From an uncultured Anaerolineales bacterium (GTDB lineage Bacteria > Chloroflexota > Anaerolineae > B4-G1): a DNA stretch of 64,000 bases. The stretch spans positions 186,128 through 250,127 of the forward strand of contig CAZHAX010000001.1 of NCBI GenBank assembly GCA_964530325.1, in the 5' to 3' direction. Positions 1-64,000 of the stretch are shown here, in pieces. How positions within the stretch are numbered: position 1 is the first letter of the stretch; each line of letters starts with the position of its first letter. The notes beneath the pieces were generated by a model. The model had not been told where the DNA came from, ran no database searches, and saw nothing but the letters and a program-made list of their open reading frames with translations. The translations under genes and the position numbers were made by a program.

Positions 1-650
1 TGGATCTCGCGGGCCAGCCTGTTCCGCTCCTCCACCACCGCCAGCGCCTCGACCTGGGTGGCGTATTCCTGCAGGCGGCGGTGCGCCTCCTCAAGCGCGG
101 CCAAGAGCTGCTCGGCACGCTCACGCTCACGTCCCTGCTGCATGAGCGCGGCACTGGCCGCGGCGAAGAAGAGGAGGCCGCCTGCGTACGGGGGGAGCAG
201 AGCAAGCGCCATCTGGACGCCACCCACGAGCAGGAAGCCGAGAAAGAGCAGGGCCAGGCAGAGGAGCGTGAAAGCGACGGCCCGGCGAAGCGGCAGGACG
301 AAGTAGGAATGAGGAACGATGATGAAGTAGAGTATAGGTATGAGGCCGATTGCTTCGCCCGCCAGGAGGAAGATGGCAGACACCAGTGCGGCCCGGACCA
401 GCATCAGGCTTCCGTGCTGCCAGGCTGGAGCCTCGGCCGGAGGGTCCCAGCTGGCGCCCAGGCCGAAGGCCACATACAGCAGTGTGTAGGGGATCAGGGC
501 GGGCAGCTGCCGGAGTTCGGGCAGGTACAGCAGCGAGGCACCGTAGACCCCCAGCGCAGTCACCTGCCCGGCCAAGATGAGAATGCGCTCGACGCCCCAG
601 GAAGTGCCGAAGTGCTCGGGGTCTTTCCTGCTCTGCTTCTCTCTTGGCAT
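1..650 (-). CDS. Sensor histidine kinase, N-terminal part (polytopic membrane domain plus start of HisKA_3 dimerisation/phosphoacceptor box); gene continues beyond window start
   Basis: Reverse-strand ATG at 650 (MPREKQSRKDPEHFG...) followed by about 5 hydrophobic helices. The last residues in the window translate ...QEYATQVEALAVVEERNRLAREI(H), the ERxRIARELHD-type H-box context of NarL-class (HisKA_3) kinases. It is absent from the ORF track because it runs off the edge. The long + strand ORF 81..2135 is antisense to this gene and to 678..1646 and is rejected. Confidence 0.6.
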   Translation of the reverse strand, partial: MPREKQSRKDPEHFGTSWGVERILILAGQVTALGVYGASLLYLPELRQLPALIPYTLLYVAFGLGASWDPPAEAPAWQHGSLMLVRAALVSAIFLLAGEAIGLIPILYFIIVPHSYFVLPLRRAVAFTLLCLALLFLGFLLVGGVQMALALLPPYAGGLLFFAAASAALMQQGRERERAEQLLAALEEAHRRLQEYATQVEALAVVEERNRLAREI

Positions 651-677
651 GGCTGCCCCGTTCGCTGTCAGCGGCTG

Positions 678-1646
678 CTAGAGAGGGATCTCAACCAGCG
701 CTCCTCCGCTCAACTCGTACTCCCAGATCACCTCGAGCGTGGGGCAGCAGAGAGGGTCGCCCGGCTTGTGGGCGATGCCCTCGATGGCGATCACGCCGTC
801 CGAAATACCCATCGTGTTCACTATCACCCGGTCGCCCAGGAAGGCGATGGCCTCCCCGTGCGGCACGCCGGAATCGTTGATCACAGCAGCCACGTAGTAG
901 AAGGTGCCCGTGCCGCCTGCCCGCTCCACCAGGATCACCGCCGCGTCCGCATCGCCGTCGTCGTCCAGGTCGCTGAAGGCGAGCGGCAGGCCGCGCAGAC
1001 GGACGGTATAGTCCTCGGGCGGCTCGCCTATAGGTGGCGTCAGCTGGTGGACGCCGTCGACGAGCGTGATCGTCTCCCCGCCTGTCCAGGCATACTCGCA
1101 GTTGCCGAGCTGCTGCATCGTGGGCAGCTCTGCGCTGAGCGGCGGGATGATCACCTCGAGTGTGTAGACGATGTTGCCTGCGGCGATCGACCTGACGTCG
1201 AACAAGTAGTCCTGGGAAACGGGTACCTGTCCCTGGAACTCGTGCGCGCCGGCGTGGTCGGTGATCAGCGGCACACCATCCTCTCCCCAGATGATGATGA
1301 TCACCTCTTGATTGTCGATCTGTTCCTGCGGCAGGCCGACCAGGGCGACGGACAAGGTCTGCCCCTCCGCCGCCCAAAGGACGTACTCGTCGGAGCCGAA
1401 TTGCTCGACGACGCCCTGCACCTGGGCAGAGATGGCACCTGGGGCGAACTGAATGCGCGTCCGCCCGCCTTCCTGCGTGGCCGTCGGTGCCGGAGTGGGG
1501 GACGAGGTGGGGGTGAGGGTCGCGCCCTGAAAGGGAGTGATCGTCGGGCTATTGTTCCCGCCGCCCTCTCCGAAGAGTGGGAAGTTGCAGGCCAGCAGCA
1601 GGCAACTGAAGACAAGCAGCAAATACGTCCTGCGCGAAGTGATCAC
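678..1646 (-). CDS. Secreted/lipoprotein-like hypothetical protein with PT-rich linker
   Basis: N-terminal signal peptide (MITSRRTYLLLVFSCLLLACNF), then a Pro/Thr-rich linker (SPTITP...TLTPTSSPTPAPTAT), then a globular domain rich in D/G/V. Sits immediately upstream (same strand) of the histidine kinase. Confidence 0.6.
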   Translation of the reverse strand: MITSRRTYLLLVFSCLLLACNFPLFGEGGGNNSPTITPFQGATLTPTSSPTPAPTATQEGGRTRIQFAPGAISAQVQGVVEQFGSDEYVLWAAEGQTLSVALVGLPQEQIDNQEVIIIIWGEDGVPLITDHAGAHEFQGQVPVSQDYLFDVRSIAAGNIVYTLEVIIPPLSAELPTMQQLGNCEYAWTGGETITLVDGVHQLTPPIGEPPEDYTVRLRGLPLAFSDLDDDGDADAAVILVERAGGTGTFYYVAAVINDSGVPHGEAIAFLGDRVIVNTMGISDGVIAIEGIAHKPGDPLCCPTLEVIWEYELSGGALVEIPL

Positions 1647-1736
1647 TTACGGATACTCCTCCCAATGCAATACAAAGCCCCGGCGGATAGATCCGGACTG
1701 GAATCCCGAGCTCTTCTCGAGGGCCGGCGCTCTGTC

Positions 1737-2447
1737 CTAGTACTGCCAGTAGGACTCCGCTATCTGCAGCAGCACGCCTTTGGTGGTGGCCAGGTAGTCG
1801 GCGTACGTGGAGATGCCGGAAGGGGCTGCTCCGTATTCGATCCGAGTGTCGTCCCCCAGGTGCACCACGTACGTCTCGTTGTGGCAGTTGAGCAGTTCCG
1901 AGGGCATGTCGTCGCAGACGAAGTCGAAGCCGTCGGCGTTACAGGAGACGCCCTGAATGTCCAAGGTCTCCGTGCCGTAGTTCAGCGTGCCCGTGCCGAC
2001 GCCGGTGCGGCCGCAGATGGCGTACTGGAACTGGCAGTTGGGCGGCGGCGATACGTTGACGTAGCCCAGGCCATAGTGGATGCTGATGCACAGCCGGTCC
2101 CCGTACTGCGCCTGGATCTGGTCCATGTAGTCTGAAGGTGTCATCCCAGCCGGTACCTCGTCGGTGGGCACGCCCATCACTCCGCTCTGCGTGAAGGTGG
2201 CGTCCGGCGGATAGCAGATGCGGTAGCTGAACATATCGTCCACGTACTCCAGCCACCCCGCCGGGCAAGGCGGGGCGACCGCCGCTTCCTCGGTGGGCGT
2301 CTGAGTGGGGGCAGTCGTGGCTGTGGGAGGCGAGTAGACCGTCGGCGTGGGAGGCGAGTAGCCCGTCGGTGTGGGCGAGGGGACGCAGGCCAAAACCGAT
2401 AGCGCGACTACGGCCGTGAACGTCATTGCCAGGTGTCTGCGGTTCAT
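1737..2447 (-). CDS. Secreted hypothetical protein with repeated YSPPTPT linker
   Basis: Signal peptide (MNRRHLAMTFTAVVALSVLACV), PT repeats (PSPTPTGYSPPTPTVYSPPTATTAPTQTPTEE), Cys-containing C-terminal domain. Confidence 0.6.
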   Translation of the reverse strand: MNRRHLAMTFTAVVALSVLACVPSPTPTGYSPPTPTVYSPPTATTAPTQTPTEEAAVAPPCPAGWLEYVDDMFSYRICYPPDATFTQSGVMGVPTDEVPAGMTPSDYMDQIQAQYGDRLCISIHYGLGYVNVSPPPNCQFQYAICGRTGVGTGTLNYGTETLDIQGVSCNADGFDFVCDDMPSELLNCHNETYVVHLGDDTRIEYGAAPSGISTYADYLATTKGVLLQIAESYWQY

Positions 2448-2691
2448 ATCCCTTTCACCTCTTACTCATCTCTGTCACTGCAGCGGCGGGAATGGCTGCT
2501 GTTTGTGCTCAACCAGGCGAGGCCAACCGGGTAGTCCGCCGCCGGCCTTTGCCTCGCCGCTGCTGTGCGCCATTATAGCATCGCCCGTGCACATGGGAAG
2601 CCCGCTCAGCCCGCCCCCGCCAGTGAGGCCTTGCGCGAAGCCCAGCGACGTGCTAGACTCCGGCCAGCGGTGACGGGCACAGGGAAGAGGG

Positions 2692-3900
2692 TTGTGTGTG
2701 ACCACCATAGAGAACCGGCAGATGGAAGGCGTTCAGCGGCGTTGGCGCTCCGGCGGTCGTATCTCGCGCCGCCGCTTTCTGCAGCAGGCAGGCATGGCCG
2801 CGGCTGGTCTGCTGCTCTCCGGCTGCGCTGAGGGGCCCGGTGGGGGCGATCTGCCGGCCGGCGATGGCGGTGTCCCCTTGGCCAGGGTGGGCACGGCGAG
2901 GGCCCCGAGCTACGACGAAGCGCTCGTCCGCCGGGAGCTGTCCACGATCTTTGACAACCTGGGTGGCCTGGGCGACGTCATAGGTTCGGGTGACAAGGTG
3001 GCCATCAAGACGAATCTTACCGGGGGCTCGTACCAGCGGCAGGTCGATGGTCTTCCCAATACCGAGACGTTCTTCACACACCCGGTTGTTGTGGAGGCCG
3101 TGGCGGAGCTGATGATCGACGCCGGCGCGGGCCAGGTGTGCATCGTCGAGGCGGTGTACGATTGGCCATCCTACACGCTGTTCGGCTTCGACGTGTTCGC
3201 CGAGAGGCTGGGTGCGACGCTCATCGATCTCAACGGCGCTGAGCCCTACAGCACTCTGTCACAGGACGAGGTCGGCGAGGGATGGTTCGTCTACGATCGC
3301 TTCTACTCCAACCGCATCCTGAATGAGGTGGACGTTCTGGTCTCTGTCTCCAAGATGAAGGGGCACGGGGAAGCGGGGGTGACTCACACGCTCAAGAACA
3401 TGGTCGGCTCTGTGCCCTGGCGCTTCTACGAGCTCGAGCTTCCCGGCCTGCGGGGGTACCGCTCGGAGTTCCACGGATTGGGCGACGAGACGAGGGCCCG
3501 CCTGCCGCGCGTGATAACGGACCTGAACCGCGCTCACCCTGTTGATATCGGCGTCGTCGATGGCATTAAGACGATGGAGGGGGGCGAGGGTCCCTGGATC
3601 GAGGGGGTGAGGTCGATCCAGCCGGGCGTGCTCATCGCCGGCAAGAGCGCGCTGGCAGTCGACGCGGTCGCCACGGGGGTGATGGGCTTCGACCCAACGG
3701 CCGAGTATCCTGACCCGCCGTTCCTGCACTGCGAAAACCACCTGAATCTGGCCCGCGAGCTGGGGCTGGGGACGAACAGGCTGGAGGTGATTGAAGTTGT
3801 CGGTCCCCCAATCGAGGAGCTGGTGACGCCGTTCAAGGTGGTACAGGCACCTCGCGCCGGCGCTGTGGCGGAAGCGATCTGCCCGTCAGTTGCGGGCTAG
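2692..3900 (+). CDS. DUF362-family protein with twin-arginine (Tat) signal and lipobox
   Basis: SRRRFLQQAGMAAAGLLLSGC is a Tat motif plus lipobox. Motifs KVAIKTNL, FTHP, VSVSKMKGHG are typical of DUF362. Start is ambiguous: TTG at 2692 or ATG at 2722. Confidence 0.6.
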   Translation: MCVTTIENRQMEGVQRRWRSGGRISRRRFLQQAGMAAAGLLLSGCAEGPGGGDLPAGDGGVPLARVGTARAPSYDEALVRRELSTIFDNLGGLGDVIGSGDKVAIKTNLTGGSYQRQVDGLPNTETFFTHPVVVEAVAELMIDAGAGQVCIVEAVYDWPSYTLFGFDVFAERLGATLIDLNGAEPYSTLSQDEVGEGWFVYDRFYSNRILNEVDVLVSVSKMKGHGEAGVTHTLKNMVGSVPWRFYELELPGLRGYRSEFHGLGDETRARLPRVITDLNRAHPVDIGVVDGIKTMEGGEGPWIEGVRSIQPGVLIAGKSALAVDAVATGVMGFDPTAEYPDPPFLHCENHLNLARELGLGTNRLEVIEVVGPPIEELVTPFKVVQAPRAGAVAEAICPSVAG

Positions 3901-4578
3901 TTGCGGTCGACCCTGCGCTGGAGCCGGGCGGCATCCTCCTCCTGGGGGACTGCGGGCGGGGATCTGCTTCACCATGTCCATGCCGCTGCCGATGCGTCTG
4001 CAAGAAGCTGAATTGCCTAGTCTCATGGCCTGCCGGGAGCCGGCGGAGCGCAAGGTCCAGACTGTGAGGCAGGCGCGGGTCGCGGCAAACTCACATAGCG
4101 CGGACGGTCGGATCTACGTCGTCTTGCAGTGCCCTCGATTGTCCAGCATACTCGTTATGTGATCGAGCCGCACAGACAGCGTGGCGTCTCATCGTGGGCG
4201 GCCGGGCGTACCATGGAACACCCGCAGTCGCAGAGATGCCAATCGGCAGACCGCGGCTCGGGAACATAAGCAGCCCTGTCTTTGCCGCCAATCCCGGCGG
4301 GACGCTGATCGGTCGCGTGACAGGAGCACTGGGCAGGTGCGATGCAACGACCTTACATTCCCGTGGACGCTACGCCGGTCGCCTGGAGCGAGGCCTGGTG
4401 CGCTTGCCCGGAGGGCTGCCGAGCTCTGGGCCCTGAGCCTCCGCTGCGTGCTTTCTACGCCCGAATCCCGAAGCTGGAACCGCAACCGTGGCTCTTGGCG
4501 TCTCCAGGAATCGGTCGACAAGGTGCTCGGCGGGCACGGCATTTCCGCTTCGGTCAGGCGAATCACCGCGTTGGCAAG

Positions 4579-5238
4579 ATGATGGACTCGAGCGTGGAAC
4601 GCATCCTACTCCATATCAATGCTGTGGCGGGCGTGACCGGCTGCTTCGTCTGCAACAAGAATGGAGAGATCGTGGCCTCCGCCCTACCCGGTATCTTTGA
4701 CCAAGTCATTCTGCGGGCCGTAGCGAAGGCTATCACCCAGACCTTTGCCGGGTTGGCGATCGCCCATCGGCGGAAGACAGCCGATATCGACCTGGTCTAC
4801 GCCGAGAACCGCCTGATCGCCAAGAGCCTGAAGGACATTTGTCTGTGCATGATCTGCGTGCGCAGCATCAACCTGCCACTCCTGAATCTGACAGCTGAGA
4901 CAGCGGCAAGAGAGCTGACGGCCGCTCTCAAAGGTGAGGTTGCGGAGAAGCCATTGCCAGGCCGTGAGGAAGGAGGGCCAGCGGCTGAGACGGTAGGGGC
5001 CGCCTTCCTCGGCCAGTTGGAGTGCGACCTGGCCAGAGCGATCGGCCCGATCGCCAATCTGGTTGTAAACGAGAAGATACAGGCCCTGGGTGAGAGTAGG
5101 GAGTCTTTCCCCTGGCGCGAGGCGAACCGCTTGATAGAAGAGGTCGGCGGCGAGATCACCGATGAGGGGAAGAGGACCCAGTTCAGCGGGGCCGCCCTGC
5201 GGGCACTGCGAGAGCAGACGAAGGGAAATGAAGCATGA
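4579..5238 (+). CDS. Roadblock/LC7 (MglB-like) domain protein, CxC/LNLTA subfamily
   Basis: MMDSSVERILLHINAVAGVTGCFVCNKNGEIVAS... is a Roadblock fold signature. The C-terminal CLCMICVRSINLPLLNLTAETAAREL is shared with paralogs at 48261, 48930 and 49845. The track ORF starts at 4342, but the upstream 79 codons are R/W-rich and non-protein-like. ATG ATG at 4579 is preferred. Confidence 0.65.
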   Translation: MMDSSVERILLHINAVAGVTGCFVCNKNGEIVASALPGIFDQVILRAVAKAITQTFAGLAIAHRRKTADIDLVYAENRLIAKSLKDICLCMICVRSINLPLLNLTAETAARELTAALKGEVAEKPLPGREEGGPAAETVGAAFLGQLECDLARAIGPIANLVVNEKIQALGESRESFPWREANRLIEEVGGEITDEGKRTQFSGAALRALREQTKGNEA

Positions 5239-6020
5239 AGATCACAATCGGTGCCAGGCTTGGATTCGGCTTTCTGGTCATGCTCCTGCTGGTCGCCACG
5301 GCTGGCTTGACTGCCGTCATCTCTTTCGATAGACTAGCCGACCTGACCGCCGCGCTGGCTGAGGAAGGCGACGAGCTGCGGACCATCACAGATATCAGGG
5401 TGGTCGTAGCGGAAGCCCACGCTGCCTTGGAGAGGGCGATGGTGACCGGCGAAGAAGAGGATGTCGCCGCAGCCGAATTGCGGCAATCGGAGTTGCAGGA
5501 GATGGTGACGGCCTACCTGGACAGCAAGGAAGCCGCGGGGGTCGAGAATGAAGCGTTTGAGGAGCTGGAACTCGCCCAACAGTTGTTGGACGACACCCTG
5601 GAGAGCTACCTGCATGCCTCGGATCTCAGTGCCAACCTACGCCTTACAGCCTTCTCCCGGCGGCAGGAGCTGGTCGATTTCTGCCTGACGATCTTGACCG
5701 AGATTGAGAGTGAGGCCAAGGACCGGATGGCAGACGCCCTGGAGGAAATCCAGAGCGCTCAGTCCTCGCTGCTGCTGATGATGAGTGGCGTTACCGTCGT
5801 CGCTGCCGTCATAGGGGCAGGACTGGCGGTGGGGATCACCCGTAGCGTGACCGTCCCTGTGGGGAAGCTCGTCAGCGCGGCTGACAAGATCAGCACAGGT
5901 GACCTAGACGCGCTCATGGAAGTGCGGTCGCAGGACGAGATCGGTGAGTTGGCCGACTCGATGGAGCGTATGCGCGTCAGCATGAAGGCGGCCTTGGGGA
6001 GACTCAAGAAGCAGCAATAG
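5235..6020 (+). CDS. Membrane sensor with periplasmic four-helix-bundle-like domain and HAMP domain, no output domain
   Basis: TM1 (FGFLVMLLLVATAGLTAVISF), about 150-aa helical region, TM2 (VTVVAAVIGAGLAVGI), HAMP (TRSVTVPVGKLVSAADKISTGDLDALMEVRSQDEIGELADSMERMRVSM). ATGA overlap with the upstream Roadblock gene. Confidence 0.65.
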   Translation: MKITIGARLGFGFLVMLLLVATAGLTAVISFDRLADLTAALAEEGDELRTITDIRVVVAEAHAALERAMVTGEEEDVAAAELRQSELQEMVTAYLDSKEAAGVENEAFEELELAQQLLDDTLESYLHASDLSANLRLTAFSRRQELVDFCLTILTEIESEAKDRMADALEEIQSAQSSLLLMMSGVTVVAAVIGAGLAVGITRSVTVPVGKLVSAADKISTGDLDALMEVRSQDEIGELADSMERMRVSMKAALGRLKKQQ

Positions 6021-6061
6021 CCAGATGCTCTCTGAGCGGGTCAAAGGGTTGGGGGCGGTGC

Positions 6062-6502
6062 TCAGGCCGGCACCGTATCGAGCGGATCGGGAGTTGCTGG
6101 ATCGAGGCCAAGCGTGGGGGCCATATCGCGCGTCGACTGGTCGGTGATGAACTCGACCCACAACGGGAAGTGGTCTGAGATGTGGTAGGACATCTGGCGG
6201 AGGGTGATCTCCTGGTAGACCGCGCCGGCGAAATCGATCACGCCGGTGCGCCCGGTTGATTCCAGATCTAAATCGCCCATGAACCAGGCGATGTGGTCGT
6301 GGAACTCCGGATCGCTGCCGTAGGTGGTCTTGAGCCCGTGCAGCTGGGCCGGGACGATCAGGCTGGCCAGCCCTGAAGGCCGCACCCGGCGCTGGTCGTA
6401 GATGAGGGCGAGCCGCTCGGCGCTGCCGGCGAAGCGCCCCTTTTCCTCTAGCTGATCCTCTCCAGCACGACTGCCTCTCTGCCTCGGGCAGCGACTCTCC
6501 AC
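6062..6502 (-). pseudogene. Truncated paralog of endonuclease/exonuclease/phosphatase (EEP) gene 9450..10496, lacking the N-terminal catalytic half and about 100 internal residues
   Basis: The C-terminal ~90 aa are about 85% identical to the C-terminus of the 9450..10496 product (LKTTYG..DHIAWFMGD..GVIDF.GAVYQEITLRQMSY..SDHFPLWVEFITD..MAPTLGLDPATPDPL). The upstream 25 codons and the N-terminal WNIR/IAIQEV catalytic region are absent. Confidence 0.5.
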
Positions 6503-6747
6503 CCCGGCCTCGAGAGCAGCAACTCTATCAGCGTCCCGTCGCCCCGCGGGCTAAGCACTGCGTACCGTACGTGACAGGCGTCGATTTCCATCGCCCAGTC
6601 ACCAGGGCTACCCGTACAAGTGCCAGCGGTGCTTTTGTCCGCCATCTGCTCACTCCTGATCTACGGACACTAGTGTAGCAGATGGAGGCAAGTCTGTCGC
6701 CACACGGACGTGTCAACTTGTGCGAATCGGGGAATGGCCCGAAGGTG

Positions 6748-9351
6748 CTACTCGGGCTGGGTAGAGGAGAGGAGTCCCAGCTCGCGCGCCCGCGCGACTG
6801 CCTGGGTGCGGCTCCGCACCGCCAGCTTGCCGTAGATGCTGCTGCAGTGCCGCTTCACCGTGTTCAGGGCGATCACCAGCTCGTCGGCGATCTCCTGATT
6901 GGAGTAGCCGCGGCCGATCAGGATGAGGACTTCGAACTCCCGGGGAGTCAGCTGCTCGACGAGGGAGTCAGCGACGGGCGACCCGGCTGAGGCTGGTCCG
7001 AACTCCGCCAGGAGCCTCTCCACGTAGTCCGGCTCGATCGAGCCCGACGCGGCCTCGCGAAGAAGCCGGGCCATCGCCGGCCCCTCGCTCACGAAGACGC
7101 GGATGAACCCCTCCGGTGCGGCCAGCGCCAGCGCGCGCTTCAGAGAATCGAGCGCCGCTTCTCTCTCGCCCTGCGCATCCAGGGCCAGTGCCATCAGGGC
7201 CCGTATCTCGATGACAAAGGTGTAGGCTCCGCTTGCTTCGTGCAGGCCCAGCAGTGATCTCAGCGATTCCAGCGCCCCTTCCGGCTCGCCTCGGGCAATC
7301 AGTGCGCGCGCCCGCAGCGTCTCCAGGGCCTGCATGAAGGCTGAGGGCAGCGTAACGCGGTCTTCGCCAGCGGCATCGTCGCCGGGGGCGAACACGGCCT
7401 TCGTCCCCTCCACCCACCGCAGCACCTTCTCCGGCTCGCCTGCGTCAAGCTGCAGGCGAGCCCGCTGGGCGGCCCATCTGAAGTTGGCCATCGAGTGCGA
7501 GCCTTCGACTGAACTGACCTCCGCTGCCTCGCGCAGTGCCTCCCAGGCACCCTCGCTGTCGCCCCGCGCCTGCCTCAGCCGGGACATTGCCGTGTAGGCT
7601 TCGTTGAGCGTCTGTGTGGCTCCTACGCCGAGCGAGAGCTCAACAGCGTTGTCCAGCAGACGTTCTGCCTCGTCCAGCTCGTGCCGCTCGATGTGGACAC
7701 CGGCCAGTTCTACGTGGCCCGCGGCAGCCAAGGGTGTCTGCTTGGCCAGATCGATCACGGCGCGGCAGGACGCGGCCGAGTCCTGCAGCTTGCCCCGATG
7801 GTACTGAGCCAATGCCAAGGCCTCCGTGGCCTCGACCGCCAGCAGGATGTGGCCGTCTGCCAGGGCCGTCTCGCGGGCCTGTGTCGCCGCCTCTACGGCC
7901 GCGCCTAGCTGGTTGTCGAACGCAGCGAAGAAGGCCCTGGCTGTCCTGTCGATCGTATCCAGCAGGCGGGTCAGCTCATCTCGCAGCGGTTTGCTGTCTG
8001 GGGCAGGGGGCAGGGCCTCAAGGGACTTCCTGCATTCCTGCAGTGCCTGCTGGGCTGGGCCCAGGTGGCCGTTCATGAACAGCGCCCAGGCCCGGTAGAC
8101 CTGCAGACGGGGGCGGGCGCCAAGCACGTCCTCAGGCAAAGTGTCCACCCAGCGCAGCAGCGTCGTCAGCCGGGCATCGAGCTGGCCTCCGGCAGCGGCC
8201 TGCTCGGCGATGCGGGCCACCCGATCGAAGTCCTCCGCCGTCCGGGCGTGCTTGACAGCCTCGTTGAGCAGCCCTGCCCGCTCGAGCCACTCGGCGGCGC
8301 GCCGGTGGAGATCCTGAATTTGATTGTGCTGCAGGGTCTGCCCAAGCCGCTTGCGAAGAAGGTCGCGGAAGAGATGATGGTAGCGATACCATCGTTGCTC
8401 GTCATCTAGCGGTATGACGAAGAGGTTATCCCGCTCGAGGAGAGCGAGCGTTTCTGCACGCTGGCGATCGCCTGAGACGGCGTCGCCAAGAGGCCCGCAG
8501 AGCCGATCCAGTATCGAGGTCCGGATCAGGAAGGACTCGACAGCCTCCGGCTGTTGGCTGAGCACCTCTTCGATGAGATACTCGATGACGTACTGATGGC
8601 TGCCGCCAAAGGCCTGCACCACCGCGTGGCGGTCCTCGCGTCCCTTCATCGACAGCGCGGCCAGAGAAAGGCCAGCAGCCCAACCCTCGGTGCGGGCTTC
8701 GAGCGCAGCGACGTCGTCGCCTGCCAGGCCCAGGCCACAGACATCGTTCAGGAAGGTTGCTGCTTCCTGAGCGTTGAAGCGAAGGTCGCTGGCGCGGAGC
8801 TCCGTCAATTGGCCGCCGGCCCGCAGCCGGGCAACAGGCAGCGGCGGATCGGCTCTGGAAGCGATGACCACGTGGAGCTGCTCCGGCATGTGTTCAAGCA
8901 GGAAGGCCAGGAGCTCGTGAATCGACGCCTCGGTGACCAGGTGGTAGTCATCGAGGATGAGGATGATCCGCCGGGGCAGCTCTGCCAGATCGTTGATCAG
9001 CCCGGTCAGCAACAGCCGCGCCGGCGGAATCTGGGCTGCCTGCAGCAAGGCGCTGGCGCCTTCACCGATGCCCGGTTGGGCCTTCTGCAGAGCGGCGATG
9101 ACGTAGGCCCAGAATCGCGGTGCATCGTTGTCGTCTTCGTCGAGTGATAGCCAGGCGATCAGCTCCTGCCGCCCGGCTGCCCACTCGGACAGCAGCGTCG
9201 TCTTGCCGGAACCGGCAGAGGCGGACACGAGCGTGATACGGTGGCCCAGGCGCATGCCCTCATCTAGTCGCTCGATGAGGCGCGGCCGGCTCACCAGGTC
9301 GCTCCGCGGGGGCGGGGCATACAGCTTTGTGGCCAGGAGTGGTGCGCTCAT
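6748..9351 (-). CDS. MalT-like LuxR-family transcriptional regulator (AAA+/STAND ATPase, TPR-like middle, C-terminal LuxR HTH)
   Basis: N-terminus MSAPLLATKLYAPPPRSDLVSRPRLIERL...LVSASAGSGKTTLL is the MalT/GerE-type Walker A. C-terminus LTPREFEVLILIGRGYSNQEIADELVIALNTVKRHCSSIYGKL is the LuxR HTH. The ATG at 9351 is the internal Met of the track ORF. Confidence 0.85.
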   Translation of the reverse strand: MSAPLLATKLYAPPPRSDLVSRPRLIERLDEGMRLGHRITLVSASAGSGKTTLLSEWAAGRQELIAWLSLDEDDNDAPRFWAYVIAALQKAQPGIGEGASALLQAAQIPPARLLLTGLINDLAELPRRIILILDDYHLVTEASIHELLAFLLEHMPEQLHVVIASRADPPLPVARLRAGGQLTELRASDLRFNAQEAATFLNDVCGLGLAGDDVAALEARTEGWAAGLSLAALSMKGREDRHAVVQAFGGSHQYVIEYLIEEVLSQQPEAVESFLIRTSILDRLCGPLGDAVSGDRQRAETLALLERDNLFVIPLDDEQRWYRYHHLFRDLLRKRLGQTLQHNQIQDLHRRAAEWLERAGLLNEAVKHARTAEDFDRVARIAEQAAAGGQLDARLTTLLRWVDTLPEDVLGARPRLQVYRAWALFMNGHLGPAQQALQECRKSLEALPPAPDSKPLRDELTRLLDTIDRTARAFFAAFDNQLGAAVEAATQARETALADGHILLAVEATEALALAQYHRGKLQDSAASCRAVIDLAKQTPLAAAGHVELAGVHIERHELDEAERLLDNAVELSLGVGATQTLNEAYTAMSRLRQARGDSEGAWEALREAAEVSSVEGSHSMANFRWAAQRARLQLDAGEPEKVLRWVEGTKAVFAPGDDAAGEDRVTLPSAFMQALETLRARALIARGEPEGALESLRSLLGLHEASGAYTFVIEIRALMALALDAQGEREAALDSLKRALALAAPEGFIRVFVSEGPAMARLLREAASGSIEPDYVERLLAEFGPASAGSPVADSLVEQLTPREFEVLILIGRGYSNQEIADELVIALNTVKRHCSSIYGKLAVRSRTQAVARARELGLLSSTQPE

Positions 9352-9449
9352 CCCGACCCATATTACCACGGTTCGCTTCTCGCCCCAAATGGCGGGCGCG
9401 GGGGGTCAGGCTATCGGGCTGCGGCCGCTTGTCGGGCCGGTGGCCGCTT

Positions 9450-10496
9450 TCAGTCCGGGACAGACTCAAGGGGATCTGGCGTGGCCGGGTCCAGGCCGAG
9501 CGTCGGGGCCATCGCCCGGGTCGAGCGATCGGTGATGAACTCGACCCAGAGGGGGAAGTGGTCGGAGACGCGATAGGACATCTGGCGAAGCGTGATCTCC
9601 TGGTACACGGCGCCTGAGAAGTCGATCACGCCGGCGCGCCCCGTGTAGTCCAGGTCGAAGTCGCCCATGAACCAGGCGATGTGGTCGTAGTACTTCGGCT
9701 CGGTCCCGTAGGTGGTCTTCAAGCCCAGTAGCTCTGAGGGGACGATGAGGCCGGTGGAGACGAAGGTCTGGAAGAGCGGGTTGTTGCCCCGCTTGTCTAT
9801 GTTGAAGTCGCCGAGGACGATGAGATTCGCCTCCTCCGCTTCGGCGATCCTGGCCCGATCGCGTATCTCGGCTGCGGCGTACCGGGCCAGTGCACGTAGC
9901 TCCGGGAGCCGCTCCTCTGGCACATCGCCGTACTTGATGTGGACGGTGAGCAGAACGAAGCGCTCATCACCGGAGACGAAACCGACGATGTAGGGTGTGC
10001 GGGCGAACTGGTCCGCCGCCAGCGGCGCCCTGTCCCGCCCCTCGAAGGGCGGCAGGACGATCTCGCCGGCCAGGCCGGATGGCTGCACCCGCCGCTGGTC
10101 GTAGATGAAGGCCAGGCGCTCTGCGTTGCCGGCTGAGCCGGCGGTGACGTCGCTGACGATCATGCCCCAGTTCGGTCCCAGGAAGTCGCTGAGGAGGGCC
10201 CGGATGCCGGACGTATCTCGCTTGACCTCCTGAATGGCGATGACGTCGAAGCGGCGGACAATCTCAGCAATCGAAGCGAGCGACCGCAGATTGCGCTTGG
10301 GCGTGCCGGGGTTCTCGTCCCATCCGGGGGAGTAGTCGCCGAGAGCTCTGATATTCCAGGTGCCCACCAGCAGGTTGCTGTCCGACCGCTTGTCGGGCAG
10401 GCCGGACTGGTCGATGCGCCGCCTGAGCCTGGCGATGTCCTCAACGACCGGGAGAGGGTAGTCCGCGTACCTCATGCTCGCACCTCCTGTGCGCAC
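9450..10496 (-). CDS. Endonuclease/exonuclease/phosphatase (EEP, DNase I-like) family protein
   Basis: LLVGTWNIRALG, FDVIAIQEV, LIVLGDFN, SDHFPLWVEF are canonical EEP motifs. Alternative start at 10475 (MRYADYP). Confidence 0.8.
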   Translation of the reverse strand: MRTGGASMRYADYPLPVVEDIARLRRRIDQSGLPDKRSDSNLLVGTWNIRALGDYSPGWDENPGTPKRNLRSLASIAEIVRRFDVIAIQEVKRDTSGIRALLSDFLGPNWGMIVSDVTAGSAGNAERLAFIYDQRRVQPSGLAGEIVLPPFEGRDRAPLAADQFARTPYIVGFVSGDERFVLLTVHIKYGDVPEERLPELRALARYAAAEIRDRARIAEAEEANLIVLGDFNIDKRGNNPLFQTFVSTGLIVPSELLGLKTTYGTEPKYYDHIAWFMGDFDLDYTGRAGVIDFSGAVYQEITLRQMSYRVSDHFPLWVEFITDRSTRAMAPTLGLDPATPDPLESVPD

Positions 10497-10670
10497 CTGT
10501 GGGCTAGGAGGGCAAGGGGGTGGCCGGCGGCTGGGCCAGGAAGCGAGCCGCCCCTGCGTGTGCCGCTTCCCCAGACTACGCTGTCCGGTGCCCCCGCCCT
10601 CCGTTGCACCGTGAGGCCGATCGATCCAGCCGGCCTGGTGGGCAGATTGTACTCCCGGACCAGGACAGTG

Positions 10671-11180
10671 TCAACGGCCAGACGGCCGGAGGAGGCGGGC
10701 AACTCCCGAGACCAGGTTCACGCGGGGCACCTTCTCGGCGTAGCGCCGATACTCGTCGCCAAAGCGGCTCAGGTTGAAGCGCTCCGCGTCCGGCAGGATT
10801 CCGAAGTATACCAAGGCAATGCCCACAGCGCCGAGGATGGCCACCAGCCAGTGCTGGACGATCAGAGCCAGACTGAGGTTGATCAACATGAAGGACAAGT
10901 ACTGGGGGTGGCGCACAATGGCGTAGGGGCCGGTGTCGACGAGCCTGGTCGTCTCCGTGTAGCTGGCGCCCTTGGCCACGCTGCCCCTTCTGCGCAGTTC
11001 GACTACCGGCCACCAGCCGAGTATGCACATGATGAACCAGGTGGCCCAGCCCAGAAACTGCACCGCTGGAAGGGTGGCCTGGCTGAAGAGGAACGGACTC
11101 AGCCCGAGCTGGATGACCAGTACGGCGATCCATGCGTACCAGCTTGCTGAAGCTCCGCGGCGCCAGCTGCTATCTGACAT
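10671..11180 (-). CDS. Isoprenylcysteine carboxyl methyltransferase (ICMT)/phospholipid methyltransferase family membrane protein
   Basis: Multiple TM helices. LVDTGPYAIVRHPQYLSFMLINLSLAL matches the ICMT/PEMT signature (GxY..VRHP.Y). Confidence 0.75.
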   Translation of the reverse strand: MSDSSWRRGASASWYAWIAVLVIQLGLSPFLFSQATLPAVQFLGWATWFIMCILGWWPVVELRRRGSVAKGASYTETTRLVDTGPYAIVRHPQYLSFMLINLSLALIVQHWLVAILGAVGIALVYFGILPDAERFNLSRFGDEYRRYAEKVPRVNLVSGVARLLRPSGR

Positions 11181-11243
11181 TGTGCGCTATTCCCTTCGTT
11201 GTCCCGAAGCGCCCGGCTCCGTGCCGGTGCGCCGGACGGTGAC

Positions 11244-11543
11244 CTAGCCAGGAATCCAGATCTGCTTCGCTTCGATCACTTCGCACAGTGGCGAAAGCGG
11301 CAGCGGCTCCCGCGACTTGGCGTAGAAGGCGAGGCCCTTGTAGGAGGTCAGATACCGGAAGGTGACTCCCAGGAACCGGCTCACGGAGACGACGACCAGG
11401 GGCCGGTCCTGGCGGCGCAGGATTTCCAGCAGCCCCTGTGGGTGAACGTGCACGATCGCCCCAGAGGCCTTTATCGCCTGGGCGATCGCGGCTCCACCCG
11501 CCGCGGCACTTGAAGCAGCACTCATTGCGTACCTCCTTGCCAT
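11244..11543 (-). CDS. Small hypothetical protein
   Basis: Protein-like composition (AIAQAIKASGAIVHVHPQGLLEILRRQDRPLVVVS...). No family recognised. Start could be the Met at 11525. A competing + ORF 11199..11513 is Arg-rich and less plausible. Confidence 0.35.
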   Translation of the reverse strand: MARRYAMSAASSAAAGGAAIAQAIKASGAIVHVHPQGLLEILRRQDRPLVVVSVSRFLGVTFRYLTSYKGLAFYAKSREPLPLSPLCEVIEAKQIWIPG

Positions 11544-11702
11544 CCGCTGGGCTGCCTTGTAGGTGGCCCTCGCTATCCCATTCTACATTCGAACGATGAG
11601 GCCGGCCAGCTCTGCCGCTGTCACTGAGATCTCCGCCTTGACAGAACCAGCCGTCCGCGCTATCCTTTCGGCCACTGGTCGTTCCCCTTCTGCCAGGATA
11701 CG

Positions 11703-12617
11703 ATGAGCACAGGCCGATGGTTGCGGACCGCAGGCATAGCTCGCGCACCGGCTCTCTTGGCCGTGTCCCTCGTGGCGCTGCTTGGCGCCACACTCTTCCT
11801 GCCCAGCCAGACGCCTGCGCAAGCATGCTGGGAGGTAGTCGAGACCCAAGACTGTCCGACGCTGCGGCCTGCCACGCCTTCGCCGGGGTGCAGTCCACTG
11901 CCCACTCCCAGCCCGACTCCTATCGATCTGCCTGTGCAGGCCCGCGTGCCTATCCTGATGTACCACTACGTCTCCGAGCTGCCGGCGGACGCGGATATCT
12001 ACCGGCGTGACCTCACGGTCTCTCCGGAGGGCTTCCGCGAGCAGCTTCAGTATATCGCAGACGCTGGCTATCACGCGGTTTCGCTTGTAGATATCCACCT
12101 CTACCTGACGCGCGGAATCCCTCTGCCGCACAAGCCCGTTGTCCTCAGCTTCGACGATGGCTACATCGATGCCTACGAGGTTGTATTCCCCTTGCTGCTG
12201 GAGTACGGCTTCACCGGAACCTTCTTCGTCCTGGCCACTCCCGCCCACCTGGCATCGCCCGCCTACCTGACCTGGGATCAGATGAAGGAGATGTCTGACG
12301 CAGGGATGGATATCCAGGGCCACGGTAGGGACCACATCGATCTGACCTACGAGTCGTACGACTCGCTCGTCTACCAAATCCTCGGCGTCCGGGAGGCGGT
12401 GGAGGCCCACACCGGTCGAGCCCCGCTCTACTTCTGCTACCCCTCCGGCCGGTACAACGATGATGTGATCGCCGTCGTGGAGGGCGCTGGCTACTGGGGC
12501 GCGGTGACGACGGAGTGGGGCAGGACTCACACCCTGGACGGGGCTTACGTGATGCCGCGCATCCGTATGCGCAGCAGCGACACGCTGGCTGATTTCGTAG
12601 ACAAGCTGGAGGGATAG
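11703..12617 (+). CDS. Secreted polysaccharide deacetylase (NodB/CE4 family)
   Basis: Signal/TM N-terminus. PILMYHYV, VVLSFDDGY, GHGRDHIDL are NodB catalytic motifs. The antisense ORF 11583..12785 is rejected. Confidence 0.8.
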   Translation: MSTGRWLRTAGIARAPALLAVSLVALLGATLFLPSQTPAQACWEVVETQDCPTLRPATPSPGCSPLPTPSPTPIDLPVQARVPILMYHYVSELPADADIYRRDLTVSPEGFREQLQYIADAGYHAVSLVDIHLYLTRGIPLPHKPVVLSFDDGYIDAYEVVFPLLLEYGFTGTFFVLATPAHLASPAYLTWDQMKEMSDAGMDIQGHGRDHIDLTYESYDSLVYQILGVREAVEAHTGRAPLYFCYPSGRYNDDVIAVVEGAGYWGAVTTEWGRTHTLDGAYVMPRIRMRSSDTLADFVDKLEG

Positions 12618-12632
12618 GTCGAGCGGAATGAA

Positions 12633-12672
12633 GGGGCGGGAGTCTACCCCGCCGCCCCTATCTTCAATCTGA
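12633..12672 (+). terminator. GC-rich hairpin plus U-rich tail downstream of deacetylase gene
   Basis: ggggcggg agtcta ccccgccgcccc followed by tatcttcaatctgatagctttt. Confidence 0.4.
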
Positions 12673-12678
12673 TAGCTT

Positions 12679-12702
12679 TTGACAGGGCCGCGGTGGTATA
12701 TT
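12679..12702 (+). promoter_or_regulatory. Candidate promoter for mevalonate operon: TTGACA then TGgTATATT extended -10
   Basis: ttgaca at 12679-12684. tggtatatt at 12694-12702 (TGn-extended -10). Spacing to the -35 is short (12 nt), so it probably functions as an extended -10 promoter. The track ORF 12679.. begins inside this element. Confidence 0.35.
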
Positions 12703-12804
12703 GATGCTGGACCGCCGGGGCCCGTCTGCGTACCGGCGGCTCCTATACGTCTGGAACCTATCTGTCTAATGGCAGGTGATAGCAACGGTGGCAGGTGTTC
12801 CCGT

Positions 12805-14079
12805 ATGGCCGGTTTCTACAGCCGGCCTCCGCAGGAGCGGATCGAGCTGGTCAGCCGTTGGGCAGCCCTGTCGCCAGAGGAAGCCAGCGTGCTAGGGAGC
12901 CGATGCGCGCTCGACTTGGCGCTGGCTAGTCGGCTGGTCGAGAACGTCGTCGGAGTGCACGGCCTGCCGCTCGCCATCGCGGTCAACTTCGTGGTTAATG
13001 GGCGAGACGTGTTGGTGCCCATGGCGGTGGAGGAGCCATCGGTGGTAGCCGGGGCCTCGGCCGCAGCCAAGCTGGCTCGCGAAGGCGGTGGCTTCAAGGC
13101 AGAGGCGACGGCACCGGAGATGATCGGCCAGCTGCAGGTACTGAACGTTGCCAATCCGGAACAGGCCCGCAGCCGCTTGCTGGAGTCGCGGGACGAGTTG
13201 CTGGCGCTGGCGGACGAGACGGATCCCGTGCTCGTCGGTCTGGGAGGAGGGGCGCGCGATCTGGAGGTGCGTCTCCTGGAGAATACGCCCGCCGGGCCGA
13301 TGCTCGTCGTCCACCTGATCGTCGACTGCCGGGATGCGATGGGAGCGAACGTAGTCAACACGGCGTGTGAAGCGCTGGCCGGTCCAGTAGAGCGGATCAC
13401 CGGTGGCAGGGTAGTGCTGCGGATCGTATCGAACCTGGCCGACAGGCGGTTGGCGAAGGCGCGCTGCTCGTTGCCTGAGGAGGGGCTGGCGCGAGACGAG
13501 TACTCGGGAGAAGAAGTGGCTCGGGGAATCGTCGATGCCTGGGCCCTGGCCGCGGCAGATCCGCACCGGGCTGCGACTCACAACAAGGGGATAATGAACG
13601 GCGTAGATGCAGTCGTTGTTGCCACAGGGAACGACTGGCGGGCCGTAGAGGCTGGGGCCCACGCCTATGCCGCTCGCACCGGGCGCTATGCCAGCCTGAC
13701 TACCTGGCAGCGCGATGGACAAGGCAATCTGGCCGGCGAGCTGGAGATGCCCCTGGCAGTGGGCACTGTGGGCGGAACGACGGGTGCCCATCCGACGGCG
13801 CAGGTCGCCCTCAAGATCCTGGGCGTGGAGACTGCAGGCGAGTTGGCAGAGGTGATCGCCTCGGTGGGCCTGGCTCAGAACCTGGCCGCGCTGCGGGCGC
13901 TGGCCACTGAGGGGATTCAGCGCGGCCACATGCGCTTGCATGCACGGCAGGTTGCGGCCGCCGCCGGTGCCCGCGGGGATGACATCGAGGAAGTTGCAGA
14001 GGGGATGCGGAGCGAAGGCACCATCCGGCCGGACCGGGCGGAAGCGATACTCGCACAGATCCGCAAACGGGACGTCTGA
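12805..14079 (+). CDS. Hydroxymethylglutaryl-CoA reductase, class II
   Basis: MAGFYSRPPQERIELV start with aggtg SD 7 nt upstream. ENVVG, DAMGANVVNT (class II signature, versus DAMGMN in class I) and GTVGG are present. About 425 aa, like P. mevalonii HMGR. Confidence 0.85.
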   Translation: MAGFYSRPPQERIELVSRWAALSPEEASVLGSRCALDLALASRLVENVVGVHGLPLAIAVNFVVNGRDVLVPMAVEEPSVVAGASAAAKLAREGGGFKAEATAPEMIGQLQVLNVANPEQARSRLLESRDELLALADETDPVLVGLGGGARDLEVRLLENTPAGPMLVVHLIVDCRDAMGANVVNTACEALAGPVERITGGRVVLRIVSNLADRRLAKARCSLPEEGLARDEYSGEEVARGIVDAWALAAADPHRAATHNKGIMNGVDAVVVATGNDWRAVEAGAHAYAARTGRYASLTTWQRDGQGNLAGELEMPLAVGTVGGTTGAHPTAQVALKILGVETAGELAEVIASVGLAQNLAALRALATEGIQRGHMRLHARQVAAAAGARGDDIEEVAEGMRSEGTIRPDRAEAILAQIRKRDV

Positions 14080-14105
14080 GCGGCGGCCCTTGTAGCTGTC
14101 ATCAC

Positions 14106-15179
14106 ATGAGTGGGAATACAGTCGGCAGCATATTGAAGCCTGATCGCGACGTCGGCATAGTGGGCTACGGAGCCTACCTGCCCAGGTACCGGCTGCCCGC
14201 CACTCAGGTGGCCCTGATCTGGACAGGCGAAGAGGGCGGGACGCCAGTGAAGGGCAAGGCCGTCGCCGGGCTGGACGAGGACGTGGTCACGATCTCGATC
14301 GAGGCGGCCCGCAACGCCGTCGCCCGGGCGGGTGAGCTGGACCCCGCTCTGATCCGGGCGGTGTGGGTGGGCAGCGAATCCCACCCTTATGCCGTGAAGC
14401 CGACCTCGACGATCGTGGCGGAAGCGATAGGCGCGACGCCTTTCACGCAGGCTGGCGACCTGGAGTTCGCCTGCAAGGCGGGGACGGAAGCGTTGCAGGC
14501 TGCCACTGGCTTCGTCGGCTCGAAGATGGCGGACTACGCTATGGCCGTAGGTGCCGATACGGCTCAGGCGAGGCCGGGCGATGCGCTTGAATACACAGCT
14601 GCCGCCGGCGGAGCGGCGTTTCTCGTGGGACCGGCTGGGGACAGCCTGGCCGTTTTCGAAGGCTCGCTCTCCTACGTAACAGACACCCCTGACTTCTGGC
14701 GCCGCGCGCACCAACCATATCCCTCCCACGGTGGCCGCTTCACTGGCGAGCCCGCCTACTTCAAACACGTGTTCGCCGCTGCAGCAGGCCTGATGGAGGG
14801 GATAGGGACGGGGCCGGGCGACTACGCCCACGTTGTATTCCACCAGCCCAACGTCAAGTTCCCTCAGACGGCGGCCAAGAAGCTGGGCTTCACCCAGGAG
14901 CAGTTCGAGGCCGGCCTTGTGGGCGGTGACATCGGGAACACCTACGCCGGGTCGTCGCTCATCGGGCTGACGGCTGTGCTTGACCTGGCGAAGCCGGACG
15001 AACGGGTGCTGCTCGTCAGCTACGGATCAGGCGCCGGGTCGGATGCCATATCTCTCCGGACGACGAAAGCTCTGGCCCAGCGCCGAGGCCGGGCGCTGCT
15101 CACGCGCGACTACATTGGCAGGCACACTGAAATCGACTACGGGACCTACGTCAGGTACAGCGGGAAGCTGCTCATATGA
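14106..15179 (+). CDS. Hydroxymethylglutaryl-CoA synthase, short archaeal-type (about 357 aa)
   Basis: VGIVGYGAYLPRYRL and SEAVGA..FTQAGDLEFACKAG are thiolase-fold condensing enzyme motifs. Length and N-terminus match the archaeal HMGCS that complexes with thiolase and DUF35. Confidence 0.8.
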   Translation: MSGNTVGSILKPDRDVGIVGYGAYLPRYRLPATQVALIWTGEEGGTPVKGKAVAGLDEDVVTISIEAARNAVARAGELDPALIRAVWVGSESHPYAVKPTSTIVAEAIGATPFTQAGDLEFACKAGTEALQAATGFVGSKMADYAMAVGADTAQARPGDALEYTAAAGGAAFLVGPAGDSLAVFEGSLSYVTDTPDFWRRAHQPYPSHGGRFTGEPAYFKHVFAAAAGLMEGIGTGPGDYAHVVFHQPNVKFPQTAAKKLGFTQEQFEAGLVGGDIGNTYAGSSLIGLTAVLDLAKPDERVLLVSYGSGAGSDAISLRTTKALAQRRGRALLTRDYIGRHTEIDYGTYVRYSGKLLI

Positions 15180-16336
15180 GAGAAGTCGCGGTCGTGGGCG
15201 TGGGGCAGACACCGGTGGCTGAGCACTGGGGTCTCTCGCTGCGTCATCTGGCCCTGCAGGCCGTTGAGGCTGCCGTGGCTGACGCCAGTGTGCCACAGAT
15301 CGACGCGCTCTACGTGGGGAACATGCTGTCCGGCGAGCTGGCCGGGCAGGAACATCTCGGCGCGCTGATCGCCGACTTCTCCGGTATGCGAGGGATCGAA
15401 GCGTTCAAGGTCGAGGCGGCTTGCGGCTCCGGCGCGGCGGCGCTTCGCCTGGGCTACCTGGCGGTAGGCAGCGGTGCAGCGGACACGGTCCTCGTCGTCG
15501 GCGTGGAGAAGATGACCGATGCGCTCGCCGAAGACACGACAGCGGCGCTTGCCCTTGCAGCCGATGGGGAGTACGAGGCTGCGCAGGGGGTCTCCTTTGT
15601 GGCCCTCAACGCCCTTCTGATGCGGCGTTACATGCACGAGTTCGGATACAGCCAGGCCGACTTCGCCGGCTTCGCGGTCAACGCCCACCGCAATGGGGCC
15701 AACAATCCGCAGGCAATGTTCCAGTTCGCGCTGAAGGCGGACAGGTTTGCCGCCGCCCGGATGATATGCGATCCGATCAACCTACTCGATAGCTCGCCGG
15801 TCTGTGATGGTGCCGCCGCCGTTGTGCTCGCGCCCGCGGAGCAGGCGGGCGATCTTTCAGCCGCGCCAGTGCGGATCGCCGCGTCCGCAGTGGGCACGGA
15901 TGCCCTGGCCGTGCACGATAGGAGCGACCCAATGGTGCTGGCCGGGGCCGCCATTGCCACACGGCGAGCCTACGATCAGGCCGGTGTCGGTCCCGATGAG
16001 ATCGACCTCTTTGAGTTGCACGGAGCCTTCGGCATAATGGCTGCGTTGAGCCTGGAGGCTGCGGGATTCGCGGAGAAGGGGAAGGGAGTCCGTCTGGCGA
16101 TGGAAGGCGAGATCGGGATTGAAGGGCGGGTGCCGATTGCCACAATGGGCGGGCTCAAGGCCCGCGGCCATCCAGTGGGTGCCACCGGCGTATATCAGGC
16201 AGTGGAGGTCGTGCAGCAGCTGCGCCAGCTGGCCGGAGCGAACCAGGTGGCGGACGCACGAGTGGGAATGGCCCAGAACATCGGCGGCAGTGGAGCGACG
16301 GCCTTCACCCATATCTTCGTCAGGATGGATGAGTGA
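15176..16336 (+). CDS. Acetyl-CoA C-acetyltransferase (thiolase), archaeal/SCP-x-like type
   Basis: MREVAVVGVGQTP...EAACGSGAAALRLGYLAVGSG is the thiolase active-site Cys context. ATGA overlap with HMGCS. Confidence 0.8.
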   Translation: MREVAVVGVGQTPVAEHWGLSLRHLALQAVEAAVADASVPQIDALYVGNMLSGELAGQEHLGALIADFSGMRGIEAFKVEAACGSGAAALRLGYLAVGSGAADTVLVVGVEKMTDALAEDTTAALALAADGEYEAAQGVSFVALNALLMRRYMHEFGYSQADFAGFAVNAHRNGANNPQAMFQFALKADRFAAARMICDPINLLDSSPVCDGAAAVVLAPAEQAGDLSAAPVRIAASAVGTDALAVHDRSDPMVLAGAAIATRRAYDQAGVGPDEIDLFELHGAFGIMAALSLEAAGFAEKGKGVRLAMEGEIGIEGRVPIATMGGLKARGHPVGATGVYQAVEVVQQLRQLAGANQVADARVGMAQNIGGSGATAFTHIFVRMDE

Positions 16337-16376
16337 AACGAAGCCTCCGGCCTGCTGTCGGCGCGGAGGCTGACCG

Positions 16377-16811
16377 ATGAGTAGAGAATTATGTGGGAGG
16401 ACTAGGATGAGTCTGGTTACGGATTGGAGAATCAACGCCCAGCGCTACCGGCTCGTTGGGGAGGTCTGCGAGGCGTGCGGCGCCAAGTTGTTCCCGCCGC
16501 GGGACGTCTGCCCCGAGTGCGAGGCAGCGGCCAAGACGCCTTTCGCATTCAGCGGCCGGGGAGAGGTCTATTCCTACAGCACGGTGCACCACGCCCCTCG
16601 TGGCTTCGAGGAGTTCGTGCCCTACACTGTGGCACTGGTCAAGCTCGAGGAGGGCCCACTGGTGACAGCGCAGCTCACTGACGTCGATGCCGACGACGTG
16701 AGCATCGGTATGCCGGTGGAGATGGTCACCCGCAAGATCCAGTCTGGGGACGAGCGGGACGTGATTGTCTACGGCTACAAGTTCCGGCCGGCGATGGCCG
16801 CCGCTGCGTAG
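16377..16811 (+). CDS. DUF35 OB-fold/zinc-ribbon protein (scaffold of thiolase/HMGCS complex)
   Basis: CxxC...CxxC zinc ribbon (CEACGAKLFPPRDVCPEC) followed by an OB-fold region. Alternative start at 16407. Confidence 0.7.
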   Translation: MSRELCGRTRMSLVTDWRINAQRYRLVGEVCEACGAKLFPPRDVCPECEAAAKTPFAFSGRGEVYSYSTVHHAPRGFEEFVPYTVALVKLEEGPLVTAQLTDVDADDVSIGMPVEMVTRKIQSGDERDVIVYGYKFRPAMAAAA

Positions 16812-16900
16812 CCCGCTCTACATAATCACAGTGTCCGGCCCAGTGTAGGGGCGACCCAAGCGTCGCCCCTATTGGTGTCCCACGGGCGGTAACAAACGCC

Positions 16901-18340
16901 ATGCGCCTGGCCCTGATCAACACGAACAGGATCAAACCCCCGATCGCTCCAATCGGCCTGGAATACGTCGCCGAGGCGGCGGACTCTGCCGGGCACGAGG
17001 TGCAGGTCCTCGACCTCTGCTGGGAGGAGGACGTCGATACCGCCATCGCCGGCTTCCTGCGCAGTTCTGCCTTCGATCTGATCGGCCTCACCCTCCGCAA
17101 CACCGACGATTGCTCCTTCGCCACCCGGGATTCGTTCGTCGGCGACCTGGCCGATCTGGTGACGTCGATACGGGCATCCGCCGAGGCGCCGACAGTCCTG
17201 GGGGGCGTTGGCTTCTCCGTGATGCCGGAACCGATCCTGGAACTGACCGGCGCCGACCTGGGCGTCTGGGGTGACGGCGAGTTCGCCATCGCCGCGCTCG
17301 CCGATTGTCTGCAAGCCGGGGCGGACTGGCGGGAGCAGGCGGCCCGGTCCCCGGCGAACCTCCCCGGAGTGGTCTGGAAGGCCGACGGAGAATGGCGCCG
17401 CAACCCCCCGTCCAAGCGGCCGCTGTCCGACCTGCCCCCGATGCGCAGGAACTGGGTCGACAACGCCCGCTACTTCCGGGAGGGCGGCCAGGCGGGGATC
17501 GAAACGAAGCGCGGCTGCCCGGGGAATTGCGTCTACTGCGCGGACCCGGTGGCGAAGGGACGAGAGGCCCGGCTGCGGCCCCCCGGGGCGGTAGTCGACG
17601 AGCTGGAGACGCTGCTGGCGCAGGGGGTCGATCACTTCCACACCTGTGACAGTGAGTTCAACATCCCCGAGACACACGCCCAGGCGGTCTGCGAGGAGAT
17701 CGTGGCCCGCGGGCTGGGGAGCCGGCTGCGCTGGTACGCCTACTGCGCTCCTGTCCCCTTCTGTGCCCAAACGGCTTCGCTGATGCGCCAGGCGGGCTGC
17801 GTGGGCATCAACTTCGGGGTCGACAGCGGCGACGCGGCCATGCTCAAGCGGCTTCGTCGAGCCTTCACCCCTGAGGCGATCCTCGAGGCAACACGCCTCT
17901 GTCGCGCACAGGGGATCACCGTGATGCTCGATCTGCTGCTCGGCTCGCCGGGCGAGACGAGGGACAGCCTGACCCGGACCGTAGAATTGATGAAGGCATC
18001 CGGCGCGGATCAGATCGGCGTGGCCCTCGGCGTACGTATCTACCCGGGCACGGAGCTCTGCAGCCGGCTGGAGCGGGATGGCCCGGCAGAGGGCCTTGTG
18101 GGCCGCGGGGACGCGTTGGAACCGCGCTTCTTCATCGAGCCGCAGGTGGAGCCCGGGGCCGGGAAGCTGCTGGACGAGCTGATCGCCGGGGACGAGCGCT
18201 TCCTCTTCTTCGATCCCTCCCGGCCGGAGAAGAACTACAACTACAACGCCAATCAGCGCCTGGTCGATGCGATCAGCGCAGGATACCGCGGCGCCTACTG
18301 GGACATCCTGCGCCGCTACAGGCCGGCTGCCGAGCCGTAG
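16901..18340 (+). CDS. B12-binding domain radical SAM protein
   Basis: N-terminal cobalamin-binding-like Rossmann (RLALINTN...DLIGLT). ETKRGCPGNCVYC is the CxxxCxxC radical SAM cluster motif. The antisense ORF 16826..19495 is rejected. Confidence 0.75.
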   Translation: MRLALINTNRIKPPIAPIGLEYVAEAADSAGHEVQVLDLCWEEDVDTAIAGFLRSSAFDLIGLTLRNTDDCSFATRDSFVGDLADLVTSIRASAEAPTVLGGVGFSVMPEPILELTGADLGVWGDGEFAIAALADCLQAGADWREQAARSPANLPGVVWKADGEWRRNPPSKRPLSDLPPMRRNWVDNARYFREGGQAGIETKRGCPGNCVYCADPVAKGREARLRPPGAVVDELETLLAQGVDHFHTCDSEFNIPETHAQAVCEEIVARGLGSRLRWYAYCAPVPFCAQTASLMRQAGCVGINFGVDSGDAAMLKRLRRAFTPEAILEATRLCRAQGITVMLDLLLGSPGETRDSLTRTVELMKASGADQIGVALGVRIYPGTELCSRLERDGPAEGLVGRGDALEPRFFIEPQVEPGAGKLLDELIAGDERFLFFDPSRPEKNYNYNANQRLVDAISAGYRGAYWDILRRYRPAAEP

Positions 18341-18384
18341 CTGGTCCAAGCGCCGATTCACCGCAGAGAGCTCATCCTGGAGAG

Positions 18385-18420
18385 GTGCCGGGCACTTGTC
18401 AGGTGCCCGGCACCTTCTTG
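18385..18420 (+). terminator. Rho-independent terminator after radical SAM gene
   Basis: Perfect stem ggtgccgggcac/gtgcccggcacc with loop ttgtcag, followed by ttctt. Confidence 0.6.
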
Positions 18421-18445
18421 ACACCCCTGCAGACCGTCCTATAAT
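18418..18445 (+). promoter_or_regulatory. Near-consensus sigma-70-type promoter for the pan/coa operon
   Basis: TTGACA (18418-18423), 16-nt spacer, TATAAT (18440-18445). Confidence 0.55.
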
Positions 18446-18564
18446 ACTCTTGCCGCGGACCGAGACGGCCGCGAGCCTGACGACAATCGCATAGACCGCA
18501 CCGCTTTGAGGTGCCGCTGGGATCGTGAAGGCGACCGAGACGGCAGGGTGAAGTGAGCGTCTCC

Positions 18565-18596
18565 CGACGGGGCCCCTGCTCCGTCGTTTCTTTTTC
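18565..18596 (+). promoter_or_regulatory. Leader hairpin plus U-tract (candidate attenuator or riboswitch expression platform) in the about 200-nt panB 5' UTR
   Basis: cgacgg ggcccctgct ccgtcg followed by tttcttttt, located 48 nt upstream of the panB ATG and about 120 nt downstream of the predicted -10. Confidence 0.4.
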
Positions 18597-18643
18597 CCTC
18601 GCTGTCGTCTTTCGCCGATCCGCACGAGAGACTGGAGGTCCTC

Positions 18644-37372: not shown

Positions 37373-38719
37373 ATGAGCGAAGGGCGCACTAGCGTGGAAC
37401 AAGAGCGAATCAAGGTACTGATAGTCGACGACATCGGGGAGACCCGGGAGAACCTGCGTAAACTGCTGTCGTTCGATCCCGGCATCGAAGTGGTCGGTGC
37501 GGCGGCGTCCGGGCCTGAAGGCATCGAGATGGCCAAGGAGTTCCTGCCGCATATCGTGCTGATGGACATTAATATGCCGGACATGGACGGCATAGCGGCC
37601 ACGGAGGCGCTGCTGCAGGAAGTGCCCAACGCCCAGGTGGTTATCGTCTCCGTTCAGGGCGAGACGGACTACGTGCGCCGGGCCATGCTCGCCGGTGCGC
37701 GCGATTTTCTGACGAAGCCGCCCAGCGGTGACGAGCTCATGAGCACCATCCGGCGCGTGCACGAGAAGGGCCGCTCGCGGCGGGAGATGGTTCCTGCCGA
37801 AGCTACTGCCGATGGCCAGCGCAAGCAGAAGGCGGCGCCGAAGGAGGATGCGCGCGGCGACGTGATCGCTGTATTCGGTCCCAAGGGCGGCGTGGGCTGC
37901 ACCACAATCGCCGTCAATCTGGCGATCGCAATGCAGGAGATGGCCGGAGATGGCGGGAAGGTCGCGCTGATAGACACCAGCCTTCAGTTTGGAGACGTGG
38001 GGGTAATGCTCAACCTGAGGGCGAATCGCAGCATAGCTGATCTGGCTGACGAGATACTAGAGGTGGACAGCGACTTGCTCAGCAGCGTCATGACCGCCCA
38101 CGGCTCCGGGATCAAGGTCTTGCTCGCCCCGCCTCACCCGGAGGCTGCGGAGAGCCTAATCTCAGGCACTGCCGGCGAGCGTGCGGGAGGAGACCGCAAG
38201 CTGAAGCGAATACTGGAGGTGGCGAAGCGCGAGTTCAACACTGTGGTCGTGGACACCTGGAGCTGGCTTGACGACAACGCCCTGACCGTCTTCGACGTAG
38301 CCTCGCTGATCGTTCTGGTTGTGGATCCGTCGATACCGGCGATCAAGAGCGCCCGCCTCCTGCTGGAGGTGGCCGGCAAGCTCGACTACCCCATGGCCAA
38401 GATCGCGCTGATCGTCAACGGAGCGGGCAAACGCTCGTTGGTTCGCCGTGAGCAGATAGAGCAGGCCTTGATCCCGGTGATGGCAGAAATACCTGTGGAC
38501 GAGCAGGCTGCCGAGGAGGCGGCGAACCGCGGTGTTCCGCTGCTGATGCGCGATAGGAGCCGGCCCATCTGTCAGAGCCTAATGGAACTGGCGTCTAAGA
38601 TCCAAGAGCGGCTCGCGGTGCCGGAGGAAGCCGAAGATACCGAAGAGGCGATTCCGTCGGCGCTGAAGGGGTCTGGAGGCACAGGCCTGCTCCGGTTGAG
38701 AAAGGTCTTCGAGAAGTAG
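37373..38719 (+). CDS. cpaE: CpaE/TadZ pilus assembly ATPase (N-terminal receiver domain + MinD/ParA-like P-loop ATPase)
   Basis: IKVLIVDDIGETRENLRKLL...IVLMDINMPDMDG is the REC domain. VIAVFGPKGGVGCTTIAVNLA is the deviant Walker A of MinD/ParA/CpaE. Confidence 0.85.
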   Translation: MSEGRTSVEQERIKVLIVDDIGETRENLRKLLSFDPGIEVVGAAASGPEGIEMAKEFLPHIVLMDINMPDMDGIAATEALLQEVPNAQVVIVSVQGETDYVRRAMLAGARDFLTKPPSGDELMSTIRRVHEKGRSRREMVPAEATADGQRKQKAAPKEDARGDVIAVFGPKGGVGCTTIAVNLAIAMQEMAGDGGKVALIDTSLQFGDVGVMLNLRANRSIADLADEILEVDSDLLSSVMTAHGSGIKVLLAPPHPEAAESLISGTAGERAGGDRKLKRILEVAKREFNTVVVDTWSWLDDNALTVFDVASLIVLVVDPSIPAIKSARLLLEVAGKLDYPMAKIALIVNGAGKRSLVRREQIEQALIPVMAEIPVDEQAAEEAANRGVPLLMRDRSRPICQSLMELASKIQERLAVPEEAEDTEEAIPSALKGSGGTGLLRLRKVFEK

Positions 38720-38849
38720 CCTTGCTGCACAGGCGAAGCGCTGGGCGTGTACGAAGTGCAGGAAGACGATGAACTGGATCCGACCCGGTCGGACCAATGC
38801 TTGGTTGGTAGATCAGCACTGAGTACGCCCGGGGTGGAGAGGTGAGTGG

Positions 38850-40223
<1,374 letters not shown>

Positions 40224-40306
40224 GCGGCGGGCGGCGTTGAGGCGTGTGCGCACATAGCGCGTGAGAAGCGAGAGACAGACGGCTGGGGTTAGGCAGTAGA
40301 CTGAAC

Positions 40307-41251
40307 ATGTCGATCGTGTACTTCGTTCCGTTGGGTCTCGGTTTCCTTCTGCTTGTCGTCGGCTTTGTGATGTCGCGGCGCTCGTCGAGCTCGCTTATTG
40401 AGGAGCGGCTCGGCATTAGCGATGAGCCGGTCGAGGTCACAGAGGGCGTCAGCAAGCGCAAGTCCCCCGTGGGAGAGGCGCTCACACGCGTGCTAGCCCA
40501 GCGGGGCGTGGGAGCCGGGTTGAGCACGCAGCTCGCACAGGCGGATCTCAAGCTTACCGTCGGCGAGTTCATAGCCGCCACAGTAGTCCTCGTCATTGTC
40601 GCTTCAGCTCTGGCCTTCGTCTTGGCCGGGGACGTTCTGATAGTGGGCGTGGTTGTCCTGGCCGGAATCTTCTTGCCACGCTTCTATCTGAAGAGGTTGC
40701 GTGGCCAACGGCTCAAGAACTTCAACGACCAGTTGGGCGATGCCTTGAACCTGATCGTCAACTCCCTGCGAGCCGGCTACAGCGTCCTGCAGGCCATGGA
40801 ATCGGTGGCCCAGGAGATGGGCCCGCCCATGTCTGTAGAGTTCGGACGGGTGCATCAGGAAGTGCAGCTGGGTCTGACTCTCGAGGATGCGCTGGCACAC
40901 ATGACGCGGCGAATCACCAGTGAAGACCTGGACATGACGGTCACCGCCATAAACGTTCAGCGCGAGGTCGGCGGCAACCTGGCGGAGGTGCTGGACTCGA
41001 TCAGCCATACGATTCGCGAGCGTGTGCGCATTCGGGGTGAGATCCGGGCCCTGACGTCCTACGGTCGCGGAGCGGGTACGATGCTCAGCGCCATACCCAT
41101 CATCCTGTCCGGGTGTATATACACCATTCAGCCGGATTTCATGTCCGCGATGTTCACCCACACATGCGGCTATATCCTCACAGCAGCCGCCGTGTCGGGC
41201 ATCGTCCTTGGCTATGTCATCATCCGCAAGATCGTGAACATCGATATCTAG
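40307..41251 (+). CDS. tadB: Flp pilus assembly membrane protein TadB (GspF-like)
   Basis: Polytopic with T2SSF-like cytoplasmic domain (FNDQLGDALNLIVNSLRAGYSVLQAMESVAQEM). Confidence 0.8.
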   Translation: MSIVYFVPLGLGFLLLVVGFVMSRRSSSSLIEERLGISDEPVEVTEGVSKRKSPVGEALTRVLAQRGVGAGLSTQLAQADLKLTVGEFIAATVVLVIVASALAFVLAGDVLIVGVVVLAGIFLPRFYLKRLRGQRLKNFNDQLGDALNLIVNSLRAGYSVLQAMESVAQEMGPPMSVEFGRVHQEVQLGLTLEDALAHMTRRITSEDLDMTVTAINVQREVGGNLAEVLDSISHTIRERVRIRGEIRALTSYGRGAGTMLSAIPIILSGCIYTIQPDFMSAMFTHTCGYILTAAAVSGIVLGYVIIRKIVNIDI

Positions 41252-41271
41252 CGGGTCGGGGGAATGCTACG

Positions 41272-42222
41272 ATGACTGGTGTGCTGATTGTGGCTGCTCT
41301 AGTCTTGCTGGGCGGCGGCATCGCGGTCGCGGTTGGTCTGTCCCGCTCCCGCGAGCCGGTGACCATAGAGGACCGTATCGCTGAATTCGCCACTCTGGAG
41401 CGGCCGCCCACCTTGGAGGAGCTGGAGCTCTCTGCGCCCTTCTTCGAGCGGGTGCTCATTCCGATGCTCCGATCGATCTCTGAGCTGGTCGGGCGACTCA
41501 CGCCGAGGCAGCAGATCGAGGCGACACAGCACAGTCTGGAACTGGCCGGGTATCCGTACGGGTGGGGCTCCGCTGAGTTTGTCGGCGTTCGGCTGCTGGC
41601 CACGCTGCTGCTGGGCGCGATGGGCGTGGCGCTGTCTGTCCTCGGCCAGGACCTGCAGTTCCTTGTGCGGATCCTGCTGGCCGTGGGTGGTGTCGTGGGC
41701 GGATACTATCTGCCGTCGCTATGGCTCAAGAGCAAGATTAGCCAGCGGCAGCGAGCAGTGATCAGGGCCCTGCCGGATGCGCTCGACCTCCTCACCATCT
41801 GCGTTGAGGCCGGCCTGGGCTTCGATGCTGCCATGGCCAAGGTGGCTGAGAAGTGGGACAATGAGCTGAGTCAGGCCTTCTCACGTGTGATCCAGGAGCT
41901 CCAGTTAGGCAAGCTCAGACGTGAGGCCTTGCGCGATATGGCCGACGGCATGGAAGTGCCGGACATCTCGTCGTTCGTGGCAGCCATCATCCAAGCGGAC
42001 CAGCTTGGCGTCAGCATCGCCCGGGTGCTGCGGATTCAGTCTGACCAGATGCGGGTACGGCGGCGGCAGAGAGCCGAGGAGATGGCTCGTGCAGCGACGC
42101 TCAGGATCCTTCCCCCGGTGGCATTCTTCATCTTCCCTTCGATCTTTGTCGTGCTGCTTGGGCCGCCGATGATCCAGATGTTGACCTCGGACGTAGGTCT
42201 CTTCTCTTTCGGGGGTTTCTAG
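41272..42222 (+). CDS. tadC: Flp pilus assembly membrane protein TadC (GspF-like)
   Basis: T2SSF-like (ALPDALDLLTICVEAGLGFDAAMAKVAE...). ATG at 41272 is the internal Met of the track ORF 41113. Confidence 0.8.
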   Translation: MTGVLIVAALVLLGGGIAVAVGLSRSREPVTIEDRIAEFATLERPPTLEELELSAPFFERVLIPMLRSISELVGRLTPRQQIEATQHSLELAGYPYGWGSAEFVGVRLLATLLLGAMGVALSVLGQDLQFLVRILLAVGGVVGGYYLPSLWLKSKISQRQRAVIRALPDALDLLTICVEAGLGFDAAMAKVAEKWDNELSQAFSRVIQELQLGKLRREALRDMADGMEVPDISSFVAAIIQADQLGVSIARVLRIQSDQMRVRRRQRAEEMARAATLRILPPVAFFIFPSIFVVLLGPPMIQMLTSDVGLFSFGGF

Positions 42223-42257
42223 CTGGGCGTAGCAGCGGGCTATCGGATTTTCCTCAT

Positions 42258-42974
42258 GTGAGCATTCGCTCATCAGGTCCCGCGGGTGGCCGGCAGGCTT
42301 GGAGACGGCTTCTCGATCTGCTGTTTCCCCCTCGCTGTGTGGGTTGCCGGCGTGAAGGCTCTTGGCTCTGTCCCTCCTGCTTGGCACGTATCCCTCGCCT
42401 CGTGCCTCCGCTGTGCACGAGATGCGGCTGTGCGATCGCTGCTCCTGGACTGTGCAGCCGCTGCGCGAGCGATCCCCCGACGATCGAGCGCCTCCGGTCC
42501 GTGTTCTACTTCGAACGGGAGCTGCGCGGGGCGATGCACAGACTGAAGTACAGAGGCCAGACCGCTCTGGCCGTGCCGTTGGGCAAGGAGATGGCTGCGT
42601 ACTGGCTGGGTGATCCTCTCCCGGTCGACGTGATCGTGCCGGTACCCCTGCATGCCTCGCGCCTTCGTGAGCGCGGGCACAATCAGGCCAGCCTCCTGGC
42701 CCGCGAAATGGCCCGTGCAGCGCGAATGCATGTGGATGAACACATACTCGTCCGTACTAGGGCAACCGTTTCGCAGGTGGGTTTGAATGCCAGCGAGCGC
42801 AAGGACAACGTCGACGGTGCCTTTCGCTGCTGCGACGGCGGACTGGCCGGCATGCATGTACTGCTCATCGATGACGTCTGCACTACGGGCGCCACGATGG
42901 ACGCGGCCGCGAAAGCGCTCGTCAACGGCGGCGTAGCCAGGGTGCAGGGCCTGACGCTGGCCCGCGCCCGCTAG
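42258..42974 (+). CDS. comFC: ComF-family protein (ComFC: N-terminal 4-Cys zinc finger + phosphoribosyltransferase domain)
   Basis: CVGCRREGSWLCPSC...CTRCGC...CSRC, then PRTase motif VLLIDDVCTTGATM. Confidence 0.8.
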   Translation: MSIRSSGPAGGRQAWRRLLDLLFPPRCVGCRREGSWLCPSCLARIPRLVPPLCTRCGCAIAAPGLCSRCASDPPTIERLRSVFYFERELRGAMHRLKYRGQTALAVPLGKEMAAYWLGDPLPVDVIVPVPLHASRLRERGHNQASLLAREMARAARMHVDEHILVRTRATVSQVGLNASERKDNVDGAFRCCDGGLAGMHVLLIDDVCTTGATMDAAAKALVNGGVARVQGLTLARAR

Positions 42975-43020
42975 CAGCGTTGATATGAAACTCGCTGATA
43001 GGATGCAATGAGGAGGTGTC

Positions 43021-43557
43021 ATGGAGGTCTCGATATCTGCCCGCAACTTGGAGATCACCCCCCGGCTGCGAGAATACGTCGAGAGCAAGGTCAGCAAGCT
43101 TGATCGCTACCTGCCCTACATAGATGATGCTCGAGTGGATCTGAGAGTCGAGAATACCCGCAGCGCGGAAGATCGGCAGGTGGCTCAGCTCACCGTCCGC
43201 GCCCGGGGCACGATTCTGAGGGCTGAAGAGCGCTCCGGCGATATGTTCGCTTCGATCGATGCAGTGCTGGACAAGACCTACCGCCAGATCGCACGCTACA
43301 AGGGCAAGCAGCACGATCGCTGGCACGGTGTGGGAGAAGAGCCGCCGGTCGACGAATCGGTCGAGGAGGCCGCAGGGGAGATCGTACGGGTCAAGCGTTT
43401 CGAGGTTCGGCCCATGTCGCCCGCCGAGGCGATTGAACAGATGGAGCTGCTCGGCCACGTGTTCTTCCTGTTCCTCAATTCGGAGGAGGAGGCCGTCAGC
43501 GTGGTCTACAAGAGACGTGATGGAGACTATGGTCTACTGGTACCGGAGATGGCCTGA
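43021..43557 (+). CDS. hpf: Ribosome hibernation-promoting factor, long form
   Basis: MEVSISARNLEITPRLREYVESKVSKLDRY (RaiA/HPF N-domain) plus C-terminal dimerisation domain (VRVKRFEVRPMSPAEAIEQMELLGHVFFLF). Confidence 0.85.
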   Translation: MEVSISARNLEITPRLREYVESKVSKLDRYLPYIDDARVDLRVENTRSAEDRQVAQLTVRARGTILRAEERSGDMFASIDAVLDKTYRQIARYKGKQHDRWHGVGEEPPVDESVEEAAGEIVRVKRFEVRPMSPAEAIEQMELLGHVFFLFLNSEEEAVSVVYKRRDGDYGLLVPEMA

Positions 43558-43606
43558 CCAATCCTGGGGCGCGGCGCTCTTGGCAGCAGTGTAGCTGAGG
43601 GATCTG

Positions 43607-44713
43607 GTGGCCGGGCAGGTTACAGCATTCGTCTTCGCCGGGGGATGGGGGCCCAGCGAGCCGGAGCAGGGTTTGCGGCAGGCGCATCAGGCGGCTGGCT
43701 GCGATCTGGTCTGCACCCTGCTCGGGACCGGGCTCGTCGGGCGAGTCATAGTCGCCACTGACAGGGCCTGGGACTGCGCCTGCGGCGACTCTCCTGCGGA
43801 GATCGACATCGACCTCTCCGGCACTCCCTTCCACTTCGGCCGGAGACTCGCAGCGTTGATCGAGCGGTATGGGGGCGAGCGAGTGCTCTACGCCGGGGCG
43901 GGATCAGCGCCGCTCTTGGGCGCGGATCAGTGGCAGGATGTTCTGTTCAGGCTGACCGAGGCGGACGGGATCGTGCTGGCCAACAATCTCCACTCCTGCG
44001 ACTGGGCCGGGTTCACAGCGGGAGCGGCAGCTGTCAGCCGGCTGGGAACACTGGGTACCGACAACGGGCTGGCCTGGACACTTGTACACGACGCAGATCT
44101 CAAGGGAGAGGATCTGCCCGCGTCCGCCGCCACCAGATTCGACCTGGACACCCCTGCCGATCTCCTCGTGGCGCGCTTCCACAATGGGGTGGGCGCAGAA
44201 CTGCGTGCCTACCTGGACCAGCTGGAATGGGACGGCTCGACCGTACAGCGCCTGGCGGCGGCGATGAAGCGGGAGGGCGGCGGGCTGGCGGTAGTCGGAC
44301 GTACGTCGTCCGCGGCCTGGGCAGCGCTGGAACGGGCGACCCGGTGCTGGGTGCGCGTATTCGCTGAGGAGCGTGGGATGCGGGCCAGCGGCAGGCAAGA
44401 GCGTGGGGAGGTCGGTTCACTCGTCTCTGACTACCTTGCGCTGGTTGGCCCCGAGCGGTTGTTCGGCCGCTTGTCTGTACTGGCTGATGGAGTGATAATG
44501 GATAGCCGCGTAGTGCTCGCTGCACAGGGGCTGTGGCCTTCGACCTGCGACCGCTTCAATTCTGATCTACTCAGGTGGCAGGAGGTCGTTGAGCCTCTTC
44601 TACGCCGGTTCACACAGGCGGCAGCGCAGGCGCAGGTACCGGTGCTGCTTGGCGGGCAGACCGTGGTCTCTGGCGGACTGATGGCCTTGGCCGAGGCTGT
44701 CGGTCCATCCTAG
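43607..44713 (+). CDS. Hypothetical protein
   Basis: Long ORF with protein-like composition. N-terminus AFVFAGGWG is vaguely nucleotidyltransferase-like. No confident family. Confidence 0.45.
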   Translation: MAGQVTAFVFAGGWGPSEPEQGLRQAHQAAGCDLVCTLLGTGLVGRVIVATDRAWDCACGDSPAEIDIDLSGTPFHFGRRLAALIERYGGERVLYAGAGSAPLLGADQWQDVLFRLTEADGIVLANNLHSCDWAGFTAGAAAVSRLGTLGTDNGLAWTLVHDADLKGEDLPASAATRFDLDTPADLLVARFHNGVGAELRAYLDQLEWDGSTVQRLAAAMKREGGGLAVVGRTSSAAWAALERATRCWVRVFAEERGMRASGRQERGEVGSLVSDYLALVGPERLFGRLSVLADGVIMDSRVVLAAQGLWPSTCDRFNSDLLRWQEVVEPLLRRFTQAAAQAQVPVLLGGQTVVSGGLMALAEAVGPS

Positions 44714-44864
44714 CCGGCAGGTCGCGCAGATCGTCGGGCTCCGCAGACGCCAGCTTATGGCCTGGCTCGTTGGCCTGTTGCAGTACGCCCGGGAGCGGGC
44801 CAGCGGGGTGCGGCGGATGGTGGGAAGCCGTTCGCTCTCTGGCCGTCACATCAAGCGTGTATTC

Positions 44865-45632
44865 ATGAAGAACCGGGACATGCTAGAGACGGCAGTTGCC
44901 GCAGCCCGGAAGGGGGGCCTGCGGCTGGCCGAGCTGTTGCCGGGCAGGCGGGACATTCGCTTGAAGGGAGCCCGCGACGTGGTCACGGACGCGGATCTGG
45001 AGGCGGAGGAAACTGTCCTTGAGGTGATTCGCCGCGATTTCCCCGACCACGCCATCGTATCAGAGGAAGGGGGTTCTGGCGGCGATGGATCGCGCTACAC
45101 CTGGCTGGTGGACCCGCTGGATGGAACGAGGAACTACGCTCACCGGCTACCGTTCTTTGCAGCTTCCGTCGCCGCTCTCGAGGCGCAGGAGCCGATCGCA
45201 GGCGCTGTGTTCGATCCTCTTCGTGATCACATGTTCTCCGCCCTCCGAGATGGGGGGGCACGGCTCAATGGTGGGCCACTCCAGGTCAGCAGCGTAGAGG
45301 CTCTGGGTGATGCCCTGGTGGGTGTGGACTGGGGCCGTCGCGACCGCGATCGCGACACAGCGTTCGACATGGTGGGCCGCCTGTTGCCACGCTGCGCGTC
45401 GCTGCGGGCGATGGGGTCGGCGGCGCTCGCGCTGGCCTACGTTGCTGCCGGGTGGCTCGATGCCTACATCGGCCTGAGCGTCAAACCCTGGGATGTCGCT
45501 GCCGGCTCGCTTGTTGTTGTCGAGGCCGGGGGAGAGTGTACTACGCAGAGCGGCAACCCGTATCAGCCCGCTCTGGGCGGCTGCGTGGCAAGCAACGGCC
45601 GCGTCCACCGCGAGCTGCTGGACCTGCTGTGA
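44865..45632 (+). CDS. Inositol monophosphatase family protein
   Basis: WLVDPLDGTRNY and VDWGRRD-like motifs (IMPase/FIG). Start at the internal Met (MKNRDMLETAVAAARKGG). Confidence 0.8.
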   Translation: MKNRDMLETAVAAARKGGLRLAELLPGRRDIRLKGARDVVTDADLEAEETVLEVIRRDFPDHAIVSEEGGSGGDGSRYTWLVDPLDGTRNYAHRLPFFAASVAALEAQEPIAGAVFDPLRDHMFSALRDGGARLNGGPLQVSSVEALGDALVGVDWGRRDRDRDTAFDMVGRLLPRCASLRAMGSAALALAYVAAGWLDAYIGLSVKPWDVAAGSLVVVEAGGECTTQSGNPYQPALGGCVASNGRVHRELLDLL

Positions 45633-45745
45633 AGTTGGCCATCTGAGTCTGGGCTGGCGCGACTTGCTCGCCACGGAGCCTTGGAGTATAATCGCCACAC
45701 TCCTGCAGCCGGTCTGAGCACCACTGATCACGGAGAAGAGCACAT

Positions 45746-46447
45746 TTGGCCCCAGTCCACACCATCTTGCTCGTGGAAGGCAGAAAGCCGACTTCAGCTC
45801 AGCAGGCACCGCTTCTCAACGACCGCGGGGTGCGAGTGGCGACGGCCTGCACCAGGAGGGAGGCGTGGGCCAGGGCCCTCAAAGGGAAGCCTTCCGTGAT
45901 CGTGCTGGACTCCCCGTCTCTGCGCTTCGACTGCCCTCGCTTCTGTGAGTCGCTCCGCAAGGAGGGTATTGAGATCCCCGTGCTGATGCTTCTGCCAGCG
46001 GGGCAGAAGGCTGACCGCAGTCTTGGCGCTCGGGCGTATCTCTCGTACCCTTTCTCTCCGAGGCGGCTCGTGAACAAGATAGTGCGCCTGCTCCCGTCGC
46101 CTGATGACGAGATGATTCAGCTGGGCGACATAGCGCTGAATCTCAAGAAGAGGAACGTCGTCCGGGGTAGGCGAGAGACACATCTGACGCCCAGACAGGC
46201 TAGTCTGCTGGAGGTCTTCATGAAGCACCCCGGGGACGTGCTTACCAGGGCCTACCTCATGAAGCATGTCTGGGATACCGACTACGTAGAAGATACGCGC
46301 ACTCTGGACGTACACGTCCACTGGGTGCGCAAGGCGATCGAAGACGATCCCCGAGCCCCCAAGTGCCTGCGCACGGTGCGCGGGGTGGGCTATCGGCTGG
46401 CAGTTGAAGAAGGGAAAGAGAAGCGGAGGCGTACCAAGAGCAGCTGA
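45746..46447 (+). CDS. OmpR/PhoB-family winged-helix regulator with degenerate receiver domain
   Basis: C-terminal LTPRQASLLEVFMKHPGDVLTRAYLMKHVW...LDVHVHWVRKAI...LRTVRGVGYRL is the trans_reg_C domain. The N-terminal REC-like region is poorly conserved. Confidence 0.65.
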   Translation: MAPVHTILLVEGRKPTSAQQAPLLNDRGVRVATACTRREAWARALKGKPSVIVLDSPSLRFDCPRFCESLRKEGIEIPVLMLLPAGQKADRSLGARAYLSYPFSPRRLVNKIVRLLPSPDDEMIQLGDIALNLKKRNVVRGRRETHLTPRQASLLEVFMKHPGDVLTRAYLMKHVWDTDYVEDTRTLDVHVHWVRKAIEDDPRAPKCLRTVRGVGYRLAVEEGKEKRRRTKSS

Positions 46448-46530
46448 CGGCCCCGGTCTTCTGTGTCTACGGCGCTGACCCCAAGTCGGCCGCGGTGTGG
46501 TCACAGCGGGAGATGCTCGGCAAAACAGAG

Positions 46531-46558
46531 GCCCGTCCTGTAGCCAGGACGGGCTTTG
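46531..46558. terminator. Bidirectional rho-independent terminator between convergent genes
   Basis: aaaacagag gcccgtcctg tagc caggacgggc tttgta: perfect 10-bp stem flanked by an A-tract and a T-tract. Confidence 0.6.
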
Positions 46559-46605
46559 TACTCAGTTCGCGAGCCTTGGCGGGCAAGCCAGGGGGGCGAA
46601 CGAAC

Positions 46606-47037
46606 TCAGCACAGGGTTGCTCTTATCAATGCCACCGCCCGGCTCGTCACCCGGCGGTACGATGTTCCTGGTGGGATGCTGGCGATCAGGATCAAGTTCT
46701 CACCGTCCAGGCTGATCTCGCGGCAGACCAGTCGCGCGCCATCGCTGGTGCGTAGCGTCACTTCGTCCACGTCGGCCAGCCCCAACTGCTTCTGTGCCTC
46801 GCTGCCGGCCTTCCGCAGAACTGCTATTAGAGCCGCCGTCGTGTCGCTGCTGTACTCGGCGGGAACGGTGGCTATCGGCAGGCCCTTGGAGGAGGCCAGC
46901 ACCACGGCGCGGAAACCGCCTTCCGCGTAAGCGGCGGCCAGGGCCTCGTCCAGGGAAACTGGCTGCGACCTCTTGCCTTTCGTTCTCCTAGCGCTCATTT
47001 GCAGGACCTCCTGTGGTGTCACGTCGCTCTGTCGCAC
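46606..47037 (-). CDS. Roadblock/LC7 domain protein (MglB-like), immediately downstream of mglA
   Basis: GFRAVVLASSKGLPIATVPAEYSSDTTAALIAVL...ENLILIASIP is the Roadblock signature. 5-nt gap to mglA. Confidence 0.7.
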   Translation of the reverse strand: MRQSDVTPQEVLQMSARRTKGKRSQPVSLDEALAAAYAEGGFRAVVLASSKGLPIATVPAEYSSDTTAALIAVLRKAGSEAQKQLGLADVDEVTLRTSDGARLVCREISLDGENLILIASIPPGTSYRRVTSRAVALIRATLC

Positions 47038-47041
47038 CTGA

Positions 47042-47626
47042 CTACAGCTGCCTCTGAGCCTTGGCCACGACCAGGTTGATGATCGCCTTCAAGGTCTCGA
47101 AGACGCCCGTGCCCTCCGTAGCCACCGATTCCAAGCACGGCACTCCGTTGAAGCTGAGCTGCTGCTGCATCACGTGGACGGGCACGATGTCCAGCAGATC
47201 CCGCTTGTTGCACTGCAGCACGAGGGGCATGGTTCTGGAATCGCAGCCCAGATCCATCAGGTTCTCGTCCATATTGCGGCGCATATCGACATTGGCCCGC
47301 TCCCGATCCTGCTGGGAGTCGGCGACGAACACAATCCCGTCTGCCCCTTGCAGTACCAGCTTCCGGCTGCCTACGTAGTAGACCTGCCCTGGCACTGTGT
47401 ACAGATTGAAGCGCGGCTTGAGCCCGGCGATCTGGCCCAGCTCCAGCTGCAGAAAGTCGAAGTAGATGGTACGGTCGCCGCGCGTCTTGAGCGACACCAA
47501 CTCGCCCCGGATCTTGGGGCTTGTCTTCAGGTGGATGTACTGCAGGTTCGTCGTCTTGCCGCTGAGTGCGGGCCCGTAGTACACGATCTTGAGGTTGATC
47601 TCACGCAGCTTCCAGTTGATGAACAT
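47042..47626 (-). CDS. mglA: MglA-family Ras-like small GTPase
   Basis: [32 protein letters not shown]...[13 protein letters not shown]...YTVPGQVYY...QCNKRDL is near-collinear with M. xanthus MglA ([49 protein letters not shown]). Confidence 0.9.
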   Translation of the reverse strand: [194 protein letters not shown]

Positions 47627-47641
47627 TGGCCGTGTCCGGTT

Positions 47642-48130
47642 CTAGAGCCCGCCGAATTCCTCTTCCAGCGCGCTGGCCAGAGCTGCGCCGAAGTCCGCAC
47701 CTGGCCCATCCTGCGTGGAGACCAACATCTGCTCGAATCCCTCTGTCAACTCGTGCAGCTCGGTTGCCGCCCGTCCGGCGAAGAGCCTGACCAGGCCCAC
47801 CAACGTATCCGAGCTGAAGATAACAACCAGTATGAAGGTCCCTCCCACGTTGTACAAGTAGATGTTGTGCTTCTCTCCTTCGTGGAGAAAGGCCCCGCTG
47901 GGCTGCTCTTCTCCGATCAGCCTGTTCAGCTCGGCCGTTGCCGCCAGATCACCGGCCGCCAGGGCGGCGACAAGCGTTGGATCGGTCTCCAGTCTGCCCT
48001 GGGCGGCGACCAGCCGGCCTGTGATGTCCGCGAGCAGGACGCATTCGGCGCTCGTCTTCTCGCGCAGATGCGCCATTACTCGCTCAATCCGATCTGACAT
48101 CTCCTCTGGCAGCGCGAAGTCGCTCGTCAC
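47642..48130 (-). CDS. Roadblock/LC7 domain protein
   Basis: ECVLLADITGRLVAAQG...HNIYLYNVGGTFILVVIFS is the Roadblock fold pattern. Confidence 0.65.
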   Translation of the reverse strand: MTSDFALPEEMSDRIERVMAHLREKTSAECVLLADITGRLVAAQGRLETDPTLVAALAAGDLAATAELNRLIGEEQPSGAFLHEGEKHNIYLYNVGGTFILVVIFSSDTLVGLVRLFAGRAATELHELTEGFEQMLVSTQDGPGADFGAALASALEEEFGGL

Positions 48131-48260
48131 GTGAGTACCTCGATTCTCGGTGCTGTACCGGTGGGTTGTGCGACGCGCGGCGGCAGTTGGGCAGTTCGTT
48201 ACCGCCTCCAGCGCGGCCGTTCACTAGCGTCGCTCAGGTGTCAGGGTGCCTAGGCGATCG

Positions 48261-48752
48261 TCAGCGTCTCAGTGTCGACGCCATCATCTCGGCGCGGGTC
48301 ATCCGCCTGCCGTCTTCAGGCCCGGAGCCGTCGTCCTGCTCCGCCTTCGCGGCTGCTGCAGCCGGCGCCGGCGTCGCAGCTACTGGAGCTCCGCTCAGGT
48401 CGATCTCCTTGATGCGCTGGCGCAGCTTGCCCACAGCCACGTCCGCCGTGAGGTTCAGCAGCGGCACGTTGATGCGCCGAACGCATATAATCCCGAGCAC
48501 GCCGCCTTCGGACCCAAGCCCTTTGACGATCAGGCGGCTGTCGGCGTACAGCAGGTCGATGTCGCCAACCTTTCTGCGCCGGGCAGTGTGCAGCCCGGCA
48601 ACGGTCTGCGCCATCGTGCGCGCCACAGGCGATAGGACGGCGTCGTCAAAGACCTCCGGGAGGGCCCTGGCGAGCATTTCCCCATCGCTGTCGCAGACGA
48701 ACGAGCCGGTCACTCCGACAACGGCATTGACGTCCTGCAGTATTTCTTCCAT
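48261..48752 (-). CDS. Roadblock/LC7 domain protein, CxC/LNLTA subfamily (paralog of 4579..5238)
   Basis: MEEILQDVNAVVGVTGSFVCDSDGEMLARALP...GIICVRRINVPLLNLTADVAVGKL. Start at the internal Met (48752). Confidence 0.65.
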   Translation of the reverse strand: MEEILQDVNAVVGVTGSFVCDSDGEMLARALPEVFDDAVLSPVARTMAQTVAGLHTARRRKVGDIDLLYADSRLIVKGLGSEGGVLGIICVRRINVPLLNLTADVAVGKLRQRIKEIDLSGAPVAATPAPAAAAAKAEQDDGSGPEDGRRMTRAEMMASTLRR

Positions 48753-48929
48753 CACACTAACCTCCACTGCCAACTCGTGAGACCTGCACGCCACCGGACG
48801 CTACGTTGTGGGCGGATGCCCTCCAGGCGACACGGGTCCCAGCAGTATCCGCCTGGCTCGATCCTCGCGGTCGGTCCTGAACCTGCTCGACGCTCCACGT
48901 CCGTTCTCTGCGCTGACAACTGCACGCTG

Positions 48930-49424
48930 CTACTGTGCATCCTTTCTAGAGCTCCTGCCTGTCGACGTGCGACTGAGAACCGCCAGCATTTCTGTCTTGG
49001 TCATTGGCTCGGGAGCCGCTTTCGTGCCCGCTTGCTCACGCGGTTGTGTCTGCAGCAGGGCTCCTGCTGCTTTCATCTCCGCGATCATCTGCTCCAGCTT
49101 CCTGGCGGCGAGGTTTGCCGTGACGTTCAGAAGTGCCACGTTGATTTGGGCTATGCAGACCAGACATAGGCAGCCCTCTGTGCCCAGGGGTTTGAGTATG
49201 AGCCGGCCACCATCGTACATCAGGTCGATGTCCCCCATCTTGCTCTTCCCGTTCGTCTTGGCAGCAGCAACGATCTTCGCTACTGCCTCCATGACGGCTT
49301 GGGGGGGAGATGCCTGGCTCACGCCTGGCGACATCACGTGCTCCAAGAGCTTCCCGCCATCGGAGACGACAAAGGCGCCGATCACTCCATTAACTGCGCT
49401 GATGTCCATCAGGATGTTTCGCAT
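48930..49424 (-). CDS. Roadblock/LC7 domain protein, CxC/LNLTA subfamily
   Basis: MRNILMDISAVNGVIGAFVVSDGGKLLEH...CLCLVCIAQINVALLNVTANLAARKL. Confidence 0.65.
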   Translation of the reverse strand: MRNILMDISAVNGVIGAFVVSDGGKLLEHVMSPGVSQASPPQAVMEAVAKIVAAAKTNGKSKMGDIDLMYDGGRLILKPLGTEGCLCLVCIAQINVALLNVTANLAARKLEQMIAEMKAAGALLQTQPREQAGTKAAPEPMTKTEMLAVLSRTSTGRSSRKDAQ

Positions 49425-49448
49425 CTTGCACCGTCCTGCCTGCTGCGT

Positions 49449-49772
49449 CTAGCCAAGAGCTTCCCGCGCGCTCGAGGCGACTATCGCTGGTGAGGCTCTG
49501 TCCGCCAGGAGCAGACCTACGTAGTAGTCTGGCTGCTCCATTACGAGCACAACCTCGTTGCCAATCGTCACCGTGCCCCAGTCGAAGGGGCCGAGGGCGA
49601 GCGATTCGCTCGCCTGGCTCGCCGCGTTGCCAACGAAGACGGCGACAGCCCCTTCCTTGTCCGGACTGGCATCGTTGAGCTCGTGGGCCAGCACTATTCC
49701 ATCACGTGCAGCTATCACCACCCCGTCCACTCCATCGATCTTGCTCAACTTGGCGGCCAATTCCTGTATCAT
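49449..49772 (-). CDS. Roadblock/LC7 domain protein (minimal, 107 aa)
   Basis: KIDGVDGVVIAARDGIVLAHEL...WGTVTIGNEVVLVMEQPDYYVGLLL. Confidence 0.7.
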   Translation of the reverse strand: MIQELAAKLSKIDGVDGVVIAARDGIVLAHELNDASPDKEGAVAVFVGNAASQASESLALGPFDWGTVTIGNEVVLVMEQPDYYVGLLLADRASPAIVASSAREALG

Positions 49773-49844
49773 TCCGATGCCTCCCTTCAGCCTCCCGAGC
49801 CGTCTTGTCTGGACCGGCGCCGCCTGCCCGGATAGCGCGCTTAC

Positions 49845-50315
49845 CTAGGTCCAGAGATCGAGCACCTTCTCCAGGATGCCCTCGGTGCTCTGGGCCATGG
49901 CGGGCTCCCGCCCTGGCCCCTGCTCAGGGGATGATTGCTCTGGTATTGTCTTCCTCTTGGGTAGTTTCTTGATCATTCGTCCCAGCTTTCGGGCGGCCAC
50001 GTTGGCCGTCAGATTCACCTGCGACACGTCGGCGTGGGGAGCACACAGTATGCACAGGCAGCCCGAGCCGGAGACCTTGACGACCAGCCGTCCGTTGCTG
50101 CAGTGGAGGTCGACTTCGCCGACGTCAGACAAGCTCACGCTCTTCAAGCCGGTGACGATTTGGGCCACGCTGGACGCCGCGCACCCCTGTGCTGTACCGT
50201 TGCCGCTTCCGGGGGGCACCGCGACCGCGAGTAGCGCGCCATCCCCATCGCAGACGAATGAGCCAATCACTCCGTATATCGCGTTGATGTCACTCAGTAT
50301 GCTGTCCATCGCCAC
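49845..50315 (-). CDS. Roadblock/LC7 domain protein, CxC/LNLTA subfamily
   Basis: MAMDSILSDINAIYGVIGSFVCDGDGALLA...CLCILCAPHADVSQVNLTANVAARKL. Confidence 0.65.
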   Translation of the reverse strand: MAMDSILSDINAIYGVIGSFVCDGDGALLAVAVPPGSGNGTAQGCAASSVAQIVTGLKSVSLSDVGEVDLHCSNGRLVVKVSGSGCLCILCAPHADVSQVNLTANVAARKLGRMIKKLPKRKTIPEQSSPEQGPGREPAMAQSTEGILEKVLDLWT

Positions 50316-50328
50316 TCGTTCTGAGCTT

Positions 50329-51396
50329 CTAGTGCAAGGCTTGCTTGGCGCTGGCCGCTACGTTGGCGGCCGATGCCCTCTGGTTGAGCAGCATCCCTAC
50401 GAAGTAGTCTGGCCGCTCCATCAGCAGCATCTTCTCCTTGCCGAGCGCCACCGTGCCCCAACTGAAGCTGCCAAGAGACAGCGGCTTTCCCAGTTGGCCG
50501 GCGGCACCCAGCACGAGAACGGCTATGGAGCCCCTGTTTCCGGGCGCGTCATCCAACTCGTGGGCGACCACGGACCCGTCGTGCGCAACGACGACGACCC
50601 CTGTGACACCCTGTATATCCTTGAGAGCGCTGGCCAGGTTCGCGGCTACCTGGTCACCGTCGACTTCGGTCTCATCAGTGAGGAGCTCCAGGTCGACCAA
50701 GCCGGCCATCCCCTCGTCCATGCGGCGGGCGCCTTCCAGCAGCAGTCCGGACCAGCTGCCCTCGATCGTCCTCTTGGGAGCGGAGACGCCCATCTGCAAC
50801 TCGAATTCCCCCTCTTCCCAGGTCAGGAGCTCATAGACGGCATCCGCGCCTGTTTTCTTACCCAGGGCGGCGTGGACGACGTTGCCTTCGGCGAAGTAGA
50901 CCTTGCCTTCTTGGCCGGCCTGCCGGATCCGGAGTAGCGCCTCGTTCCGCTCTGCGCAGTTGATCTGCACGATGTTGGGCAGACTCAGGCTGCGCAGGTT
51001 GCCCTGAACGACCGCGCCACCCTTCGACTCCAGGATACGGCGCACCGCCGCCACCAGGGTCTTGGCATCGAGGGGCTTCTCCAGGAACTCGCAGGCGCCA
51101 AGCTGCAGGGCCTCGACTACGTTCTCCTTCGTGCCGTAGGCCGTGAGGATTGCGACTGAGGCCCGTGGGTTGTGCTCTCTGATCGCGGCCAGAAGCTTGA
51201 GGCCGTCCATGCCGGGCATCTTCAGGTCTGTGACCACGAGGTCGAAGTCCTCGCTCCGGTACAGCTTGATCGCGCTGGCGCCGTCCGAGGCTCCCTCGAC
51301 GGAGAAGCCTTCCAGCTGGAGTATCCTCTTGCACGTCTTGACCACGTTGGGTTCGTCGTCTACCACTAGAACGCGTTTCTGAGCCATTGCCACCAC
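50329..51396 (-). CDS. Response regulator receiver + DUF4388 (PATAN-like) + C-terminal Roadblock/LC7 domain
   Basis: REC (RVLVVDDEPNVV...LVVTDLKMPGMDG...KPL). The middle region LPNIVQINCAERNEALLRIRQAGQEGKVYFAEGNVVHAALGKKTGADAVYELLTWEEGEFEL matches the DUF4388 consensus as I recall it. The C-terminus IQGVTGVVVVAHDGSVVAHEL...WGTVALGKEKMLLMERPDYFVGMLL is a Roadblock domain closely related to 49449..49772. Confidence 0.75.
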   Translation of the reverse strand: MVAMAQKRVLVVDDEPNVVKTCKRILQLEGFSVEGASDGASAIKLYRSEDFDLVVTDLKMPGMDGLKLLAAIREHNPRASVAILTAYGTKENVVEALQLGACEFLEKPLDAKTLVAAVRRILESKGGAVVQGNLRSLSLPNIVQINCAERNEALLRIRQAGQEGKVYFAEGNVVHAALGKKTGADAVYELLTWEEGEFELQMGVSAPKRTIEGSWSGLLLEGARRMDEGMAGLVDLELLTDETEVDGDQVAANLASALKDIQGVTGVVVVAHDGSVVAHELDDAPGNRGSIAVLVLGAAGQLGKPLSLGSFSWGTVALGKEKMLLMERPDYFVGMLLNQRASAANVAASAKQALH

Positions 51397-51425
51397 TCCC
51401 TCATTCAGTCAGCTAACGCCTGCTC

Positions 51426-52455
51426 CTAGCCGTCAAGCTCCGGCGGAATGATTCCCTTTGCCACTGCCGATTCATAGTCCAGCAGCTCTCTGTCCTCCTC
51501 GTCTCCGTAGAGGTCCTGTGCCTCGAGTTCCTTCCGGCTGGGGCCCGGAGCCGGCGCGGCGGCGGGCCTGGCCTCACCTGATGCCTCAGACAGCACCGCA
51601 TCAAGCTCTGCCATCAGCGAGGAGCCGAACTCCGCGTCCAGTACCTGAGCGGGCACGCTGGCCGTGCTGTCAGCCAGCGTGTTCATCAGGCTCTCGACCG
51701 CTCTCCTGGTGTAGAGCCACACAAGCCCAATCCGGCTTGCCTGGGCCTTCCGATCGTAGACGATGGCCAGGAAGAAGTCCTCCCCCACGTTGGCGGAGTA
51801 GATCTCGTAGCGCGCACCCTCGTGGAAATTGAGGTTGATCGCATTGCCACTGCCGAAGTACTCGGCCAGCCCTCTGGCGGTAGCGAAGCCGCCTGCCAAC
51901 AGCGAAAGCAGGGCAGAGGGATCCGGCCCCAGCTGGCCCCCGGCCTGTGCCAGGCGCTGGCCCAGCATGTCCGCCAGATGTATCGACTGGGCGCCGATCT
52001 CACGCCGCAGCTCCTCCAGGTGCTTGGTGATCTCCTCAAAGGTCTGATCCGAGAGGATGACCAGGCCCGGTTGGCTCATCGCCTCGTCCGGAAGAGCCCT
52101 CTGGACCGCCTTCATGAGCACGTCCACCTTGAGGGGCTTGGAGATGTATCCGGCTACACCCAGGCTGCGGGCCTCTTCCTCGATCGCGCTGCTGCCGTAT
52201 GCGGTCACCAGAATCGAGCGCGTCTCCGGGCTGGAGGTCTTCACCTGCCGAATCAGCTCCAGGCCGCTGATCCCCGGCATTCTCAGGTCCGTGACCATCA
52301 GGTCCACGTCTTCCTTCGAGATGGCTTGCAGCGCCTCCTCGCCGGACTCGACTACCGTGACCCTGTAGGTCTGGTTCGAGCGCTCCAGCACCTTCTTCAG
52401 AAAGGCCGCTACCGACGGCTCGTCGTGCGCAATGAGGATGTGTTTCTGGGCCATT
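51426..52455 (-). CDS. Response regulator receiver + Roadblock-like C-terminal domain
   Basis: REC (HILIAHDEPSVAAFL...LMVTDLRMPGISG...KPL). C-terminal FHEGARYEIYSANVGEDFFLAIVY is Roadblock-like. ATG at 52455 is the internal Met of the track ORF. Confidence 0.7.
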
Positions 52456-52608
52456 TGCCTATATCTGCTCTCGCGGAAGCAGTACCGAGCCGTTTGGCCC
52501 TGGCTTCCGTCAGCATCTCTATCAACAATATAGCACAAGGGGCACGGTTTGTGGGTTCCGAGAACCTCCCACACAGGGTGCAGTTACGTTCCGGCAGGCG
52601 TAGCCTGC

Positions 52609-53457
52609 CTACTGCTTCTGATGGCTCTCGGGGGGAGGGGACGGGGCGCAGACAGCGTAGCCGCTGCCGCGCACCGTAAGGACCACGGGGGGGTCGTCCG
52701 GGCGGGGCTCCAGCTTCTGCCGCAGACGATGGATGTGCGTCCGCAGCAAGACCCGCGCATCGCGCTCGTCGAGTTCGTAGCCTCGAATGTGCAGGACGAG
52801 CTCCCGGCAAGAGATGACCCTGTCCCGGTGGCGGATGAGATACGCCAGGATGTCGAACTCGGTTGGCGTCAGCTCGACAGGCTGGCCACGCAGCACCACG
52901 AGGCGCCTCAGGCTGTCCACAGTCACATCCGCCACTTGGAGGAAACGCTCGACCGGAGCCTGAGCATCCGGCCGCTGGGGGCTATCCCTGAGAGTGACGA
53001 GGACTCTCTCCAGGAGCTTCACCGGCTCATCGTCGTGCAACCTGCGGCTGCGCTCCGCCAGGCCGGCCTCTACGGCTCTGGCGATTTCATCTGTGGAAGA
53101 CGGCTTGAGCAGATAGTCGAAGGCGCCGTGCCGGATGGCAACGATGGCCGAATCGAGCGAGCCGTAGCCTGTGAGGATGACAAAGACCGTGTCCGGGGCC
53201 ATCCTGCAGGCCCGCTGAAGAACGTCGGTCCCCTCCATGTGCGGCAGCTTGAGGTCGAGGACGACGAGATCGAAGATCTCAGATTCGATCTGATCCAACG
53301 CCGCCTTGCCTGTGGCCGCCTCACTAGCGTCGTACCCCATGTGGCGGAAGAGCCCGGTCAGCGTCCGGCGTATAGCCTGGTCGTCGTCCACCACCAGGAT
53401 TCGCGGTCGGGCCGTGGTCGAGCGCTCTAGACTCTCGGCCTGTCTTGAGGTGACCAT
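52609..53457 (-). CDS. OmpR-family response regulator
   Basis: REC (RILVVDDDQAIRRTL...LVVLDLKLPHMEG...KP) + trans_reg_C (LTPTEFDILAYLIRHRDRVISCRELV...LRTHIHRLRQKL...VLTVRGSGY). Confidence 0.85.
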   Translation of the reverse strand: MVTSRQAESLERSTTARPRILVVDDDQAIRRTLTGLFRHMGYDASEAATGKAALDQIESEIFDLVVLDLKLPHMEGTDVLQRACRMAPDTVFVILTGYGSLDSAIVAIRHGAFDYLLKPSSTDEIARAVEAGLAERSRRLHDDEPVKLLERVLVTLRDSPQRPDAQAPVERFLQVADVTVDSLRRLVVLRGQPVELTPTEFDILAYLIRHRDRVISCRELVLHIRGYELDERDARVLLRTHIHRLRQKLEPRPDDPPVVLTVRGSGYAVCAPSPPPESHQKQ

Positions 53458-53503
53458 CGCTACATCTTCCAGTCGAGCGTCCGGCCTTGCTGCGGGTATG
53501 GGT

Positions 53504-55117
53504 TCACGTCCGACCCGCAGGGATCTCAGCCTCTGCCTTCACAGGAAGCAGCACGGTGAACTCGGCTCCCTTGTCGAGTTCGCTCTCGACGGTGATCTCG
53601 CCCCCATGGCGCTCGACCACGTTGCGGCTGATGGCGAGGCCCAGCCCTGTGCCCTTCTCACGCGTGGAGAAGAACGGCTCGAAGATGCGTTCCAGATGTG
53701 CCTCTTCGATGCCGTGCCCCGTGTCTCGGAACTTCAGCGCTACACGCCCGTCGTCCGCAACGGCGCTGGAGACGGATACCGCGCCCCCGTCCGGCATGGC
53801 ATCGACGGCGTTCAGCACCAGGTTGATGACCACCTGCTCCAGCTCATCGGGCGCTGCCACTATGCTGGGCAGGTCGGGCGCCAGGTCTCGGTGTACAGAC
53901 ACGTCACGATGCTGCAAGTACTTGGCAGCGAGCGTGAGGACTCGGTCGATGATGGAGTTCACGTCCGTGGGCTCCATCTCCCGCCGAGGAGGACGCGCAA
54001 ACTCAAGTATGCTGGTCACCATGCCCATCAGCCGCTGGATCTCCTCATCGGCTATCTGCAGGTACTCCCTCTGCTCCTTGATCTCCAGGGGGAAGTCGAG
54101 CATCAGCTGCAGGCTGTTGTGGATGGCCTGGAGAGGGTTGTTGATCTCGTGGGCGAGCGAGGCGGCCAGGCGACCGGTGGCTGCCAGCTTGTCGCTCTGC
54201 ACCAGTTGGAGGCGGGACTGCTCGAGCAGGCTGCGCAGCTCTCGCTCCGCCTGATACAGTCGGGCGTTGGTGATGCCAATGGCGGCGGATCCGGCCAGCG
54301 TGGCCAGCAGCTCGATGTCGTGGTGGTCGAACTCGCCGGCAGCCTTGTTGACGGCCAGGATGGCACCGATCGTGCTGTCTTTGTACGACAACGGCACCGC
54401 CAACAGGGAACGGGTGGCCTCACCTGCCAGGGCGTCTGTTCTGTCCGAGAAGCGGTCGTCGCTCCGCGCGTCCGGCACCAATGCTGGTTCGCCGCTGGAC
54501 ACCACCGAGCCGGCGATTCCCTCATTGGAGGCGGCGGTAGACCCGATCGAAGGGCCGGCATCGGCCCCGGCCGCGGCGGCAACCCTCAGTTCGTCCGTGC
54601 CTCTCTCGAGGAGAATCACAGCGGTCGCCTCCGCGCCCAACATGTCCCTGGCTTCCGCCATGGCCAGGTTCAACACCTCATCCGGATCGAGAGTGGCAAT
54701 CATCGCCTGAGTGGCCCGACTGAGCGCGGTGAGACGCTTGCGGAATCGGCGCCCCTCCATCGCCCGCTGCACTGTCGACCGGATGACGTCGGCGTGGAAT
54801 GGCTTGGTGACGTAGTCGCAGGCACCCAAGCGGAGAGCATCTATCGCGTTCTCCACCGATGCGTAGGCTGTGAGGACTATGATCGCCACCTGAGGCGACC
54901 GGTCACGGATCTGCTTCAACACCTCCATGCCGTCCATATCGGGCAGCATCATGTCGAGGACCGCCACGCCGAACCGCCCAGCCTCCATTGCCTTCAAGGC
55001 GTCCTTCCCGCTGGTGGCCAAGACGATCTCGTAGCCCAGGGGCGAGAGGCATTCTCTCACCAGATCGCACATCCCCCGGTCGTCGTCCAGAATGAGGACC
55101 CTGTCTTGGCTGGCCAT
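53504..55117 (-). CDS. Hybrid sensor kinase: N-terminal receiver + GAF + HisKA + HATPase_c
   Basis: REC (RVLILDDDRGMCDL...VAVLDMMLPDMDG...KPF). GAF-like (DPDEVLNLAMAEARDMLGAEATAVILL...LLAVPLSYKDSTIGAILAVN). H-box LAASLAHEINNPLQAI. N/G boxes (VINLVLNAVDAM, RDTGHGI, GTGLGLAISRNVVERHGGEI). The antisense ORF 53306..55141 is rejected. Confidence 0.85.
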   Translation of the reverse strand: MASQDRVLILDDDRGMCDLVRECLSPLGYEIVLATSGKDALKAMEAGRFGVAVLDMMLPDMDGMEVLKQIRDRSPQVAIIVLTAYASVENAIDALRLGACDYVTKPFHADVIRSTVQRAMEGRRFRKRLTALSRATQAMIATLDPDEVLNLAMAEARDMLGAEATAVILLERGTDELRVAAAAGADAGPSIGSTAASNEGIAGSVVSSGEPALVPDARSDDRFSDRTDALAGEATRSLLAVPLSYKDSTIGAILAVNKAAGEFDHHDIELLATLAGSAAIGITNARLYQAERELRSLLEQSRLQLVQSDKLAATGRLAASLAHEINNPLQAIHNSLQLMLDFPLEIKEQREYLQIADEEIQRLMGMVTSILEFARPPRREMEPTDVNSIIDRVLTLAAKYLQHRDVSVHRDLAPDLPSIVAAPDELEQVVINLVLNAVDAMPDGGAVSVSSAVADDGRVALKFRDTGHGIEEAHLERIFEPFFSTREKGTGLGLAISRNVVERHGGEITVESELDKGAEFTVLLPVKAEAEIPAGRT

Positions 55118-55151
55118 TCACGCTCTCCTGGTTGGCAATGATCTCAGATCT

Positions 55152-56480
55152 CTACTGCTGCTGACTTACAGGTACGTATATGCGGAAAGGCAGCGGCTCG
55201 TAGGCCTGGTTGGTTCCCAGTTCACCGCTCTCCGAGCCTCCGCCAATTGCGTAGACCGTTCCCTCCAGCACCGCCAGCCCGGGGCCGCGCCACTCGCCTA
55301 CGAGAGGCGTCTCGATGGGACTCCAGGAACCATCAGATGGGCTGTACCGCTCGTTGAAGCCAAGGTAGGTTGTCTCCCCTGCCGCACCGATGGCGTAGAG
55401 CTGACCTGCCAGAGGCGCCAGACCGAGCCCCGCTCGCCCAACGGCCATGGAGGGGCAGGAACCCCAAGTTTCGGATGCGGGGTCAAATACGGAGCAGGTC
55501 CTGAGCTCCTGGCTGCCATCGTAGCCGCCGACTACGTAGATGAGGTTTCCCAGCGCGGCGGCGGAGGCGAAGGCGCGCCCGGAGTCCATAGGCACCGAAC
55601 TGGACCACCGGTCGGCGTCCGGATCGTATACGTAGGTGTCCGCTGTATAGCGGCTGCCGTCCCACCCGCCGAATAGGTATATGCGCCGATCGTAGACCGC
55701 GAGCGCGGATGCGCAGCGGGCCTCGGGCATAGCGCTGGCCTGCCGCCAGGAATCGGTCACTGGGTCGTAGACCTCGACCGAGCCCACGGGATTGGAGTCC
55801 TGGTCGCAGCCACCGGGCAAGAACACTTCCCCCTCCAGAATGGCGGCCGACACTCCGAAGACGGGCGTCGGCTTGTCGCGGCCGCGCGTCCACAGGTCGT
55901 TTGCTGGGTCGTACCGCTCGACTACGGCGGTCGGTCCGTCTTCCGTCAGACCAGCGATGGCCAGGACCTGGTGCTCCAAGCCGACTGCGGCAAGGTAGGA
56001 GCGCCTGGTGGGCATCTGGGCACGCTCCGACCAGCTCGAATCCTGCGCTACGGCCATTCCGGGCTGGGACAGGCCGCCCTGCTGCCCAAGCGGGAGCTCC
56101 GCTGCATCGTCCCCGTTCGCGCCGTTGGAGGGCCCAGTGGCCGCAAAGGATGCAGCCACCAGCAGTGCTGCAGCCACGAGCGTCACCCGTCTCCAGCCTG
56201 GCAGGGGCGCCGCGATAGACGCGGGCCGGCCGGGCCCAACCTTCCCTGCCTCCTCCGGAAGGGCCCCCTTCAGGCGGACTATGCCTTCCCGCACCGCTAT
56301 GACGGTAGCCTCTGTGCGCGATTCGGCGTTCAGCTTGCCGAACACGTTGCGCAGGTGCACTTTCACCGTGTTAGCGCTGATTCCGAGGCGGTAAGCGATC
56401 TCCCGGTTGGTGACGCCTGTGGCCACCATCTCCAGGATCTCGATCTCGCGCTGGGTCAGGGATTCGCGCAGCTCGTCCAT
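55152..56480 (-). CDS. LuxR-family HTH + single TM + extracytoplasmic Kelch-repeat beta-propeller protein
   Basis: Start MDELRESLTQREIEILEMVATGVTNREIAYRLGISANTVKVHLRNVFGKL (LuxR HTH). TM (VTLVAAALLVAASFAA). Five or more Kelch-like repeats (AAVGLEHQVLAIAGL, AAILEGEVFLPGG, ALAVYDRRIYLFGGWDG, AAALGNLIYVVGGYDG, LAPLAGQLYAIGA). Confidence 0.7.
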   Translation of the reverse strand: MDELRESLTQREIEILEMVATGVTNREIAYRLGISANTVKVHLRNVFGKLNAESRTEATVIAVREGIVRLKGALPEEAGKVGPGRPASIAAPLPGWRRVTLVAAALLVAASFAATGPSNGANGDDAAELPLGQQGGLSQPGMAVAQDSSWSERAQMPTRRSYLAAVGLEHQVLAIAGLTEDGPTAVVERYDPANDLWTRGRDKPTPVFGVSAAILEGEVFLPGGCDQDSNPVGSVEVYDPVTDSWRQASAMPEARCASALAVYDRRIYLFGGWDGSRYTADTYVYDPDADRWSSSVPMDSGRAFASAAALGNLIYVVGGYDGSQELRTCSVFDPASETWGSCPSMAVGRAGLGLAPLAGQLYAIGAAGETTYLGFNERYSPSDGSWSPIETPLVGEWRGPGLAVLEGTVYAIGGGSESGELGTNQAYEPLPFRIYVPVSQQQ

Positions 56481-56594
56481 GCCTTCATGCGGTCCGCCTA
56501 GCGGGGCTCGGGAAGAGTGCCATCCCGTGTGGCGCCGGCGGGCACTGCCGGGCTCCCCATAAAGACGGGCAGGAAACGGGTTCTTGCGAGAGCG

Positions 56595-56604
56595 ATTATA
56601 GCAC
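56595..56604 (-). promoter_or_regulatory. Extended -10 promoter GTGCTATAAT for the LuxR-Kelch gene (minus strand)
   Basis: Reverse complement of gattatagcac. Same 10-mer as at 27226 and 27257. Confidence 0.35.
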
Positions 56605-56801
56605 ACGGGTCGCTGCGGGCAAGAGCCTGGCTGCTTCTGCCCCGCGAGTTGCCGCCGACGGCCCTCCCGGCGGCCACCAGCCGTCTTGCGCCTGTCAGTT
56701 GCGCTCGACCACAGAGTGGGACCTCGCCCGGCGCACGGCCAGCGGTGCACACAGGGCAGGCCTGTCCTGGCACTCCATGCTATGATCGTGCGCGCGGCCG
56801 G

Positions 56802-57653
56802 TCAGTCGAGATGGACCGGAGTCGCGCAAGCGTTGTCAAACCAAGCCCCTGGTCCTTGCGCAGATGCCTCGCCGCGACGCCCTGGCCTGTCAGGCGGCCC
56901 CAGGCTCTCCTGCAGCAGCGCCCTCAGCACTTGAGGTAGGTTCGTTATGATGCCGTTGACGCCCAATCCGATCAGGCGGCGCATCTCGGCTGGCTCATCC
57001 ACGGTCCAGGCCTGCACTTGCATCCTGCGGCGCCGGGCCCGGCTGATGTACAACCGGTCGATGACCGTATGCTCAGGGTGGATAGCCGATACCGCGAGCA
57101 GCGACCCGAGCAGCATGAGTAGCCGCTGGCAGGGGAAGGCGTGGCTGGCCAGCATCCCGAGCTGGAGGTGCGGCGCCAGCCTCTTGGTCTGCAGCAGCGC
57201 GAACGGGTTGAAGGAGGAGATGAGTACGGAGCTGCCCAATCTGAGCCTCTCTACCTCTGCCACGGCAGCGGCGGGCAGCCGGGTGTCGAGCGCGGAGGTG
57301 CTCTTGAGCTCGAGGTTCAGCAGCAGGCGATCCTTGGCCCACGTCAGCAGCTCCTCCAGCGTGGGTATCTGCTCGCGGCGATAAGCAGCGTCGAACTGGC
57401 TGCCCACGTCGATTGCCTTCAATTGCTCCAGAGTCAAGTCTGCGACGCGAGGGTTGCTGCCGTCAGGCAGCAAGACGGTGGAGTCGTGAATCACCACGGG
57501 AACGCCATCGCCGGAGAGGCGCACGTCGAACTCGACTCCGTCCGCGCCGAGCTCGTACGCCTTGCGCACGGCAGACAGGGTGTTGGGTGGGGCGACGCTG
57601 CTGGCACCGCGGTGCGCGATGTTGAGCACCCGCCCGTCGCCAACGGCGCCCAT
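56802..57653 (-). CDS. Glycerophosphodiester phosphodiesterase (GDPD) family
   Basis: LNIAHRGASSVAPPNTLSAVRKAYELGADGVEFDVRLSGDGVPVVIHD is the GDPD HR(G)/E/D motif set. Start ATG 57653 overlaps the stop of the upstream AAA gene by 1 nt. Confidence 0.75.
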   Translation of the reverse strand: MGAVGDGRVLNIAHRGASSVAPPNTLSAVRKAYELGADGVEFDVRLSGDGVPVVIHDSTVLLPDGSNPRVADLTLEQLKAIDVGSQFDAAYRREQIPTLEELLTWAKDRLLLNLELKSTSALDTRLPAAAVAEVERLRLGSSVLISSFNPFALLQTKRLAPHLQLGMLASHAFPCQRLLMLLGSLLAVSAIHPEHTVIDRLYISRARRRRMQVQAWTVDEPAEMRRLIGLGVNGIITNLPQVLRALLQESLGPPDRPGRRGEASAQGPGAWFDNACATPVHLD

Positions 57654-59002
57654 CAGATCTCGACGAAGTAGGCCTCGCAGGCGCGATCGACCAGCTCCTT
57701 GCTCAACGTAGGTTCGACGCTGAGGTAGCGAGCGATATCGATGAGCTGGTCGATTATGTCGCGTGGGTGACACGACCTCTTAGACCGGTCCGGCTTGATG
57801 TAGTGTTCCTGGATCAGATAGGCAAGGCCCTCGTCATTGTAGGGGATACCCTTGGACTGGCAGGCTCGGCGGAAGATCTCTCTGTACTCGTCCCAGTTCG
57901 GATCCTTGATCTCGATCTTGTGACGGATGCGGCGCAGGAATGCCTCGTCGACCAGGTCGCGCGGCGCCAGGTTGGTGGCGAAGACAATCAAGAGGTCGAA
58001 TGGGATCTCGATCTTGCGCCCAGTGTGGAGCGTGAGGTAGTCGACCCGCTTTTCCAGAGGGACGATCCAGCGGTTGAGCAGGTCGCGAGGGCGGGCCTGC
58101 TGCCGGCCGAAGTCATCGATGAGCAGCATGCCGCCGTTCGCCCGAACCTGGAAGGGAGCCTCGTAGTACTTGTTGTGCTCGTCGTAGACCAGATCGAGTG
58201 ACTCCAGAGTGAGTTCACCGCCGGTAATGATGACCGGCCTGCGGATGCGTACCCACCTCGGATCGTGTGTCCTCTCCGTAGTGTCCGTACCGTTCGCCCG
58301 TTGGTGATTGACGTAGTCGAAGATCCTGATCACCTGGCCGCCGACCTCGATGGCGTACGGGATGTACAGCGAATCCTTCAGTATCATGTCTCCGATCGCC
58401 TCGGCGATCGCCGTCTTCCCGTTTCCGGGGTAGCCGAACAGGAAGACGGAGCGACCGGAGTTGACCGCTGGTCCCAGGCGGGCGAATGTGTCCTCGCCGA
58501 CGACCAGGTGGCCCAATGCCTTGCGCATTGTCCGCTGGCGAATAGTGACCTTGCTCAAAGGCTGCTTGTCGATCGCGCTGATGTACGCTTCCAGCGTGGC
58601 CGGTGCCGGGCCGGTGTACTGGCCGCGCTCCATGGCCTCGCGGGCCATGCCCCGCCCTTTGTCTGCGATGGCGTACTGATAGGCCGCCTCGGCGAACCCT
58701 GCTGCGCCTTTCACTTCGCACAGCTGTTCCCGCTTCATCGCCTCCAGGATCTGATCCACGACGCCGGAATAGGGGAGCCGCAGCCGCTCGGCGAGCTCGT
58801 AGCCGGAGAGGCTGCTCTCCACGTACAGCGTCTTGATGGCTAGTTCCGTCAGGAAGGTCAGGCTCAGCCCGGTGTCCTTGATGGACTTGGGCATCGGAGG
58901 TACGTACATAGGCGGGGCGACAGGTAGCGAGTCATCCGTGCCTACCTCCACCTCCTCCTGCCTCTCCTTCTCAGCAACCATAACTTGGCTTCCTGCCCAC
59001 AC
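57653..59002 (-). CDS. AAA+ family ATPase of unknown function with N-terminal winged-helix-like region
   Basis: Walker A VFLFGYPGNGKTAIAEA. Walker B MLLIDDFGRQ. Sensor region LIVFATNLAP. Arg finger region AFLRRIRHKIEI. No specific subfamily recognised. Confidence 0.6.
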   Translation of the reverse strand: MWAGSQVMVAEKERQEEVEVGTDDSLPVAPPMYVPPMPKSIKDTGLSLTFLTELAIKTLYVESSLSGYELAERLRLPYSGVVDQILEAMKREQLCEVKGAAGFAEAAYQYAIADKGRGMAREAMERGQYTGPAPATLEAYISAIDKQPLSKVTIRQRTMRKALGHLVVGEDTFARLGPAVNSGRSVFLFGYPGNGKTAIAEAIGDMILKDSLYIPYAIEVGGQVIRIFDYVNHQRANGTDTTERTHDPRWVRIRRPVIITGGELTLESLDLVYDEHNKYYEAPFQVRANGGMLLIDDFGRQQARPRDLLNRWIVPLEKRVDYLTLHTGRKIEIPFDLLIVFATNLAPRDLVDEAFLRRIRHKIEIKDPNWDEYREIFRRACQSKGIPYNDEGLAYLIQEHYIKPDRSKRSCHPRDIIDQLIDIARYLSVEPTLSKELVDRACEAYFVEI

Positions 59003-59237
59003 GGGCCCTCCTCCCTACGCCTCTGCGCAGGCTACGAAGGCGACGGCGGTACGGAGTGACGAGCAGCGGCGTGTGCCAGGTCGAACCAGAACATGCTTGT
59101 CGACGAGGGAATGCCTGGCGACACCCAGGGTCACGCCGTTCCTGTCTTCTCCACCAGCACTGCATGAGGTGAGAGCGCTGCTGATCGGCGTACCCCTCGG
59201 TACAGCTCCATAGTACTTGGATGCCGCCGAGCGTAGG

Positions 59238-59265
59238 GTTACAGGCCCGTTACAGCCTGGTTACT
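59238..59265 (-). promoter_or_regulatory. Three GTAAC direct repeats with exact 11-bp periodicity upstream of the AAA ATPase gene (read on minus strand)
   Basis: Plus strand ggGTTACAGgcccGTTACAGcctgGTTACtc. Co-oriented with the downstream minus-strand gene, as the triple at 27180-27208 is with its gene. Confidence 0.4.
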
Positions 59266-59307
59266 CGGACTGCTGATTTCGCTCTCGTATCAGCAGCCAC
59301 CATTTGC

Positions 59308-59673
59308 CTAGACCCCGATCTCTCTCAGGCGTTCCTCGCCGATACCGAAATGGTGGGCCAGCTCGTGCCGGACAACCCTCTTCACGAGAGCGCGCATCTG
59401 CTCCTCGGTGTGGGAGTGGAGCTCAATGGGTCCCTGGTAGATGCTGATCTTGTCCGGCAGAACGAGCACGTAGCCCTGCGTTCGATCCGTCTGGGGGATG
59501 CCGCGATAGAAGCCCAGAACGTGAGCCCGGCTGTGAGTACCTGCAAGCCGCACTGTCTCTGGGTCCGGCCAATCCTCGACGACGATGTCTACGTTGGCCA
59601 GCTTATCCAGGAACGCCTTCGGCAGCTCCGCGATCGCATCGACGACGAGGCGCTCGAAAGATGCCCGGTCCAT
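59308..59673 (-). CDS. Zincin-like metallopeptidase (DUF1025-like) family protein
   Basis: C-terminal VVRHELAHHFGIGEERLREIG matches the family HExxHHFG motif. Start at the internal Met MDRASFERL. Confidence 0.65.
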   Translation of the reverse strand: MDRASFERLVVDAIAELPKAFLDKLANVDIVVEDWPDPETVRLAGTHSRAHVLGFYRGIPQTDRTQGYVLVLPDKISIYQGPIELHSHTEEQMRALVKRVVRHELAHHFGIGEERLREIGV

Positions 59674-59812
59674 ACTGGTGATTATACAATGGGAGCGCCA
59701 TTCGGGCACGATCGGTCCGCGCAGCCGTTCCTGCTTCTCCCCATGTCCGCGCTTTGTAGGTATAATGTAGCTACCCTCCAGGCTCGCCCCGGAGCCGGCT
59801 GGCGAGGGTTAT

Positions 59813-59838
59813 GTAACATCTGCCGCGTCACAAACGTT
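59813..59838 (+). promoter_or_regulatory. ECF-sigma-type autoregulatory promoter GTAAC-N17-CGTT upstream of sigma/anti-sigma fusion gene
   Basis: atGTAACatctgccgcgtcacaaaCGTTacaggagcagaaccgaagcgATG. SD aggag. GGTATAAT at 59759-59766 lies further upstream. Confidence 0.45.
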
Positions 59839-59858
59839 ACAGGAGCAGAACCGAAGCG

Positions 59859-61526
59859 ATGAGCGGTTCGCCGGACACCCGGCTCGTCCGCCAGGCGCAA
59901 GGCGGCGACAAAGCTGCCTTCACAGAGCTCTTCACCCGCTATGAGAGCCGCATCTTCGGCTACGTGTACCGGATGGTGGGTGACCGAGCCTGGGCCGAGG
60001 ACATAGCCCAGGAGGCGTTCATCCGGGCACATCAGAAGCTGGGGCGGTTGGGGCCGCCATATGACTTCAAGTCTTGGGTGTACCGGATCGCAGGCAATGT
60101 GGCCATCGACGAGCTCCGTCGCCGCCGGCAGGAAGTGCCTCTTCCGGATTGGGACGCCGGAGAGGCCACGGCGCCTGAGCCTGCCGATCAGCATCGAGAA
60201 GGTGACCCCGAGCAGCAGGCCGAGCTGGCCGACGTGCGCGCTTCGGTGTGGCGAGCGCTTCATCAGCTTCCGGATAGCTACCGCCAGGTTCTGTTGCTGC
60301 GGGAACTGGAAGGGCTGTCCTACTCAGAGATCGCGGCCGCGGCGGCGATATCGCTGGACAACGTTCGGGTCACCCTCCACCGGGCCAGGCTCCAGTTCCG
60401 TGAGCTCTATGGACTGCAGGTGATGGTCGAGGAAGGAAGAGGCGAGTGCCACGAGCTGGACGAGCTGCTCTCTGCATTCACCGATGGAGAGCTGGACCGC
60501 TCGACGCGCAAGCGAGTCAAGGATCACATCGCCTCCTGCCCTGAGTGCCAGGAGAAGCAGCGCGACCTGCTCCGCGTCGCCGCCCTGCTGGGCGCACTTG
60601 TGCCGCTATTGCCGCCCGCAACGCTGGGGCCTTCATTCCAGGCCCGCCTGGCCGACGCCCCTGCTCCGGAGAGCCTGCCGGCAGGGCAAGGCGGGGGCGG
60701 GGCGGCTGGCGGCGTAGGAGGAGTGGCCGGCAAGGGTTCGATGCCTCCGTGGGGCTGGGCTCTGGCCGCTGGCGGTGCCGTAGTGGTCGTCGGCGTGATC
60801 GTCCTCGGCGTCCTGATCGCTATTCGCTCAGGCATCTTCGGTGGGGCTGCGCAGCCACTCAGCCCTACCCCCACTTCCTACGCAGAGCCCCGACCGACTA
60901 CGCCGACCCCCTCCCCGTGGGAGCCAGCACCGAGCGCCACCCCTTCGCCGCTGCCCGGTCCCCAGGTTGACTTCGGGGCCAGCGCGCAGTCGATCCAGGC
61001 TGGCGATTGCCTTGTGGTCCAGTGGCATACTTGCGGCGTGGATGGCGTCTACTTCGACGGCCAGCCCGTTTCCGGTTCCGGCTCTCTATACGTCTGCCTC
61101 TGCACCGCTCGGACCTTCACGCTCGACGTCGTGTTGCCCGGAGGCGCGCACGACATCCGGGAGCTTACCATAGATGTGCAGGGCGAGTGTGCCACGGATA
61201 CTCCGACTCCAGATCAGCAACCTCCGCCCGCTCCTGTGCTGATTGAGCCGATAGACAGGGAGCCGCTGTCGTGCCGTTCCACGGCGACGCTGGTGTGGGA
61301 GGCGATCAGTGACCCCTCCGGAATAGCTGGCTACTACGTACGACTCGAGGTAGACCTCTATACGGCGCCGGGCGAATCGTGGGATTGGGGGCCCACGAGT
61401 GGAACGCAGCAGGAAGTGCCGGTTGTCTGCGGCATCCCCTACCGCTGGGCAGTGCGCGCCGTCGACGGAGCGGGAAACCCCGGTCCCTGGTCGGAGTTCG
61501 GGCAGTTCTCTGTACAGCGCCAGTAG
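59859..61526 (+). CDS. ECF sigma factor fused in one polypeptide to zinc-finger anti-sigma (zf-HC2), a TM helix and a Pro/Thr-rich + Ig-like extracytoplasmic domain
   Basis: Sigma70_r2 (FTELFTRYESRIFGYVYRMVGDRAWAEDIAQEAFIRAHQKL). Sigma70_r4 (LPDSYRQVLLLRELEGLSYSEIAAAAAISLDNVRVTLHRARLQFRE). ZAS motif HIASCPECQ. TM (GWALAAGGAVVVVGVIVLGVLIAI). PT linker and Cys-containing beta domains. Confidence 0.8.
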   Translation: MSGSPDTRLVRQAQGGDKAAFTELFTRYESRIFGYVYRMVGDRAWAEDIAQEAFIRAHQKLGRLGPPYDFKSWVYRIAGNVAIDELRRRRQEVPLPDWDAGEATAPEPADQHREGDPEQQAELADVRASVWRALHQLPDSYRQVLLLRELEGLSYSEIAAAAAISLDNVRVTLHRARLQFRELYGLQVMVEEGRGECHELDELLSAFTDGELDRSTRKRVKDHIASCPECQEKQRDLLRVAALLGALVPLLPPATLGPSFQARLADAPAPESLPAGQGGGGAAGGVGGVAGKGSMPPWGWALAAGGAVVVVGVIVLGVLIAIRSGIFGGAAQPLSPTPTSYAEPRPTTPTPSPWEPAPSATPSPLPGPQVDFGASAQSIQAGDCLVVQWHTCGVDGVYFDGQPVSGSGSLYVCLCTARTFTLDVVLPGGAHDIRELTIDVQGECATDTPTPDQQPPPAPVLIEPIDREPLSCRSTATLVWEAISDPSGIAGYYVRLEVDLYTAPGESWDWGPTSGTQQEVPVVCGIPYRWAVRAVDGAGNPGPWSEFGQFSVQRQ

Positions 61527-61552
61527 GCTCTGTGACTTGAAGGAGGCAAGGA

Positions 61553-62644
61553 ATGGCGAACAAGGAGCAACGGACAAGGATCGCCGCGCTGGCAGTCATT
61601 CTTCTCTCGATCGTGGCCTGCAACTTGCCGGGTCAGGATACTCCTGAGCCCACGCCCACGGACTACGCGCCAACCGGCACGGCAACGCCGTCGCCGGAGC
61701 CGGAGCCCTCTGCCACGCCCACGGAGGATGCGTGCGTGCCGAATGCGGCCTTTGTCACCGACGTGACTATCCCCGACGGCACCACGCTGGCGCCCTCCGC
61801 TTCTTTCATCAAGACGTGGCGGGTGGAGAACAGCGGCTCCTGTGCCTGGGAGCCGGGGACGGTGCTAGCTTTCGTCTCTGGTGATCAGATGGGAGGGCCG
61901 GCTTCCTTGACTGCCGGCGCCGTCGCTGTCGGGGCGGACACAGATCTGAGCGTGGAGCTGGTGGCGCCGTCTGCACCCGGGAGCTACCAGGGCCGGTGGC
62001 GACTGGAATCGTCAGACGGCCCGTTCGGCCCGACGCTGCTGGTGAGCATAGTCGTCGGTACGCCGACCTCTACTTCAACGCCGGCCTGCGTCGCGCCCGA
62101 CAGCGCCCTGGCATCGATACTCACTATCGCCCAGGACGCGGGCCACAACCCGGGCTGCCCCATAGGCCCTGCCTTCACCGTCGACGGGGCCATACAGCTG
62201 TTCGAGACGAACCCGGAGAACGCCAACCCGCACGCAAGAATGAGGGGCTTCATGATCTGGCGTTCCGATGAGGCCGTGATCTACGCGCTGGGAAGTGGAT
62301 GGGCGTCCTACATGCCGTCCCACGATGGGGATGTGCTCCACGTCTACGAGGATGACTGGGCGGAGGGGATGCCCGCCATCCATCCTGACTGCGCCTCGAT
62401 GAGCGTGCCGACTGGATATGTCCTGCCCCAGCGAGGCTTTGGGCGGGCGTGGTGCGTGCACTCGCTTGGCGACAGCACCGAAGTTGGCTGGCCCACGCAT
62501 CCGGAGACTGGAGTGATTCTGCAGGTCCAGCCTACACGGAACGGGGCGCTAATCAGGGTTATGGCCCACCCTTGGGGTATTACCTGGTACTTCTCACTCG
62601 ATATCCTGGGCGGTCGGTGGTATTCAATCAGCACTACGCCGTAG
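61553..62644 (+). CDS. Lipoprotein with NBR1-like Ig domain and C-terminal globular domain
   Basis: Lipobox LLSIVAC. PT linker. FVTDVTIPDGTTLAPSASFIKTWRVENSGSCAWEPGTVLAFVSGDQMGGP resembles the Nbr1 FW/Ig-like domain. Confidence 0.55.
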   Translation: MANKEQRTRIAALAVILLSIVACNLPGQDTPEPTPTDYAPTGTATPSPEPEPSATPTEDACVPNAAFVTDVTIPDGTTLAPSASFIKTWRVENSGSCAWEPGTVLAFVSGDQMGGPASLTAGAVAVGADTDLSVELVAPSAPGSYQGRWRLESSDGPFGPTLLVSIVVGTPTSTSTPACVAPDSALASILTIAQDAGHNPGCPIGPAFTVDGAIQLFETNPENANPHARMRGFMIWRSDEAVIYALGSGWASYMPSHDGDVLHVYEDDWAEGMPAIHPDCASMSVPTGYVLPQRGFGRAWCVHSLGDSTEVGWPTHPETGVILQVQPTRNGALIRVMAHPWGITWYFSLDILGGRWYSISTTP

Positions 62645-62664
62645 CGGACGGGGGCGGGAACAGA

Positions 62665-63672
62665 CTAGAGTGCCAGCTCGACGTCGAGGGCGGACAGCAC
62701 CTCGTCTATGGGGTTGATCACGGTGGCTGCCTCGGACCCGGCGAAAAGCAGCCCGACGACGCGGCGATCCGTATCCAGGATGGCGGCGCCGGAGTCGCCT
62801 GGCTGGCTCATCGGTCCCGCCAGCATCTGGCCGGAGAACATAGCGGCTGGGCCGTGGTAGTCTATGCGGACGGTAGCGTCGATCTGCGTAATGGTGCCGC
62901 GTGTGTGCCCCGTGGTTCGACCCGTCTTCTGGACGTGGGTGCCGAGTGTGGCGAGGCCGATGCCGGACGGACGGCCGATAGACAAGATCTGGTCGCCGAG
63001 CAGGCCCTCCGAGATGGGGCGGGCCAGCGCGGCGTCAACGCTGTTCAAACCGGGCGTGCAGCGCACAGCTTCGAGTCTGTGGCTTGATTTGAAGGCCCCG
63101 GCGACGTAGTTAAGCAGCTTCGCGGCCCAGCTGGCTATTGGGCACTGAGCCTCCGCGGTGCCGAAGTCGAGCGGAACGTAGTCAGCCAGGTAGGCGACGA
63201 CGTCGCGCGCTGTGCCGCCATCTACCGGCCCGGGTTGCAGGATCGGGTCGCCCTCATGCCCCTTGTTGGAGTCGGCCAGCACGTGGTTGTTCGAAAGCAT
63301 GAAGTGCTCGCCTCCCCGCCGGACCAGGCAGCCGAACGTTCCGGTCGTGGTTCGGTAGTGGCCCACCGATACACCAGGCGGCACTACCGGCCGCCACGAG
63401 TCCCGCGGGCCCGGCCGGAAGGCGCGTAGATTTCCGATTTCGACGACGTCCGTCCGGATACCGCCAACCGTCTGGGGAACGAGGTCAGCCGGCGACAGCG
63501 CAGATATGGCCAACTTGCGCGTCACGGAAACGACAAGGCTTAGCTCGTCAGTCGTGGCGCCATTCGTAACCTTGTAGCCGAGACCAACTCCCACGACATT
63601 GCGCTTCGCCAGAAGCTGGCGAACGTGTGATCTGAGGGCCTGCCTGGCCTGTGTCACGATCAGCTTAGCCAT
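62665..63672 (-). CDS. Chymotrypsin-fold (S1-like) serine peptidase with about 90-aa N-terminal accessory domain
   Basis: His context FMLSNNHVL. Ser context MSQPGDSGAAIL (GDSGx). N-terminal domain NVVGVGLGYKV...ELSLVVSVTRKL. Confidence 0.6.
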   Translation of the reverse strand: MAKLIVTQARQALRSHVRQLLAKRNVVGVGLGYKVTNGATTDELSLVVSVTRKLAISALSPADLVPQTVGGIRTDVVEIGNLRAFRPGPRDSWRPVVPPGVSVGHYRTTTGTFGCLVRRGGEHFMLSNNHVLADSNKGHEGDPILQPGPVDGGTARDVVAYLADYVPLDFGTAEAQCPIASWAAKLLNYVAGAFKSSHRLEAVRCTPGLNSVDAALARPISEGLLGDQILSIGRPSGIGLATLGTHVQKTGRTTGHTRGTITQIDATVRIDYHGPAAMFSGQMLAGPMSQPGDSGAAILDTDRRVVGLLFAGSEAATVINPIDEVLSALDVELAL

Positions 63673-63726
63673 CAGTCATCCAGCGGGCTCTGGCTCCCGG
63701 TCCGGGGGCCGGTTTCAACAGGCCTT

Positions 63727-63990
63727 CTAGCCTGCGGCAAGCTCGCCCACCGCGCGGACGTCGACCGGGACCCCGTCCAACTCTTGGGGCAAGATGTCGT
63801 CCGGGTCCAGCGCGCAGGCAGGCAGCTTGTCAGTCACCGAAACGACGATCGCCAGCTCGCCCGTCGACTGCCCGTCTTGCTCCTGCACTCCGATGCCAAC
63901 TCCGACGACGTTAGCCTTGTCCAACAACTCGCTCTCGTGTGCTTCTTTCACCGAGCGCACGAGATCCAGCCTTTCGTCTCGCTTGGTCAT
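63727..63990 (-). CDS. Small protein homologous to the N-terminal accessory domain of the adjacent S1-like peptidase
   Basis: NVVGVGIGVQEQDGQSTGELAIVVSVTDKL parallels NVVGVGLGYKVTNGATTDELSLVVSVTRKL of 62665..63672. Complete 87-aa ORF with ATG at 63990. Confidence 0.5.
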   Translation of the reverse strand: MTKRDERLDLVRSVKEAHESELLDKANVVGVGIGVQEQDGQSTGELAIVVSVTDKLPACALDPDDILPQELDGVPVDVRAVGELAAG

Positions 63991-64000
63991 CCGGGTCCTC

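Follow-up and report, generated by a model that had tools for sequence, protein, structure and literature searches.

The best-described counterpart of the locus analysed here is the Af1503/Af1502 pair of Archaeoglobus fulgidus. Af1503, which serves as the structural prototype of HAMP domains, was called 'non-signaling' in one paper because no output was known for it (PMC3585426, PMC4834066). The genes for Af1503 and Af1502 are adjacent and translationally coupled, and the STAC domain is a four-helix bundle of about 60-90 residues, made of two hairpins with a loop of about nine residues and an LGPx(x)A motif (PMC4834066). We found no report of a physical interaction between Af1502 and Af1503 in the papers that we read. 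The STAC domain of CbrA is docked against the membrane domain from the cytoplasmic side; its contact there is an SLC5 transporter and not a HAMP domain, and the authors proposed a relay of conformational changes (PMC13022988); deletion of STAC from CbrA or CrbS caused no obvious phenotype (PMC5715377). On the side of the small GTPases, the components of the actinobacterial conservons appear to act as one 'G-protein-coupled' system (PMC4316618, PMC13343842), and PATAN proteins are only occasional neighbours of group 1 and group 5 MglA (Wuichet and Sogaard-Andersen, PMC4316618). The literature that we searched yielded no description of a membrane receptor that feeds into MglA, and no relevant report on DUF8082 or on HAMP in combination with PATAN or MglA.

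The gene pair and its surroundings

The window, i.e., the whole stretch of 64,000 nucleotides that was analysed, contains a pair of overlapping genes, here called A and B, with the following features.

4579..5238, + strand: gene A, Roadblock-STAC adaptor, 219 aa, cytoplasmic; stop codon included, start set by homologue alignment
4579..4935, + strand: Roadblock/LC7-fold domain of the 'CxC / LNLTA' subfamily, gene A residues 1-119
4936..4989, + strand: variable linker, gene A residues 120-137, predicted to be disordered from pLDDT and homologue variation
4990..5235, + strand: STAC-like four-helix domain, gene A residues 138-219, Pfam DUF8082; from predicted helices, PF26309 and a PDB profile match
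5041..5055, + strand: IGPIA motif, residues 155-159, at the junction of helices h1 and h2; counterpart of the STAC 'LGPx(x)A' motif
5235..5238, + strand: ATGA start/stop overlap of genes A and B, read directly from the sequence
5235..6020, + strand: gene B, Af1503-type HAMP-only receptor, 261 aa; stop codon included
5259..5327, + strand: TM1, gene B residues 9-31 approximately; hydrophobic LGFGFLVMLLLVATAGLTAVISF, which opens the long helix 5-71; boundaries estimated
5328..5768, + strand: extracytoplasmic four-helix-bundle sensor region, gene B residues 32-178 approximately
5769..5837, + strand: TM2, gene B residues 179-201 approximately; LLLMMSGVTVVAAVIGAGLAVGI in the continuous helix 133-220; boundaries estimated
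5835..6017, + strand: HAMP domain and short tail, gene B residues 201-261, the sole cytoplasmic part

The open reading frame of gene A extends from 4342 to 5238 on the + strand, and an alignment with 30 homologues places the true start at the ATG at 4579 or 4582. At the junction, gaagcATGAagatc, the ATG of gene B (5235-5237) lies on the TGA of gene A (5236-5238), and the identical four-nucleotide overlap occurs in six related loci. The relatives are metagenome-assembled genomes of Anaerolineae or Anaerolineales. In the window, the genes around the pair are for a DUF362 protein, a nuclease fragment and a MalT-type regulator. Between the stop codon of gene B and a convergent open reading frame (6062-6502) there are only 41 nt. 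Rfam, promoter and terminator scans over 3800-6300 gave no meaningful result, and no conservation was found in the long stretch 5' of gene A.

Gene B is a HAMP-only receptor

Gene B has the properties of an Af1503-like receptor: two transmembrane segments, an extracytoplasmic domain, and as its only cytoplasmic domain a HAMP (Pfam, residues 201-249, E 2.3e-13) that is closest to Af1503. The protein ends about ten residues past the HAMP. The top three PDB matches of this HAMP are Af1503 constructs (E 4e-7 to 1.4e-5), with Tsr and HtrII behind them, and the gene B family has a signature, ADRISxGxLD...DEIGELAxSxERMRxSLKxAxERL, in common with Af1503. The AF2 model is all-helical (pLDDT 84) and resembles the sensor-TM-HAMP fragment of NarQ, Tsr, and four-helix-bundle (4HB) ligand-binding domains. 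The sensor region is the least conserved portion of the family; it matches 4HB_MCP_1 weakly (E 0.0011) and reaches a Foldseek TM score of 0.8 with the 4HB ligand-binding domains Vc1313-LBD and Adeh_2942.

No HisKA/HATPase_c, MCPsignal, GGDEF, Guanylate_cyc or PP2C domain was found with Pfam in gene B or in any of 50 partner proteins of STAC genes. Gene B does not belong to the classical class of HAMP proteins because no output domain lies C-terminal to its HAMP. Its homologues, grouped into 47 clusters, are mostly 257-274 aa long (nine are shorter or longer), and nearly all members of a 31-sequence alignment terminate at ...ERLKKQR. A frameshift or a missed output domain, which would have undermined the preliminary description, is excluded by this conserved length and C-terminus and by the lack of downstream room; the HAMP-only architecture is genuine.

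Gene A joins a Roadblock domain to a STAC-like domain

Residues 1-119 of gene A adopt an alpha-beta-beta-alpha-beta-beta-beta(-alpha) fold that can be superposed on MglB, LAMTOR or dynein LC7; this N-terminal domain has the MglB fold, and LAMTOR2 is among the top structural matches. Gene A is not an MglB orthologue. Pfam Robl_LC7 (PF03259) does not reach its cut-off of 23 bits in gene A (12.9 bits for the whole protein, 14.6 for residues 1-117), and just two of 57 STAC-containing relatives match it at E <= 0.001. Judged by these scores, the Roadblock part belongs to a divergent subfamily. Its closest kin within the window are three paralogues in the MglA cluster described below (48261-48794, 48930-49424 and 49845-50315), to which residues 1-119 are 46, 32 and 31% identical; the relationship to the first is visible at the DNA level (4616-4898 against 48730-48442, 67% identity). 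The linker has a pLDDT below 50 at residues 121-135, and its sequence and length differ among homologues. About 31 full-length homologues of gene A (approximately 190-233 aa, 43-65% identity) carry PF26309/DUF8082 in precomputed annotation.

The C-terminal 80 residues, the four-helix DUF8082, were absent from the preliminary description. The DUF8082/PF26309 label for gene A likewise comes from precomputed annotation tables, and our local Pfam scan of the C-terminal half gave no match even at E 10. The predicted helices span residues 141-155, 159-169, 179-190 and 196-218; residues 170-178 form a loop of nine residues (pLDDT 81-88). In this model the topology fits the description of Af1502, with the motif between h1 and h2 and two hairpins joined through a loop of nine residues. 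G156 and P157 are invariant and A159 is nearly so in all family alignments. When a profile of the C-terminal domain was compared with the PDB (177,635 sequences), the top match was Af1502 (5A1Q), at E 0.025 with a 15-sequence profile and at 1.6e-5 with 19 diverse sequences, over an aligned core of 30 residues only; the runner-up had E 0.29. A profile of the 80-residue domain gave only two matches in an index of 5.8 billion proteins, too few to be informative. The domain thus combines what characterises STAC: a helix bundle, an (L/I)GPx(x)A motif, a relationship to the founding member, and coupling to a HAMP-only receptor. As far as sequence comparison can tell, gene B and the C-terminal domain of gene A converge independently on Af1503 and Af1502, respectively.

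HAMP-only genes track the STAC-like domain

Two scans, one of genomes that started from the Roadblock part and one of metagenomes that used the STAC motif alone as its seed, yielded 66 distinct STAC open reading frames; at less than 60% identity, these fall into about 25 clusters. The surveyed loci are chiefly metagenome-assembled and include some redundancy. The number of known STAC representatives is about 886. A HAMP gene on the same strand follows 50 of the 66, within 228 nt in 47 cases, and in one further locus the HAMP gene is directly upstream. With the 11 open reading frames at contig ends set outside the assessable set, an adjacent HAMP-only gene is present at 51 of 55 STAC genes, whatever the fusion partner of the STAC domain. 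Conversely, the 1.16 Mb of DNA retrieved for these loci contains 52 distinct HAMPs of this subfamily, and each of them has a STAC open reading frame no more than 3 kb away. The distance from the HAMP match to the stop codon is 0-12 residues in every partner except that of locus L023, whose open reading frame is split by a frameshift. The partners carry sensors of the 4HB, dCache, sCache and TarH types.

The fusions seen for the STAC domain are with Roadblock, PATAN, wHTH or GntR transcription factors, and a REC-Ser/Thr kinase.

Where STAC is fused to PATAN, wHTH, GntR or REC-kinase, the HAMP-only neighbour is retained. By comparison, 56 Roadblock paralogues without STAC have no HAMP neighbour and two have one (Fisher p = 5e-5); these two exceptions, in loci L017 and L023, appear from the open reading frame tables to be frameshift-split STAC genes. 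The HAMP-only gene therefore tracks the STAC-like domain and not the Roadblock domain, and the coupling is widespread in bacteria and independent of the type of sensor domain.

The observations of the preliminary description are confirmed by these results, and its interpretation is partly supported. It had read the locus as a Roadblock gene coupled by ATGA to a HAMP gene, which the sequence confirms, and as a CxC-subfamily paralogue far from the main cluster, which agrees with the identities given above and with the measured distance of 41.4 kb (5238 to 46606). Its two-transmembrane HAMP sensor without kinase, cyclase or MCP output is borne out by Pfam, the lengths of homologues and the AF2 model, and the co-occurrence analysis that it had called for shows that the pair is kept as neighbours very widely.

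The MglA cluster and its possible link to the pair

The presumed downstream partners of the pair are encoded in a cluster on the opposite strand.

46606..52574, - strand: presumed downstream partner cluster
46606-47037, - strand: Roadblock protein
47042-47626, - strand: MglA
47642-48130, - strand: MglB
48261-48794, 48930-49424 and 49845-50315, - strand: CxC Roadblock paralogues
49449-49772, - strand: Roadblock protein
50329-51396, - strand: REC-PATAN protein with a Roadblock-like C-terminus, the latter from reading of the open reading frame and a homologue in locus L061, with no Pfam match
51426-52574, - strand: REC-Roadblock protein

The cluster MglA matches the MglA proteins of T. thermophilus and M. 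xanthus (3T12, 6HJH, 5YMX) at E 1e-63. Pfam matches in the cluster are to Robl_LC7, Response_reg and DUF4388, and the proteins flanking MglA match Robl_LC7 at E 2.5e-10 and 3.6e-7; an NCBIfam match to MglB (E 8e-16) is under the cut-off of that model. With an MglA-family GTPase adjoining MglB-type Roadblock proteins, the cluster is an MglA/MglB module. No STAC or HAMP gene lies within 46606..52574.

In relatives, however, the A-B pair is found between a CxC paralogue and MglB. It is located directly 5' of MglB-MglA-Roadblock in nine loci, next to this triad but arranged differently, or a short way from it, in twelve more, and inside the full operon in two loci from other phyla (L061 and L063). 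MglB-MglA-Roadblock operons with a Roadblock-STAC gene occur in Anaerolineae, Chloroflexia, Zixibacteria and Gemmatimonadota. The window proteins A, B, MglA, MglB and Roadblock are 46-48, 53-58, 66-68, 41-42 and 40-44% identical, respectively, to those of the in-cluster sets, the more divergent locus L014 being left out of these values. Such identities fit a single, diverging system. In the window and its closest relatives (L001-L005, and L044 as well), MglA is not adjacent to the pair. The other paralogues of the Roadblock family of gene A almost always adjoin MglA. For many STAC/HAMP-only pairs, among them those with wHTH, PATAN, GntR and REC-kinase fusions, no MglA lies closer than 6 kb, and therefore MglA cannot be the general output.

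Discussion

Genes A and B probably constitute a transmembrane signalling module that is split over two proteins, like Af1503/Af1502, and in which STAC would read the HAMP and the Roadblock domain would pass the signal to MglA. From the gene context we infer that the HAMP sensor of gene B signals to gene A; likewise, we infer that STAC and HAMP are in physical contact, which way the signal runs, and that its target here is MglA. Gene B would be a dimeric receptor with a four-helix-bundle sensor outside and a HAMP as its sole cytoplasmic part, and gene A its cytoplasmic partner, built from the STAC-like domain, a flexible linker and the Roadblock/LC7 domain. Binding of a ligand would move the HAMP bundle between packing states, and the STAC domain of gene A would bind the HAMP and read its state in trans, the likely contact being a polar face of helix AS2 (ERMRxSLK) whose conservation is unusual, with E244, R245, R247, S249 and K251 as candidate interface residues. 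This binding may alter the membrane recruitment or the pairing of the Roadblock domain, which would pair with MglB-type and CxC-type Roadblock proteins from the 46.6-52.6 kb cluster. Such pairing would in turn affect how the GTPase cycle of MglA runs or where MglA is located; what MglA controls is probably polarity or surface motility. The preliminary description had the HAMP sensor signalling through the Roadblock protein, perhaps to MglA; the link to MglA is supported by the related loci, but it is STAC, and not Roadblock, that co-occurs with HAMP.

An alternative explanation is that the signal runs from the inside out: the state of MglA and the Roadblock proteins would reach the extracytoplasmic bundle of gene B by way of STAC and HAMP, and the bundle would bind or release an external partner, for example an adhesin or a component of a pilus or of gliding, in the manner of LapD and LapG. 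The HAMP of LapD can transmit in that direction (PMC4359373), and gene B has only weak matches to ligand-binding families in its extracytoplasmic region. In L061 and L063, the STAC and HAMP-only genes have between them, with start and stop codons that overlap, a gene for a secreted protein of 375 aa, which suggests that there is a partner in the periplasm. However, most partners carry standard ligand-binding sensors (dCache_1, sCache, 4HB_MCP, TarH) that are typical of outside-in sensing, and a sensor that is the most variable part joined to a HAMP that is the most conserved is what one expects for varied inputs with a common output. We consider inside-out signalling unlikely.

The pair might also regulate solute transport or another target unrelated to MglA, with the Roadblock domain of gene A as a mere dimerisation platform. 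Transport genes are enriched around Af1503-like receptors, and the Lupas group proposed a regulation of transport (PMC4834066); moreover, the pairs of the window and of L001-L005 stand apart from GTPase genes, and many STAC/HAMP-only pairs have no MglA nearby. Yet the genes that flank the pair in the window include none for a transporter, it is specifically the Roadblock-STAC form that occurs inside MglB-MglA-Roadblock operons, and the Roadblock domain of gene A comes from a paralogue family otherwise found almost always beside MglA, all of which makes a role apart from MglA rather improbable. It is very improbable that gene B arose from a sensor kinase or chemoreceptor through decay or truncation and that its adjacency to gene A is meaningless. 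In favour of this reading, the NCBIfam matches of gene B are confined to the HAMP regions of histidine kinases and chemoreceptors, far under the cut-offs, and a truncated gene copy just downstream indicates local rearrangement, but this reading is contradicted by the full length of most of the 47 homologue clusters, the C-terminus shared by aligned full-length members, the lack of an output domain in all 50 partners across about 20 HAMP clusters, and adjacency in 51 of the 55 assessable cases with only 41 nt of space downstream.

The split-module reading points to the MglA small GTPase as the missing output of HAMP-only sensors. More tentatively, STAC may be a general, portable reader of HAMP state in bacteria and archaea, with the fused domain setting the pathway; Af1503-type receptors would then have no covalent output because they signal in trans through a docked STAC domain. 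If this were the case, the window would encode a prokaryotic pathway from a receptor through a Roadblock scaffold to a Ras-like GTPase, with a logic comparable to Ragulator-Rag or G-protein-coupled signalling. The proposal turns the question of what HAMP-only receptors act on into specific binding and genetic experiments and, as far as the literature was searched, posits the first dedicated transmembrane input for MglA-type GTPase modules.

Comparison with known systems

The Ragulator (LAMTOR)-Rag system of eukaryotes, in which Roadblock-fold proteins scaffolded at a membrane regulate small GTPases, offers no more than an analogy: apart from the fold, no sequence relationship links the two, and they have different GTPases and are anchored to the membrane differently. 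As in the MglA-MglB polarity module with MglC, RomR/RomX and PATAN, the cluster combines MglA and MglB-like Roadblock proteins with REC and PATAN proteins.

The actinobacterial conservons (CvnA-CvnD; Mfp in mycobacteria) similarly bring together a HAMP membrane sensor, a Roadblock/MglB-type protein and an MglA-family GTPase. However, CvnA carries a histidine-kinase module that gene B does not have, coupling is provided here by a STAC domain, and the window MglA matches those of T. thermophilus and M. xanthus, which Wuichet and Sogaard-Andersen (PMC4316618) assign to group 1 and not to the conservon group 2. No match to CvnC/DUF742 was obtained among the proteins scanned. With no kinase module, no CvnC and the GTPase 41 kb away, we reject membership of the pair in the conservons.

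CbrA and CrbS place the same small four-helix STAC family at the cytoplasmic face of a membrane protein (PMC13022988, PMC5715377), but there STAC is inserted covalently between a 13-TM transporter and a kinase, whereas in the window it is part of a separate soluble protein beside a HAMP-only receptor.

The preliminary description had regarded the proposed output of the HAMP sensor as unusual; a HAMP-only receptor coupled to a STAC protein does, however, have a precedent in Af1503/Af1502, described by the Lupas laboratory (PMC4834066; PDB 2L7H, 4CQ4, 5A1Q). Both pairs have a receptor whose sole cytoplasmic domain is a HAMP and an adjacent, translationally coupled gene for a four-helix domain with the (L/I)GPx(x)A motif, and gene B and Af1503 have the AS2 signature ER(L/M)RxSLK in common. 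In contrast to the Af family, which was described as archaeal, the window pair is bacterial (Anaerolineae-like); its STAC domain is fused to a Roadblock domain, whereas Af1502 is a stand-alone STAC; the gene order is STAC before HAMP instead of Af1503 before Af1502; and in the genome it is associated with an MglA GTPase cluster instead of transporters. The window pair is a variant of the Af1503/Af1502-type pair, and in the families surveyed here STAC is joined to recognisable signalling domains.

Gene products of the pair

The interval 4579-6020 of the window, whose G+C content is about 65%, holds two plus-strand genes:

4579-5238, plus strand: gene A, Roadblock-like protein with a STAC-like C-terminal domain, 219 aa, within ORF 4342-5238 (start ATG at 4579 or 4582 from homologue alignment)
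5235-6020, plus strand: gene B, HAMP-only receptor, 261 aa

Stop and start codons overlap by 4 nt, as seen in gaagcATGAagatc. Residues 201-249 of gene B are a solid HAMP match (E 2.3e-13); a four-helix-bundle sensor is matched weakly, and the predicted model is all-helical and similar to the sensor-TM-HAMP fragments of NarQ and Tsr and to 4HB ligand-binding domains. The overlap of a Roadblock gene with a HAMP membrane-sensor gene, as reported in the preliminary description, is thus borne out. The HAMP-only architecture of gene B is real: its homologues form 47 clusters, most of them full length at 257-274 aa (53-68% identity, with one at 98% and one at 42%), nearly all sequences in a 31-sequence alignment share the C-terminus ...ERLKKQR, and a convergent ORF leaves just 41 nt after the stop codon. 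Together these rule out a frameshift hiding a downstream output domain, a possibility that had been raised earlier and for which our check found nothing.

The Roadblock-like domain of gene A carries five cysteines on strands b1 and b5 (C22, C25, C88, C90 and C93; 4642-4653 and 4840-4857) that are invariant or nearly so in orthologues, and of which the paralogues in the MglA cluster retain only some; they could form a metal or redox site. Directly downstream of gene B, the ORF at 6062-6502 (minus strand) duplicates, in truncated form, the 3' end of an endonuclease/exonuclease/phosphatase-family gene at 9450-10496 (minus strand), with 80% nucleotide identity over 305 nt (6062-6363 versus 9450-9751); the full and truncated copies flank a MalT/LuxR-type STAND regulator at 6748-9369. 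The approximately 680 nt upstream of gene A (3901-4578) contain no convincing gene, Rfam match or promoter consensus. Orthologues in loci L001 and L005 are likewise preceded by gaps of 0.9-1 kb, among which and that of the window no sequence conservation was found.

A STAC-like domain and its HAMP-only partner

The description of gene A as a Roadblock protein holds for its Roadblock part and overlooked residues 138-219, which form a separate, well-conserved four-helix domain after a variable linker predicted to be disordered. The label PF26309/DUF8082 for this domain comes from precomputed annotation only, the Pfam scan of gene A reporting no match there. A profile of the domain run against all PDB sequences gave one meaningful match, Af1502 (5A1Q), with E 0.025 for a 15-sequence profile and 1.6e-5 with 19 more diverse sequences; in an independent search, the best PDB matches of gene B were Af1503 constructs. 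In Archaeoglobus fulgidus, the genes for Af1502, the founding stand-alone STAC domain, and Af1503, the classic HAMP-only receptor, are neighbours and translationally coupled (PMC4834066). STAC is a four-helix bundle of two hairpins with a nine-residue connecting loop and LGPx(x)A between h1 and h2 (PMC4834066), an arrangement that the gene A model matches exactly (h1 141-155, IGPIA 155-159, h2 159-169, loop 170-178, h3 179-190, h4 196-218). Across the partner family, the consensus for HAMP is ADRISxGxLD...DEIGELAxSxERMRxSLKxAxERL, where Af1503 has ADKIAEGNLE...DEIGILAKSIERLRRSLKVAMESL.

To the loci from a genome scan seeded on Roadblock-part motifs and a metagenome scan seeded on the STAC motif alone we added contigs encoding homologues, which gave 66 distinct STAC ORFs; these form about 25 clusters less than 60% identical to one another. 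A HAMP gene is next on the same strand after 50 of the 66, within 228 nt in 47 of these; in one (L110) a HAMP-only gene lies directly upstream, four have no HAMP gene beside them, and 11 run into a contig end and were left unjudged, one contig-end run-off ORF among them starting with a Cache sensor. In the 1.16 Mb of DNA retrieved, each of the 52 distinct HAMPs of gene B's subfamily has a STAC ORF no more than 3 kb away. Kinase, MCP, cyclase and GGDEF domains are absent from all 50 partners, and the tail beyond the HAMP match is 0-12 residues long in all but a frameshift-split ORF in L023. Their sensors are of the dCache_1, sCache, 4HB and TarH types. The STAC domain is fused to a Roadblock-like domain in the window and other Chloroflexota, and in other cases to PATAN/DUF4388, a small wHTH-like domain, GntR-FCD or a REC-Ser/Thr kinase. 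Of the STAC-less Roadblock paralogues in gene A's CxC/LNLTA subfamily, 56 stand without a HAMP neighbour and two have one (Fisher p = 5e-5); the two (L017, L023) are, judged from ORF tables, apparently frameshift-split STAC genes. The conserved unit is therefore STAC plus the HAMP-only receptor: the proposed tie of sensor to Roadblock stands in that the pair is conserved as neighbours, but the element that tracks the HAMP-only gene is STAC, not Roadblock.

Diversity of STAC proteins and receptors

A profile search of 1.84 billion representatives returned 886 STAC-like proteins at E <= 0.001, many of them stand-alone (75-110 aa). The commonest multi-domain form is the PATAN fusion (29 of the best 148 representatives), with a few ParA/BY-kinase-like fusions, and some representatives carry two or three tandem STAC-like stretches (P0095-P0097). 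At L110:2-1740 a HAMP-only receptor gene precedes an overlapping gene for a GntR-FCD transcription factor with a C-terminal STAC-like domain, the order of Af1503 and then Af1502; this arrangement would make the link from membrane receptor to DNA-binding protein a direct one. At L092:2491-5780 and L102:1999-4362, REC-Ser/Thr protein kinases (826 and 787 aa) have a STAC-like domain at the C-terminus; the gene for the former abuts a 269-aa HAMP-only receptor gene without an intergenic gap. Thirteen of the 50 HAMP-only partners have an N-terminal cytoplasmic zinc ribbon, and those checked individually (e.g., in L086) also a dCache sensor; partners of 454-460 aa occur in L086, L093, L096-L099 and L101. 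The zinc-ribbon forms pair with wHTH-STAC proteins of about 156 aa, with no MglA within 6 kb. Two tandem HAMP-only genes or two STAC/HAMP-only pairs are found at L010:577-3680, L011:10001-12549, L013:1561-4390, L076 and L078, which suggests that sensors serving one module have been duplicated and have diversified.

Proposed connection to the MglA module

A link of the pair to MglA was also proposed, the candidate module in the window being:

46606-52574, minus strand: MglA cluster; encodes a true MglA (E 1e-63 against MglA of solved structure) and, around it, Roadblock proteins, three CxC paralogues, a REC-PATAN-Roadblock protein and a REC-Roadblock protein

This cluster contains no STAC or HAMP gene. 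The proposal nevertheless gains support from relatives, in many of which the pair adjoins MglB-MglA-Roadblock. It lies between such cluster proteins and this triad in L006, L008, L011, L013, L065, L067, L072, L074 and L089, and adjoins the triad in another arrangement or a short distance off in L014, L017, L062, L070, L073, L077, L078 and L080-84. In Zixibacteria and Gemmatimonadota MAGs (L061:4823-12057 and L063) the pair, MglA and MglB are part of one tightly packed operon, in the order:

Roadblock, CxC-Roadblock, REC-PATAN-Roadblock, Roadblock-STAC, secreted 375-aa protein
HAMP-only receptor, TPR-Roadblock, Roadblock, MglA, MglB

The STAC and HAMP genes have the gene for the secreted protein between them, with start and stop codons that overlap. 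If the more divergent L014 is excluded, identities between the window and the in-cluster sets are 46-48% (A), 53-58% (B), 66-68% (MglA), 41-42% (MglB) and 40-44% (third Roadblock), which fits one system that was split in the window's lineage; in the closest relatives (L001-L005) the pair is likewise separate from the cluster.

The CxC/LNLTA Roadblock-like domain is also fused to other unannotated C-terminal regions (48261-50315, minus strand; L006:6478-7293; L026-L048), including a 271-aa family, a 385-410-aa family and a V4R fusion (P0039). Their genes nearly always come immediately before MglB-MglA-Roadblock, and a HAMP partner is absent.

We consider it somewhat probable that gene B would sense an external ligand, that gene A's STAC domain would read the state of this HAMP in trans, and that the Roadblock domain of gene A would engage MglB-type or CxC Roadblock proteins and so affect MglA. 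This reading draws on gene context, on strongly conserved polar AS2 residues common to the partner HAMPs and Af1503, and on the cryo-EM structure of CbrA, where STAC is docked on the cytoplasmic face of the membrane domain and a conformational relay was proposed (PMC13022988). Against it, the CbrA STAC touches the transporter, not a HAMP (PMC13022988), removing STAC from CbrA or CrbS produced no obvious phenotype (PMC5715377), and MglA is missing from the neighbourhood of many STAC/HAMP-only pairs, so that it would be an output for the Roadblock and PATAN branches only. Signalling in the opposite direction, from inside to outside, appears unlikely, and a role in transport, with Roadblock serving just to dimerise, slightly less likely still. 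Decay of gene B is contradicted by the conservation data and is highly improbable.

Comparison with known systems

Signalling from gene B through STAC and Roadblock to MglA would make the pair a candidate membrane input for MglA modules, and the pair offers a concrete, testable output for HAMP-only receptors. Wuichet and Sogaard-Andersen described group 1 and 5 MglA as lacking conserved neighbours save occasional PATAN proteins (PMC4316618). Our literature search found no paper on DUF8082; bacterial or fused forms may have been mentioned earlier, in the original STAC paper. In its defining features, as far as these can be tested, the pair is of the Af1503/Af1502 type. Having neither a kinase module nor CvnC, it is not a member of a conservon; the logic is similar, in that a HAMP membrane sensor, a Roadblock protein and an MglA-family GTPase are combined (PMC4316618, PMC13343842).

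Follow-up and report, generated by a model that had tools for sequence, protein, structure and literature searches.

A probable pseudogene of a second DNase I-like EEP copy beside a MalT-like regulator in an uncultured Anaerolineales bacterium

Introduction

Regulators of the MalT or large ATP-binding LuxR (LAL) type are built from a P-loop STAND NTPase, a MalT-type winged helix with a TPR sensor and, at the C-terminus, a GerE/LuxR HTH, in a chain of about 870 aa. The central gene of the locus described here has the same architecture and differs from MalT itself in its profile score and its gene neighbourhood. The longer of the two EEP sequences flanking it shares with DNase I and the EEP superfamily the PF03372 domain, a predicted fold nearest to DNase I and DNase1L3, and the invariant Asn/Glu/His/Asp/Asn/Asp/His set. 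It differs from DNase I in its low identity (about 20%), an extra helix at the N-terminus and a conserved tail at the C-terminus. STAND NTPases beside nucleases are a recurring theme of defence islands.

A 3' fragment lying in direct orientation downstream of a full-length gene is familiar from the orphan C-terminal modules of cdiA and rhs and from the 3'-end duplications at att sites. The short EEP copy of this locus has that geometry; it differs in having no variable toxin tip, immunity gene, integrase or compositional island, and in retaining an internal block of its parent gene (codons 122–144). A second comparison is with bacterial pseudogene remnants. Failed horizontal transfer accounts for many prokaryotic pseudogenes (Liu et al., 2004; PMC522871), and such remnants, left by redundant duplicates or by failed transfers, resemble the present one in being truncated and internally deleted, in having an intact homolog in the genome, in being lineage-specific and under relaxed constraint, and in belonging to a patchy, transfer-prone family. 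The remnant described here differs from them in lying 3.4 kb from the intact copy in direct orientation, with the regulator bracketed between the two, and because of this arrangement it has the misleading look of a structured element.

The locus lies in a 64-kb window, by which we mean the whole stretch of DNA that was analysed. An initial annotation had described positions 6062–10496 as a MalT-like regulator flanked by a full-length and a decayed EEP paralog, and the three ORFs exist as they were given there. The features are collected in Table 1.

Results

Table 1. Coordinates of the features at the EEP–regulator locus (positions in the window).
Feature	Position	Strand	Basis
Convergent HAMP-domain gene bounding the remnant	5235..6020	+	PF00672; syntenic in L081
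Mechanical 146-aa ORF over the remnant	6062..6502	-	ORF list; annotated "hypothetical protein" by gene callers
EEP remnant, block B	6062..6360	-	Resident codons 250–348 plus stop; 80% nt (E = 2e-76), 81% aa
Internal-deletion junction, ATCGTCC microhomology	6352..6358	-	Heptamer occurs twice in the resident gene, 315 nt apart
EEP remnant, block A	6352..6435	-	Resident codons 122–144 plus junction (10055–10138); 82–84% nt (E = 6e-20), 69% aa
orf65, small conserved gene downstream of the regulator	6448..6645	-	Homologs at the same position in relatives
MalT-like (LAL family) STAND NTPase/LuxR-HTH regulator	6748..9369	-	Pfam domains
Resident EEP gene, DNase I-like, 341 aa from ATG 10475	9450..10475	-	PF03372, fold model
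Sigma-70-type promoter TTGACA-17-TACAAT, upstream of the EEP gene	10646..10674	-	11/12 consensus match

The mechanical ORF of the full-length (resident) EEP gene reaches a GTG at 10496. Its product matches PF03372 with 41.4 bits (cutoff 24.5) and belongs to a family with over 3500 homologs, about 337 aa in length. Foldseek searches with its AF2 model (pLDDT 81.7, pTM 0.86) gave DNase1L3 and DNase I as the best PDB matches (E-values 4e-16 to 1e-14, target TM 0.67–0.77). Residues N41, E83, H179, D223, N225, D264 and D305/H306, which we take from their motif positions to be the counterparts of the catalytic residues of DNase I, are invariant or nearly so among 40 homologs. Domain and fold model thus bear out the earlier reading of the long gene as an EEP-fold enzyme, for which a four-layer alpha/beta sandwich and a Mg-dependent nuclease activity are predicted. 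Inspection of the sequence gave no evident signal peptide. The family is found across phyla at 60–72% identity and without conserved neighbours; neighbour clustering in 44 EEP loci yielded no conserved partner, and a STAND neighbour was found in none of 80 EEP loci of reference genomes.

For the middle gene, Pfam and NCBIfam profiles agree with the MalT-like STAND NTPase with a LuxR/GerE HTH that had been recognised by eye. The translation matches TPR_MalT (PF17874, 143.4 bits), GerE (PF00196, 58.2 bits, residues 806–860), AAA_16 and NACHT-like domains, and Walker A (GSGKTT) and Walker B (ILILDD) motifs are visible in it; the MalT winged helix (PF25873, WHD_MalT) is recorded for the copy in L171 (873 aa, 99.96% nt identical). 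Judging from the alignment with L081 and L168, the true start is likely the ATG at 9351, giving 867 aa. The MalT equivalog NF003420 was matched in three separate stretches with 425.5 bits, below its cutoff of 537, and the neighbouring genes are EEP, orf65, HAMP and ICMT-like genes with no maltose genes nearby, so that an assignment as MalT ortholog was rejected. Most likely the product is an ATP- and ligand-dependent LuxR-type transcription factor. Its best relatives in metagenomes are about 60% identical and come without EEP or orf65, and are therefore of no help in dating the insertion of the short EEP copy.

The direct repeat proposed earlier between 9450..10496 and 6062..6502 was recovered by alignment. 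BLASTN aligned 6046–6345 with 9434–9733 without gaps over 300–305 nt (79–80% nt identity, E-value = 2e-76), and the second block (block A in Table 1) has the same, direct orientation. At the protein level, aa 48–145 of the short ORF correspond to aa 250–347 of the full-length protein (81% identical, 94% similar, E-value = 9e-60) and aa 25–47 to aa 122–144; the previous estimate of 80% nucleotide identity was right, while that of about 85% for the protein was slightly high. The repeat spans the conserved EEP motifs DHIAWFMGD and SDHFPLWVEF and is no low-complexity similarity. Homology ends at the EEP stop codon, and comparison of both copies found none in the flanking non-coding DNA. Identity is uniform along the repeat (63–97% in windows of 30 nt), with no exact match longer than 28 nt, which argues against the gene-conversion tract that had been suggested as one origin. 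Only the regulator and orf65 (65 aa, conserved) lie between the repeats, and no third EEP copy was found in the 64-kb window. An integrative element with a duplicated 3' end was considered and rejected, given this content, flanking genes without a recombinase and a GC content of 0.64–0.68 throughout.

The loss of the catalytic N-terminus noted in the initial annotation is real, as codons 1–121 are missing; it is accompanied by a second lesion that had escaped notice, an in-frame internal deletion of 315 nt (105 codons, 145–249). This deletion falls exactly between two copies of ATCGTCC, located in the resident gene at 10061–10055 and 9746–9740. Because the internal block of codons 122–144 was retained, the fragment must once have comprised at least two thirds of the gene. 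The 146-aa ORF opens with 24 residues of unrelated read-through, in an out-of-frame overlap with the end of orf65. Two motifs of the catalytic set are left (DHIAW and SDHFP), while five of the seven (WNI, IQEV, GNAER, HIKY and GDFN) are gone. The ORF, which gene callers report in near-identical strains only, has no match in Pfam, NCBIfam or PADLOC, and with neither a family-model match nor a complete catalytic set the short copy does not qualify as an EEP family member.

Resident gene and fragment differ at 72 sites over 122 codons, distributed as 12/10/50 over codon positions 1/2/3, and third positions hold 43 of the 61 differences in block B. At positions 1 and 2 there are 22 differences, where a fragment evolving neutrally ever since the two copies separated would show 66.8 (P = 9e-13) and a pair of constrained orthologs 20.2 (P = 0.37); pairwise dN/dS is 0.135. 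The codon-position pattern shows that purifying selection acted on the short copy as a protein-coding gene up to a divergence of about 20% from the resident. It is decaying nonetheless, as seen from the lost motifs and from replacements at otherwise invariant residues: six substitutions fall on 34 alignment columns with a conservation of 98% or more (four in block B, and N124S and G144S in block A), compared with an average of 0.14 and a maximum of 2 for 118 intact members. The fragment forms a clade with the resident gene, L081, L168 and P0004 (73% bootstrap), and is sister to the resident in just 8% of replicates. Its closest known sequence is, marginally, the resident (80.3% aa identity versus 78.7% for L081; dN 0.107 versus 0.123), and no donor or intact second copy more than 80% identical to it was found in 5.8 billion proteins. 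Since synonymous sites have reached saturation (even comparisons with other phyla give a pS of about 0.5), timing estimates are rough and dS-based dating was abandoned; estimates of the neutral period disagree by method, the lowest being about 0.01 and the highest about 0.08 substitutions per site.

No trace of the fragment is present in the syntenic relative L081, which has the same flanking genes and in which about 93 bp separate orf64 from the HAMP gene, versus 428 bp between orf65 and the HAMP gene here. The fragment is present in each of the five other contigs that span the site, which come from five samples, and is fixed in the sampled population; its ORF is intact in every strain sampled, and it has two polymorphisms in total, both nonsynonymous. 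Population variants with one copy deleted, as had been envisaged for such a repeat, were not seen among these contigs, and neither were chimeric ones. Other short EEP relatives are independent wrecks with different breakpoints, being truncated at aa 225 or 267 or frameshifted, or else are cut by contig ends. A conserved stand-alone EEP C-terminal domain protein, which would have spoken against decay, was rejected: no such family was found, it is absent in L081, and the other short homologs share no boundaries.

Searches of the whole 64-kb window against Rfam gave no matches, terminator-like hairpins are no commoner in the region than in shuffles, and literature searches found nothing specific to the pairing of an EEP gene with a MalT-like regulator.

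Discussion

We consider it probable, with good confidence, that 6062–6435 is a pseudogene, the non-functional remnant of a second, once-functional copy of the DNase I-like EEP gene, in keeping with the decayed paralogous piece in direct orientation that the initial annotation had seen there. As this copy was under purifying selection up to about 20% divergence, it would have been either an old paralog or a redundant, horizontally acquired xenolog, i.e., a failed transfer; the latter is considered because the EEP family is patchily distributed and context-free, and the fragment fits both origins alike since no closer donor or intact copy was found in the protein searches. Only in this lineage would the second copy, or a piece of it, have come to rest between orf65 and the convergent HAMP gene. 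It has lost codons 1–121 and, after or before that, codons 145–249 through a microhomology-mediated deletion at the ATCGTCC heptamers; replacements at otherwise invariant residues have built up since, and the remnant presumably does nothing now.

A point against the pseudogene is that an open frame of 146 codons and an in-frame deletion are also what a functional small gene would show. The ORF, or a shorter product of it, might accordingly be a selected EEP-derived small protein, acting as a non-catalytic partner, an inhibitor or a substrate-binding module, and its intactness in every strain, the low overall dN/dS and an SD-like GAGG read upstream of the GTG start are all compatible with this. 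The open frame is equally explicable, however, by a one-in-three chance together with a high-GC genome. Six replacements at near-invariant positions are difficult to reconcile with a selected product, and so is the structure that would remain, since two strands and the last third of the fold are kept and the core needs the missing strands. The N-terminus would consist of the out-of-frame overlap with orf65, both population polymorphisms alter the protein, L081 has no such gene, and the remaining short homologs, with frameshifts or other truncation points, form no stand-alone family. A selected small protein is thus improbable.

The history first proposed is that the resident EEP gene was partially duplicated in tandem, either alone or together with the regulator, and that the copy has been decaying neutrally in place ever since. 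The direct orientation, the presence of both copies within the same 4.4-kb stretch and the marginally closer similarity of the fragment to the resident would suit it. It is contradicted by the codon-position counts (about 67 differences expected at positions 1 and 2), by the ortholog-like divergence of a fragment rarely recovered as sister to the resident, by L081, where the same flanking genes occur without the fragment, and by the absence of flanking non-coding homology; we regard it as very unlikely.

It is just as doubtful that the remnant has been retained because it is useful, be it as a small non-catalytic modulator of the EEP or as a homeologous partner for deletion of the regulator and orf65. 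If the crossover reading were true, a rare event would regenerate an intact chimeric nuclease gene and amount to an irreversible genetic switch. The broader proposal, that the diverged direct repeats form a recombination device, would have them excise or amplify the regulator and orf65, or would make the fragment a silent 3' cassette swappable into the resident, much as orphan CDI/Rhs C-terminal modules are. The geometry allows for the excision that had been suggested earlier: the repeats are direct and in register, and crossing-over within block B would remove 3388 nt, producing a chimeric EEP of 341 aa that is still in frame. Recombination drops steeply with sequence divergence, and repeats that are only 80% identical and share just two uninterrupted matches of 15 nt or more (28 and 20 nt) differ too much to recombine efficiently. 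No deletion or chimeric variant occurs in the five other contigs, and the fragment is uniformly similar to the resident, without a hypervariable tail or an immunity-like partner, so that such a device is most improbable.

That EEP and STAND NTPase form an anti-phage defence system, with the fragment as part of its turnover, is also far-fetched: the EEP-STAND-orf65 linkage is conserved in three related lineages, but PADLOC models miss the EEP, orf65 and the fragment and match the regulator only via its HTH and P-loop, its output domain is a LuxR HTH, the 80 reference EEP loci lack a STAND neighbour, STAND orthologs of 60% identity lack the EEP, and the neighbouring genes are housekeeping-like. 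The view that a transcriptional role is likelier than defence is strengthened by these results, since PADLOC returned nothing relevant and the linkage with the EEP is confined to one small clade.

By itself the pseudogene is one more bacterial remnant of little importance. It serves as a worked example of how diverged direct repeats around a regulator can mimic a structured element, and of how a single syntenic relative, together with the asymmetry between codon positions and the changes at invariant sites, suffices to reveal a decaying copy that had already diverged. Two by-products are perhaps worth more. One is the EEP family itself, very widespread, highly conserved, context-free and DNase I-like. 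The other is what would be a clade-specific three-gene unit and the working part of the locus, comprising a conserved promoter of its own, the EEP gene, the MalT-like regulator and the 65-aa protein. The small ORF at orf65, singled out earlier for its possible conservation, is indeed conserved and syntenic in L081 (64 aa) and L168, with its frame kept and a dN/dS of 0.29–0.38. Its family is small (proteins of 59–72 aa): a word-index search returned the same-species copy only, while an exhaustive search added five further small relatives, together with two spurious repeat proteins, of which one is a synthetic His-tagged construct. No MalT-like gene was seen beside the distant relatives on the two readable contigs, one of them only 745 bp long. 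Upstream of the EEP gene, where a promoter so near to consensus may make activation by the regulator unnecessary, both promoter hexamers are kept in L081 and in L168/L170 despite a different upstream gene.

The short EEP copy and its decay

The three minus-strand ORFs of the initial annotation were all recovered (348, 873 and 146 aa), and a repeat finder returned the same two repeat families as BLASTN, in direct orientation around the regulator gene as had been described. Translated, the short ORF matches the long one in two stretches, residues 48-145 with residues 250-347 (81% identity, E-value = 9e-60) and residues 25-47 with residues 122-144 (69% identity). Homology with the intact (resident) gene stops at the stop codon, and the first 24 codons of the short ORF are unrelated to EEP and overlap the 3' end of the small gene orf65 in another frame. 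The reported loss of the N-terminus was confirmed; additionally, codons 145-249 are missing through an in-frame deletion of 315 nt. Its junction lies on the heptamer ATCGTCC, of which the resident gene has two copies, at the parental sites, and the fragment one; this loss is a textbook microhomology-mediated deletion. No EEP copies were detected within the window besides the resident gene and the fragment.

Coordinates of the features discussed (window positions unless another locus is named)
Feature	Position	Strand	Remarks
EEP ORF, resident gene	9450-10496	-	start placed at ATG 10475, 341 aa
MalT-like regulator	6748-9369	-	mechanical start GTG 9369; probable start ATG 9351, 867 aa
Short ORF	6062-6502	-	146 aa
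EEP fragment	6062-6435	-
Repeat block B	6062-6366 / 9450-9754	-	80% identity, 305 nt, gapless, E 2e-76 (BLASTN)
Repeat block A	6352-6430 / 10055-10133	-	84% identity, E 6e-20 (BLASTN)
ATCGTCC, resident gene	10061-10055; 9746-9740	-
ATCGTCC, fragment	6358-6352	-
orf65	6448-6645	-
orf65 counterpart, L081	10759-10953		64 aa
orf65 counterpart, L168	5462-5602
Promoter TTGACA-17-TACAAT	10674-10646	-	about 170 nt upstream of EEP start
Leader	10476-10645	-
DUF8082-HAMP gene pair	4342-6020	+	HAMP gene 5235-6020, 261 aa
Rearranged flank	2692-6020		L081 11046-17120
HMG-CoA reductase gene	12679-14079	+
L082 deletion, EEP gene	~10335-10373		39 nt, in-frame
L082 deletion, ICMT-like gene	~11046-11079		~38 nt, frameshifting
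Frameshifted EEP gene, L178	2653-3806
Truncated EEP copy, L084	~3371-3743
Truncated EEP copies, L179-L181	~2840-3088

Over 122 aligned codons, the fragment and the resident gene differ 12, 10 and 50 times at codon positions 1, 2 and 3. The 22 differences at positions 1 and 2 compare with about 67 expected under neutrality since the split (P = 9e-13) and with an ortholog-like expectation of 20.2 (P = 0.37), while the pairwise dN/dS is 0.135; the divergence is coding-like. Constraint on the fragment is now relaxed, as it carries six replacements (N124S, G144S, K268E, Y270H, A288T and R309H) at 34 aligned columns with at least 98% conservation across 118 intact members of the family, which themselves average 0.14 replacements there and never exceed two. 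Of the seven conserved motifs only two are left in it, and the five missing ones include the Asn, Glu, His and Asp-Asn catalytic positions. The initial annotation was right in calling it a decayed paralog. Taken together, coding-like divergence and relaxed constraint show that the ancestral copy was functional for nearly all of the divergence and disabled comparatively recently, which still means well before the sampled strains diversified.

Origin of the fragment

The syntenic relative L081 has the same gene order on both sides (ICMT, EEP, STAND regulator, orf64, then convergent HAMP and DUF8082), without any EEP-like sequence between orf64 and HAMP. The spacer before HAMP measures 428 bp in the window vs. 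about 93 bp in L081, where the fragment matches nothing but the full-length EEP gene. The fragment is thus specific to the lineage of the window. Six more contigs, drawn from at least five samples, share 99.7-99.96% identity with the window, and the orf65/fragment/HAMP layout is present in all five that cover the site; among the sampled contigs, the fragment is fixed in this lineage. Only two sites within it are polymorphic, both nonsynonymous. Neighbour-joining groups the fragment with the resident gene, L081, L168 and the compared sequence P0004 (73% bootstrap), and only 8% of the replicates make it sister to the resident gene. The dN values put the resident gene nearest by a narrow margin (0.107 vs. 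0.123 and 0.138), and relative dating by dS is impossible because synonymous sites are saturated.

The fragment is very probably what is left of a second EEP copy that had already diverged, an ordinary pseudogene remnant. Since no sequence more than 80% close to it was found in the databases searched, two routes are kept as alternatives: it may be an old paralog cleanly lost in the lineage of L081, or a xenolog which would have been acquired horizontally, either complete or already fragmentary, and then not kept. The second route fits the phylogenetic patchiness of the EEP family and one report that failed transfers are prevalent among the pseudogenes of prokaryotes (PMC522871).

The suggestion that the repeats could excise or amplify the regulator is geometrically possible, as a crossover in block B would remove 3388 nt and produce a chimeric gene that is still in frame. 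However, with 80% identity the repeats offer just two exact runs of 15 nt or more (28 and 20 nt), and none of the five contigs covering the site showed a deleted or chimeric arrangement. A functional small protein is unlikely: although the 146-aa ORF is open and in frame, it bears replacements at invariant sites, misses the structural core, is absent from L081 and belongs to no stand-alone family of short homologs. Other short or broken EEP homologs, in other Chloroflexota, are independent wrecks with differing breakpoints. L178 has a full-length gene carrying two frameshifts, L084-L087 have copies truncated at about residue 225, and L179-L181, following a beta-helix protein gene, have copies truncated at residue 267. 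The broken copy of L084-L087 adjoins a divergently oriented CHAT protease and Trypco2 pair, and L085 also has a transposase close by. Partial tandem duplication of the resident gene followed by neutral decay in place is rejected, as the codon-position test, the tree and L081 all contradict it. Gene conversion is not supported, given the uniform identity along the repeat, and neither is an integrative element with att duplication, with no recombinase and no compositional break. The fragment itself is of low interest; the observation in the initial annotation is confirmed and made more precise, but its interpretation was wrong on the origin and likely consequences.

The intact EEP gene and its family

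The resident gene encodes an endonuclease/exonuclease/phosphatase fold (PF03372, 41.4 bits, cutoff 24.5), and its start was placed by homolog lengths and alignments. An AlphaFold2 model built from 40 homologs (pLDDT 81.7, pTM 0.86) is nearest to DNase1L3 and DNase I (Foldseek E-value = 4e-16 to 1e-14), followed by TDP2, Nocturnin and EEPD1; a PDB sequence search also matched DNase I, weakly (E-value about 1e-3). The canonical Asn/Glu/His/Asp-Asn/Asp/Asp-His positions are invariant across homologs. The family has more than 3500 matches and is unusually conserved, with aa identity staying at 60-72% in Chloroflexota, Gemmatimonadota, Acidobacteriota, Halomonas, other Proteobacteria and others. 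At 80 reference-genome EEP loci (L001-L080), lone genes of about 337 aa, neither another EEP copy nor a complete MalT-like neighbour occurs within 10 kb, and clustering of flanking ORFs at 44 loci gave no conserved partner. The family behaves as a stand-alone, transfer-prone gene, and its high identity across phyla, lone occurrence and lack of conserved neighbours suggest strong constraint combined with frequent horizontal transfer. In L082 (JGI 3300057029), a co-occurring strain with 99.6-99.9% nt identity to the window, one deletion removes NLLVGTWNIRALG (catalytic motif I) from the intact EEP gene and another disrupts the adjoining ICMT-like gene; these may be real loss-of-function variants or assembly artefacts. 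Both this very widespread DNase I-like family and the motif I deletion may deserve separate attention.

The EEP, MalT-like regulator and orf65 unit

The middle gene contains AAA_16, TPR_MalT (143 bits) and GerE/LuxR HTH (58 bits) domains, and WHD_MalT is recorded for a copy of equal length with 99.96% nt identity. It scores 425.5 bits against the MalT equivalog model, below the cutoff of 537, and is a MalT-like (LAL-type) STAND regulator, a family member other than MalT itself. The transcriptional role which the initial annotation proposed for it is upheld as the more likely one. A defence system of EEP and STAND is not supported, as the 80 EEP loci lack such a neighbour and neither EEP nor orf65 was found beside the 60%-identical orthologs of the regulator. 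Alignment with L081 and L168 favours the later regulator start (MSAPLL...), and a conserved CGAAMCGTGGTANTAT element of the EEP-STAND spacer precedes it.

The conservation of orf65 had been raised for checking, and it proved to be a genuine, conserved gene that occupies the equivalent site in L081 and lies directly downstream of the regulator in three lineages. Frame and length are kept, with a dN/dS of 0.29-0.38, comparable to HAMP (0.31) and STAND (0.24). An exhaustive HMMER search placed it in a small family of 59-72-aa proteins sharing the pattern DW..LD..GV.Y.VLD.Q.DR.L..L.S.PGW.V....AV.F.R; no MalT-like neighbour accompanies distant relatives in two readable contigs (one only 745 bp).

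The EEP-STAND-orf65 order was found only in a small clade comprising the window, L081 (EEP 87% identical) and L168-L170 (85%). The gene upstream of EEP varies within it (ICMT-like or DUF362), yet the near-consensus sigma-70 promoter is conserved in L081 and L168/L170, and the three genes therefore travel as a unit. At the end of the leader is a conserved GCCCUYC...GGAGGYGC pairing, a possible stem that would sequester the ribosome-binding site; it has no Rfam match and, in a comparison of only three sequences, no covariation. This unit, with its promoter and possible leader stem, may also be worth separate attention.

Flanking region

The flank of the locus is rearranged between the window, L081 and L170. 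Between DUF8082 and DUF362, L081 carries PadR, TrmO, Rce1-like and acetyltransferase genes absent from the window, and L168-L170 have a different DUF362 paralog directly upstream of EEP. The DUF8082 gene and the HAMP-only membrane protein gene overlap by 4 nt (ATGA-type coupling); their synteny extends to L081, and together they make a small signalling-like pair without an output domain. An HMG-CoA reductase gene adjoins the locus; in L081, HMG-CoA synthase-like, thiolase and OB-fold genes come after it to form a mevalonate-type cluster adjoining a polysaccharide deacetylase gene.

Follow-up and report, generated by a model that had tools for sequence, protein, structure and literature searches.

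The window, the whole 64-kb stretch of DNA analyzed here, comes from an uncultured, Anaerolineae-like bacterium of the Chloroflexota. Its genes for an ECF sigma-70 factor, HPF, a Tad pilus, CoaX and two-component systems mark the host as bacterial, and its nearest relatives are Chloroflexota throughout. As the original prediction stated, four ORFs lie side by side on the forward strand, encoding a class II HMG-CoA reductase (HMGR), an HMG-CoA synthase (HMGCS), a thiolase and a DUF35 protein (Table 1). The predicted ATGA overlap between the HMGCS and thiolase genes is real (15176–15179), and the remaining intergenic gaps measure 26 nt and 40 or 70 nt. The overlap and short gaps fit a single transcript. 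For the DUF35 gene, the ATG at 16407 is the more likely start, because GGGAGGA lies just before it, gene callers choose it, and 6ESQ_E aligns from this point on.

Table 1. Genes and predicted signals of the HMGR–HMGCS–thiolase–DUF35 locus (window coordinates)
Feature	Position	Strand	Remarks
GC-rich hairpin after upstream polysaccharide-deacetylase gene	12633–12658 (approx.)	+	weak, without T-run
Conserved 16-nt box, TGATAGCTTTTGACAG (candidate element)	12670–12685	+	direct repeat TGATAG-N4-TGnnAG, in –35 region
TGn-extended –10-like element, TGgTATATT	12694–12702	+	11 nt downstream of box
Inverted repeat, CCGCCGG-N14-CCGGCGG	12712–12739	+	presumed 5′ leader
HMGR gene, class II HMG-CoA reductase	12805–14079	+	424 aa
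HMGCS gene, archaeal-type HMG-CoA synthase	14106–15179	+	357 aa
Thiolase gene, archaeal-type (SCP2-like) acetoacetyl-CoA thiolase	15176–16336	+	386 aa
DUF35 gene, scaffold protein (zinc ribbon + OB fold)	16407–16811	+	134 aa; alternative start 16377
GC-rich hairpin 3′ of DUF35 gene, TAGGGGCGAC-loop-GTCGCCCCTA	16846–16871	+	stronger than upstream hairpin

In HMM searches, HMGCS scored 481 bits against TIGR00748 ('HMG_CoA_syn_Arc'; cut-off 353) and 504 bits against NF003274 (cut-off 244), but just 106 bits against the bacterial model TIGR01835 (cut-off 360). The protein is thus an archaeal equivalog rather than a bacterial MvaS. Its best PDB match is 6ESQ_I (57% identity, E 1e-120). The catalytic tetrad (E91, C123, H246 and N278) is intact, as it is in all 81 related loci; these residues are essential in the archaeal complex (PMC12960953). 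The mvaS/mvaA/mvaE systems of Firmicutes carry out the same overall chemistry, turning acetyl-CoA into mevalonate by way of a class II reductase, yet they use a thiolase II, have no DUF35 protein, and their MvaS belongs to a different synthase branch, the MvaS structures from S. aureus and E. faecalis scoring only 72–79 bits against the window HMGCS.

The small ORF is indeed a DUF35 protein, since HMMs identified both a zinc ribbon (PF12172) and an OB fold (PF01796). Its zinc ligands (CEAC and CPEC) are present, and its best PDB match is 6ESQ_E (45% identity, E 4.5e-34). The thiolase scored 460 bits against NF004720 (cut-off 420) and fell below the equivalog cut-off of the model for the M. thermolithotrophicus thiolase (407 versus 600). 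It is 55% identical to 7YVY, has 6ESQ_A as second-best PDB match (E 4e-82), and keeps Cys83, His282 and His332. Hence the trio belongs to the families of the archaeal channelling complex: all three 6ESQ chains are strong PDB matches, the best for HMGCS and DUF35 and the second best for the thiolase. That complex, from Methanothermococcus thermolithotrophicus (6ESQ, 6ET9; Voegeli et al. 2018, as cited in PMC12960953), consists of the same three families that the window encodes side by side. The tetrad, the Cys and two His of the thiolase, and the zinc ribbon with its four Cys are conserved between the two. Differences are that the window host is a bacterium, that the operon reductase is of class II, and that here the complex is a predicted one; moreover, the window thiolase is nearer to 7YVY than to 6ESQ_A, and its HDxF motif reads HGAF.

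HMGR matches PF00368 and TIGR00532, the latter with 417 bits (cut-off 260), and carries DAMGAN at residues 177–182. ENVVG and the catalytic residues E77, K261, D277 and H375 are retained. The best solved match is 6DIO (58% identity, with a full-length, ungapped alignment), and the Pseudomonas mevalonii enzyme (1QAX) has nearly the same score (E 1e-146). The window HMGR is identical to the P. mevalonii and Delftia acidovorans enzymes (1QAX, 6DIO) at the four catalytic residues (Glu, Lys, Asp, His) and in the ENVxG and DAMGAN motifs. Asp140 aligns with P. mevalonii D146, which we take to be the NAD determinant of that reductase. Archaea usually have a reductase other than class II HMGR, and among solved structures the window enzyme is closest to NAD-type class II enzymes of proteobacteria. 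The module is thus a mosaic of an archaeal-type trio and a proteobacterial-like class II HMGR. HMM scores, 6ESQ matches and catalytic residues all agree with the archaeal-like upper mevalonate pathway proposed originally.

The operon had been described as lying behind a terminator and a TGn-extended –10. The terminator is a weak candidate: the GC hairpin there is weak and lacks a T-run, the surrounding region (12620–12680) folds with –22.4 kcal/mol (z –1.6), and a terminator scan was silent. The extended –10 is present. It escaped a sigma-70 scan because only 12 nt separate it from the TTGACA-like hexamer upstream; conservation in related species, including loci L003, L004 and L006, supports it as real. 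Positioned 11 nt 5′ of this –10 is a conserved box, TGATAGnTTTTGnnAG, the two elements together spanning 12670–12702. The box has one match in the window, against 0.04 expected by chance. Related Chloroflexota loci contain 69 sites upstream of HMGR or HMGCS and 32 upstream of DUF35, and across loci a TAnAnT signal keeps a constant 11-nt spacing from the box. A metagenome scan gave 123 box matches, of which 79 fell no more than 450 nt 5′ of HMGR, DUF35 or HMGCS. The box marks the HMGR–HMGCS–thiolase–DUF35 operon throughout the lineage and is a candidate operon-specific operator or promoter element. Transcription probably starts after the extended –10. The arms of the inverted repeat that follows are invariant in the window, L003 and L004, and its loop is variable. 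Beyond the DUF35 gene, the 61-nt stretch around the downstream hairpin (16830–16890) folds with –31.7 kcal/mol (z –2.8). The terminator scan did not call this hairpin, because its T-tract is weak; it probably ends the transcription unit.

Relatives were taken as the best 80 HMGCS matches, counted as species-level loci, in a set of 185,579 species genomes. All of these best 80 carry Chloroflexota titles except for one unclassified bin and two that are probably mis-bins. Most of them repeat the order HMGR–HMGCS–thiolase–DUF35, with HMGCS identities of 62–76%, and the closest relatives also share the upstream gene. GC content of the operon is 0.65–0.67, and both GC and GC3 equal those of the flanks. 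Conserved gene order and flank-like GC argue for a lineage trait. Where the original prediction offered horizontal acquisition or ancestry, ancestry within MVA-using Chloroflexota is thus supported and recent transfer is not.

An archaeal-type mevalonate entry in Chloroflexota is already published, and the four-gene arrangement is ordinary across the lineage. AACT, HMGS and HMGR-II of Chloroflexi have been placed with or near archaeal ones, in a phylum that holds both MVA and MEP clades (Hoshino and Gaucher 2018, PMC6107057; Dellas 2013, PMC3857490). An archaeal-type mevalonate pathway was described in Roseiflexus castenholzii (Dellas 2013, PMC3857490) and in Ca. Promineifilum breve (Kanno 2024, as cited in PMC13001223). 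The window resembles the published Chloroflexota pathway in phylum, in its archaeal-like AACT, HMGS and HMGR-II, and in that genes for the lower steps do not cluster with those for the upper steps. Consistent with the earlier reading, no GHMP kinase, IPK or IDI domains were found among the ∼58 predicted genes of the window, nor were any MEP-pathway domains. Because the lower-pathway genes lie outside it, the window does not by itself demonstrate a complete mevalonate pathway. The papers on the Chloroflexota pathway center on phylogeny and on the lower steps (MPD plus IPK, or the anhydromevalonate route); in the text examined, DUF35, the operon of four genes, its upstream box and the degenerate thiolases go unmentioned.

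We consider it probable, with good confidence, that the four genes form one transcription unit serving the first three mevalonate steps, and that the module was inherited within MVA-using Chloroflexota. Transcription would start after the extended –10, which the box precedes, and would end at the downstream hairpin. [quoted passage not shown] The DUF35 protein would tether both enzymes, so that the intermediate could be handed on via a shared CoA-binding site, as in 6ESQ. The class II reductase, probably NADH-preferring, would then convert HMG-CoA to mevalonate, with the lower-pathway genes presumably elsewhere in the genome.

Recent acquisition of the operon from an archaeon is extremely unlikely, even though both HMMs and PDB matches show the trio to be archaeal-type and Hoshino and Gaucher (PMC6107057) deemed an archaeal origin of Chloroflexi MVA genes likely. 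Against it stand the nearly all-Chloroflexota relatives with their shared gene order and upstream gene, the flank-like GC and GC3, and the identity of HMGCS to the archaeal 6ESQ chain, lower than to every one of those relatives; in addition, a cis-element 5′ of the operon that is common to the lineage implies long residence. It is likewise exceedingly improbable that the trio works in secondary metabolism as a repurposed HMGS/ACAT/DUF35 acyltransferase, like the Friedel–Crafts acetyltransferases PhlACB and MucABC (5M3K; PMC12960953). These have a homologous tripartite HMGS-like/ACAT-like/DUF35 architecture, HMGCS and DUF35 of the window find their next-best PDB relatives in the PhlA, PhlB and PhlC chains, and the HGAF variant might point the same way. 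But the repurposed complexes have neither the E-C-H-N tetrad of HMGS nor the HDxF motif of ACAT, and make no HMG-CoA (PMC12960953), whereas the window retains the tetrad and motif His282, with only the motif Asp changed to Gly. HMGCS also scores 197 bits to PhlA versus 407 to the archaeal HMGCS, the first gene of the operon encodes HMGR, and PKS and NRPS genes are absent from the window. Catabolic use of mevalonate or HMG-CoA, as by P. mevalonii mvaAB with its NAD-dependent reductase, is suggested by the 'degradative' in the name of TIGR00532, by the close score of the P. mevalonii enzyme, the second-best PDB match of HMGR, and by the conserved Asp at the D146 position. We judge it very unlikely. 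P. mevalonii HMGR is paired with HMG-CoA lyase, whereas the partners here, a synthase and a condensing thiolase with a scaffold, would make HMG-CoA, not cleave it. The predicted genes of the window include no HMG-CoA lyase (HMGL-like) domain, which favours the biosynthetic direction, and the MVA-using Chloroflexota clade is reported to depend on the pathway for isoprenoids (PMC6107057).

The altered thiolase motif bears on another alternative. Gly283 is found in the window lineage only, and the Asp it replaces is invariant in ∼96 aligned homologues, degenerate copies included. Because at least two assemblies besides the window's encode this same protein, Gly283 is not an assembly error, and it could impair activity. 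The thiolase might then be catalytically compromised and mainly a structural partner for HMGCS, with acetoacetyl-CoA coming from another enzyme. The relatives lend this some weight: the nucleophilic Cys is missing from the operon thiolase at 52 of the 64 loci from genomes and at 17 of the 32 from metagenomes, where the HMGCS tetrad is kept, and such copies seem to act as structural partners. Archaeal HMGS expressed alone is reported to be inactive (PMC12960953). In the window protein, however, Cys83 and both catalytic His are kept and overall conservation is high (75–78% to the nearest active-looking orthologues); the argument also presupposes a role for the motif Asp, which is putative here. 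A compromised enzyme seems unlikely.

For the lineage as a whole, loss of the thiolase nucleophile in most relatives means that channelling is evidently dispensable in these Chloroflexota. An ancient archaeal transfer of Chloroflexi MVA genes has already been proposed (Hoshino and Gaucher 2018, PMC6107057), and any archaeal transfer of the present module would be ancient.

We placed the module by HMM cut-offs, by comparison with PDB structures and by the taxonomy of its nearest relatives. HMGR, the first gene product, scores well above the class II model TIGR00532 (417 bits versus a cut-off of 260) and below the class I model TIGR00533 (48 versus 442). It aligns without gaps to the solved class II reductases of Delftia (6DIO, 58% identity) and Pseudomonas mevalonii (1QAX), and the motifs ENVVG and DAMGAN and the catalytic residues Glu77, Lys261, Asp277 and His375 are all kept. 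Asp140 aligns with D146 of the P. mevalonii enzyme, which we take to be the NAD determinant; this hints at NADH use. HMGCS is archaeal rather than bacterial in type, as the original prediction held. It passes TIGR00748 (481 bits versus 353) and NF003274 (504 versus 244), whereas the bacterial model TIGR01835 fails (106 versus 360). Among solved structures it is closest to the HMGCS chain of 6ESQ, the thiolase/HMGCS/DUF35 complex of Methanothermococcus thermolithotrophicus (E 1e-120, 57% identity), and the solved staphylococcal and enterococcal MvaS proteins reach only 72-79 bits. The catalytic tetrad is intact (E91, C123, H246, N278), with ECHN present in 81 of 81 related loci.

The thiolase passes its subfamily model NF004720 (460 bits versus 420) and lies below the equivalog cut-off of NF053570, the model for the M. 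thermolithotrophicus thiolase (407 versus 600). It shares 55% identity with 7YVY, a structure for which our literature search found no paper, and matches 6ESQ_A with E 4e-82. Cys83 (AACGSG, the Cys of CxS), His282 (the HDxF His) and His332 (RGHP, the GHP His) are retained. The adjoining small ORF does encode a DUF35 protein, with HMM matches to PF12172 (E 4e-9) and PF01796 (E 6e-25); it aligns with 6ESQ_E (E 4.5e-34, 45% identity) and carries the zinc ligands CEAC and CPEC. For this gene the start at 16407 is the likelier one, given a GGGAGGA Shine-Dalgarno element, the choice of the gene callers and a PDB alignment that begins there. The predicted ATGA overlap of the HMGCS stop and thiolase start is present, and the other intergenic spacers measure 26 nt and 40-70 nt.

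Features of the mevalonate operon and its upstream region (window coordinates)
Feature	Coordinates	Strand	Remarks
Box and -10	12670-12702 (box 12670-12685)		sole match in window; 0.04 expected by chance
Class II HMG-CoA reductase (HMGR)	12805-14079	+	424 aa; PF00368, TIGR00532
Archaeal-type HMG-CoA synthase (HMGCS)	14106-15179	+	357 aa; TIGR00748, NF003274
Archaeal/SCP2-type thiolase	15176-16336	+	386 aa; NF004720
DUF35 protein	16407 (likelier start)-16811	+	PF12172 zinc ribbon, PF01796 OB fold
Terminal hairpin after DUF35	16846-16871	+	z -2.8

The module had been described as archaeal-like, class II HMGR included. This holds for the condensing enzymes. The reductase typical of archaea is not of class II, and the solved structures nearest to HMGR are proteobacterial. 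The operon is therefore a mosaic in which condensing enzymes of archaeal type are combined with a class II reductase.

What the module makes can be judged against two kinds of relative. A 2026 study lists features that separate HMG-CoA-forming complexes from repurposed ones (PMC12960953). In the archaeal complex, the HMGS tetrad (E82/C114/H238/N270 in M. thermolithotrophicus) and the HDxF His of the thiolase are essential, whereas PhlACB and MucABC have lost both the tetrad and the ACAT HDxF motif (PMC12960953). Unlike these, the window module keeps the tetrad and His282, only the Asp of HDxF being altered, and on such features it is not a member of the PhlACB/MucABC-type acetyltransferases. 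The catabolic mvaAB operon of P. mevalonii differs in another respect, since the window reductase has no neighbouring HMG-CoA lyase gene; indeed, none of the predicted window proteins has an HMGL-like domain. PKS and NRPS genes were likewise not found in the window. With the HMGCS tetrad and the thiolase Cys and His residues kept, the reductase gene first, and lyase, PKS and NRPS genes absent from the window, the best reading of the operon is mevalonate biosynthesis from acetyl-CoA. Judging from homologues, DUF35 would bridge the two condensing enzymes in a complex where the synthase pulls the unfavourable thiolase step. Complex formation, channelling through a fused CoA-binding site, and cofactor choice are inferred.

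Lower-pathway genes were predicted to be missing from the window, and they are. We found no genes for mevalonate kinase, MPD, PMDh/AMPD, IPK or IDI, and no MEP genes, in the 64-kb window or adjoining the operon in relatives. Apart from unrelated genes, the conserved operon neighbours encountered in this search were limited to a polysaccharide deacetylase and a GAF histidine kinase. The absence of lower-pathway genes here fits a published observation: most other bacteria carrying the mevalonate (MVA) pathway keep the majority of their MVA genes in one cluster, and chloroflexi do not (PMC6107057). A B12-binding radical SAM gene (16901-18340) begins 30 nt past the terminal hairpin of the operon, and a complete pantothenate-to-phosphopantetheine cluster (panB, panE, panC, panD, coaX, coaBC; 18644-23767) lies 1.8 kb downstream. 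Both were considered as parts of the module and rejected: the 80 related loci have neither of them next to the operon, and a canonical TTGACA-N16-TATAAT at 18418 gives panB a promoter separate from that of the operon.

To place the module in its lineage, we scanned the HMGCS protein against one genome per species (185,579 species). At least 595 relatives were found. The best 80 share 62-76% identity, and their labels name Anaerolineae, Thermoflexia or other Chloroflexota in nearly all cases. One bin has no title beyond 'uncultured bacterium', and two contigs are probably mis-binned. These two, L058 (DATGQJ010000626.1, labelled Oceanobacillus sp.) and L063 (JAHHHY010000001.1, labelled a Pleurocapsa minor MAG), carry a Chloroflexota-type operon plus the upstream box described below, and are probably binning contamination. 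Identical proteins occur on metagenome contigs of three samples. A tblastn search of the 80 loci with the four proteins showed that, where contigs are long enough, the large majority have HMGR-HMGCS-thiolase-DUF35 in this order on a single strand. GC content of the operon (0.65-0.67) and its third-position GC equal those of the flanking genes, and an upstream polysaccharide-deacetylase gene is common to the window and its closest relatives. Together, the shared gene order, the flank-like GC and the shared upstream gene indicate that the module is inherited within the Chloroflexota lineage, in agreement with Hoshino & Gaucher 2018 (PMC6107057). Horizontal acquisition or ancestry had been offered as alternatives; the data favour inheritance in the lineage and speak against recent import.

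Other gene content of the window is bacterial, including an ECF sigma factor with an anti-sigma zinc finger, HPF, a Tad pilus locus, type III pantothenate kinase, CoaBC and many two-component proteins. tRNA, rRNA and Rfam scans of the 64 kb gave no match. This gene content and the labels of the HMGCS relatives identify the host as an uncultured, Anaerolineae-like member of the Chloroflexota. The large Tad/Flp-type locus (27241-42222) encodes TadE-like and TadG-like proteins, a 1274-aa CARDB protein, CpaB, a REC-ParA-like ATPase, TadA and two TadB/C proteins. On the minus strand, 46606-55117 holds a run of small genes with two Roadblock/LC7 proteins, followed by three response-regulator genes (one with DUF4388) and a REC-GAF histidine kinase. 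The arrangement is reminiscent of MglB-type signalling clusters for polarity or motility.

The central idea of the original prediction, an archaeal-type mevalonate entry module in a bacterium, is thus correct, and archaeal-like mevalonate enzymes are already known in Chloroflexota. The tripartite complex reportedly occurs in some bacteria as well, according to the abstract of a 2018 structure paper. Roseiflexus has a working alternative mevalonate pathway (Dellas et al. 2013, PMC3857490), and Ca. Promineifilum breve (Chloroflexota) is credited with an archaeal mevalonate pathway in the passage of PMC13001223 that cites a 2024 paper.

The thiolase of the window reads HGAF instead of HDxF, with Gly283 encoded by GGA (16022-16024), a codon two changes away from an Asp codon in the genetic code. 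The Gly283 thiolase is identical in the window and at least two other assemblies. All other aligned thiolases (64 from genomes, 32 from metagenomes, plus 7YVY) have Asp at this position. Most of the related operon thiolases lack the nucleophilic Cys, which is replaced by Gly, Asp, Glu or Asn at 52 of the 64 loci from genomes and 17 of the 32 from metagenomes. The Cys-less proteins are full length and usually lack the GHP His too; HMGCS is intact in the same loci. Their best model is the same thiolase subfamily, with scores under its cut-off, and they outpace their neighbours in divergence (median identity 51% versus 67% for HMGCS). Examples after HMGCS are L008:7077-8210, L028:7060-8199 and L018:7107-8255, from related genomes. 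At L018, the Cys-less copy after HMGCS is accompanied by an intact thiolase after DUF35.

Archaeal HMGS is reported to be inactive if expressed alone (PMC12960953), which makes a structural, pseudoenzyme role plausible for the Cys-less thiolases. The situation would mirror that in PhlACB and MucABC, in which it was the synthase-like subunit that lost its catalytic residues. The window thiolase belongs to the competent-looking minority, and its lineage, which has kept the Cys but has Gly in place of Asp283, may represent an intermediate.

Alignment of the region upstream of HMGR with the two nearest species showed that the sequence around the -10 hardly varies. It contains a direct-repeat element (the box) with consensus TGATAGnTTTTGnnAG across loci and a TAnAnT signal exactly 11 nt downstream. 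Positions G1, A4, G5, T8-T10, G11 and G15 carry 2 bits each, and A14 carries 1.9. Two TGnnAG half-sites lie 10 bp apart, separated by a T-rich spacer, in the -35 region (TGATAG-N4-TGnnAG). A -35 of ordinary type is present in name at 12679-12684 (TTGACA). We reject it because the spacer to the -10 is only 12 nt and the 'AC' is variable across loci, beside invariant GATAG, TTTTG and AG. Scanning 12400-17100 for sigma-70 and terminator consensus sequences gave nothing at the 5' end of the operon; the sole promoter-like match fell inside the thiolase gene, and terminator-like matches were intragenic or on the wrong strand. The 'terminator' originally proposed upstream proved to be a weak hairpin (z -1.6) without a T-run; the hairpin after DUF35 is the better of the two. 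Within what is presumably the 5' leader, 12712-12739 form an inverted repeat, CCGCCGG-N14-CCGGCGG, whose arms are unchanged in the two nearest species and whose loop is variable.

Searches of the related loci (1.7 Mb, both strands, up to two mismatches) placed the box upstream of HMGR, or of HMGCS where HMGR is absent, at 69 sites. A further 32 sites, some in tandem, lie in the spacer before DUF35. Elsewhere in the 1.7 Mb there were almost no matches. We also scanned metagenomes, using a pattern that fixes only 16 bases, which gave at least 123 matches in at least 120 stretches. Among the 123 matches listed, 79 are within 450 nt upstream of HMGR (63), DUF35 (13) or HMGCS (3), and the remaining ones are mostly in AT-rich contigs or at contig ends. 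Four non-MVA matches among those listed, three of them independent, have a DUF4153 membrane-protein gene downstream, which may be a second regulon member. The distance from box to gene is 217-252 nt (L121:3192-4349, L148:3-719, L164:2261-2944, L195:175-972). Canonical TTGACA-N16/17-TAnnnT promoters are present elsewhere in the same DNA, such as that of panB, which indicates that the box is operon-specific and not a general promoter form. By analogy only, the box resembles sites of winged-helix response regulators, the Pho box for example. A limited literature search found no description of it.

In 28 of 80 relatives, a GAF-HisKA_3 histidine kinase gene diverges from the box-containing intergenic region. 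It lies on the opposite strand, directly upstream of HMGR, at L008, L011, L015, L018, L062 and 23 others. The window has no such kinase adjoining HMGR, and a NarL-type response regulator is beside the divergent kinase in only 1 of the 28 loci. The divergent GAF sensor kinase is a candidate for linkage to the putative box regulator.

Taken jointly, these observations suggest a tentative reading, to which we give somewhat less than an even chance: the mevalonate-entry operon of Anaerolineae-type Chloroflexota is under an undescribed, dedicated control exerted via the box, and the Cys-less thiolase is a structural partner of HMGCS. Under such control, the box would replace the normal -35 before HMGR in practically all relatives, before promoter-bearing DUF35 genes and before the DUF4153 gene. 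A lineage-specific regulator or sigma factor would recognise it.

The upstream box and the degeneration of the thiolase are the parts that might repay more work. If confirmed, both would be of modest importance, and both would be relevant to engineering the complex for isoprenoid production. The operator-like box would be a first handle on bacterial regulation of an archaeal-type mevalonate pathway, and the Cys-less copies would represent a channelling complex turning an enzyme into a pseudoenzyme scaffold, mirroring PhlACB and MucABC. The window itself adds one uncultured member to the documented Chloroflexota with archaeal-like, isoprenoid-making mevalonate enzymes. The Chloroflexota case bears on debates over how isoprenoid biosynthesis arose and over the lipid divide, and the window leaves that case unchanged.

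What the first reader, a model, noticed from the sequence alone, without database searches (positions are those of the whole stretch)
46606..52455. Hyper-expanded MglA/Roadblock module: one MglA-like GTPase with seven Roadblock/LC7 domains in one co-directional block
On the minus strand, in transcription order: REC-Roadblock (51426..52455), REC-DUF4388/PATAN-Roadblock (50329..51396), four stand-alone Roadblock proteins (49845, 49449, 48930, 48261), another Roadblock (47642), mglA (47042..47626), and a final MglB-like Roadblock (46606..47037). Gaps are 5-130 nt, so it is probably one or two operons. Canonical systems (Myxococcus mglBA, Thermus) pair one MglA with one MglB GAP. Roadblock domains are the ancient GAP/GEF partners of small GTPases, and PATAN/REC proteins have been noted next to mglA. 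I am not aware of a described locus with seven Roadblock paralogs, including two fused to receiver domains. This looks like a multi-input polarity/GTPase switch whose wiring is undescribed.
Basis: partly seen in the sequence, partly recalled or inferred. Interest (0 to 1): 0.85.

Follow-up and report, generated by a model that had tools for sequence, protein, structure and literature searches.

The report
MglA switch with eight Roadblock domains
An uncultured Anaerolineae bacterium encodes one MglA-type small GTPase in a single block with eight Roadblock-fold regulator domains, two of them fused to phospho-receiver domains; this is the largest form yet seen of a five-Roadblock module common in its relatives and a possible bacterial parallel to the stacked Roadblock scaffolds of eukaryotes.

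Summary
On the minus strand, 46606-52454, nine co-directional genes encode one canonical group-1 MglA and eight Roadblock-fold domains.

The eight fall into four subfamilies:
- A: true MglB type (p7 and the C-terminal half of REC-fused p1).
- B: p4 and the C-terminus of REC-PATAN p2.
- C: p3, p5, p6.
- D: p9.

All four were confirmed as Roadblock by Pfam, profile-to-PDB hits or a predicted structure. The MglB orthologue is p7, not the "final MglB-like" p9.

The block is not unique. Anaerolineae relatives carry a conserved five-Roadblock core (REC-MglB, REC-PATAN-Roadblock, C, MglB, MglA, D) behind a conserved histidine kinase and an OmpR-type regulator. The window lineage and one relative (MglA 88% identical) added p3, p4 and p5. 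All genes are under purifying selection (dN/dS 0.06-0.27).

The papers I could search report at most two MglB per MglA. They already noted REC-Roadblock fusions and PATAN neighbours.

Best reading, inferred: a phosphorylation-gated MglA/MglB switch on a multi-layer Roadblock scaffold, probably controlling pilus or polarity output. This is a new variant of a known kind, of moderate interest.

The parts
53504..55117 (-). Histidine kinase with an N-terminal receiver (REC-GAF-HisKA-HATPase). Co-directional, 46 nt upstream of the next gene. Candidate phosphodonor for the REC domains of the block.
   Evidence: Pfam hits. Orthologues sit at the same position in L085-L088, L091, L012 and L021 (E 1e-98 to 1e-285). 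dN/dS 0.089 against L085.
52609..53457 (-). OmpR-type response regulator (REC + Trans_reg_C), 154 nt upstream of p1.
   Evidence: Pfam. Conserved upstream of the block in L085-L088, L091, L012, L021 and L050. dN/dS 0.139.
51426..52454 (-). p1: REC fused to a complete MglB-type Roadblock domain (family A), followed by a Pro/Ala-rich acidic tail.
   Evidence: Response_reg 93.9 bits and Robl_LC7 23.8 bits. NCBIfam Thermus MglB model NF052242 scores 60.6 bits over residues 128-288. 30% identical to p7. Keeps the D-x-x-G motif, the SLxAGxxA helix, HEG and a tail resembling the MglB C-terminal helix. The 342-aa product is present in public gene calls.
50329..51387 (-). p2: REC - PATAN (DUF4388) - Roadblock (family B).
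   Evidence: Response_reg 114 bits and DUF4388 80.2 bits. AF2 model pLDDT 82.7, with Roadblock topology at residues 247-354. 14 of 26 orthologues hit Robl_LC7. The architecture is common in Chloroflexota metagenomes.
49845..50309 (-). p3: stand-alone Roadblock, family C. Extra copy relative to most relatives.
   Evidence: No Pfam hit. 38-43% identical to p5 and p6. Family fold shown by the AF2 model and Foldseek. 1:1 orthologue in L085 with dN/dS 0.268.
49449..49772 (-). p4: stand-alone Roadblock, family B. A free copy of the C-terminal domain of p2.
   Evidence: 56% identical to p2 residues 254-354. Robl_LC7 21.1 bits and MAPKK1_Int 21.6 bits. The family B profile hits 7f8f at E 1.6e-6. dN/dS 0.086.
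48930..49424 (-). p5: stand-alone Roadblock, family C. Extra copy.
   Evidence: Robl_LC7 17.2 bits. AF2 model pLDDT 75.7, core about 90. Foldseek top hits are 9jue, LAMTOR, MglB and MglC. dN/dS 0.20.
48261..48752 (-). p6: stand-alone Roadblock, family C. This copy is the best match to the single family C gene of relatives.
   Evidence: Robl_LC7 13.9 bits. The single C copy of L087-L090 matches p6 best. dN/dS 0.13.
47642..48130 (-). p7: MglB orthologue (family A), the presumed GAP of MglA.
   Evidence: Robl_LC7 40.4 bits. E 4e-20 to M. xanthus MglB (6h5b, 6izw) and 2e-8 to Thermus MglB. D-x-x-G motif, invariant equivalent of Mx Ala64, basic equivalents of K14/R115/K120, and an acidic C-terminal helix motif. 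An MglB-MglA pair is the almost universal core in 92 loci.
47042..47626 (-). p8: group-1 MglA small GTPase.
   Evidence: E about 1e-63 to the MglA structures 3t12, 6h17 and 5ymx. The sequence shows the P-loop GPALSGKT, the intrinsic Arg in [11 protein letters not shown], G3 TVPGQ and G4 NKRD.
46606..46998 (-). p9: Roadblock family D, conserved immediately downstream of mglA in Anaerolineae.
   Evidence: Robl_LC7 30.3 bits. The family D profile hits Asgard Roadblocks 7f8f (4.9e-8) and 7f8m (8e-8). Present downstream of mglA in L005-L011, L021, L028, L049, L050 and L085-L090. dN/dS 0.156.
46531..46554 (-). Terminator-like hairpin (10-bp stem, 8 G-C pairs, T-rich tail), about 50 nt after the p9 stop. 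Likely 3' end of the transcription unit.
   Evidence: It is the only minus-strand terminator-like site in 46300-57000. This is a consensus match only.

Best explanation
The block is a phospho-regulated MglA/MglB small-GTPase switch built on an unusually large set of Roadblock partners.

Shown:
- p8 is a canonical group-1 MglA with its own Arg finger and Gln.
- p7 is its cognate MglB.
- p1 is a second complete MglB-type domain fused to a canonical receiver.
- p2 joins a receiver, a PATAN domain and a Roadblock.
- p3-p6 and p9 are five further Roadblock proteins from three divergent subfamilies.
- All are conserved and under purifying selection.
- A histidine kinase and an OmpR-type regulator are conserved immediately upstream.

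Inferred:
- The p7 dimer binds MglA-GTP on its two-helix face and stimulates hydrolysis, and may also promote nucleotide exchange through its C-terminal helix, as in M. xanthus.
- p1 is an alternative MglB whose access to MglA is switched by phosphorylation of its own REC domain. This would do within one protein what the REC proteins RomR and FrzX do to MglB in M. xanthus.
- The B, C and D Roadblock dimers do not act as GAPs. They would stack on each other and on MglB, as MglC does between RomR and MglB or as LAMTOR dimers do under the Rag GTPases. The stack would form a scaffold that sets where and how strongly GAP activity is placed.
- The PATAN domain of p2 couples this scaffold to a pilus motor, as PATAN regulators bind PilB1 and PilC in Synechocystis. 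Here the motor is most plausibly the Tad pilus system, whose gene cluster lies about 3.6 kb away.
- The extra copies p3, p4 and p5 in this lineage add layers or alternative partners to a five-Roadblock ancestral core.
For: - Identity of MglA and MglB.
- MglB-type signature in p1 as well as p7 (D-x-x-G versus the adjacent D-G of MglC-type proteins, PMC4719450).
- Canonical REC residues in p1 and p2 (DE pair, TDL(R/K)MPG, TAYG, KPL), read from the sequences; Pfam REC 93.9 and 114 bits.
- All eight domains have the Roadblock fold or profile.
- Conserved order A-B-C-A-MglA-D in relatives, and an identical nine-gene order in L085 and L086.
- Purifying selection on every gene.
- Kinase and regulator conserved upstream.
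- No internal minus-strand terminator, and one hairpin after p9.
- Precedents: the RomR/MglC/MglB stack broken by MglA-GTP and its comparison with Ragulator-Rag (PMC10329633); RomR sequesters MglB (PMC13408092); PATAN binds PilB1 and PilC (bioRxiv 10.1101/2021.06.11.447907); Chloroflexales have only Tad pili, which are proposed to drive their surface motility (PMC7332563).
- The Tad cluster lies in the window at 27241-42222.
Against: - No interaction, GAP activity, phosphotransfer or phenotype has been tested. Every wiring step is inference from homology and neighbourhood.
- The Tad cluster is not within 10 kb of mglA in any of the 92 related loci, so that adjacency may be accidental.
- Families B and D resemble generic archaeal and eukaryotic Roadblocks, not MglC. 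No orthology to MglC could be shown.
- Family C also occurs away from mglA. A fourth copy lies at 4342-5238, next to a HAMP protein. The family is therefore not dedicated to MglA.
- The equivalent of Mx MglB Gly68 is Glu in p7. Its effect on the MglA interface is unknown.
- Operon structure rests on short gaps and consensus scans only.
Confidence: 0.55

Rival explanations
1. The module is a signalling device with a transcriptional or other non-motility output, similar in logic to the actinobacterial conservon (kinase + Roadblock + small GTPase). The GTPase and Roadblock complex would modulate the upstream histidine kinase and OmpR-type regulator rather than cell polarity or pili.
For: - A kinase and a DNA-binding OmpR-type regulator are conserved directly upstream, co-directional with the block.
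- A LuxR-Kelch protein lies just upstream of these. A second OmpR-like regulator lies downstream in the window lineage and in L085/L086.
- Conservons show that kinase, Roadblock and MglA-family GTPase can form one complex (PMC4316618; PMC13343842).
- The Tad adjacency is not conserved.
Against: - p8 is a group-1 MglA (intrinsic Arg, TVPGQ), 50-55% identical to the motility MglAs. It is not a group-2 conservon GTPase.
- No DUF742/CvnC-like gene was detected in the block.
- The kinase is cytoplasmic, REC-GAF type, not CvnA-like.
- Where studied, PATAN domains act on pilus motors.
Confidence: 0.2
2. The extra Roadblock proteins do not assemble into a common scaffold. They are independent homodimers that act as decoys, competitors or buffers for MglA or MglB, or they are partly redundant products of tandem duplication. 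On this view the count of eight reflects dosage or sub-functionalisation, not new wiring.
For: - Copy number of family C varies between close relatives: one in L087-L090, two in L007, three here.
- p4 is simply a free copy of the p2 C-terminal domain, 56% identical.
- Known bacterial Roadblocks (MglB, MglC) are homodimers (PMC10329633).
Against: - The paralogues are old and divergent (36-54% identity, dS saturated), yet each has a 1:1 orthologue in L085 under purifying selection with dN/dS 0.09-0.27. This argues for distinct, maintained functions.
- Four different subfamilies keep a fixed order across Anaerolineae.
Confidence: 0.2
3. The block is an assembly or binning artefact, or a set of decaying pseudogenes.
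For: The window comes from an uncultured metagenome-assembled genome.
Against: - The identical order is found on at least three independent JGI contigs (L001-L003) and in a diverged relative from two sources, JGI and Logan.
- All ORFs are intact.
- dN/dS is far below 1.
Confidence: 0.02

Closest known systems
Myxococcus xanthus polarity module (MglA, MglB, MglC, RomR/RomX, with Frz response regulators)
   Same: - Group-1 MglA with intrinsic Arg and Gln.
- Adjacent mglB-mglA pair.
- MglB with an acidic C-terminal helix motif and a basic patch equivalent to K14/R115/K120.
- More than one Roadblock protein.
- Receiver-domain proteins act on the GAP.
   Different: - Here the receiver is fused directly to an MglB-type domain and to a PATAN-Roadblock protein.
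- There are eight Roadblock domains in four subfamilies, all clustered with mglA. M. xanthus has two, and mglC is unlinked.
- No RomR, RomX or RomY homologue was recognised among the nine proteins of the block.
- Orthology of any paralogue to MglC is not established.
Thermus thermophilus MglA/MglB
   Same: Core GTPase and Roadblock-dimer GAP pair. p8 aligns over residues 3-189 with E 1.3e-63, and p7 hits 1j3w and 3t12_B.
   Different: Thermus is studied as a simple MglA/MglB pair, without the accessory Roadblocks and REC or PATAN fusions encoded around the pair here.
Ragulator-Rag (LAMTOR2/3/4/5 plus the RagA/C C-terminal domains) in eukaryotes
   Same: - Several different Roadblock domains serve one small-GTPase system.
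- The Foldseek hits of family C include LAMTOR subunits.
- p4 hits MAPKK1_Int/LAMTOR3 weakly.
- The same concept of layered Roadblock dimers whose contacts respond to the nucleotide state.
   Different: - No evidence here for heterodimers or stacking.
- The GTPase is not fused to a Roadblock domain.
- There is no p18-like wrapping subunit.
- The resemblance is one of architecture, not of demonstrated descent.
Cyanobacterial PatA-type regulators (PATAN-REC; PixE, PixG, TaxP1)
   Same: A PATAN (DUF4388) domain combined with a receiver domain. PATAN genes are regularly found near mglA and mglB.
   Different: The domain order is REC-PATAN-Roadblock, not PATAN-REC, and a Roadblock domain is added. 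The partner motor is unknown: Tad-type genes are nearby, not type IVa pilB/pilC.
Actinobacterial conservon (CvnA-D)
   Same: A kinase, a Roadblock protein and an MglA-family GTPase encoded together.
   Different: - The GTPase here is group 1, not group 2.
- No DUF742/CvnC.
- The kinase is REC-GAF type.
- There are many Roadblocks instead of one.

Membership tests
Group-1 MglA/MglB system (Wuichet & Sogaard-Andersen 2015) | MglA with an intrinsic arginine in G2 and a TVPGQ-type G3 motif | tested here: met
   p8 has [11 protein letters not shown] and YTVPGQ. It aligns end to end with Thermus and Myxococcus MglA at E about 1e-63. Criterion taken from PMC4316618.
Group-1 MglA/MglB system (Wuichet & Sogaard-Andersen 2015) | An mglB (Roadblock) gene within four genes of mglA | tested here: met
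   p7 ends 15 nt before mglA. It matches M. xanthus MglB at E 4e-20.
Group-1 MglA/MglB system (Wuichet & Sogaard-Andersen 2015) | Coupled-MglB sequence signature: Asp three residues before the invariant Gly (D36...G39 in Mx), not the adjacent D-G of the MglC clade | tested here: met
   p7 has LADITGR and p1 has LADMLGQ. Criterion from PMC4719450.
Group-1 MglA/MglB system (Wuichet & Sogaard-Andersen 2015) | [quoted passage not shown] | not testable with these tools
   Needs purified proteins.
Roadblock/LC7 superfamily (Pfam PF03259, Profilin-like clan) | Match to the Robl_LC7 profile at or above its gathering score | tested here: inconclusive
   Above the 23-bit cut-off for p1, p7 and p9. Below it for p4, p5, p6 and p2. 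No hit for p3. Orthologues of families B and C do hit the model: 14 of 26 and 20 of 45.
Roadblock/LC7 superfamily (Pfam PF03259, Profilin-like clan) | alpha-beta-beta-alpha-beta-beta-beta fold resembling solved Roadblock structures | tested here: met
   - Family C model: the listed Foldseek PDB hits are all Roadblock proteins (9jue, LAMTOR, MglB, MglC).
- p2 C-terminal domain has the same topology.
- Family B and D profiles hit 7f8f at 1.6e-6 and 4.9e-8.
- hhalign A-C, A-D and C-D give 92-95% probability.
MglC (MglB_orphan1 clade) | Conserved Asp directly before the invariant Gly; binds the basic patch of MglB and RomR; usually unlinked to mglA | tested here: inconclusive
   - Family B has R/H-D-G. 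Family C has D-x-D-G in p3, p6 and the family consensus, but p5 has S-D-G-G.
- The D-G pair is also common in generic Roadblocks.
- MglC (7ct3) is only rank 24 among the family C fold hits. It is absent from the PDB hits of the family B and D profiles.
- Binding is not testable here.
PatA-type response regulator | PATAN domain N-terminal to a REC domain (PATAN-REC) | tested here: not met
   p2 is REC (9-119) - PATAN (131-228) - Roadblock. It contains a PATAN domain (80.2 bits against a cut-off of 25) but does not have the PatA architecture.
Actinobacterial conservon | CvnA-type kinase, CvnB Roadblock, CvnC (DUF742) and a group-2 MglA GTPase in one operon | tested here: not met
   The GTPase is group 1. 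No DUF742 hit in any block protein. The kinase is REC-GAF-HisKA-HATPase.
Ragulator-like layered Roadblock scaffold | Heterodimeric Roadblock pairs stacked under a GTPase | not testable with these tools
   No multimer prediction or biochemistry was available. There is only fold similarity to LAMTOR subunits.

The most novel reading that the evidence does not exclude
The four Roadblock subfamilies assemble into a defined multi-layer, partly heteromeric platform. On it, two phosphorylation inputs (the REC domains of p1 and p2) decide which MglB-type dimer faces MglA. The PATAN domain would tether the whole assembly to the Tad pilus motor. That would be a bacterial counterpart of Ragulator-Rag. 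It would also be the first example of MglA controlling Tad (type IVc) pili, the only pili that filamentous Chloroflexota have.
Probability: 0.2. Interest if true: 0.8.

Novelty: new variant of a known kind. Interest (0 to 1): 0.55.

Why it matters
MglA/MglB is the model for how bacteria use a Ras-like switch to set front-rear polarity. How the switch is wired is still under debate: whether MglB acts as GAP or GEF, what RomR does, and why a second Roadblock protein, MglC, is needed.

This Anaerolineae module hard-wires several of the debated links into fusions and neighbours:
- a receiver fused to MglB;
- a receiver and PATAN domain fused to a Roadblock;
- three further Roadblock subfamilies kept in fixed order.

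It therefore offers natural constructs for three tests:
- whether phosphorylation gates GAP access;
- whether Roadblock dimers stack into scaffolds in bacteria as they do in Ragulator;
- whether PATAN links the switch to pilus motors.

It also points to a regulator for the poorly understood Tad-pilus-based surface motility of Chloroflexota. The practical limit is that the organisms are uncultured, so first tests must be biochemical or heterologous.

Tried and rejected
1. **Conserved link to the Tad cluster.** I searched 92 related loci (up to 10 kb flanks, shorter where the contig ends) with the window's TadA, TadB, TadC, CpaB and TadZ. The only hits were REC-domain matches to TadZ. The adjacency is therefore not conserved and I use it only as a weak lead.

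2. **Orthology of families B, C or D to M. xanthus MglC.**
   - MglC (7ct3) is only a mid-ranked fold hit for family C.
   - It is absent from the PDB hits of the B and D profiles.
   - The D-G signature is not specific.
   - This stays open.

3. **Conservon membership.** Rejected: group-1 GTPase and no DUF742.

4. **Word-indexed homology search for family C.** It found only 5 close relatives. The exhaustive profile search was needed to size the family: 530 representatives at E<=1e-3.

5. **Profile-profile comparison of family B with A, C and D.** This was weak: 0.8% probability against A, 54% against C, and 19% or 26% against D. B was instead confirmed through orthologues, a PDB profile hit and the predicted topology.

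6. **The 'RdxA_C' Pfam label on a 156-aa neighbour gene in L091.** It looked like a possible name for family C. That protein does not match any of my Roadblock HMMs, and the literature search gave nothing relevant.

7. **Promoter scan.** No sigma-70-like site was found on the minus strand inside the block. The only one lies near 56600, upstream of the LuxR-Kelch gene, and the number of sites is no more than shuffles give. Operon boundaries therefore remain unproven.

8. **Makarova et al. 2006 (the PATAN paper).** It is not held in the library, so I know its content only through citing papers.

Full report
**What is in the sequence**

On the minus strand between 46606 and 52454 there are nine co-directional ORFs. 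I call them p1 to p9 in transcription order.

It is 52454, because translating from 52455 gives stop codons.
- Exact look-ups show that public gene calls exist for every product. They support the following starts: p2 at 51387, p3 at 50309, p6 at 48752 and p9 at 46998.
- With those starts the intergenic gaps are 38, 19, 72, 24, 177, 130, 15 and 43 nt.
- A strong terminator-like hairpin follows p9 at 46554-46531. No other minus-strand terminator-like site lies in the block.
- The window has 62-68% G+C. By protein matches it comes from an uncultured Anaerolineae (Chloroflexota) genome.

**Identity of the parts**

*p8 is MglA.*
- It aligns end to end with the solved Thermus and Myxococcus MglA proteins at E about 1e-63.
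- It carries the P-loop, the intrinsic arginine ([11 protein letters not shown]), the TVPGQ G3 motif and NKRD. These mark the group-1 MglA class of Wuichet and Sogaard-Andersen (PMC4316618).

*p7 is the MglB orthologue.*
- It matches M. xanthus MglB at E 4e-20 and Thermus MglB at 2e-8.

*p1 is a receiver domain fused to a second complete MglB-type domain.*
- The NCBIfam Thermus MglB model scores 60.6 bits over residues 128-288.
- It is 30% identical to p7.
- In an alignment with M. xanthus MglB and orthologues, both p7 and p1 keep four features:
  - the D-x-x-G motif that distinguishes coupled MglB from MglC-type proteins (criterion from PMC4719450);
  - the SLxAGxxAA helix with the invariant equivalent of Mx Ala64;
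  - the HEG motif;
  - an acidic C-terminal tail of the form (G/D)A(D/E)FGxxLxxxL(E/D), which aligns with the acidic C-terminal tail of MglB homologues from other phyla (L039, L069) and resembles the MglB C-terminal helix (the M. xanthus tail is recalled from memory).
- p7 also has basic residues at the positions of Mx K14, R115 and K120, the patch that binds MglC (PMC10329633). p1 keeps them only partly.

*p2 is REC - PATAN/DUF4388 - Roadblock.*
- Pfam scores are 114 and 80.2 bits for the first two domains.
- The AF2 model (pLDDT 82.7) shows Roadblock topology at residues 247-354.

*Both receivers look functional.* They have the acidic pair, the phospho-acceptor Asp in TDL(R/K)MPG, the Thr in TAYG and the Lys in KPL (read).

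**The Roadblock paralogues**

All-against-all BLAST splits the Roadblock domains into four subfamilies:

| Subfamily | Members | Identity within subfamily |
|---|---|---|
| A | p7 and p1 C-terminus | 30% |
| B | p4 and p2 C-terminus | 56% |
| C | p3, p5, p6 | 38-43% |
| D | p9 | single member |

Pfam alone is not decisive, because only p1, p7 and p9 pass the cut-off and p3 has no hit. I therefore tested each subfamily separately.

- **Family C.**
  - An AF2 model (core pLDDT about 90) has alpha-beta-beta-alpha-beta-beta-beta-alpha topology.
  - Its 50 listed Foldseek PDB hits are all Roadblock proteins: Asgard Roadblock3, LAMTOR subunits, MglB and MglC.
  - 20 of 45 family members hit Robl_LC7.
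  - An exhaustive profile search finds 530 cluster representatives at E<=1e-3, so this is a real but modest family.
- **Family B.**
  - 14 of 26 REC-PATAN-X orthologues hit Robl_LC7, best 6.6e-16.
  - The B profile hits Asgard Roadblock 7f8f at 1.6e-6, followed by dynein LC7 and LAMTOR3.
- **Family D.** Its profile hits 7f8f and 7f8m at about 5e-8.
- **Cross-checks.**
  - Profile-profile comparisons link A, C and D at 92-95% probability.
  - JGI's automatic annotation independently labels all eight proteins or their near-identical cluster mates as COG 'Roadblock/LC7/MglB family'.

**Comparison with relatives**

I fetched 80 species-representative loci around close MglA relatives and several long metagenome contigs. 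I classified their ORFs with the window's domains and with subfamily HMMs.

- Most phyla have only MglB-MglA.
- Among the 80 loci, the number of co-directional Roadblock domains near mglA is:

| Roadblock domains | 0 | 1 | 2 | 3 | 4 | 6 |
|---|---|---|---|---|---|---|
| Loci | 8 | 40 | 20 | 7 | 4 | 1 |

- Anaerolineae relatives with 79-85% MglA identity (L087-L090) share a fixed core:
  - The genes run (REC), REC-A, REC-PATAN-B, C, A (MglB), MglA, D, REC-GAF.
  - That is five Roadblock domains.
- L007 (77%) has two C genes.
- Only the window lineage (L002) and L085/L086 (88% MglA identity) have the order A-B-C-B-C-C-A-MglA-D, with 1:1 orthologues for every gene.
- The REC-GAF-HisKA-HATPase kinase and the OmpR-type regulator directly upstream are conserved with the block in L085-L088, L091, L012 and L021.
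- Between the window and L085, dS is about 1 and dN/dS is 0.06-0.27 for all eleven genes, including the extra copies p3, p4 and p5.
- The paralogues are much more diverged from each other (36-54% identity) than the orthologues are (62-86%). The duplications are therefore old relative to that split, and each copy is maintained.

**How it most likely works**

*Shown:* composition, conservation, selection, and the MglA and MglB signatures.

*Inferred from established work on related systems:*
- p7 acts on MglA as MglB does in Thermus and Myxococcus.
- p1 is an MglB whose activity or availability depends on phosphorylation of its own receiver. In M. xanthus separate receiver proteins act on MglB; for example, RomR sequesters MglB (PMC13408092).
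- Families B, C and D are non-GAP Roadblock dimers that stack on MglB or on each other. [quoted passage not shown] That arrangement has been compared explicitly with the three Roadblock layers of Ragulator-Rag (PMC10329633).
- The PATAN domain of p2 would connect the assembly to a pilus motor, because PATAN is the output domain that binds PilB1 and PilC in Synechocystis.
- A full Tad pilus cluster lies at 27241-42222, about 3.6-4.4 kb from the end of the block:
  - It contains TadE-like genes, TadG-VWA, CpaB/RcpC, REC-TadZ, TadA, TadB and TadC.
  - Filamentous Chloroflexales have only Tad pili, which were proposed to drive their surface motility (PMC7332563).
  - This makes Tad the natural candidate output.
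  - The adjacency is not conserved in any of the 92 loci, so I give it little weight.

**Rivals**

- A conservon-like signalling role with transcriptional output is possible, given the conserved kinase and OmpR-type regulator. It fails the conservon membership test: the GTPase is group 1 and there is no DUF742.
- The extra Roadblocks might be independent decoys or sub-functionalised duplicates rather than layers of one scaffold. Variable copy number of family C supports this. The fixed order of four subfamilies and the purifying selection on each copy argue against plain redundancy.
- An assembly artefact is excluded by the independent contigs.

**Comparison with the literature**

- The large survey of prokaryotic small GTPases reports at most two MglB genes coupled to one mglA. 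It notes Response_reg-Robl_LC7 fusions and occasional PATAN neighbours of group-1 mglA (PMC4316618).
- I found no paper describing the Anaerolineae five-Roadblock core or the eight-domain form. The library lacks most subscription journals, and the 2006 PATAN paper could not be read.

I therefore rate this as a new variant of a known kind. The components and some pairings are known. The size, the fixed multi-subfamily order and the REC-PATAN-Roadblock and REC-MglB pair around one MglA appear undescribed.

**Verdict**

The switch identity is solid and the 'undescribed' claim holds as far as I could search.
- However, the locus is an enlargement of a common clade-level module rather than a singular oddity.
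- Interest is moderate (0.55). It would rise sharply if heteromeric stacking, phospho-gating or Tad control were demonstrated.

Noticed in passing
window 27241-42222 (+): A complete Tad/Flp (type IVc) pilus cluster: a 1274-aa TadE-like + CARDB protein, a TadE-like gene, TadG-like + VWA, CpaB/RcpC, REC-fused TadZ/CpaE-like ParA ATPase, TadA/CpaF ATPase and TadB/TadC. It converges on the mglA block about 3.6-4.4 kb away. The adjacency is not seen within 10 kb of mglA in 92 related loci.
   Followed up: partly
window 4342-5238 (+), probable true start near 4576; neighbour 5235-6020 (+): A ninth, unlinked Roadblock. It is a family C member (E 7.6e-39 to my family C HMM, no Pfam hit) with a C-terminal extension of about 100 aa. 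Its stop overlaps the start of a 4HB_MCP-like + HAMP protein. Family C is therefore not restricted to mglA loci.
   Followed up: partly
window 48261-49424 and 49845-50309 (C-termini of p3, p5, p6): Family C proteins end in a long helix, a low-complexity Ala/Pro/Glu linker and a short conserved terminal motif (PMTRAEMLA-like in p5, p6 and their orthologues). The motif is predicted helical at low confidence. It could be a docking peptide, by analogy with the C-terminal helix of MglB.
   Followed up: no
window 45746-46447 (+): An OmpR-like regulator on the opposite strand just beyond the block. Its receiver domain is weak (27.8 bits, below the 30.2 cut-off) but its DNA-binding domain is strong. 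It is conserved at this position only in the window lineage and in L085/L086. More distant relatives carry a REC-GAF protein after the D gene instead.
   Followed up: partly
window 55152-56750 (-): A LuxR (GerE) helix-turn-helix fused to a Kelch beta-propeller, 34 nt upstream of the kinase. It is conserved with the locus in L085-L088. The only sigma-70-like match in 46300-57000 (10 of 12 positions, with extended -10 TG) lies at 56622-56595, just upstream of the likely true start of this gene.
   Followed up: no
window 12679-16336 (+): HMG-CoA reductase followed by an ACP_syn_III_C-domain gene (possibly HMG-CoA synthase-like) and a thiolase gene, suggesting a mevalonate-pathway cluster.
   Followed up: no
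L013-L020, L060, L064, L067, L071, L074, L075, L081-L084: In Calditrichia, Gemmatimonadota, Zixibacteria and others, a family C-like Roadblock, and often separate REC and PATAN genes, lie near MglB-MglA. The MglA + MglB + family C + PATAN association may therefore be older than the Anaerolineae.
   Followed up: no

Follow-up and report, generated by a model that had tools for sequence, protein, structure and literature searches.

A divergent family of Roadblock proteins with strand-borne cysteines, encoded beside PATAN-Roadblock genes

Four genes in a stretch of 64,000 nucleotides from an uncultured Anaerolineales bacterium (the window) encode proteins of the Roadblock/LC7 (MglB-like) fold family that make up a divergent branch, distinct in sequence and previously unmodelled. 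The best reading of the data, to which we give a probability of roughly 0.6, is that these proteins pair as Roadblock heterodimers with PATAN-Roadblock proteins within polarity modules of the MglA/MglB type, that their C-terminal outputs vary and that their cysteines are buried residues of the protein core.

Roadblock proteins are universal small-GTPase platforms that range from bacterial MglB to eukaryotic Ragulator. The polarity of type IV pili is steered by PATAN proteins, which to our knowledge have no known partners outside cyanobacteria. A Roadblock family that is missed by current domain models, and whose genes lie directly 3′ of PATAN-Roadblock genes in three phyla, is a concrete candidate for such a partner. 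This adjacency gives a testable heterodimer hypothesis for widespread uncharacterised modules, and the analysis also removes a tempting, weakly founded idea that the proteins carry a metal site.

The four paralogous open reading frames were confirmed at the positions given in an initial annotation of the sequence, and each is named here by its first coordinate. The relevant features of the window are:

4579..5238, plus strand: W4579, 219 amino acids, with a Cys-Roadblock domain (residues 1-120) and cysteines at 22, 25, 88, 90 and 93
4837-4917, plus strand: shared block of W4579
residues 141-218 of W4579, plus strand: C-terminal four-helix domain, listed as PF26309 in the precomputed annotation of P0030, an identical protein
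5235..6020, plus strand: HAMP-domain membrane protein, 261 amino acids; its start overlaps the W4579 stop codon
46554-46531, minus strand: terminator-like hairpin 3′ of Robl143
46606..47037, minus strand: Robl143, third canonical Roadblock protein and last gene of the unit
47042..47626, minus strand: MglA-type small Ras-like GTPase, 194 amino acids, with GPALSGKT P-loop, TVPGQ and NKRD
47642..48130, minus strand: canonical MglB-like Roadblock protein, 162 amino acids, Robl_LC7 40.4 bits
48261..48752, minus strand: W48261, 163 amino acids, Cys-Roadblock paralog without the C-x-C pair (GVLGIIC), cysteines 20 and 90 only
48423-48503, minus strand: block of W48261
48930..49424, minus strand: W48930, 164 amino acids, with C85, C87 and C90 present and the beta1 cysteine replaced by Val
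49095-49175, minus strand: block of W48930
49449..49772, minus strand: Robl107, stand-alone Roadblock protein, 107 amino acids, 24 nt upstream of W48930
49845..50315, minus strand: W49845, 156 amino acids, with the beta1 cysteine and C-L-C-I-L-C, 13 nt 3′ of the REC-PATAN-Roadblock gene
49983-50063, minus strand: block of W49845
50329..51396, minus strand: REC-PATAN(DUF4388)-Roadblock response regulator, 355 amino acids, conserved upstream neighbor of the family
51426..52574, minus strand: REC-Roadblock (MglB-like) response regulator, first gene of the unit

No minus-strand terminator was found between 52574 and 46606. The start of W48261 is the ATG at 48752 (MEEILQD...), which matches all homologues, and not the GTG at 48794. 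By phmmer (4.6e-31), Robl107 duplicates the Roadblock domain at the C-terminus of the PATAN protein. For the GTPase, the TxxGQ hallmark has been described (PMC3199381).

All four paralogs share the pattern [GI]-x-L-x-x-x-C-x(4)-[ND]-x-x-[LQ]-[LV]-N-[LV]-T-A-x-x-A-x-x-[KE]-L, and the general form of the block is G-C-L-C-x-x-C-(4)-N-x-x-L-L-N-L-T-A-x-x-A-x-K-L. The initial annotation had described it as a common C-L-C-x-I/V-C element. The block is real, but C-L-C-x-x-C is present in only three of the four paralogs; because W48261 reads G-V-L-G-I-I-C, one cysteine of the block (the third) is common to all of them. When a family HMM was run against the six-frame translation of the window, exactly the four paralogs were matched, with E values between 1e-50 and 2e-62; the remaining Roadblock reading frames of the window, including the MglB-like gene at 47642-48130, went undetected. 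The similarity of the paralogs lies far above chance and is homology.

The suggestion that these proteins make up a distinct subfamily is borne out by this HMM result and by existing domain models. With Pfam Robl_LC7 (PF03259), for which the gathering score is 23, W48930, W48261 and W4579 reach 17.2, 14.5 and 12.9 bits, and W49845 gives no match. An NCBIfam scan of the four paralogs that included the MglB model NF052242 was likewise empty; the MglB-like gene at 47642-48130 matches this model at 8e-16, which is below cutoff. A precomputed Pfam match on the N-terminal domain was seen for none of the 120 relatives among the matches listed.

Outside the source genome, hundreds of proteins carry the block, and the cysteines are retained in close orthologues; the subfamily is therefore neither confined to one genome nor marked by cysteines that its orthologues lack. 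The family profile matches at least 334 protein clusters (90% identity), nearly all from metagenome-assembled genomes of Anaerolineae/Chloroflexota, and the wider family includes 658 representatives (50% identity) at E<=1e-3. Relatives are present in Geobacter, Trichlorobacter, Oryzomonas and Anaeromyxobacteraceae, and the narrow signature occurs in 54 Anaerolineae/Chloroflexota genome loci. Three of the four paralog genes (all except W4579) are clustered within ~2 kb, which could mean that the block is a by-product of recent duplication in one genome and has no family-level meaning. However, core identity among the four paralogs is only 33-53%, orthologues particular to each paralog occur in other assemblies, and the block is kept in the hundreds of clusters and 54 loci noted above. 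An artefact of recent in-genome duplication has next to no chance of being the correct explanation, and it was rejected on paralog divergence and on conservation of the block elsewhere.

The Roadblock fold consists of a five-stranded antiparallel sheet with alpha2 on one side and alpha1/alpha3 on the other (PMC3199381). The AlphaFold2 model of W4579 (pLDDT 89) has this fold, in the order a1-b1-b2-a2-b3-b4-b5-a3, with the block forming beta5 (residues 87-94) and alpha3 (residues 99-117). The model of W48261 has the same predicted fold and block placement; the Robl_LC7 scores of both proteins stay below the gathering score. This result changes how the block is to be viewed, since it was originally thought to lie beyond the Roadblock core and to be absent from canonical MglB. 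AlphaFold2 places it at beta5 and alpha3 of the canonical fold, and Foldseek superposition reveals that MglB and LAMTOR2 also have a beta5-alpha3 element. The Pfam Robl_LC7 model stops at beta5.

Foldseek TM scores fall between 0.75 and 0.85 for MglB, LAMTOR2 and Asgard Roadblock structures. The best matches are LAMTOR2 and Myxococcus xanthus MglB, with rmsd values of 1.8-3.2 Å; LAMTOR2 (5y3a_G) ranks first (E 1.5e-07, TM 0.83), and MglB (6hjm) is superimposed with a TM of 0.83 and an rmsd of 1.8 Å over ~125 columns. The Asgard Roadblock structure 7yh1 aligned end to end with the family profile (positions 2-110). With hhalign, the block is paired with VIFSSDTLVGLVRLFAGRAATELH of the same-operon MglB-like gene, although this alignment covers the block only and its overall probability of 0.3 is not significant. 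When the PDB was searched by sequence for matches to a distant member, only low-complexity hits to ribosomal P proteins appeared.

The initial annotation also proposed that three or four conserved cysteines could form a metal site, or a redox-sensitive or lipidation site. This proposal does not fit the conservation pattern, because the paralogs have one cysteine of the block in common and the C-x-C pair declines to 5-11% in the wider family. Among the 150 best representatives of the wider family, the third cysteine is 89-93% conserved at all distances and is replaced by G, T, S or A, and the beta1 cysteine is 67-83% conserved. In the same set, conservation of the C-x-C residues falls with growing distance from 67 to 31 to 5% (C1) and from 60 to 29 to 11% (C2), and their substitutes are F, I, Y, V, L and A. 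All four cysteines occur together in 15 of 140 representatives, and the patterns CC-C, C-CC, C--C and ---C are found 10, 10, 58 and 27 times. A MAFFT alignment places I, V and F of the same-operon MglB-like gene at the Cys positions of the family. Mutual information between beta1 and beta5 columns peaks at 0.16 (column 18 with column 88), a weak signal dominated by phylogeny.

The AlphaFold2 prediction places these residues inside regular beta strands. In such a strand, C1 and C2 at i and i+2 and the third cysteine at i+5 would point to opposite faces of the sheet, with helices covering both. The C1 and C2 positions would be buried hydrophobic positions, on the face opposite the third cysteine, and a common metal site is therefore unlikely. 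Lipidation was rejected on sequence position; the proteins have neither a lipobox nor a signal peptide, and none ends in a cysteine. The N-termini of the paralogs read MExILxDIN and correspond to helix alpha1, and the conserved cysteines are all internal strand residues.

A narrower version of the thiol hypothesis applies to the Anaerolineae alone. There, the beta1 cysteine and the beta5 C-x-C could make up a thiol cluster (a metal/Fe-S site or a disulfide switch) that would render the Roadblock module redox- or metal-sensitive. Taken singly, C20, C85, C87 and C90 reach a conservation of 92-100% (114-124 of 124 sequences, comprising the 120 closest relatives listed and the four window paralogs), but the cluster is not common even to the paralogs of one operon: C1 and C2 are missing from W48261, and the beta1 cysteine is missing from W48930. 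The Roadblock sheet is antiparallel with strand order 21543 in the SCOP fold description. In this order the end of beta1 would lie beside the start of beta5, and, judged from the strand limits of the models, the beta1 cysteine could be a cross-strand neighbor of C1; however, C90 follows C85 by five residues in a regular strand and so would face the other side of the sheet, and all Cys positions are in strands under helices (AlphaFold2 model; PMC3199381). The anaerobic host lineage, in which thiols would stay reduced, and a Cys content three times background also speak for a cluster, whereas C1 and C2 have been lost independently among relatives, with bulky hydrophobics in their place, and no conserved His or Asp co-ligand is nearby. 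On balance, we consider a thiol cluster improbable.

In the preferred reading, the cysteines of beta1 and beta5 would be small hydrophobic residues of the core, enriched in this anaerobe lineage. Two of the paralog cores contain 4-4.8% cysteine, compared with ~1.4% in the reading frames of the window. This enrichment is real, and a role as core residues explains it only loosely. The third cysteine may have a specific role beyond core packing, since its conservation of ~90% across three phyla, with small substitutes only, is above what is expected of a generic core position.

Among the 49 Chloroflexota loci with sufficient upstream DNA, 41 have a PATAN-Roadblock gene (37 loci) or a Robl107-like gene (four loci) directly upstream of the first family gene. 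The gap between the genes is 1-25 nt overall and mostly 1-20 nt in Chloroflexota. A PatA_N gene also lies 6-25 nt upstream in Trichlorobacter lovleyi, in two other Geobacterales-type loci and in one Anaeromyxobacteraceae locus, and no GTPase gene was found near the family gene in these four distant locus types. Eight of the 49 loci lack a PATAN or Robl107-like gene at this position, as does W4579, so that some members work with no partner encoded next to them. The W48261 gene comes after another family member and not after a partner-type gene. The motor of the type IV pilus is a binding target of PATAN proteins, and genes for MglA/MglB homologues regularly lie near theirs (bioRxiv 10.1101/2021.06.11.447907; PMC4316618). 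Nothing specific on the motif, on Cys-rich Roadblock proteins or on PATAN with Roadblock partners was found in our literature searches.

We propose that the family protein is a dedicated partner of PATAN-Roadblock proteins. The most likely arrangement would be a heterodimer in which it pairs through alpha2/beta3, like MP1-p14 or the MglB dimer, with the Roadblock domain of the upstream gene's product; in the window the putative pairs are W49845 with the REC-PATAN-Roadblock protein and W48930 with the stand-alone Robl107. Roadblock homo- and heterodimers form via alpha2/beta3, and the alpha2 side of the dimer binds MglA (PMC3199381). Such a heterodimer would serve as a platform within a small-GTPase module of the MglA/MglB type that governs polarity or motility.

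Family members could instead be extra, homodimeric GAPs of the MglB type whose direct target is the operon's MglA-like GTPase, in which case the PATAN neighborhood would be incidental. Their fold is the same as that of MglB by Foldseek, although there is no sequence similarity to MglB outside beta5-alpha3. The JGI label for the family is ‘predicted regulator of Ras-like GTPase activity’. An MglA-like GTPase gene and an MglB-like gene are located within 6 kb in 27 of 54 loci, but the linkage to PATAN-Roadblock genes (41/49) is tighter, and in the Geobacterales and Anaeromyxobacteraceae loci the PATAN and family genes are paired without a nearby GTPase. Moreover, both in the window and in relatives a canonical MglB-like gene already adjoins the GTPase gene. 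The tethered helix at the C-terminus is reminiscent of that of MglB, which reportedly regulates MglA. Taken together, these observations make an additional GAP fairly unlikely. A bolder extension of the pairing would hold that PATAN-Roadblock and Cys-Roadblock genes are an ancient, undescribed two-gene module of Chloroflexota, Geobacterales and Myxococcota that encodes an obligate heterodimer, and that the near-invariant beta5 cysteine and the beta1 cysteine, joined in Anaerolineae by the extra C-x-C pair, are a thiol sensor coupling redox state to MglA/type IV pilus polarity in anaerobes. We regard this combination as a long shot.

Under the favored partner hypothesis, the variable C-terminal extension would supply an output or targeting function. 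These extensions had been described as variable charged tails. The tails do vary, but W48261 and W48930 end in a conserved peptide and W4579 has a folded four-helix domain. The sequence [RK][RK]-M-T-x-A-E-M-M-A-x-x-L-R-R is found at the ends of W48261 and W48930, and at least 59 of 120 relatives conserve it. The W48261 tail has a disordered Pro/Ala linker followed by the terminal helix RRMTRAEMMASTLRR, the W48930 tail carries EPMTKTEMLAVL, and the terminal peptide of family tails is KMTLAEMMAANLRR. Three types of extension can be distinguished: the tethered terminal helix (KMTxAEMMAANLRR), the four-helix domain coupled to the membrane protein with HAMP, and a nucleotidyltransferase-like domain that occurs in other genomes. 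A homologue of the HAMP membrane protein is encoded directly 3′ of the W4579-type gene in all seven other loci seen. A Pfam scan of the long C-terminal extensions gave a weak NTP_transf_5 match in one protein only. Unlike the precomputed annotation, a Pfam scan of W4579 did not report PF26309 even at E<=10.

Among known systems, MglB (the GAP of MglA in Myxococcus xanthus and Thermus thermophilus) is similar in having the a1-b1-b2-a2-b3-b4-b5-a3 fold, a C-terminal extension beyond alpha3 and, for the family as it occurs in the window, an operon shared with an MglA-type GTPase gene. In contrast to MglB, with which it has no significant sequence similarity, the family has its own signature (GCLCILCVRRINVPLLNLTANVAAKKL), its obligate neighbor is a PATAN-Roadblock gene and not mglA, and its operon in the window also holds a separate canonical MglB-like gene. 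MglC of M. xanthus, a non-GAP Roadblock paralog of MglB, is comparable as an accessory Roadblock protein of a polarity module. MglC binds other proteins of the polarity module and does not act as a GAP (PMC4719450, PMC7949163). Unlike the family, MglC is not described as PATAN-linked or Cys-rich, and the family profile retrieved no MglC chain from the PDB at E<=10. PATAN proteins, which control the polarity of the type IV pilus machine, are the conserved neighbors of the family, whereas family members themselves have no PATAN domain; no description of a specific downstream Roadblock partner gene was found in the literature searched. Ragulator is eukaryotic and has no sequence relationship to the family, and the family's partner domain is part of a PATAN fusion in which a receiver domain may or may not be present. 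However, the Ragulator subunits LAMTOR2/p14 and LAMTOR3/MP1 set the precedent for two different Roadblock proteins that form an obligate heterodimer and scaffold small GTPases, and the family and its putative heterodimer partner are likewise two distinct Roadblock types encoded side by side.

The four paralogous products W4579, W48261, W48930 and W49845, each named by its lowest nucleotide, belong to a Roadblock family termed here Cys-Roadblock. Their genes, with the C-terminal Cys...LNLTA block flagged in the initial annotation, are:

4579-5238, + strand: W4579, 219 aa; block at nt 4837-4917
48261-48752, - strand: W48261, 163 aa; block at nt 48423-48503
48930-49424, - strand: W48930, 164 aa; block at nt 49095-49175
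49845-50315, - strand: W49845, 156 aa; block at nt 49983-50063

The true start of W48261 is the ATG at 48752; the GTG at 48794 merely opens the longest ORF. When the window was translated in all six frames, a family-derived profile matched exactly these four products (E values from 1e-50 to 2e-62) and none of the other Roadblock-type ORFs. Their cores share 33-53% identity. The block is present in all four paralogs, but its Cys part varies, reading I-C-L-C-M-I-C in W4579, G-C-L-C-L-V-C in W48930, G-C-L-C-I-L-C in W49845 and G-V-L-G-I-I-C in W48261. The only block Cys common to all four is the third (C3). Another Cys, in an N-terminal F-V-C (b1 Cys), is missing only from W48930, which has Val instead.

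The AlphaFold2 model of W4579 is confident (94-sequence alignment, mean pLDDT 89) and has a core of a1 (residues 4-14), b1 (19-26), b2 (31-35), a2 (42-63), b3 (70-74), b4 (77-84), b5 (87-94) and a3 (99-117), with a separate four-helix domain at 141-218 after a3. The W48261 model has the same core. A Foldseek search of the PDB matched M. xanthus MglB (TM 0.83, rmsd 1.8 Å, ~125 columns) and also LAMTOR2, Asgard Roadblock proteins, p14/MP1 and T. thermophilus MglB. As defined for MglB, the Roadblock/LC7 fold packs a2 against one face of a five-stranded antiparallel sheet and a1/a3 against the opposite face (PMC3199381). The predicted core of W4579 and W48261 is this fold, and we consider the fold and family status of the proteins almost certain.

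The modeled secondary structure and the Roadblock fold therefore identify the block as b5 (C-L-C-x-x-C-V), a four-residue turn and a3 (L-L-N-L-T-A-N-V-A-A-K-K-L). The initial annotation had placed the block beyond the Roadblock core and considered it absent from canonical MglB. Neither statement holds, since the models put it inside the fold and MglB has the same element. The family profile aligns end to end with Roadblock structure 7yh1. For the MglB-like protein encoded in the same operon, hhalign matches VIFSSDTLVGLVRLFAGRAATELH to the block, and the MAFFT alignment has I, V and F at the three block Cys positions. The block seemed to lie outside the core because the Pfam Robl_LC7 model (91 positions) stops at b5; the match of W48930 to this model is below threshold and ends at residue 89.

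The proposal that these proteins define a new subfamily is borne out by database searches, which find the motif outside the source genome. A word-indexed profile search returned 334 clusters at 90% identity, and every scorable sequence among the 120 matches listed combines N-L-T-[AV] with either C-x-C-x-x-C or a form of it that has lost one Cys. Exhaustive searching of 1.84 billion representatives with HMMER gave 658 matches at E≤1e-3, 206 at E≤1e-10 and 22 at E≤1e-30. When one genome per species was scanned with two signature peptides, 54 loci were recovered, 52 from Anaerolineae/Chloroflexota MAGs and two from MAGs labeled Acidobacteria. The latter (L016, CAIWXX010000053.1; L045, JBLMXX010000103.1) carry the narrow Anaerolineae-type signature, which could reflect mis-binning or horizontal transfer. 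Distant members occur in Geobacter, Trichlorobacter lovleyi, Oryzomonas, Desulfuromonadales and Anaeromyxobacteraceae. Relatives are annotated as 'roadblock/LC7 domain-containing protein' or as a COG2018-type 'predicted regulator of Ras-like GTPase activity'. On the Cys-Roadblock domain, Pfam and NCBIfam models all stay below threshold, and the subfamily is described nowhere in the literature searched.

The Cys residues are kept in close orthologues. When the four paralogs are taken together with their 120 closest relatives, the b1 Cys is present in 114/124, the first block Cys (C1) in 119/124, the second (C2) in 123/124 and C3 in 124/124; nearly all other core positions are also highly conserved in these sequences. 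The wider family, which gives the more informative test, was sampled by aligning the best 150 of the 658 representatives to the profile and splitting them by rank.

Cys conservation among the best 150 of 658 representatives (ranks 1-30; 31-90; 91-150; substitutions)
C3 (b5): 90%; 93%; 89%; G/T/S/A
b1 Cys: 83%; 73%; 67%; F/A/V/Y
C1: 67%; 31%; 5%; F/I/Y/V/L
C2: 60%; 29%; 11%; V/L/A/F

In 140 representatives, the Cys patterns (order b1, C1, C2, C3) include C--C (58), ---C (27), CCCC (15), C-CC (10) and CC-C (10). These substitutions and patterns indicate that C1 and C2 are ordinary buried hydrophobic positions, each of which has lost its Cys independently of the other. Residue i+5 of a regular strand lies on the face opposite to that of i and i+2, which should keep C3 out of any ligand sphere formed by C1/C2. 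Helices also cover both faces of the sheet. These observations speak against a metal site of three or four Cys, as first suggested, both for the family as a whole and for the four paralogs. This idea, the source of the finding's appeal, is weakly founded. In the Anaerolineae branch, the b1 Cys, C1 and C2 might form a cluster at one end of the paired strands b1 and b5. C3 is near-invariant in three phyla, with small residues as its only substitutes. Cys makes up 4-4.8% of the W4579 and W49845 cores, versus ~1.4% in window ORFs and 0-1.4% in other Roadblock paralogs. The role of the Cys residues is probably structural, mainly core packing.

Three paralogs lie in one minus-strand unit with these genes (REC, receiver domain; PATAN, PatA_N/DUF4388 domain):

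51426-52574, - strand: REC-Roadblock, first gene
50329-51396, - strand: REC-PATAN-Roadblock, second gene, followed by W49845
49449-49772, - strand: Robl107, a 107-aa Roadblock protein, between W49845 and W48930
47642-48130, - strand: MglB-like, after W48930 and W48261
47042-47626, - strand: MglA-type GTPase with TVPGQ, an MglA hallmark
46606-47037, - strand: Robl143, a 143-aa Roadblock protein, last gene

The order is thus REC-Roadblock, REC-PATAN-Roadblock, W49845, Robl107, W48930, W48261, MglB-like, GTPase, Robl143. A strong terminator-like hairpin (46531-46554, - strand; 10-bp stem, 8 G-C pairs) lies directly 3' of the last gene, and no other minus-strand terminator-like site occurs from 52574 to 46606. 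OmpR-type response regulators (REC + Trans_reg_C) sit on either side (45746-46447, +; 52609-53457, -), and receiver domains are unusually dense, with four in ~8 kb. Long antisense ORFs of 200-350 aa (47174-48097, 49876-50937, 48166-48780 and 48808-49452, all +) are most probably spurious, a product of the 65% G+C, and not coding.

The C-terminal Roadblock domain of REC-PATAN-Roadblock (50329-50650) has a free-standing duplicate in Robl107 (phmmer 4.6e-31). A partner-type Roadblock domain thereby precedes W49845 by 13 nt and W48930 by 24 nt. Of the 54 loci, 49 have enough upstream DNA, and in 41 of these the gene directly upstream of the family gene encodes PATAN-Roadblock (37 loci, some with a receiver domain and some lacking one) or a stand-alone Robl107-like protein (4 loci), mostly with gaps of 1-20 nt. 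Only 27/54 loci have a GTPase and an MglB-like gene within 6 kb. In the distant branch, a gene for a ~240-aa PatA_N protein lies 6-25 nt upstream in T. lovleyi, two other Geobacterales-type loci and one Anaeromyxobacteraceae locus; at these four loci there is no GTPase nearby, and housekeeping genes surround the pair. Pairing in the window, in the 41 loci and in the distant branch therefore defines the conserved unit as PATAN-Roadblock plus Cys-Roadblock. This pairing over three phyla is a useful, testable lead.

After a3, family members carry one of three alternative extensions. The first is a disordered Pro/Glu/Ala linker followed by the peptide [RK][RK]-M-T-[LR]-A-E-[MIV]-[MIL]-A-A-N-[LI]-R-R. 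This peptide forms the very end of at least 59/120 relatives and is also present at the C-terminus of W48261 (nt 48261-48310) and, more weakly, in the tail of W48930 (nt 48930-49010). The W48261 model has the peptide as a helix (153-161, pLDDT ~73; linker <50) that may serve as a tethered interaction or membrane-targeting helix. The second is the four-helix domain of W4579 (PF26309 in precomputed annotation). At 7/7 loci with this type, a HAMP membrane protein gene follows, in the window:

5235-6020, + strand: HAMP membrane protein, 261 aa; 4-nt overlap with the W4579 gene, including its stop codon

There is no PATAN gene directly upstream of W4579. Its locus lies between genes for a DUF362 protein (2692-3900, +) and a MalT-like STAND/LuxR regulator (AAA_16, TPR_MalT, GerE; 6748-9369, -). 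The third extension, in many Chloroflexota, is a ~250-aa domain with weak similarity to NTP_transf_5 (uncharacterised nucleotidyltransferase) that ends in ...APKSLRWQxRARxGExRxWYExPE. These fusions are 370-450 aa long (L017, L020, L021, L026, L028 and other survey loci; family gene at ~6001-7170).

Association with MglA and MglB in operons is observed in Anaerolineae. Cys-Roadblock and the Roadblock domain encoded upstream would form a heterodimer via a2/b3, which we consider slightly more likely than not and for which MP1-p14 and the MglB dimer are precedents (PMC3199381). It could be a platform that connects the PATAN protein with the small GTPase or with other targets, with the variable C-terminus providing targeting or output and the Cys acting chiefly as core-packing residues. 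In Synechocystis, PATAN domains bind the type IV pilus motor ATPase, and REC control of PATAN proteins is frequent (10.1101/2021.06.11.447907). We assign a probability of roughly 0.6 to the whole reading: a Roadblock-fold family, widespread and paired with PATAN-Roadblock, linked to the MglA/MglB operon in Anaerolineae, with a heterodimer platform, C-terminal output and core Cys.

The proteins are not MglB orthologues; they do not reach the thresholds of the sequence models, and a canonical MglB-like gene lies alongside. The family is best filed as an unmodeled Roadblock subfamily that has a signature of its own and PATAN-Roadblock as its conserved partner. By analogy, Cys-Roadblock proteins may work like MglC and LAMTOR2/3, which are accessory Roadblock subunits.
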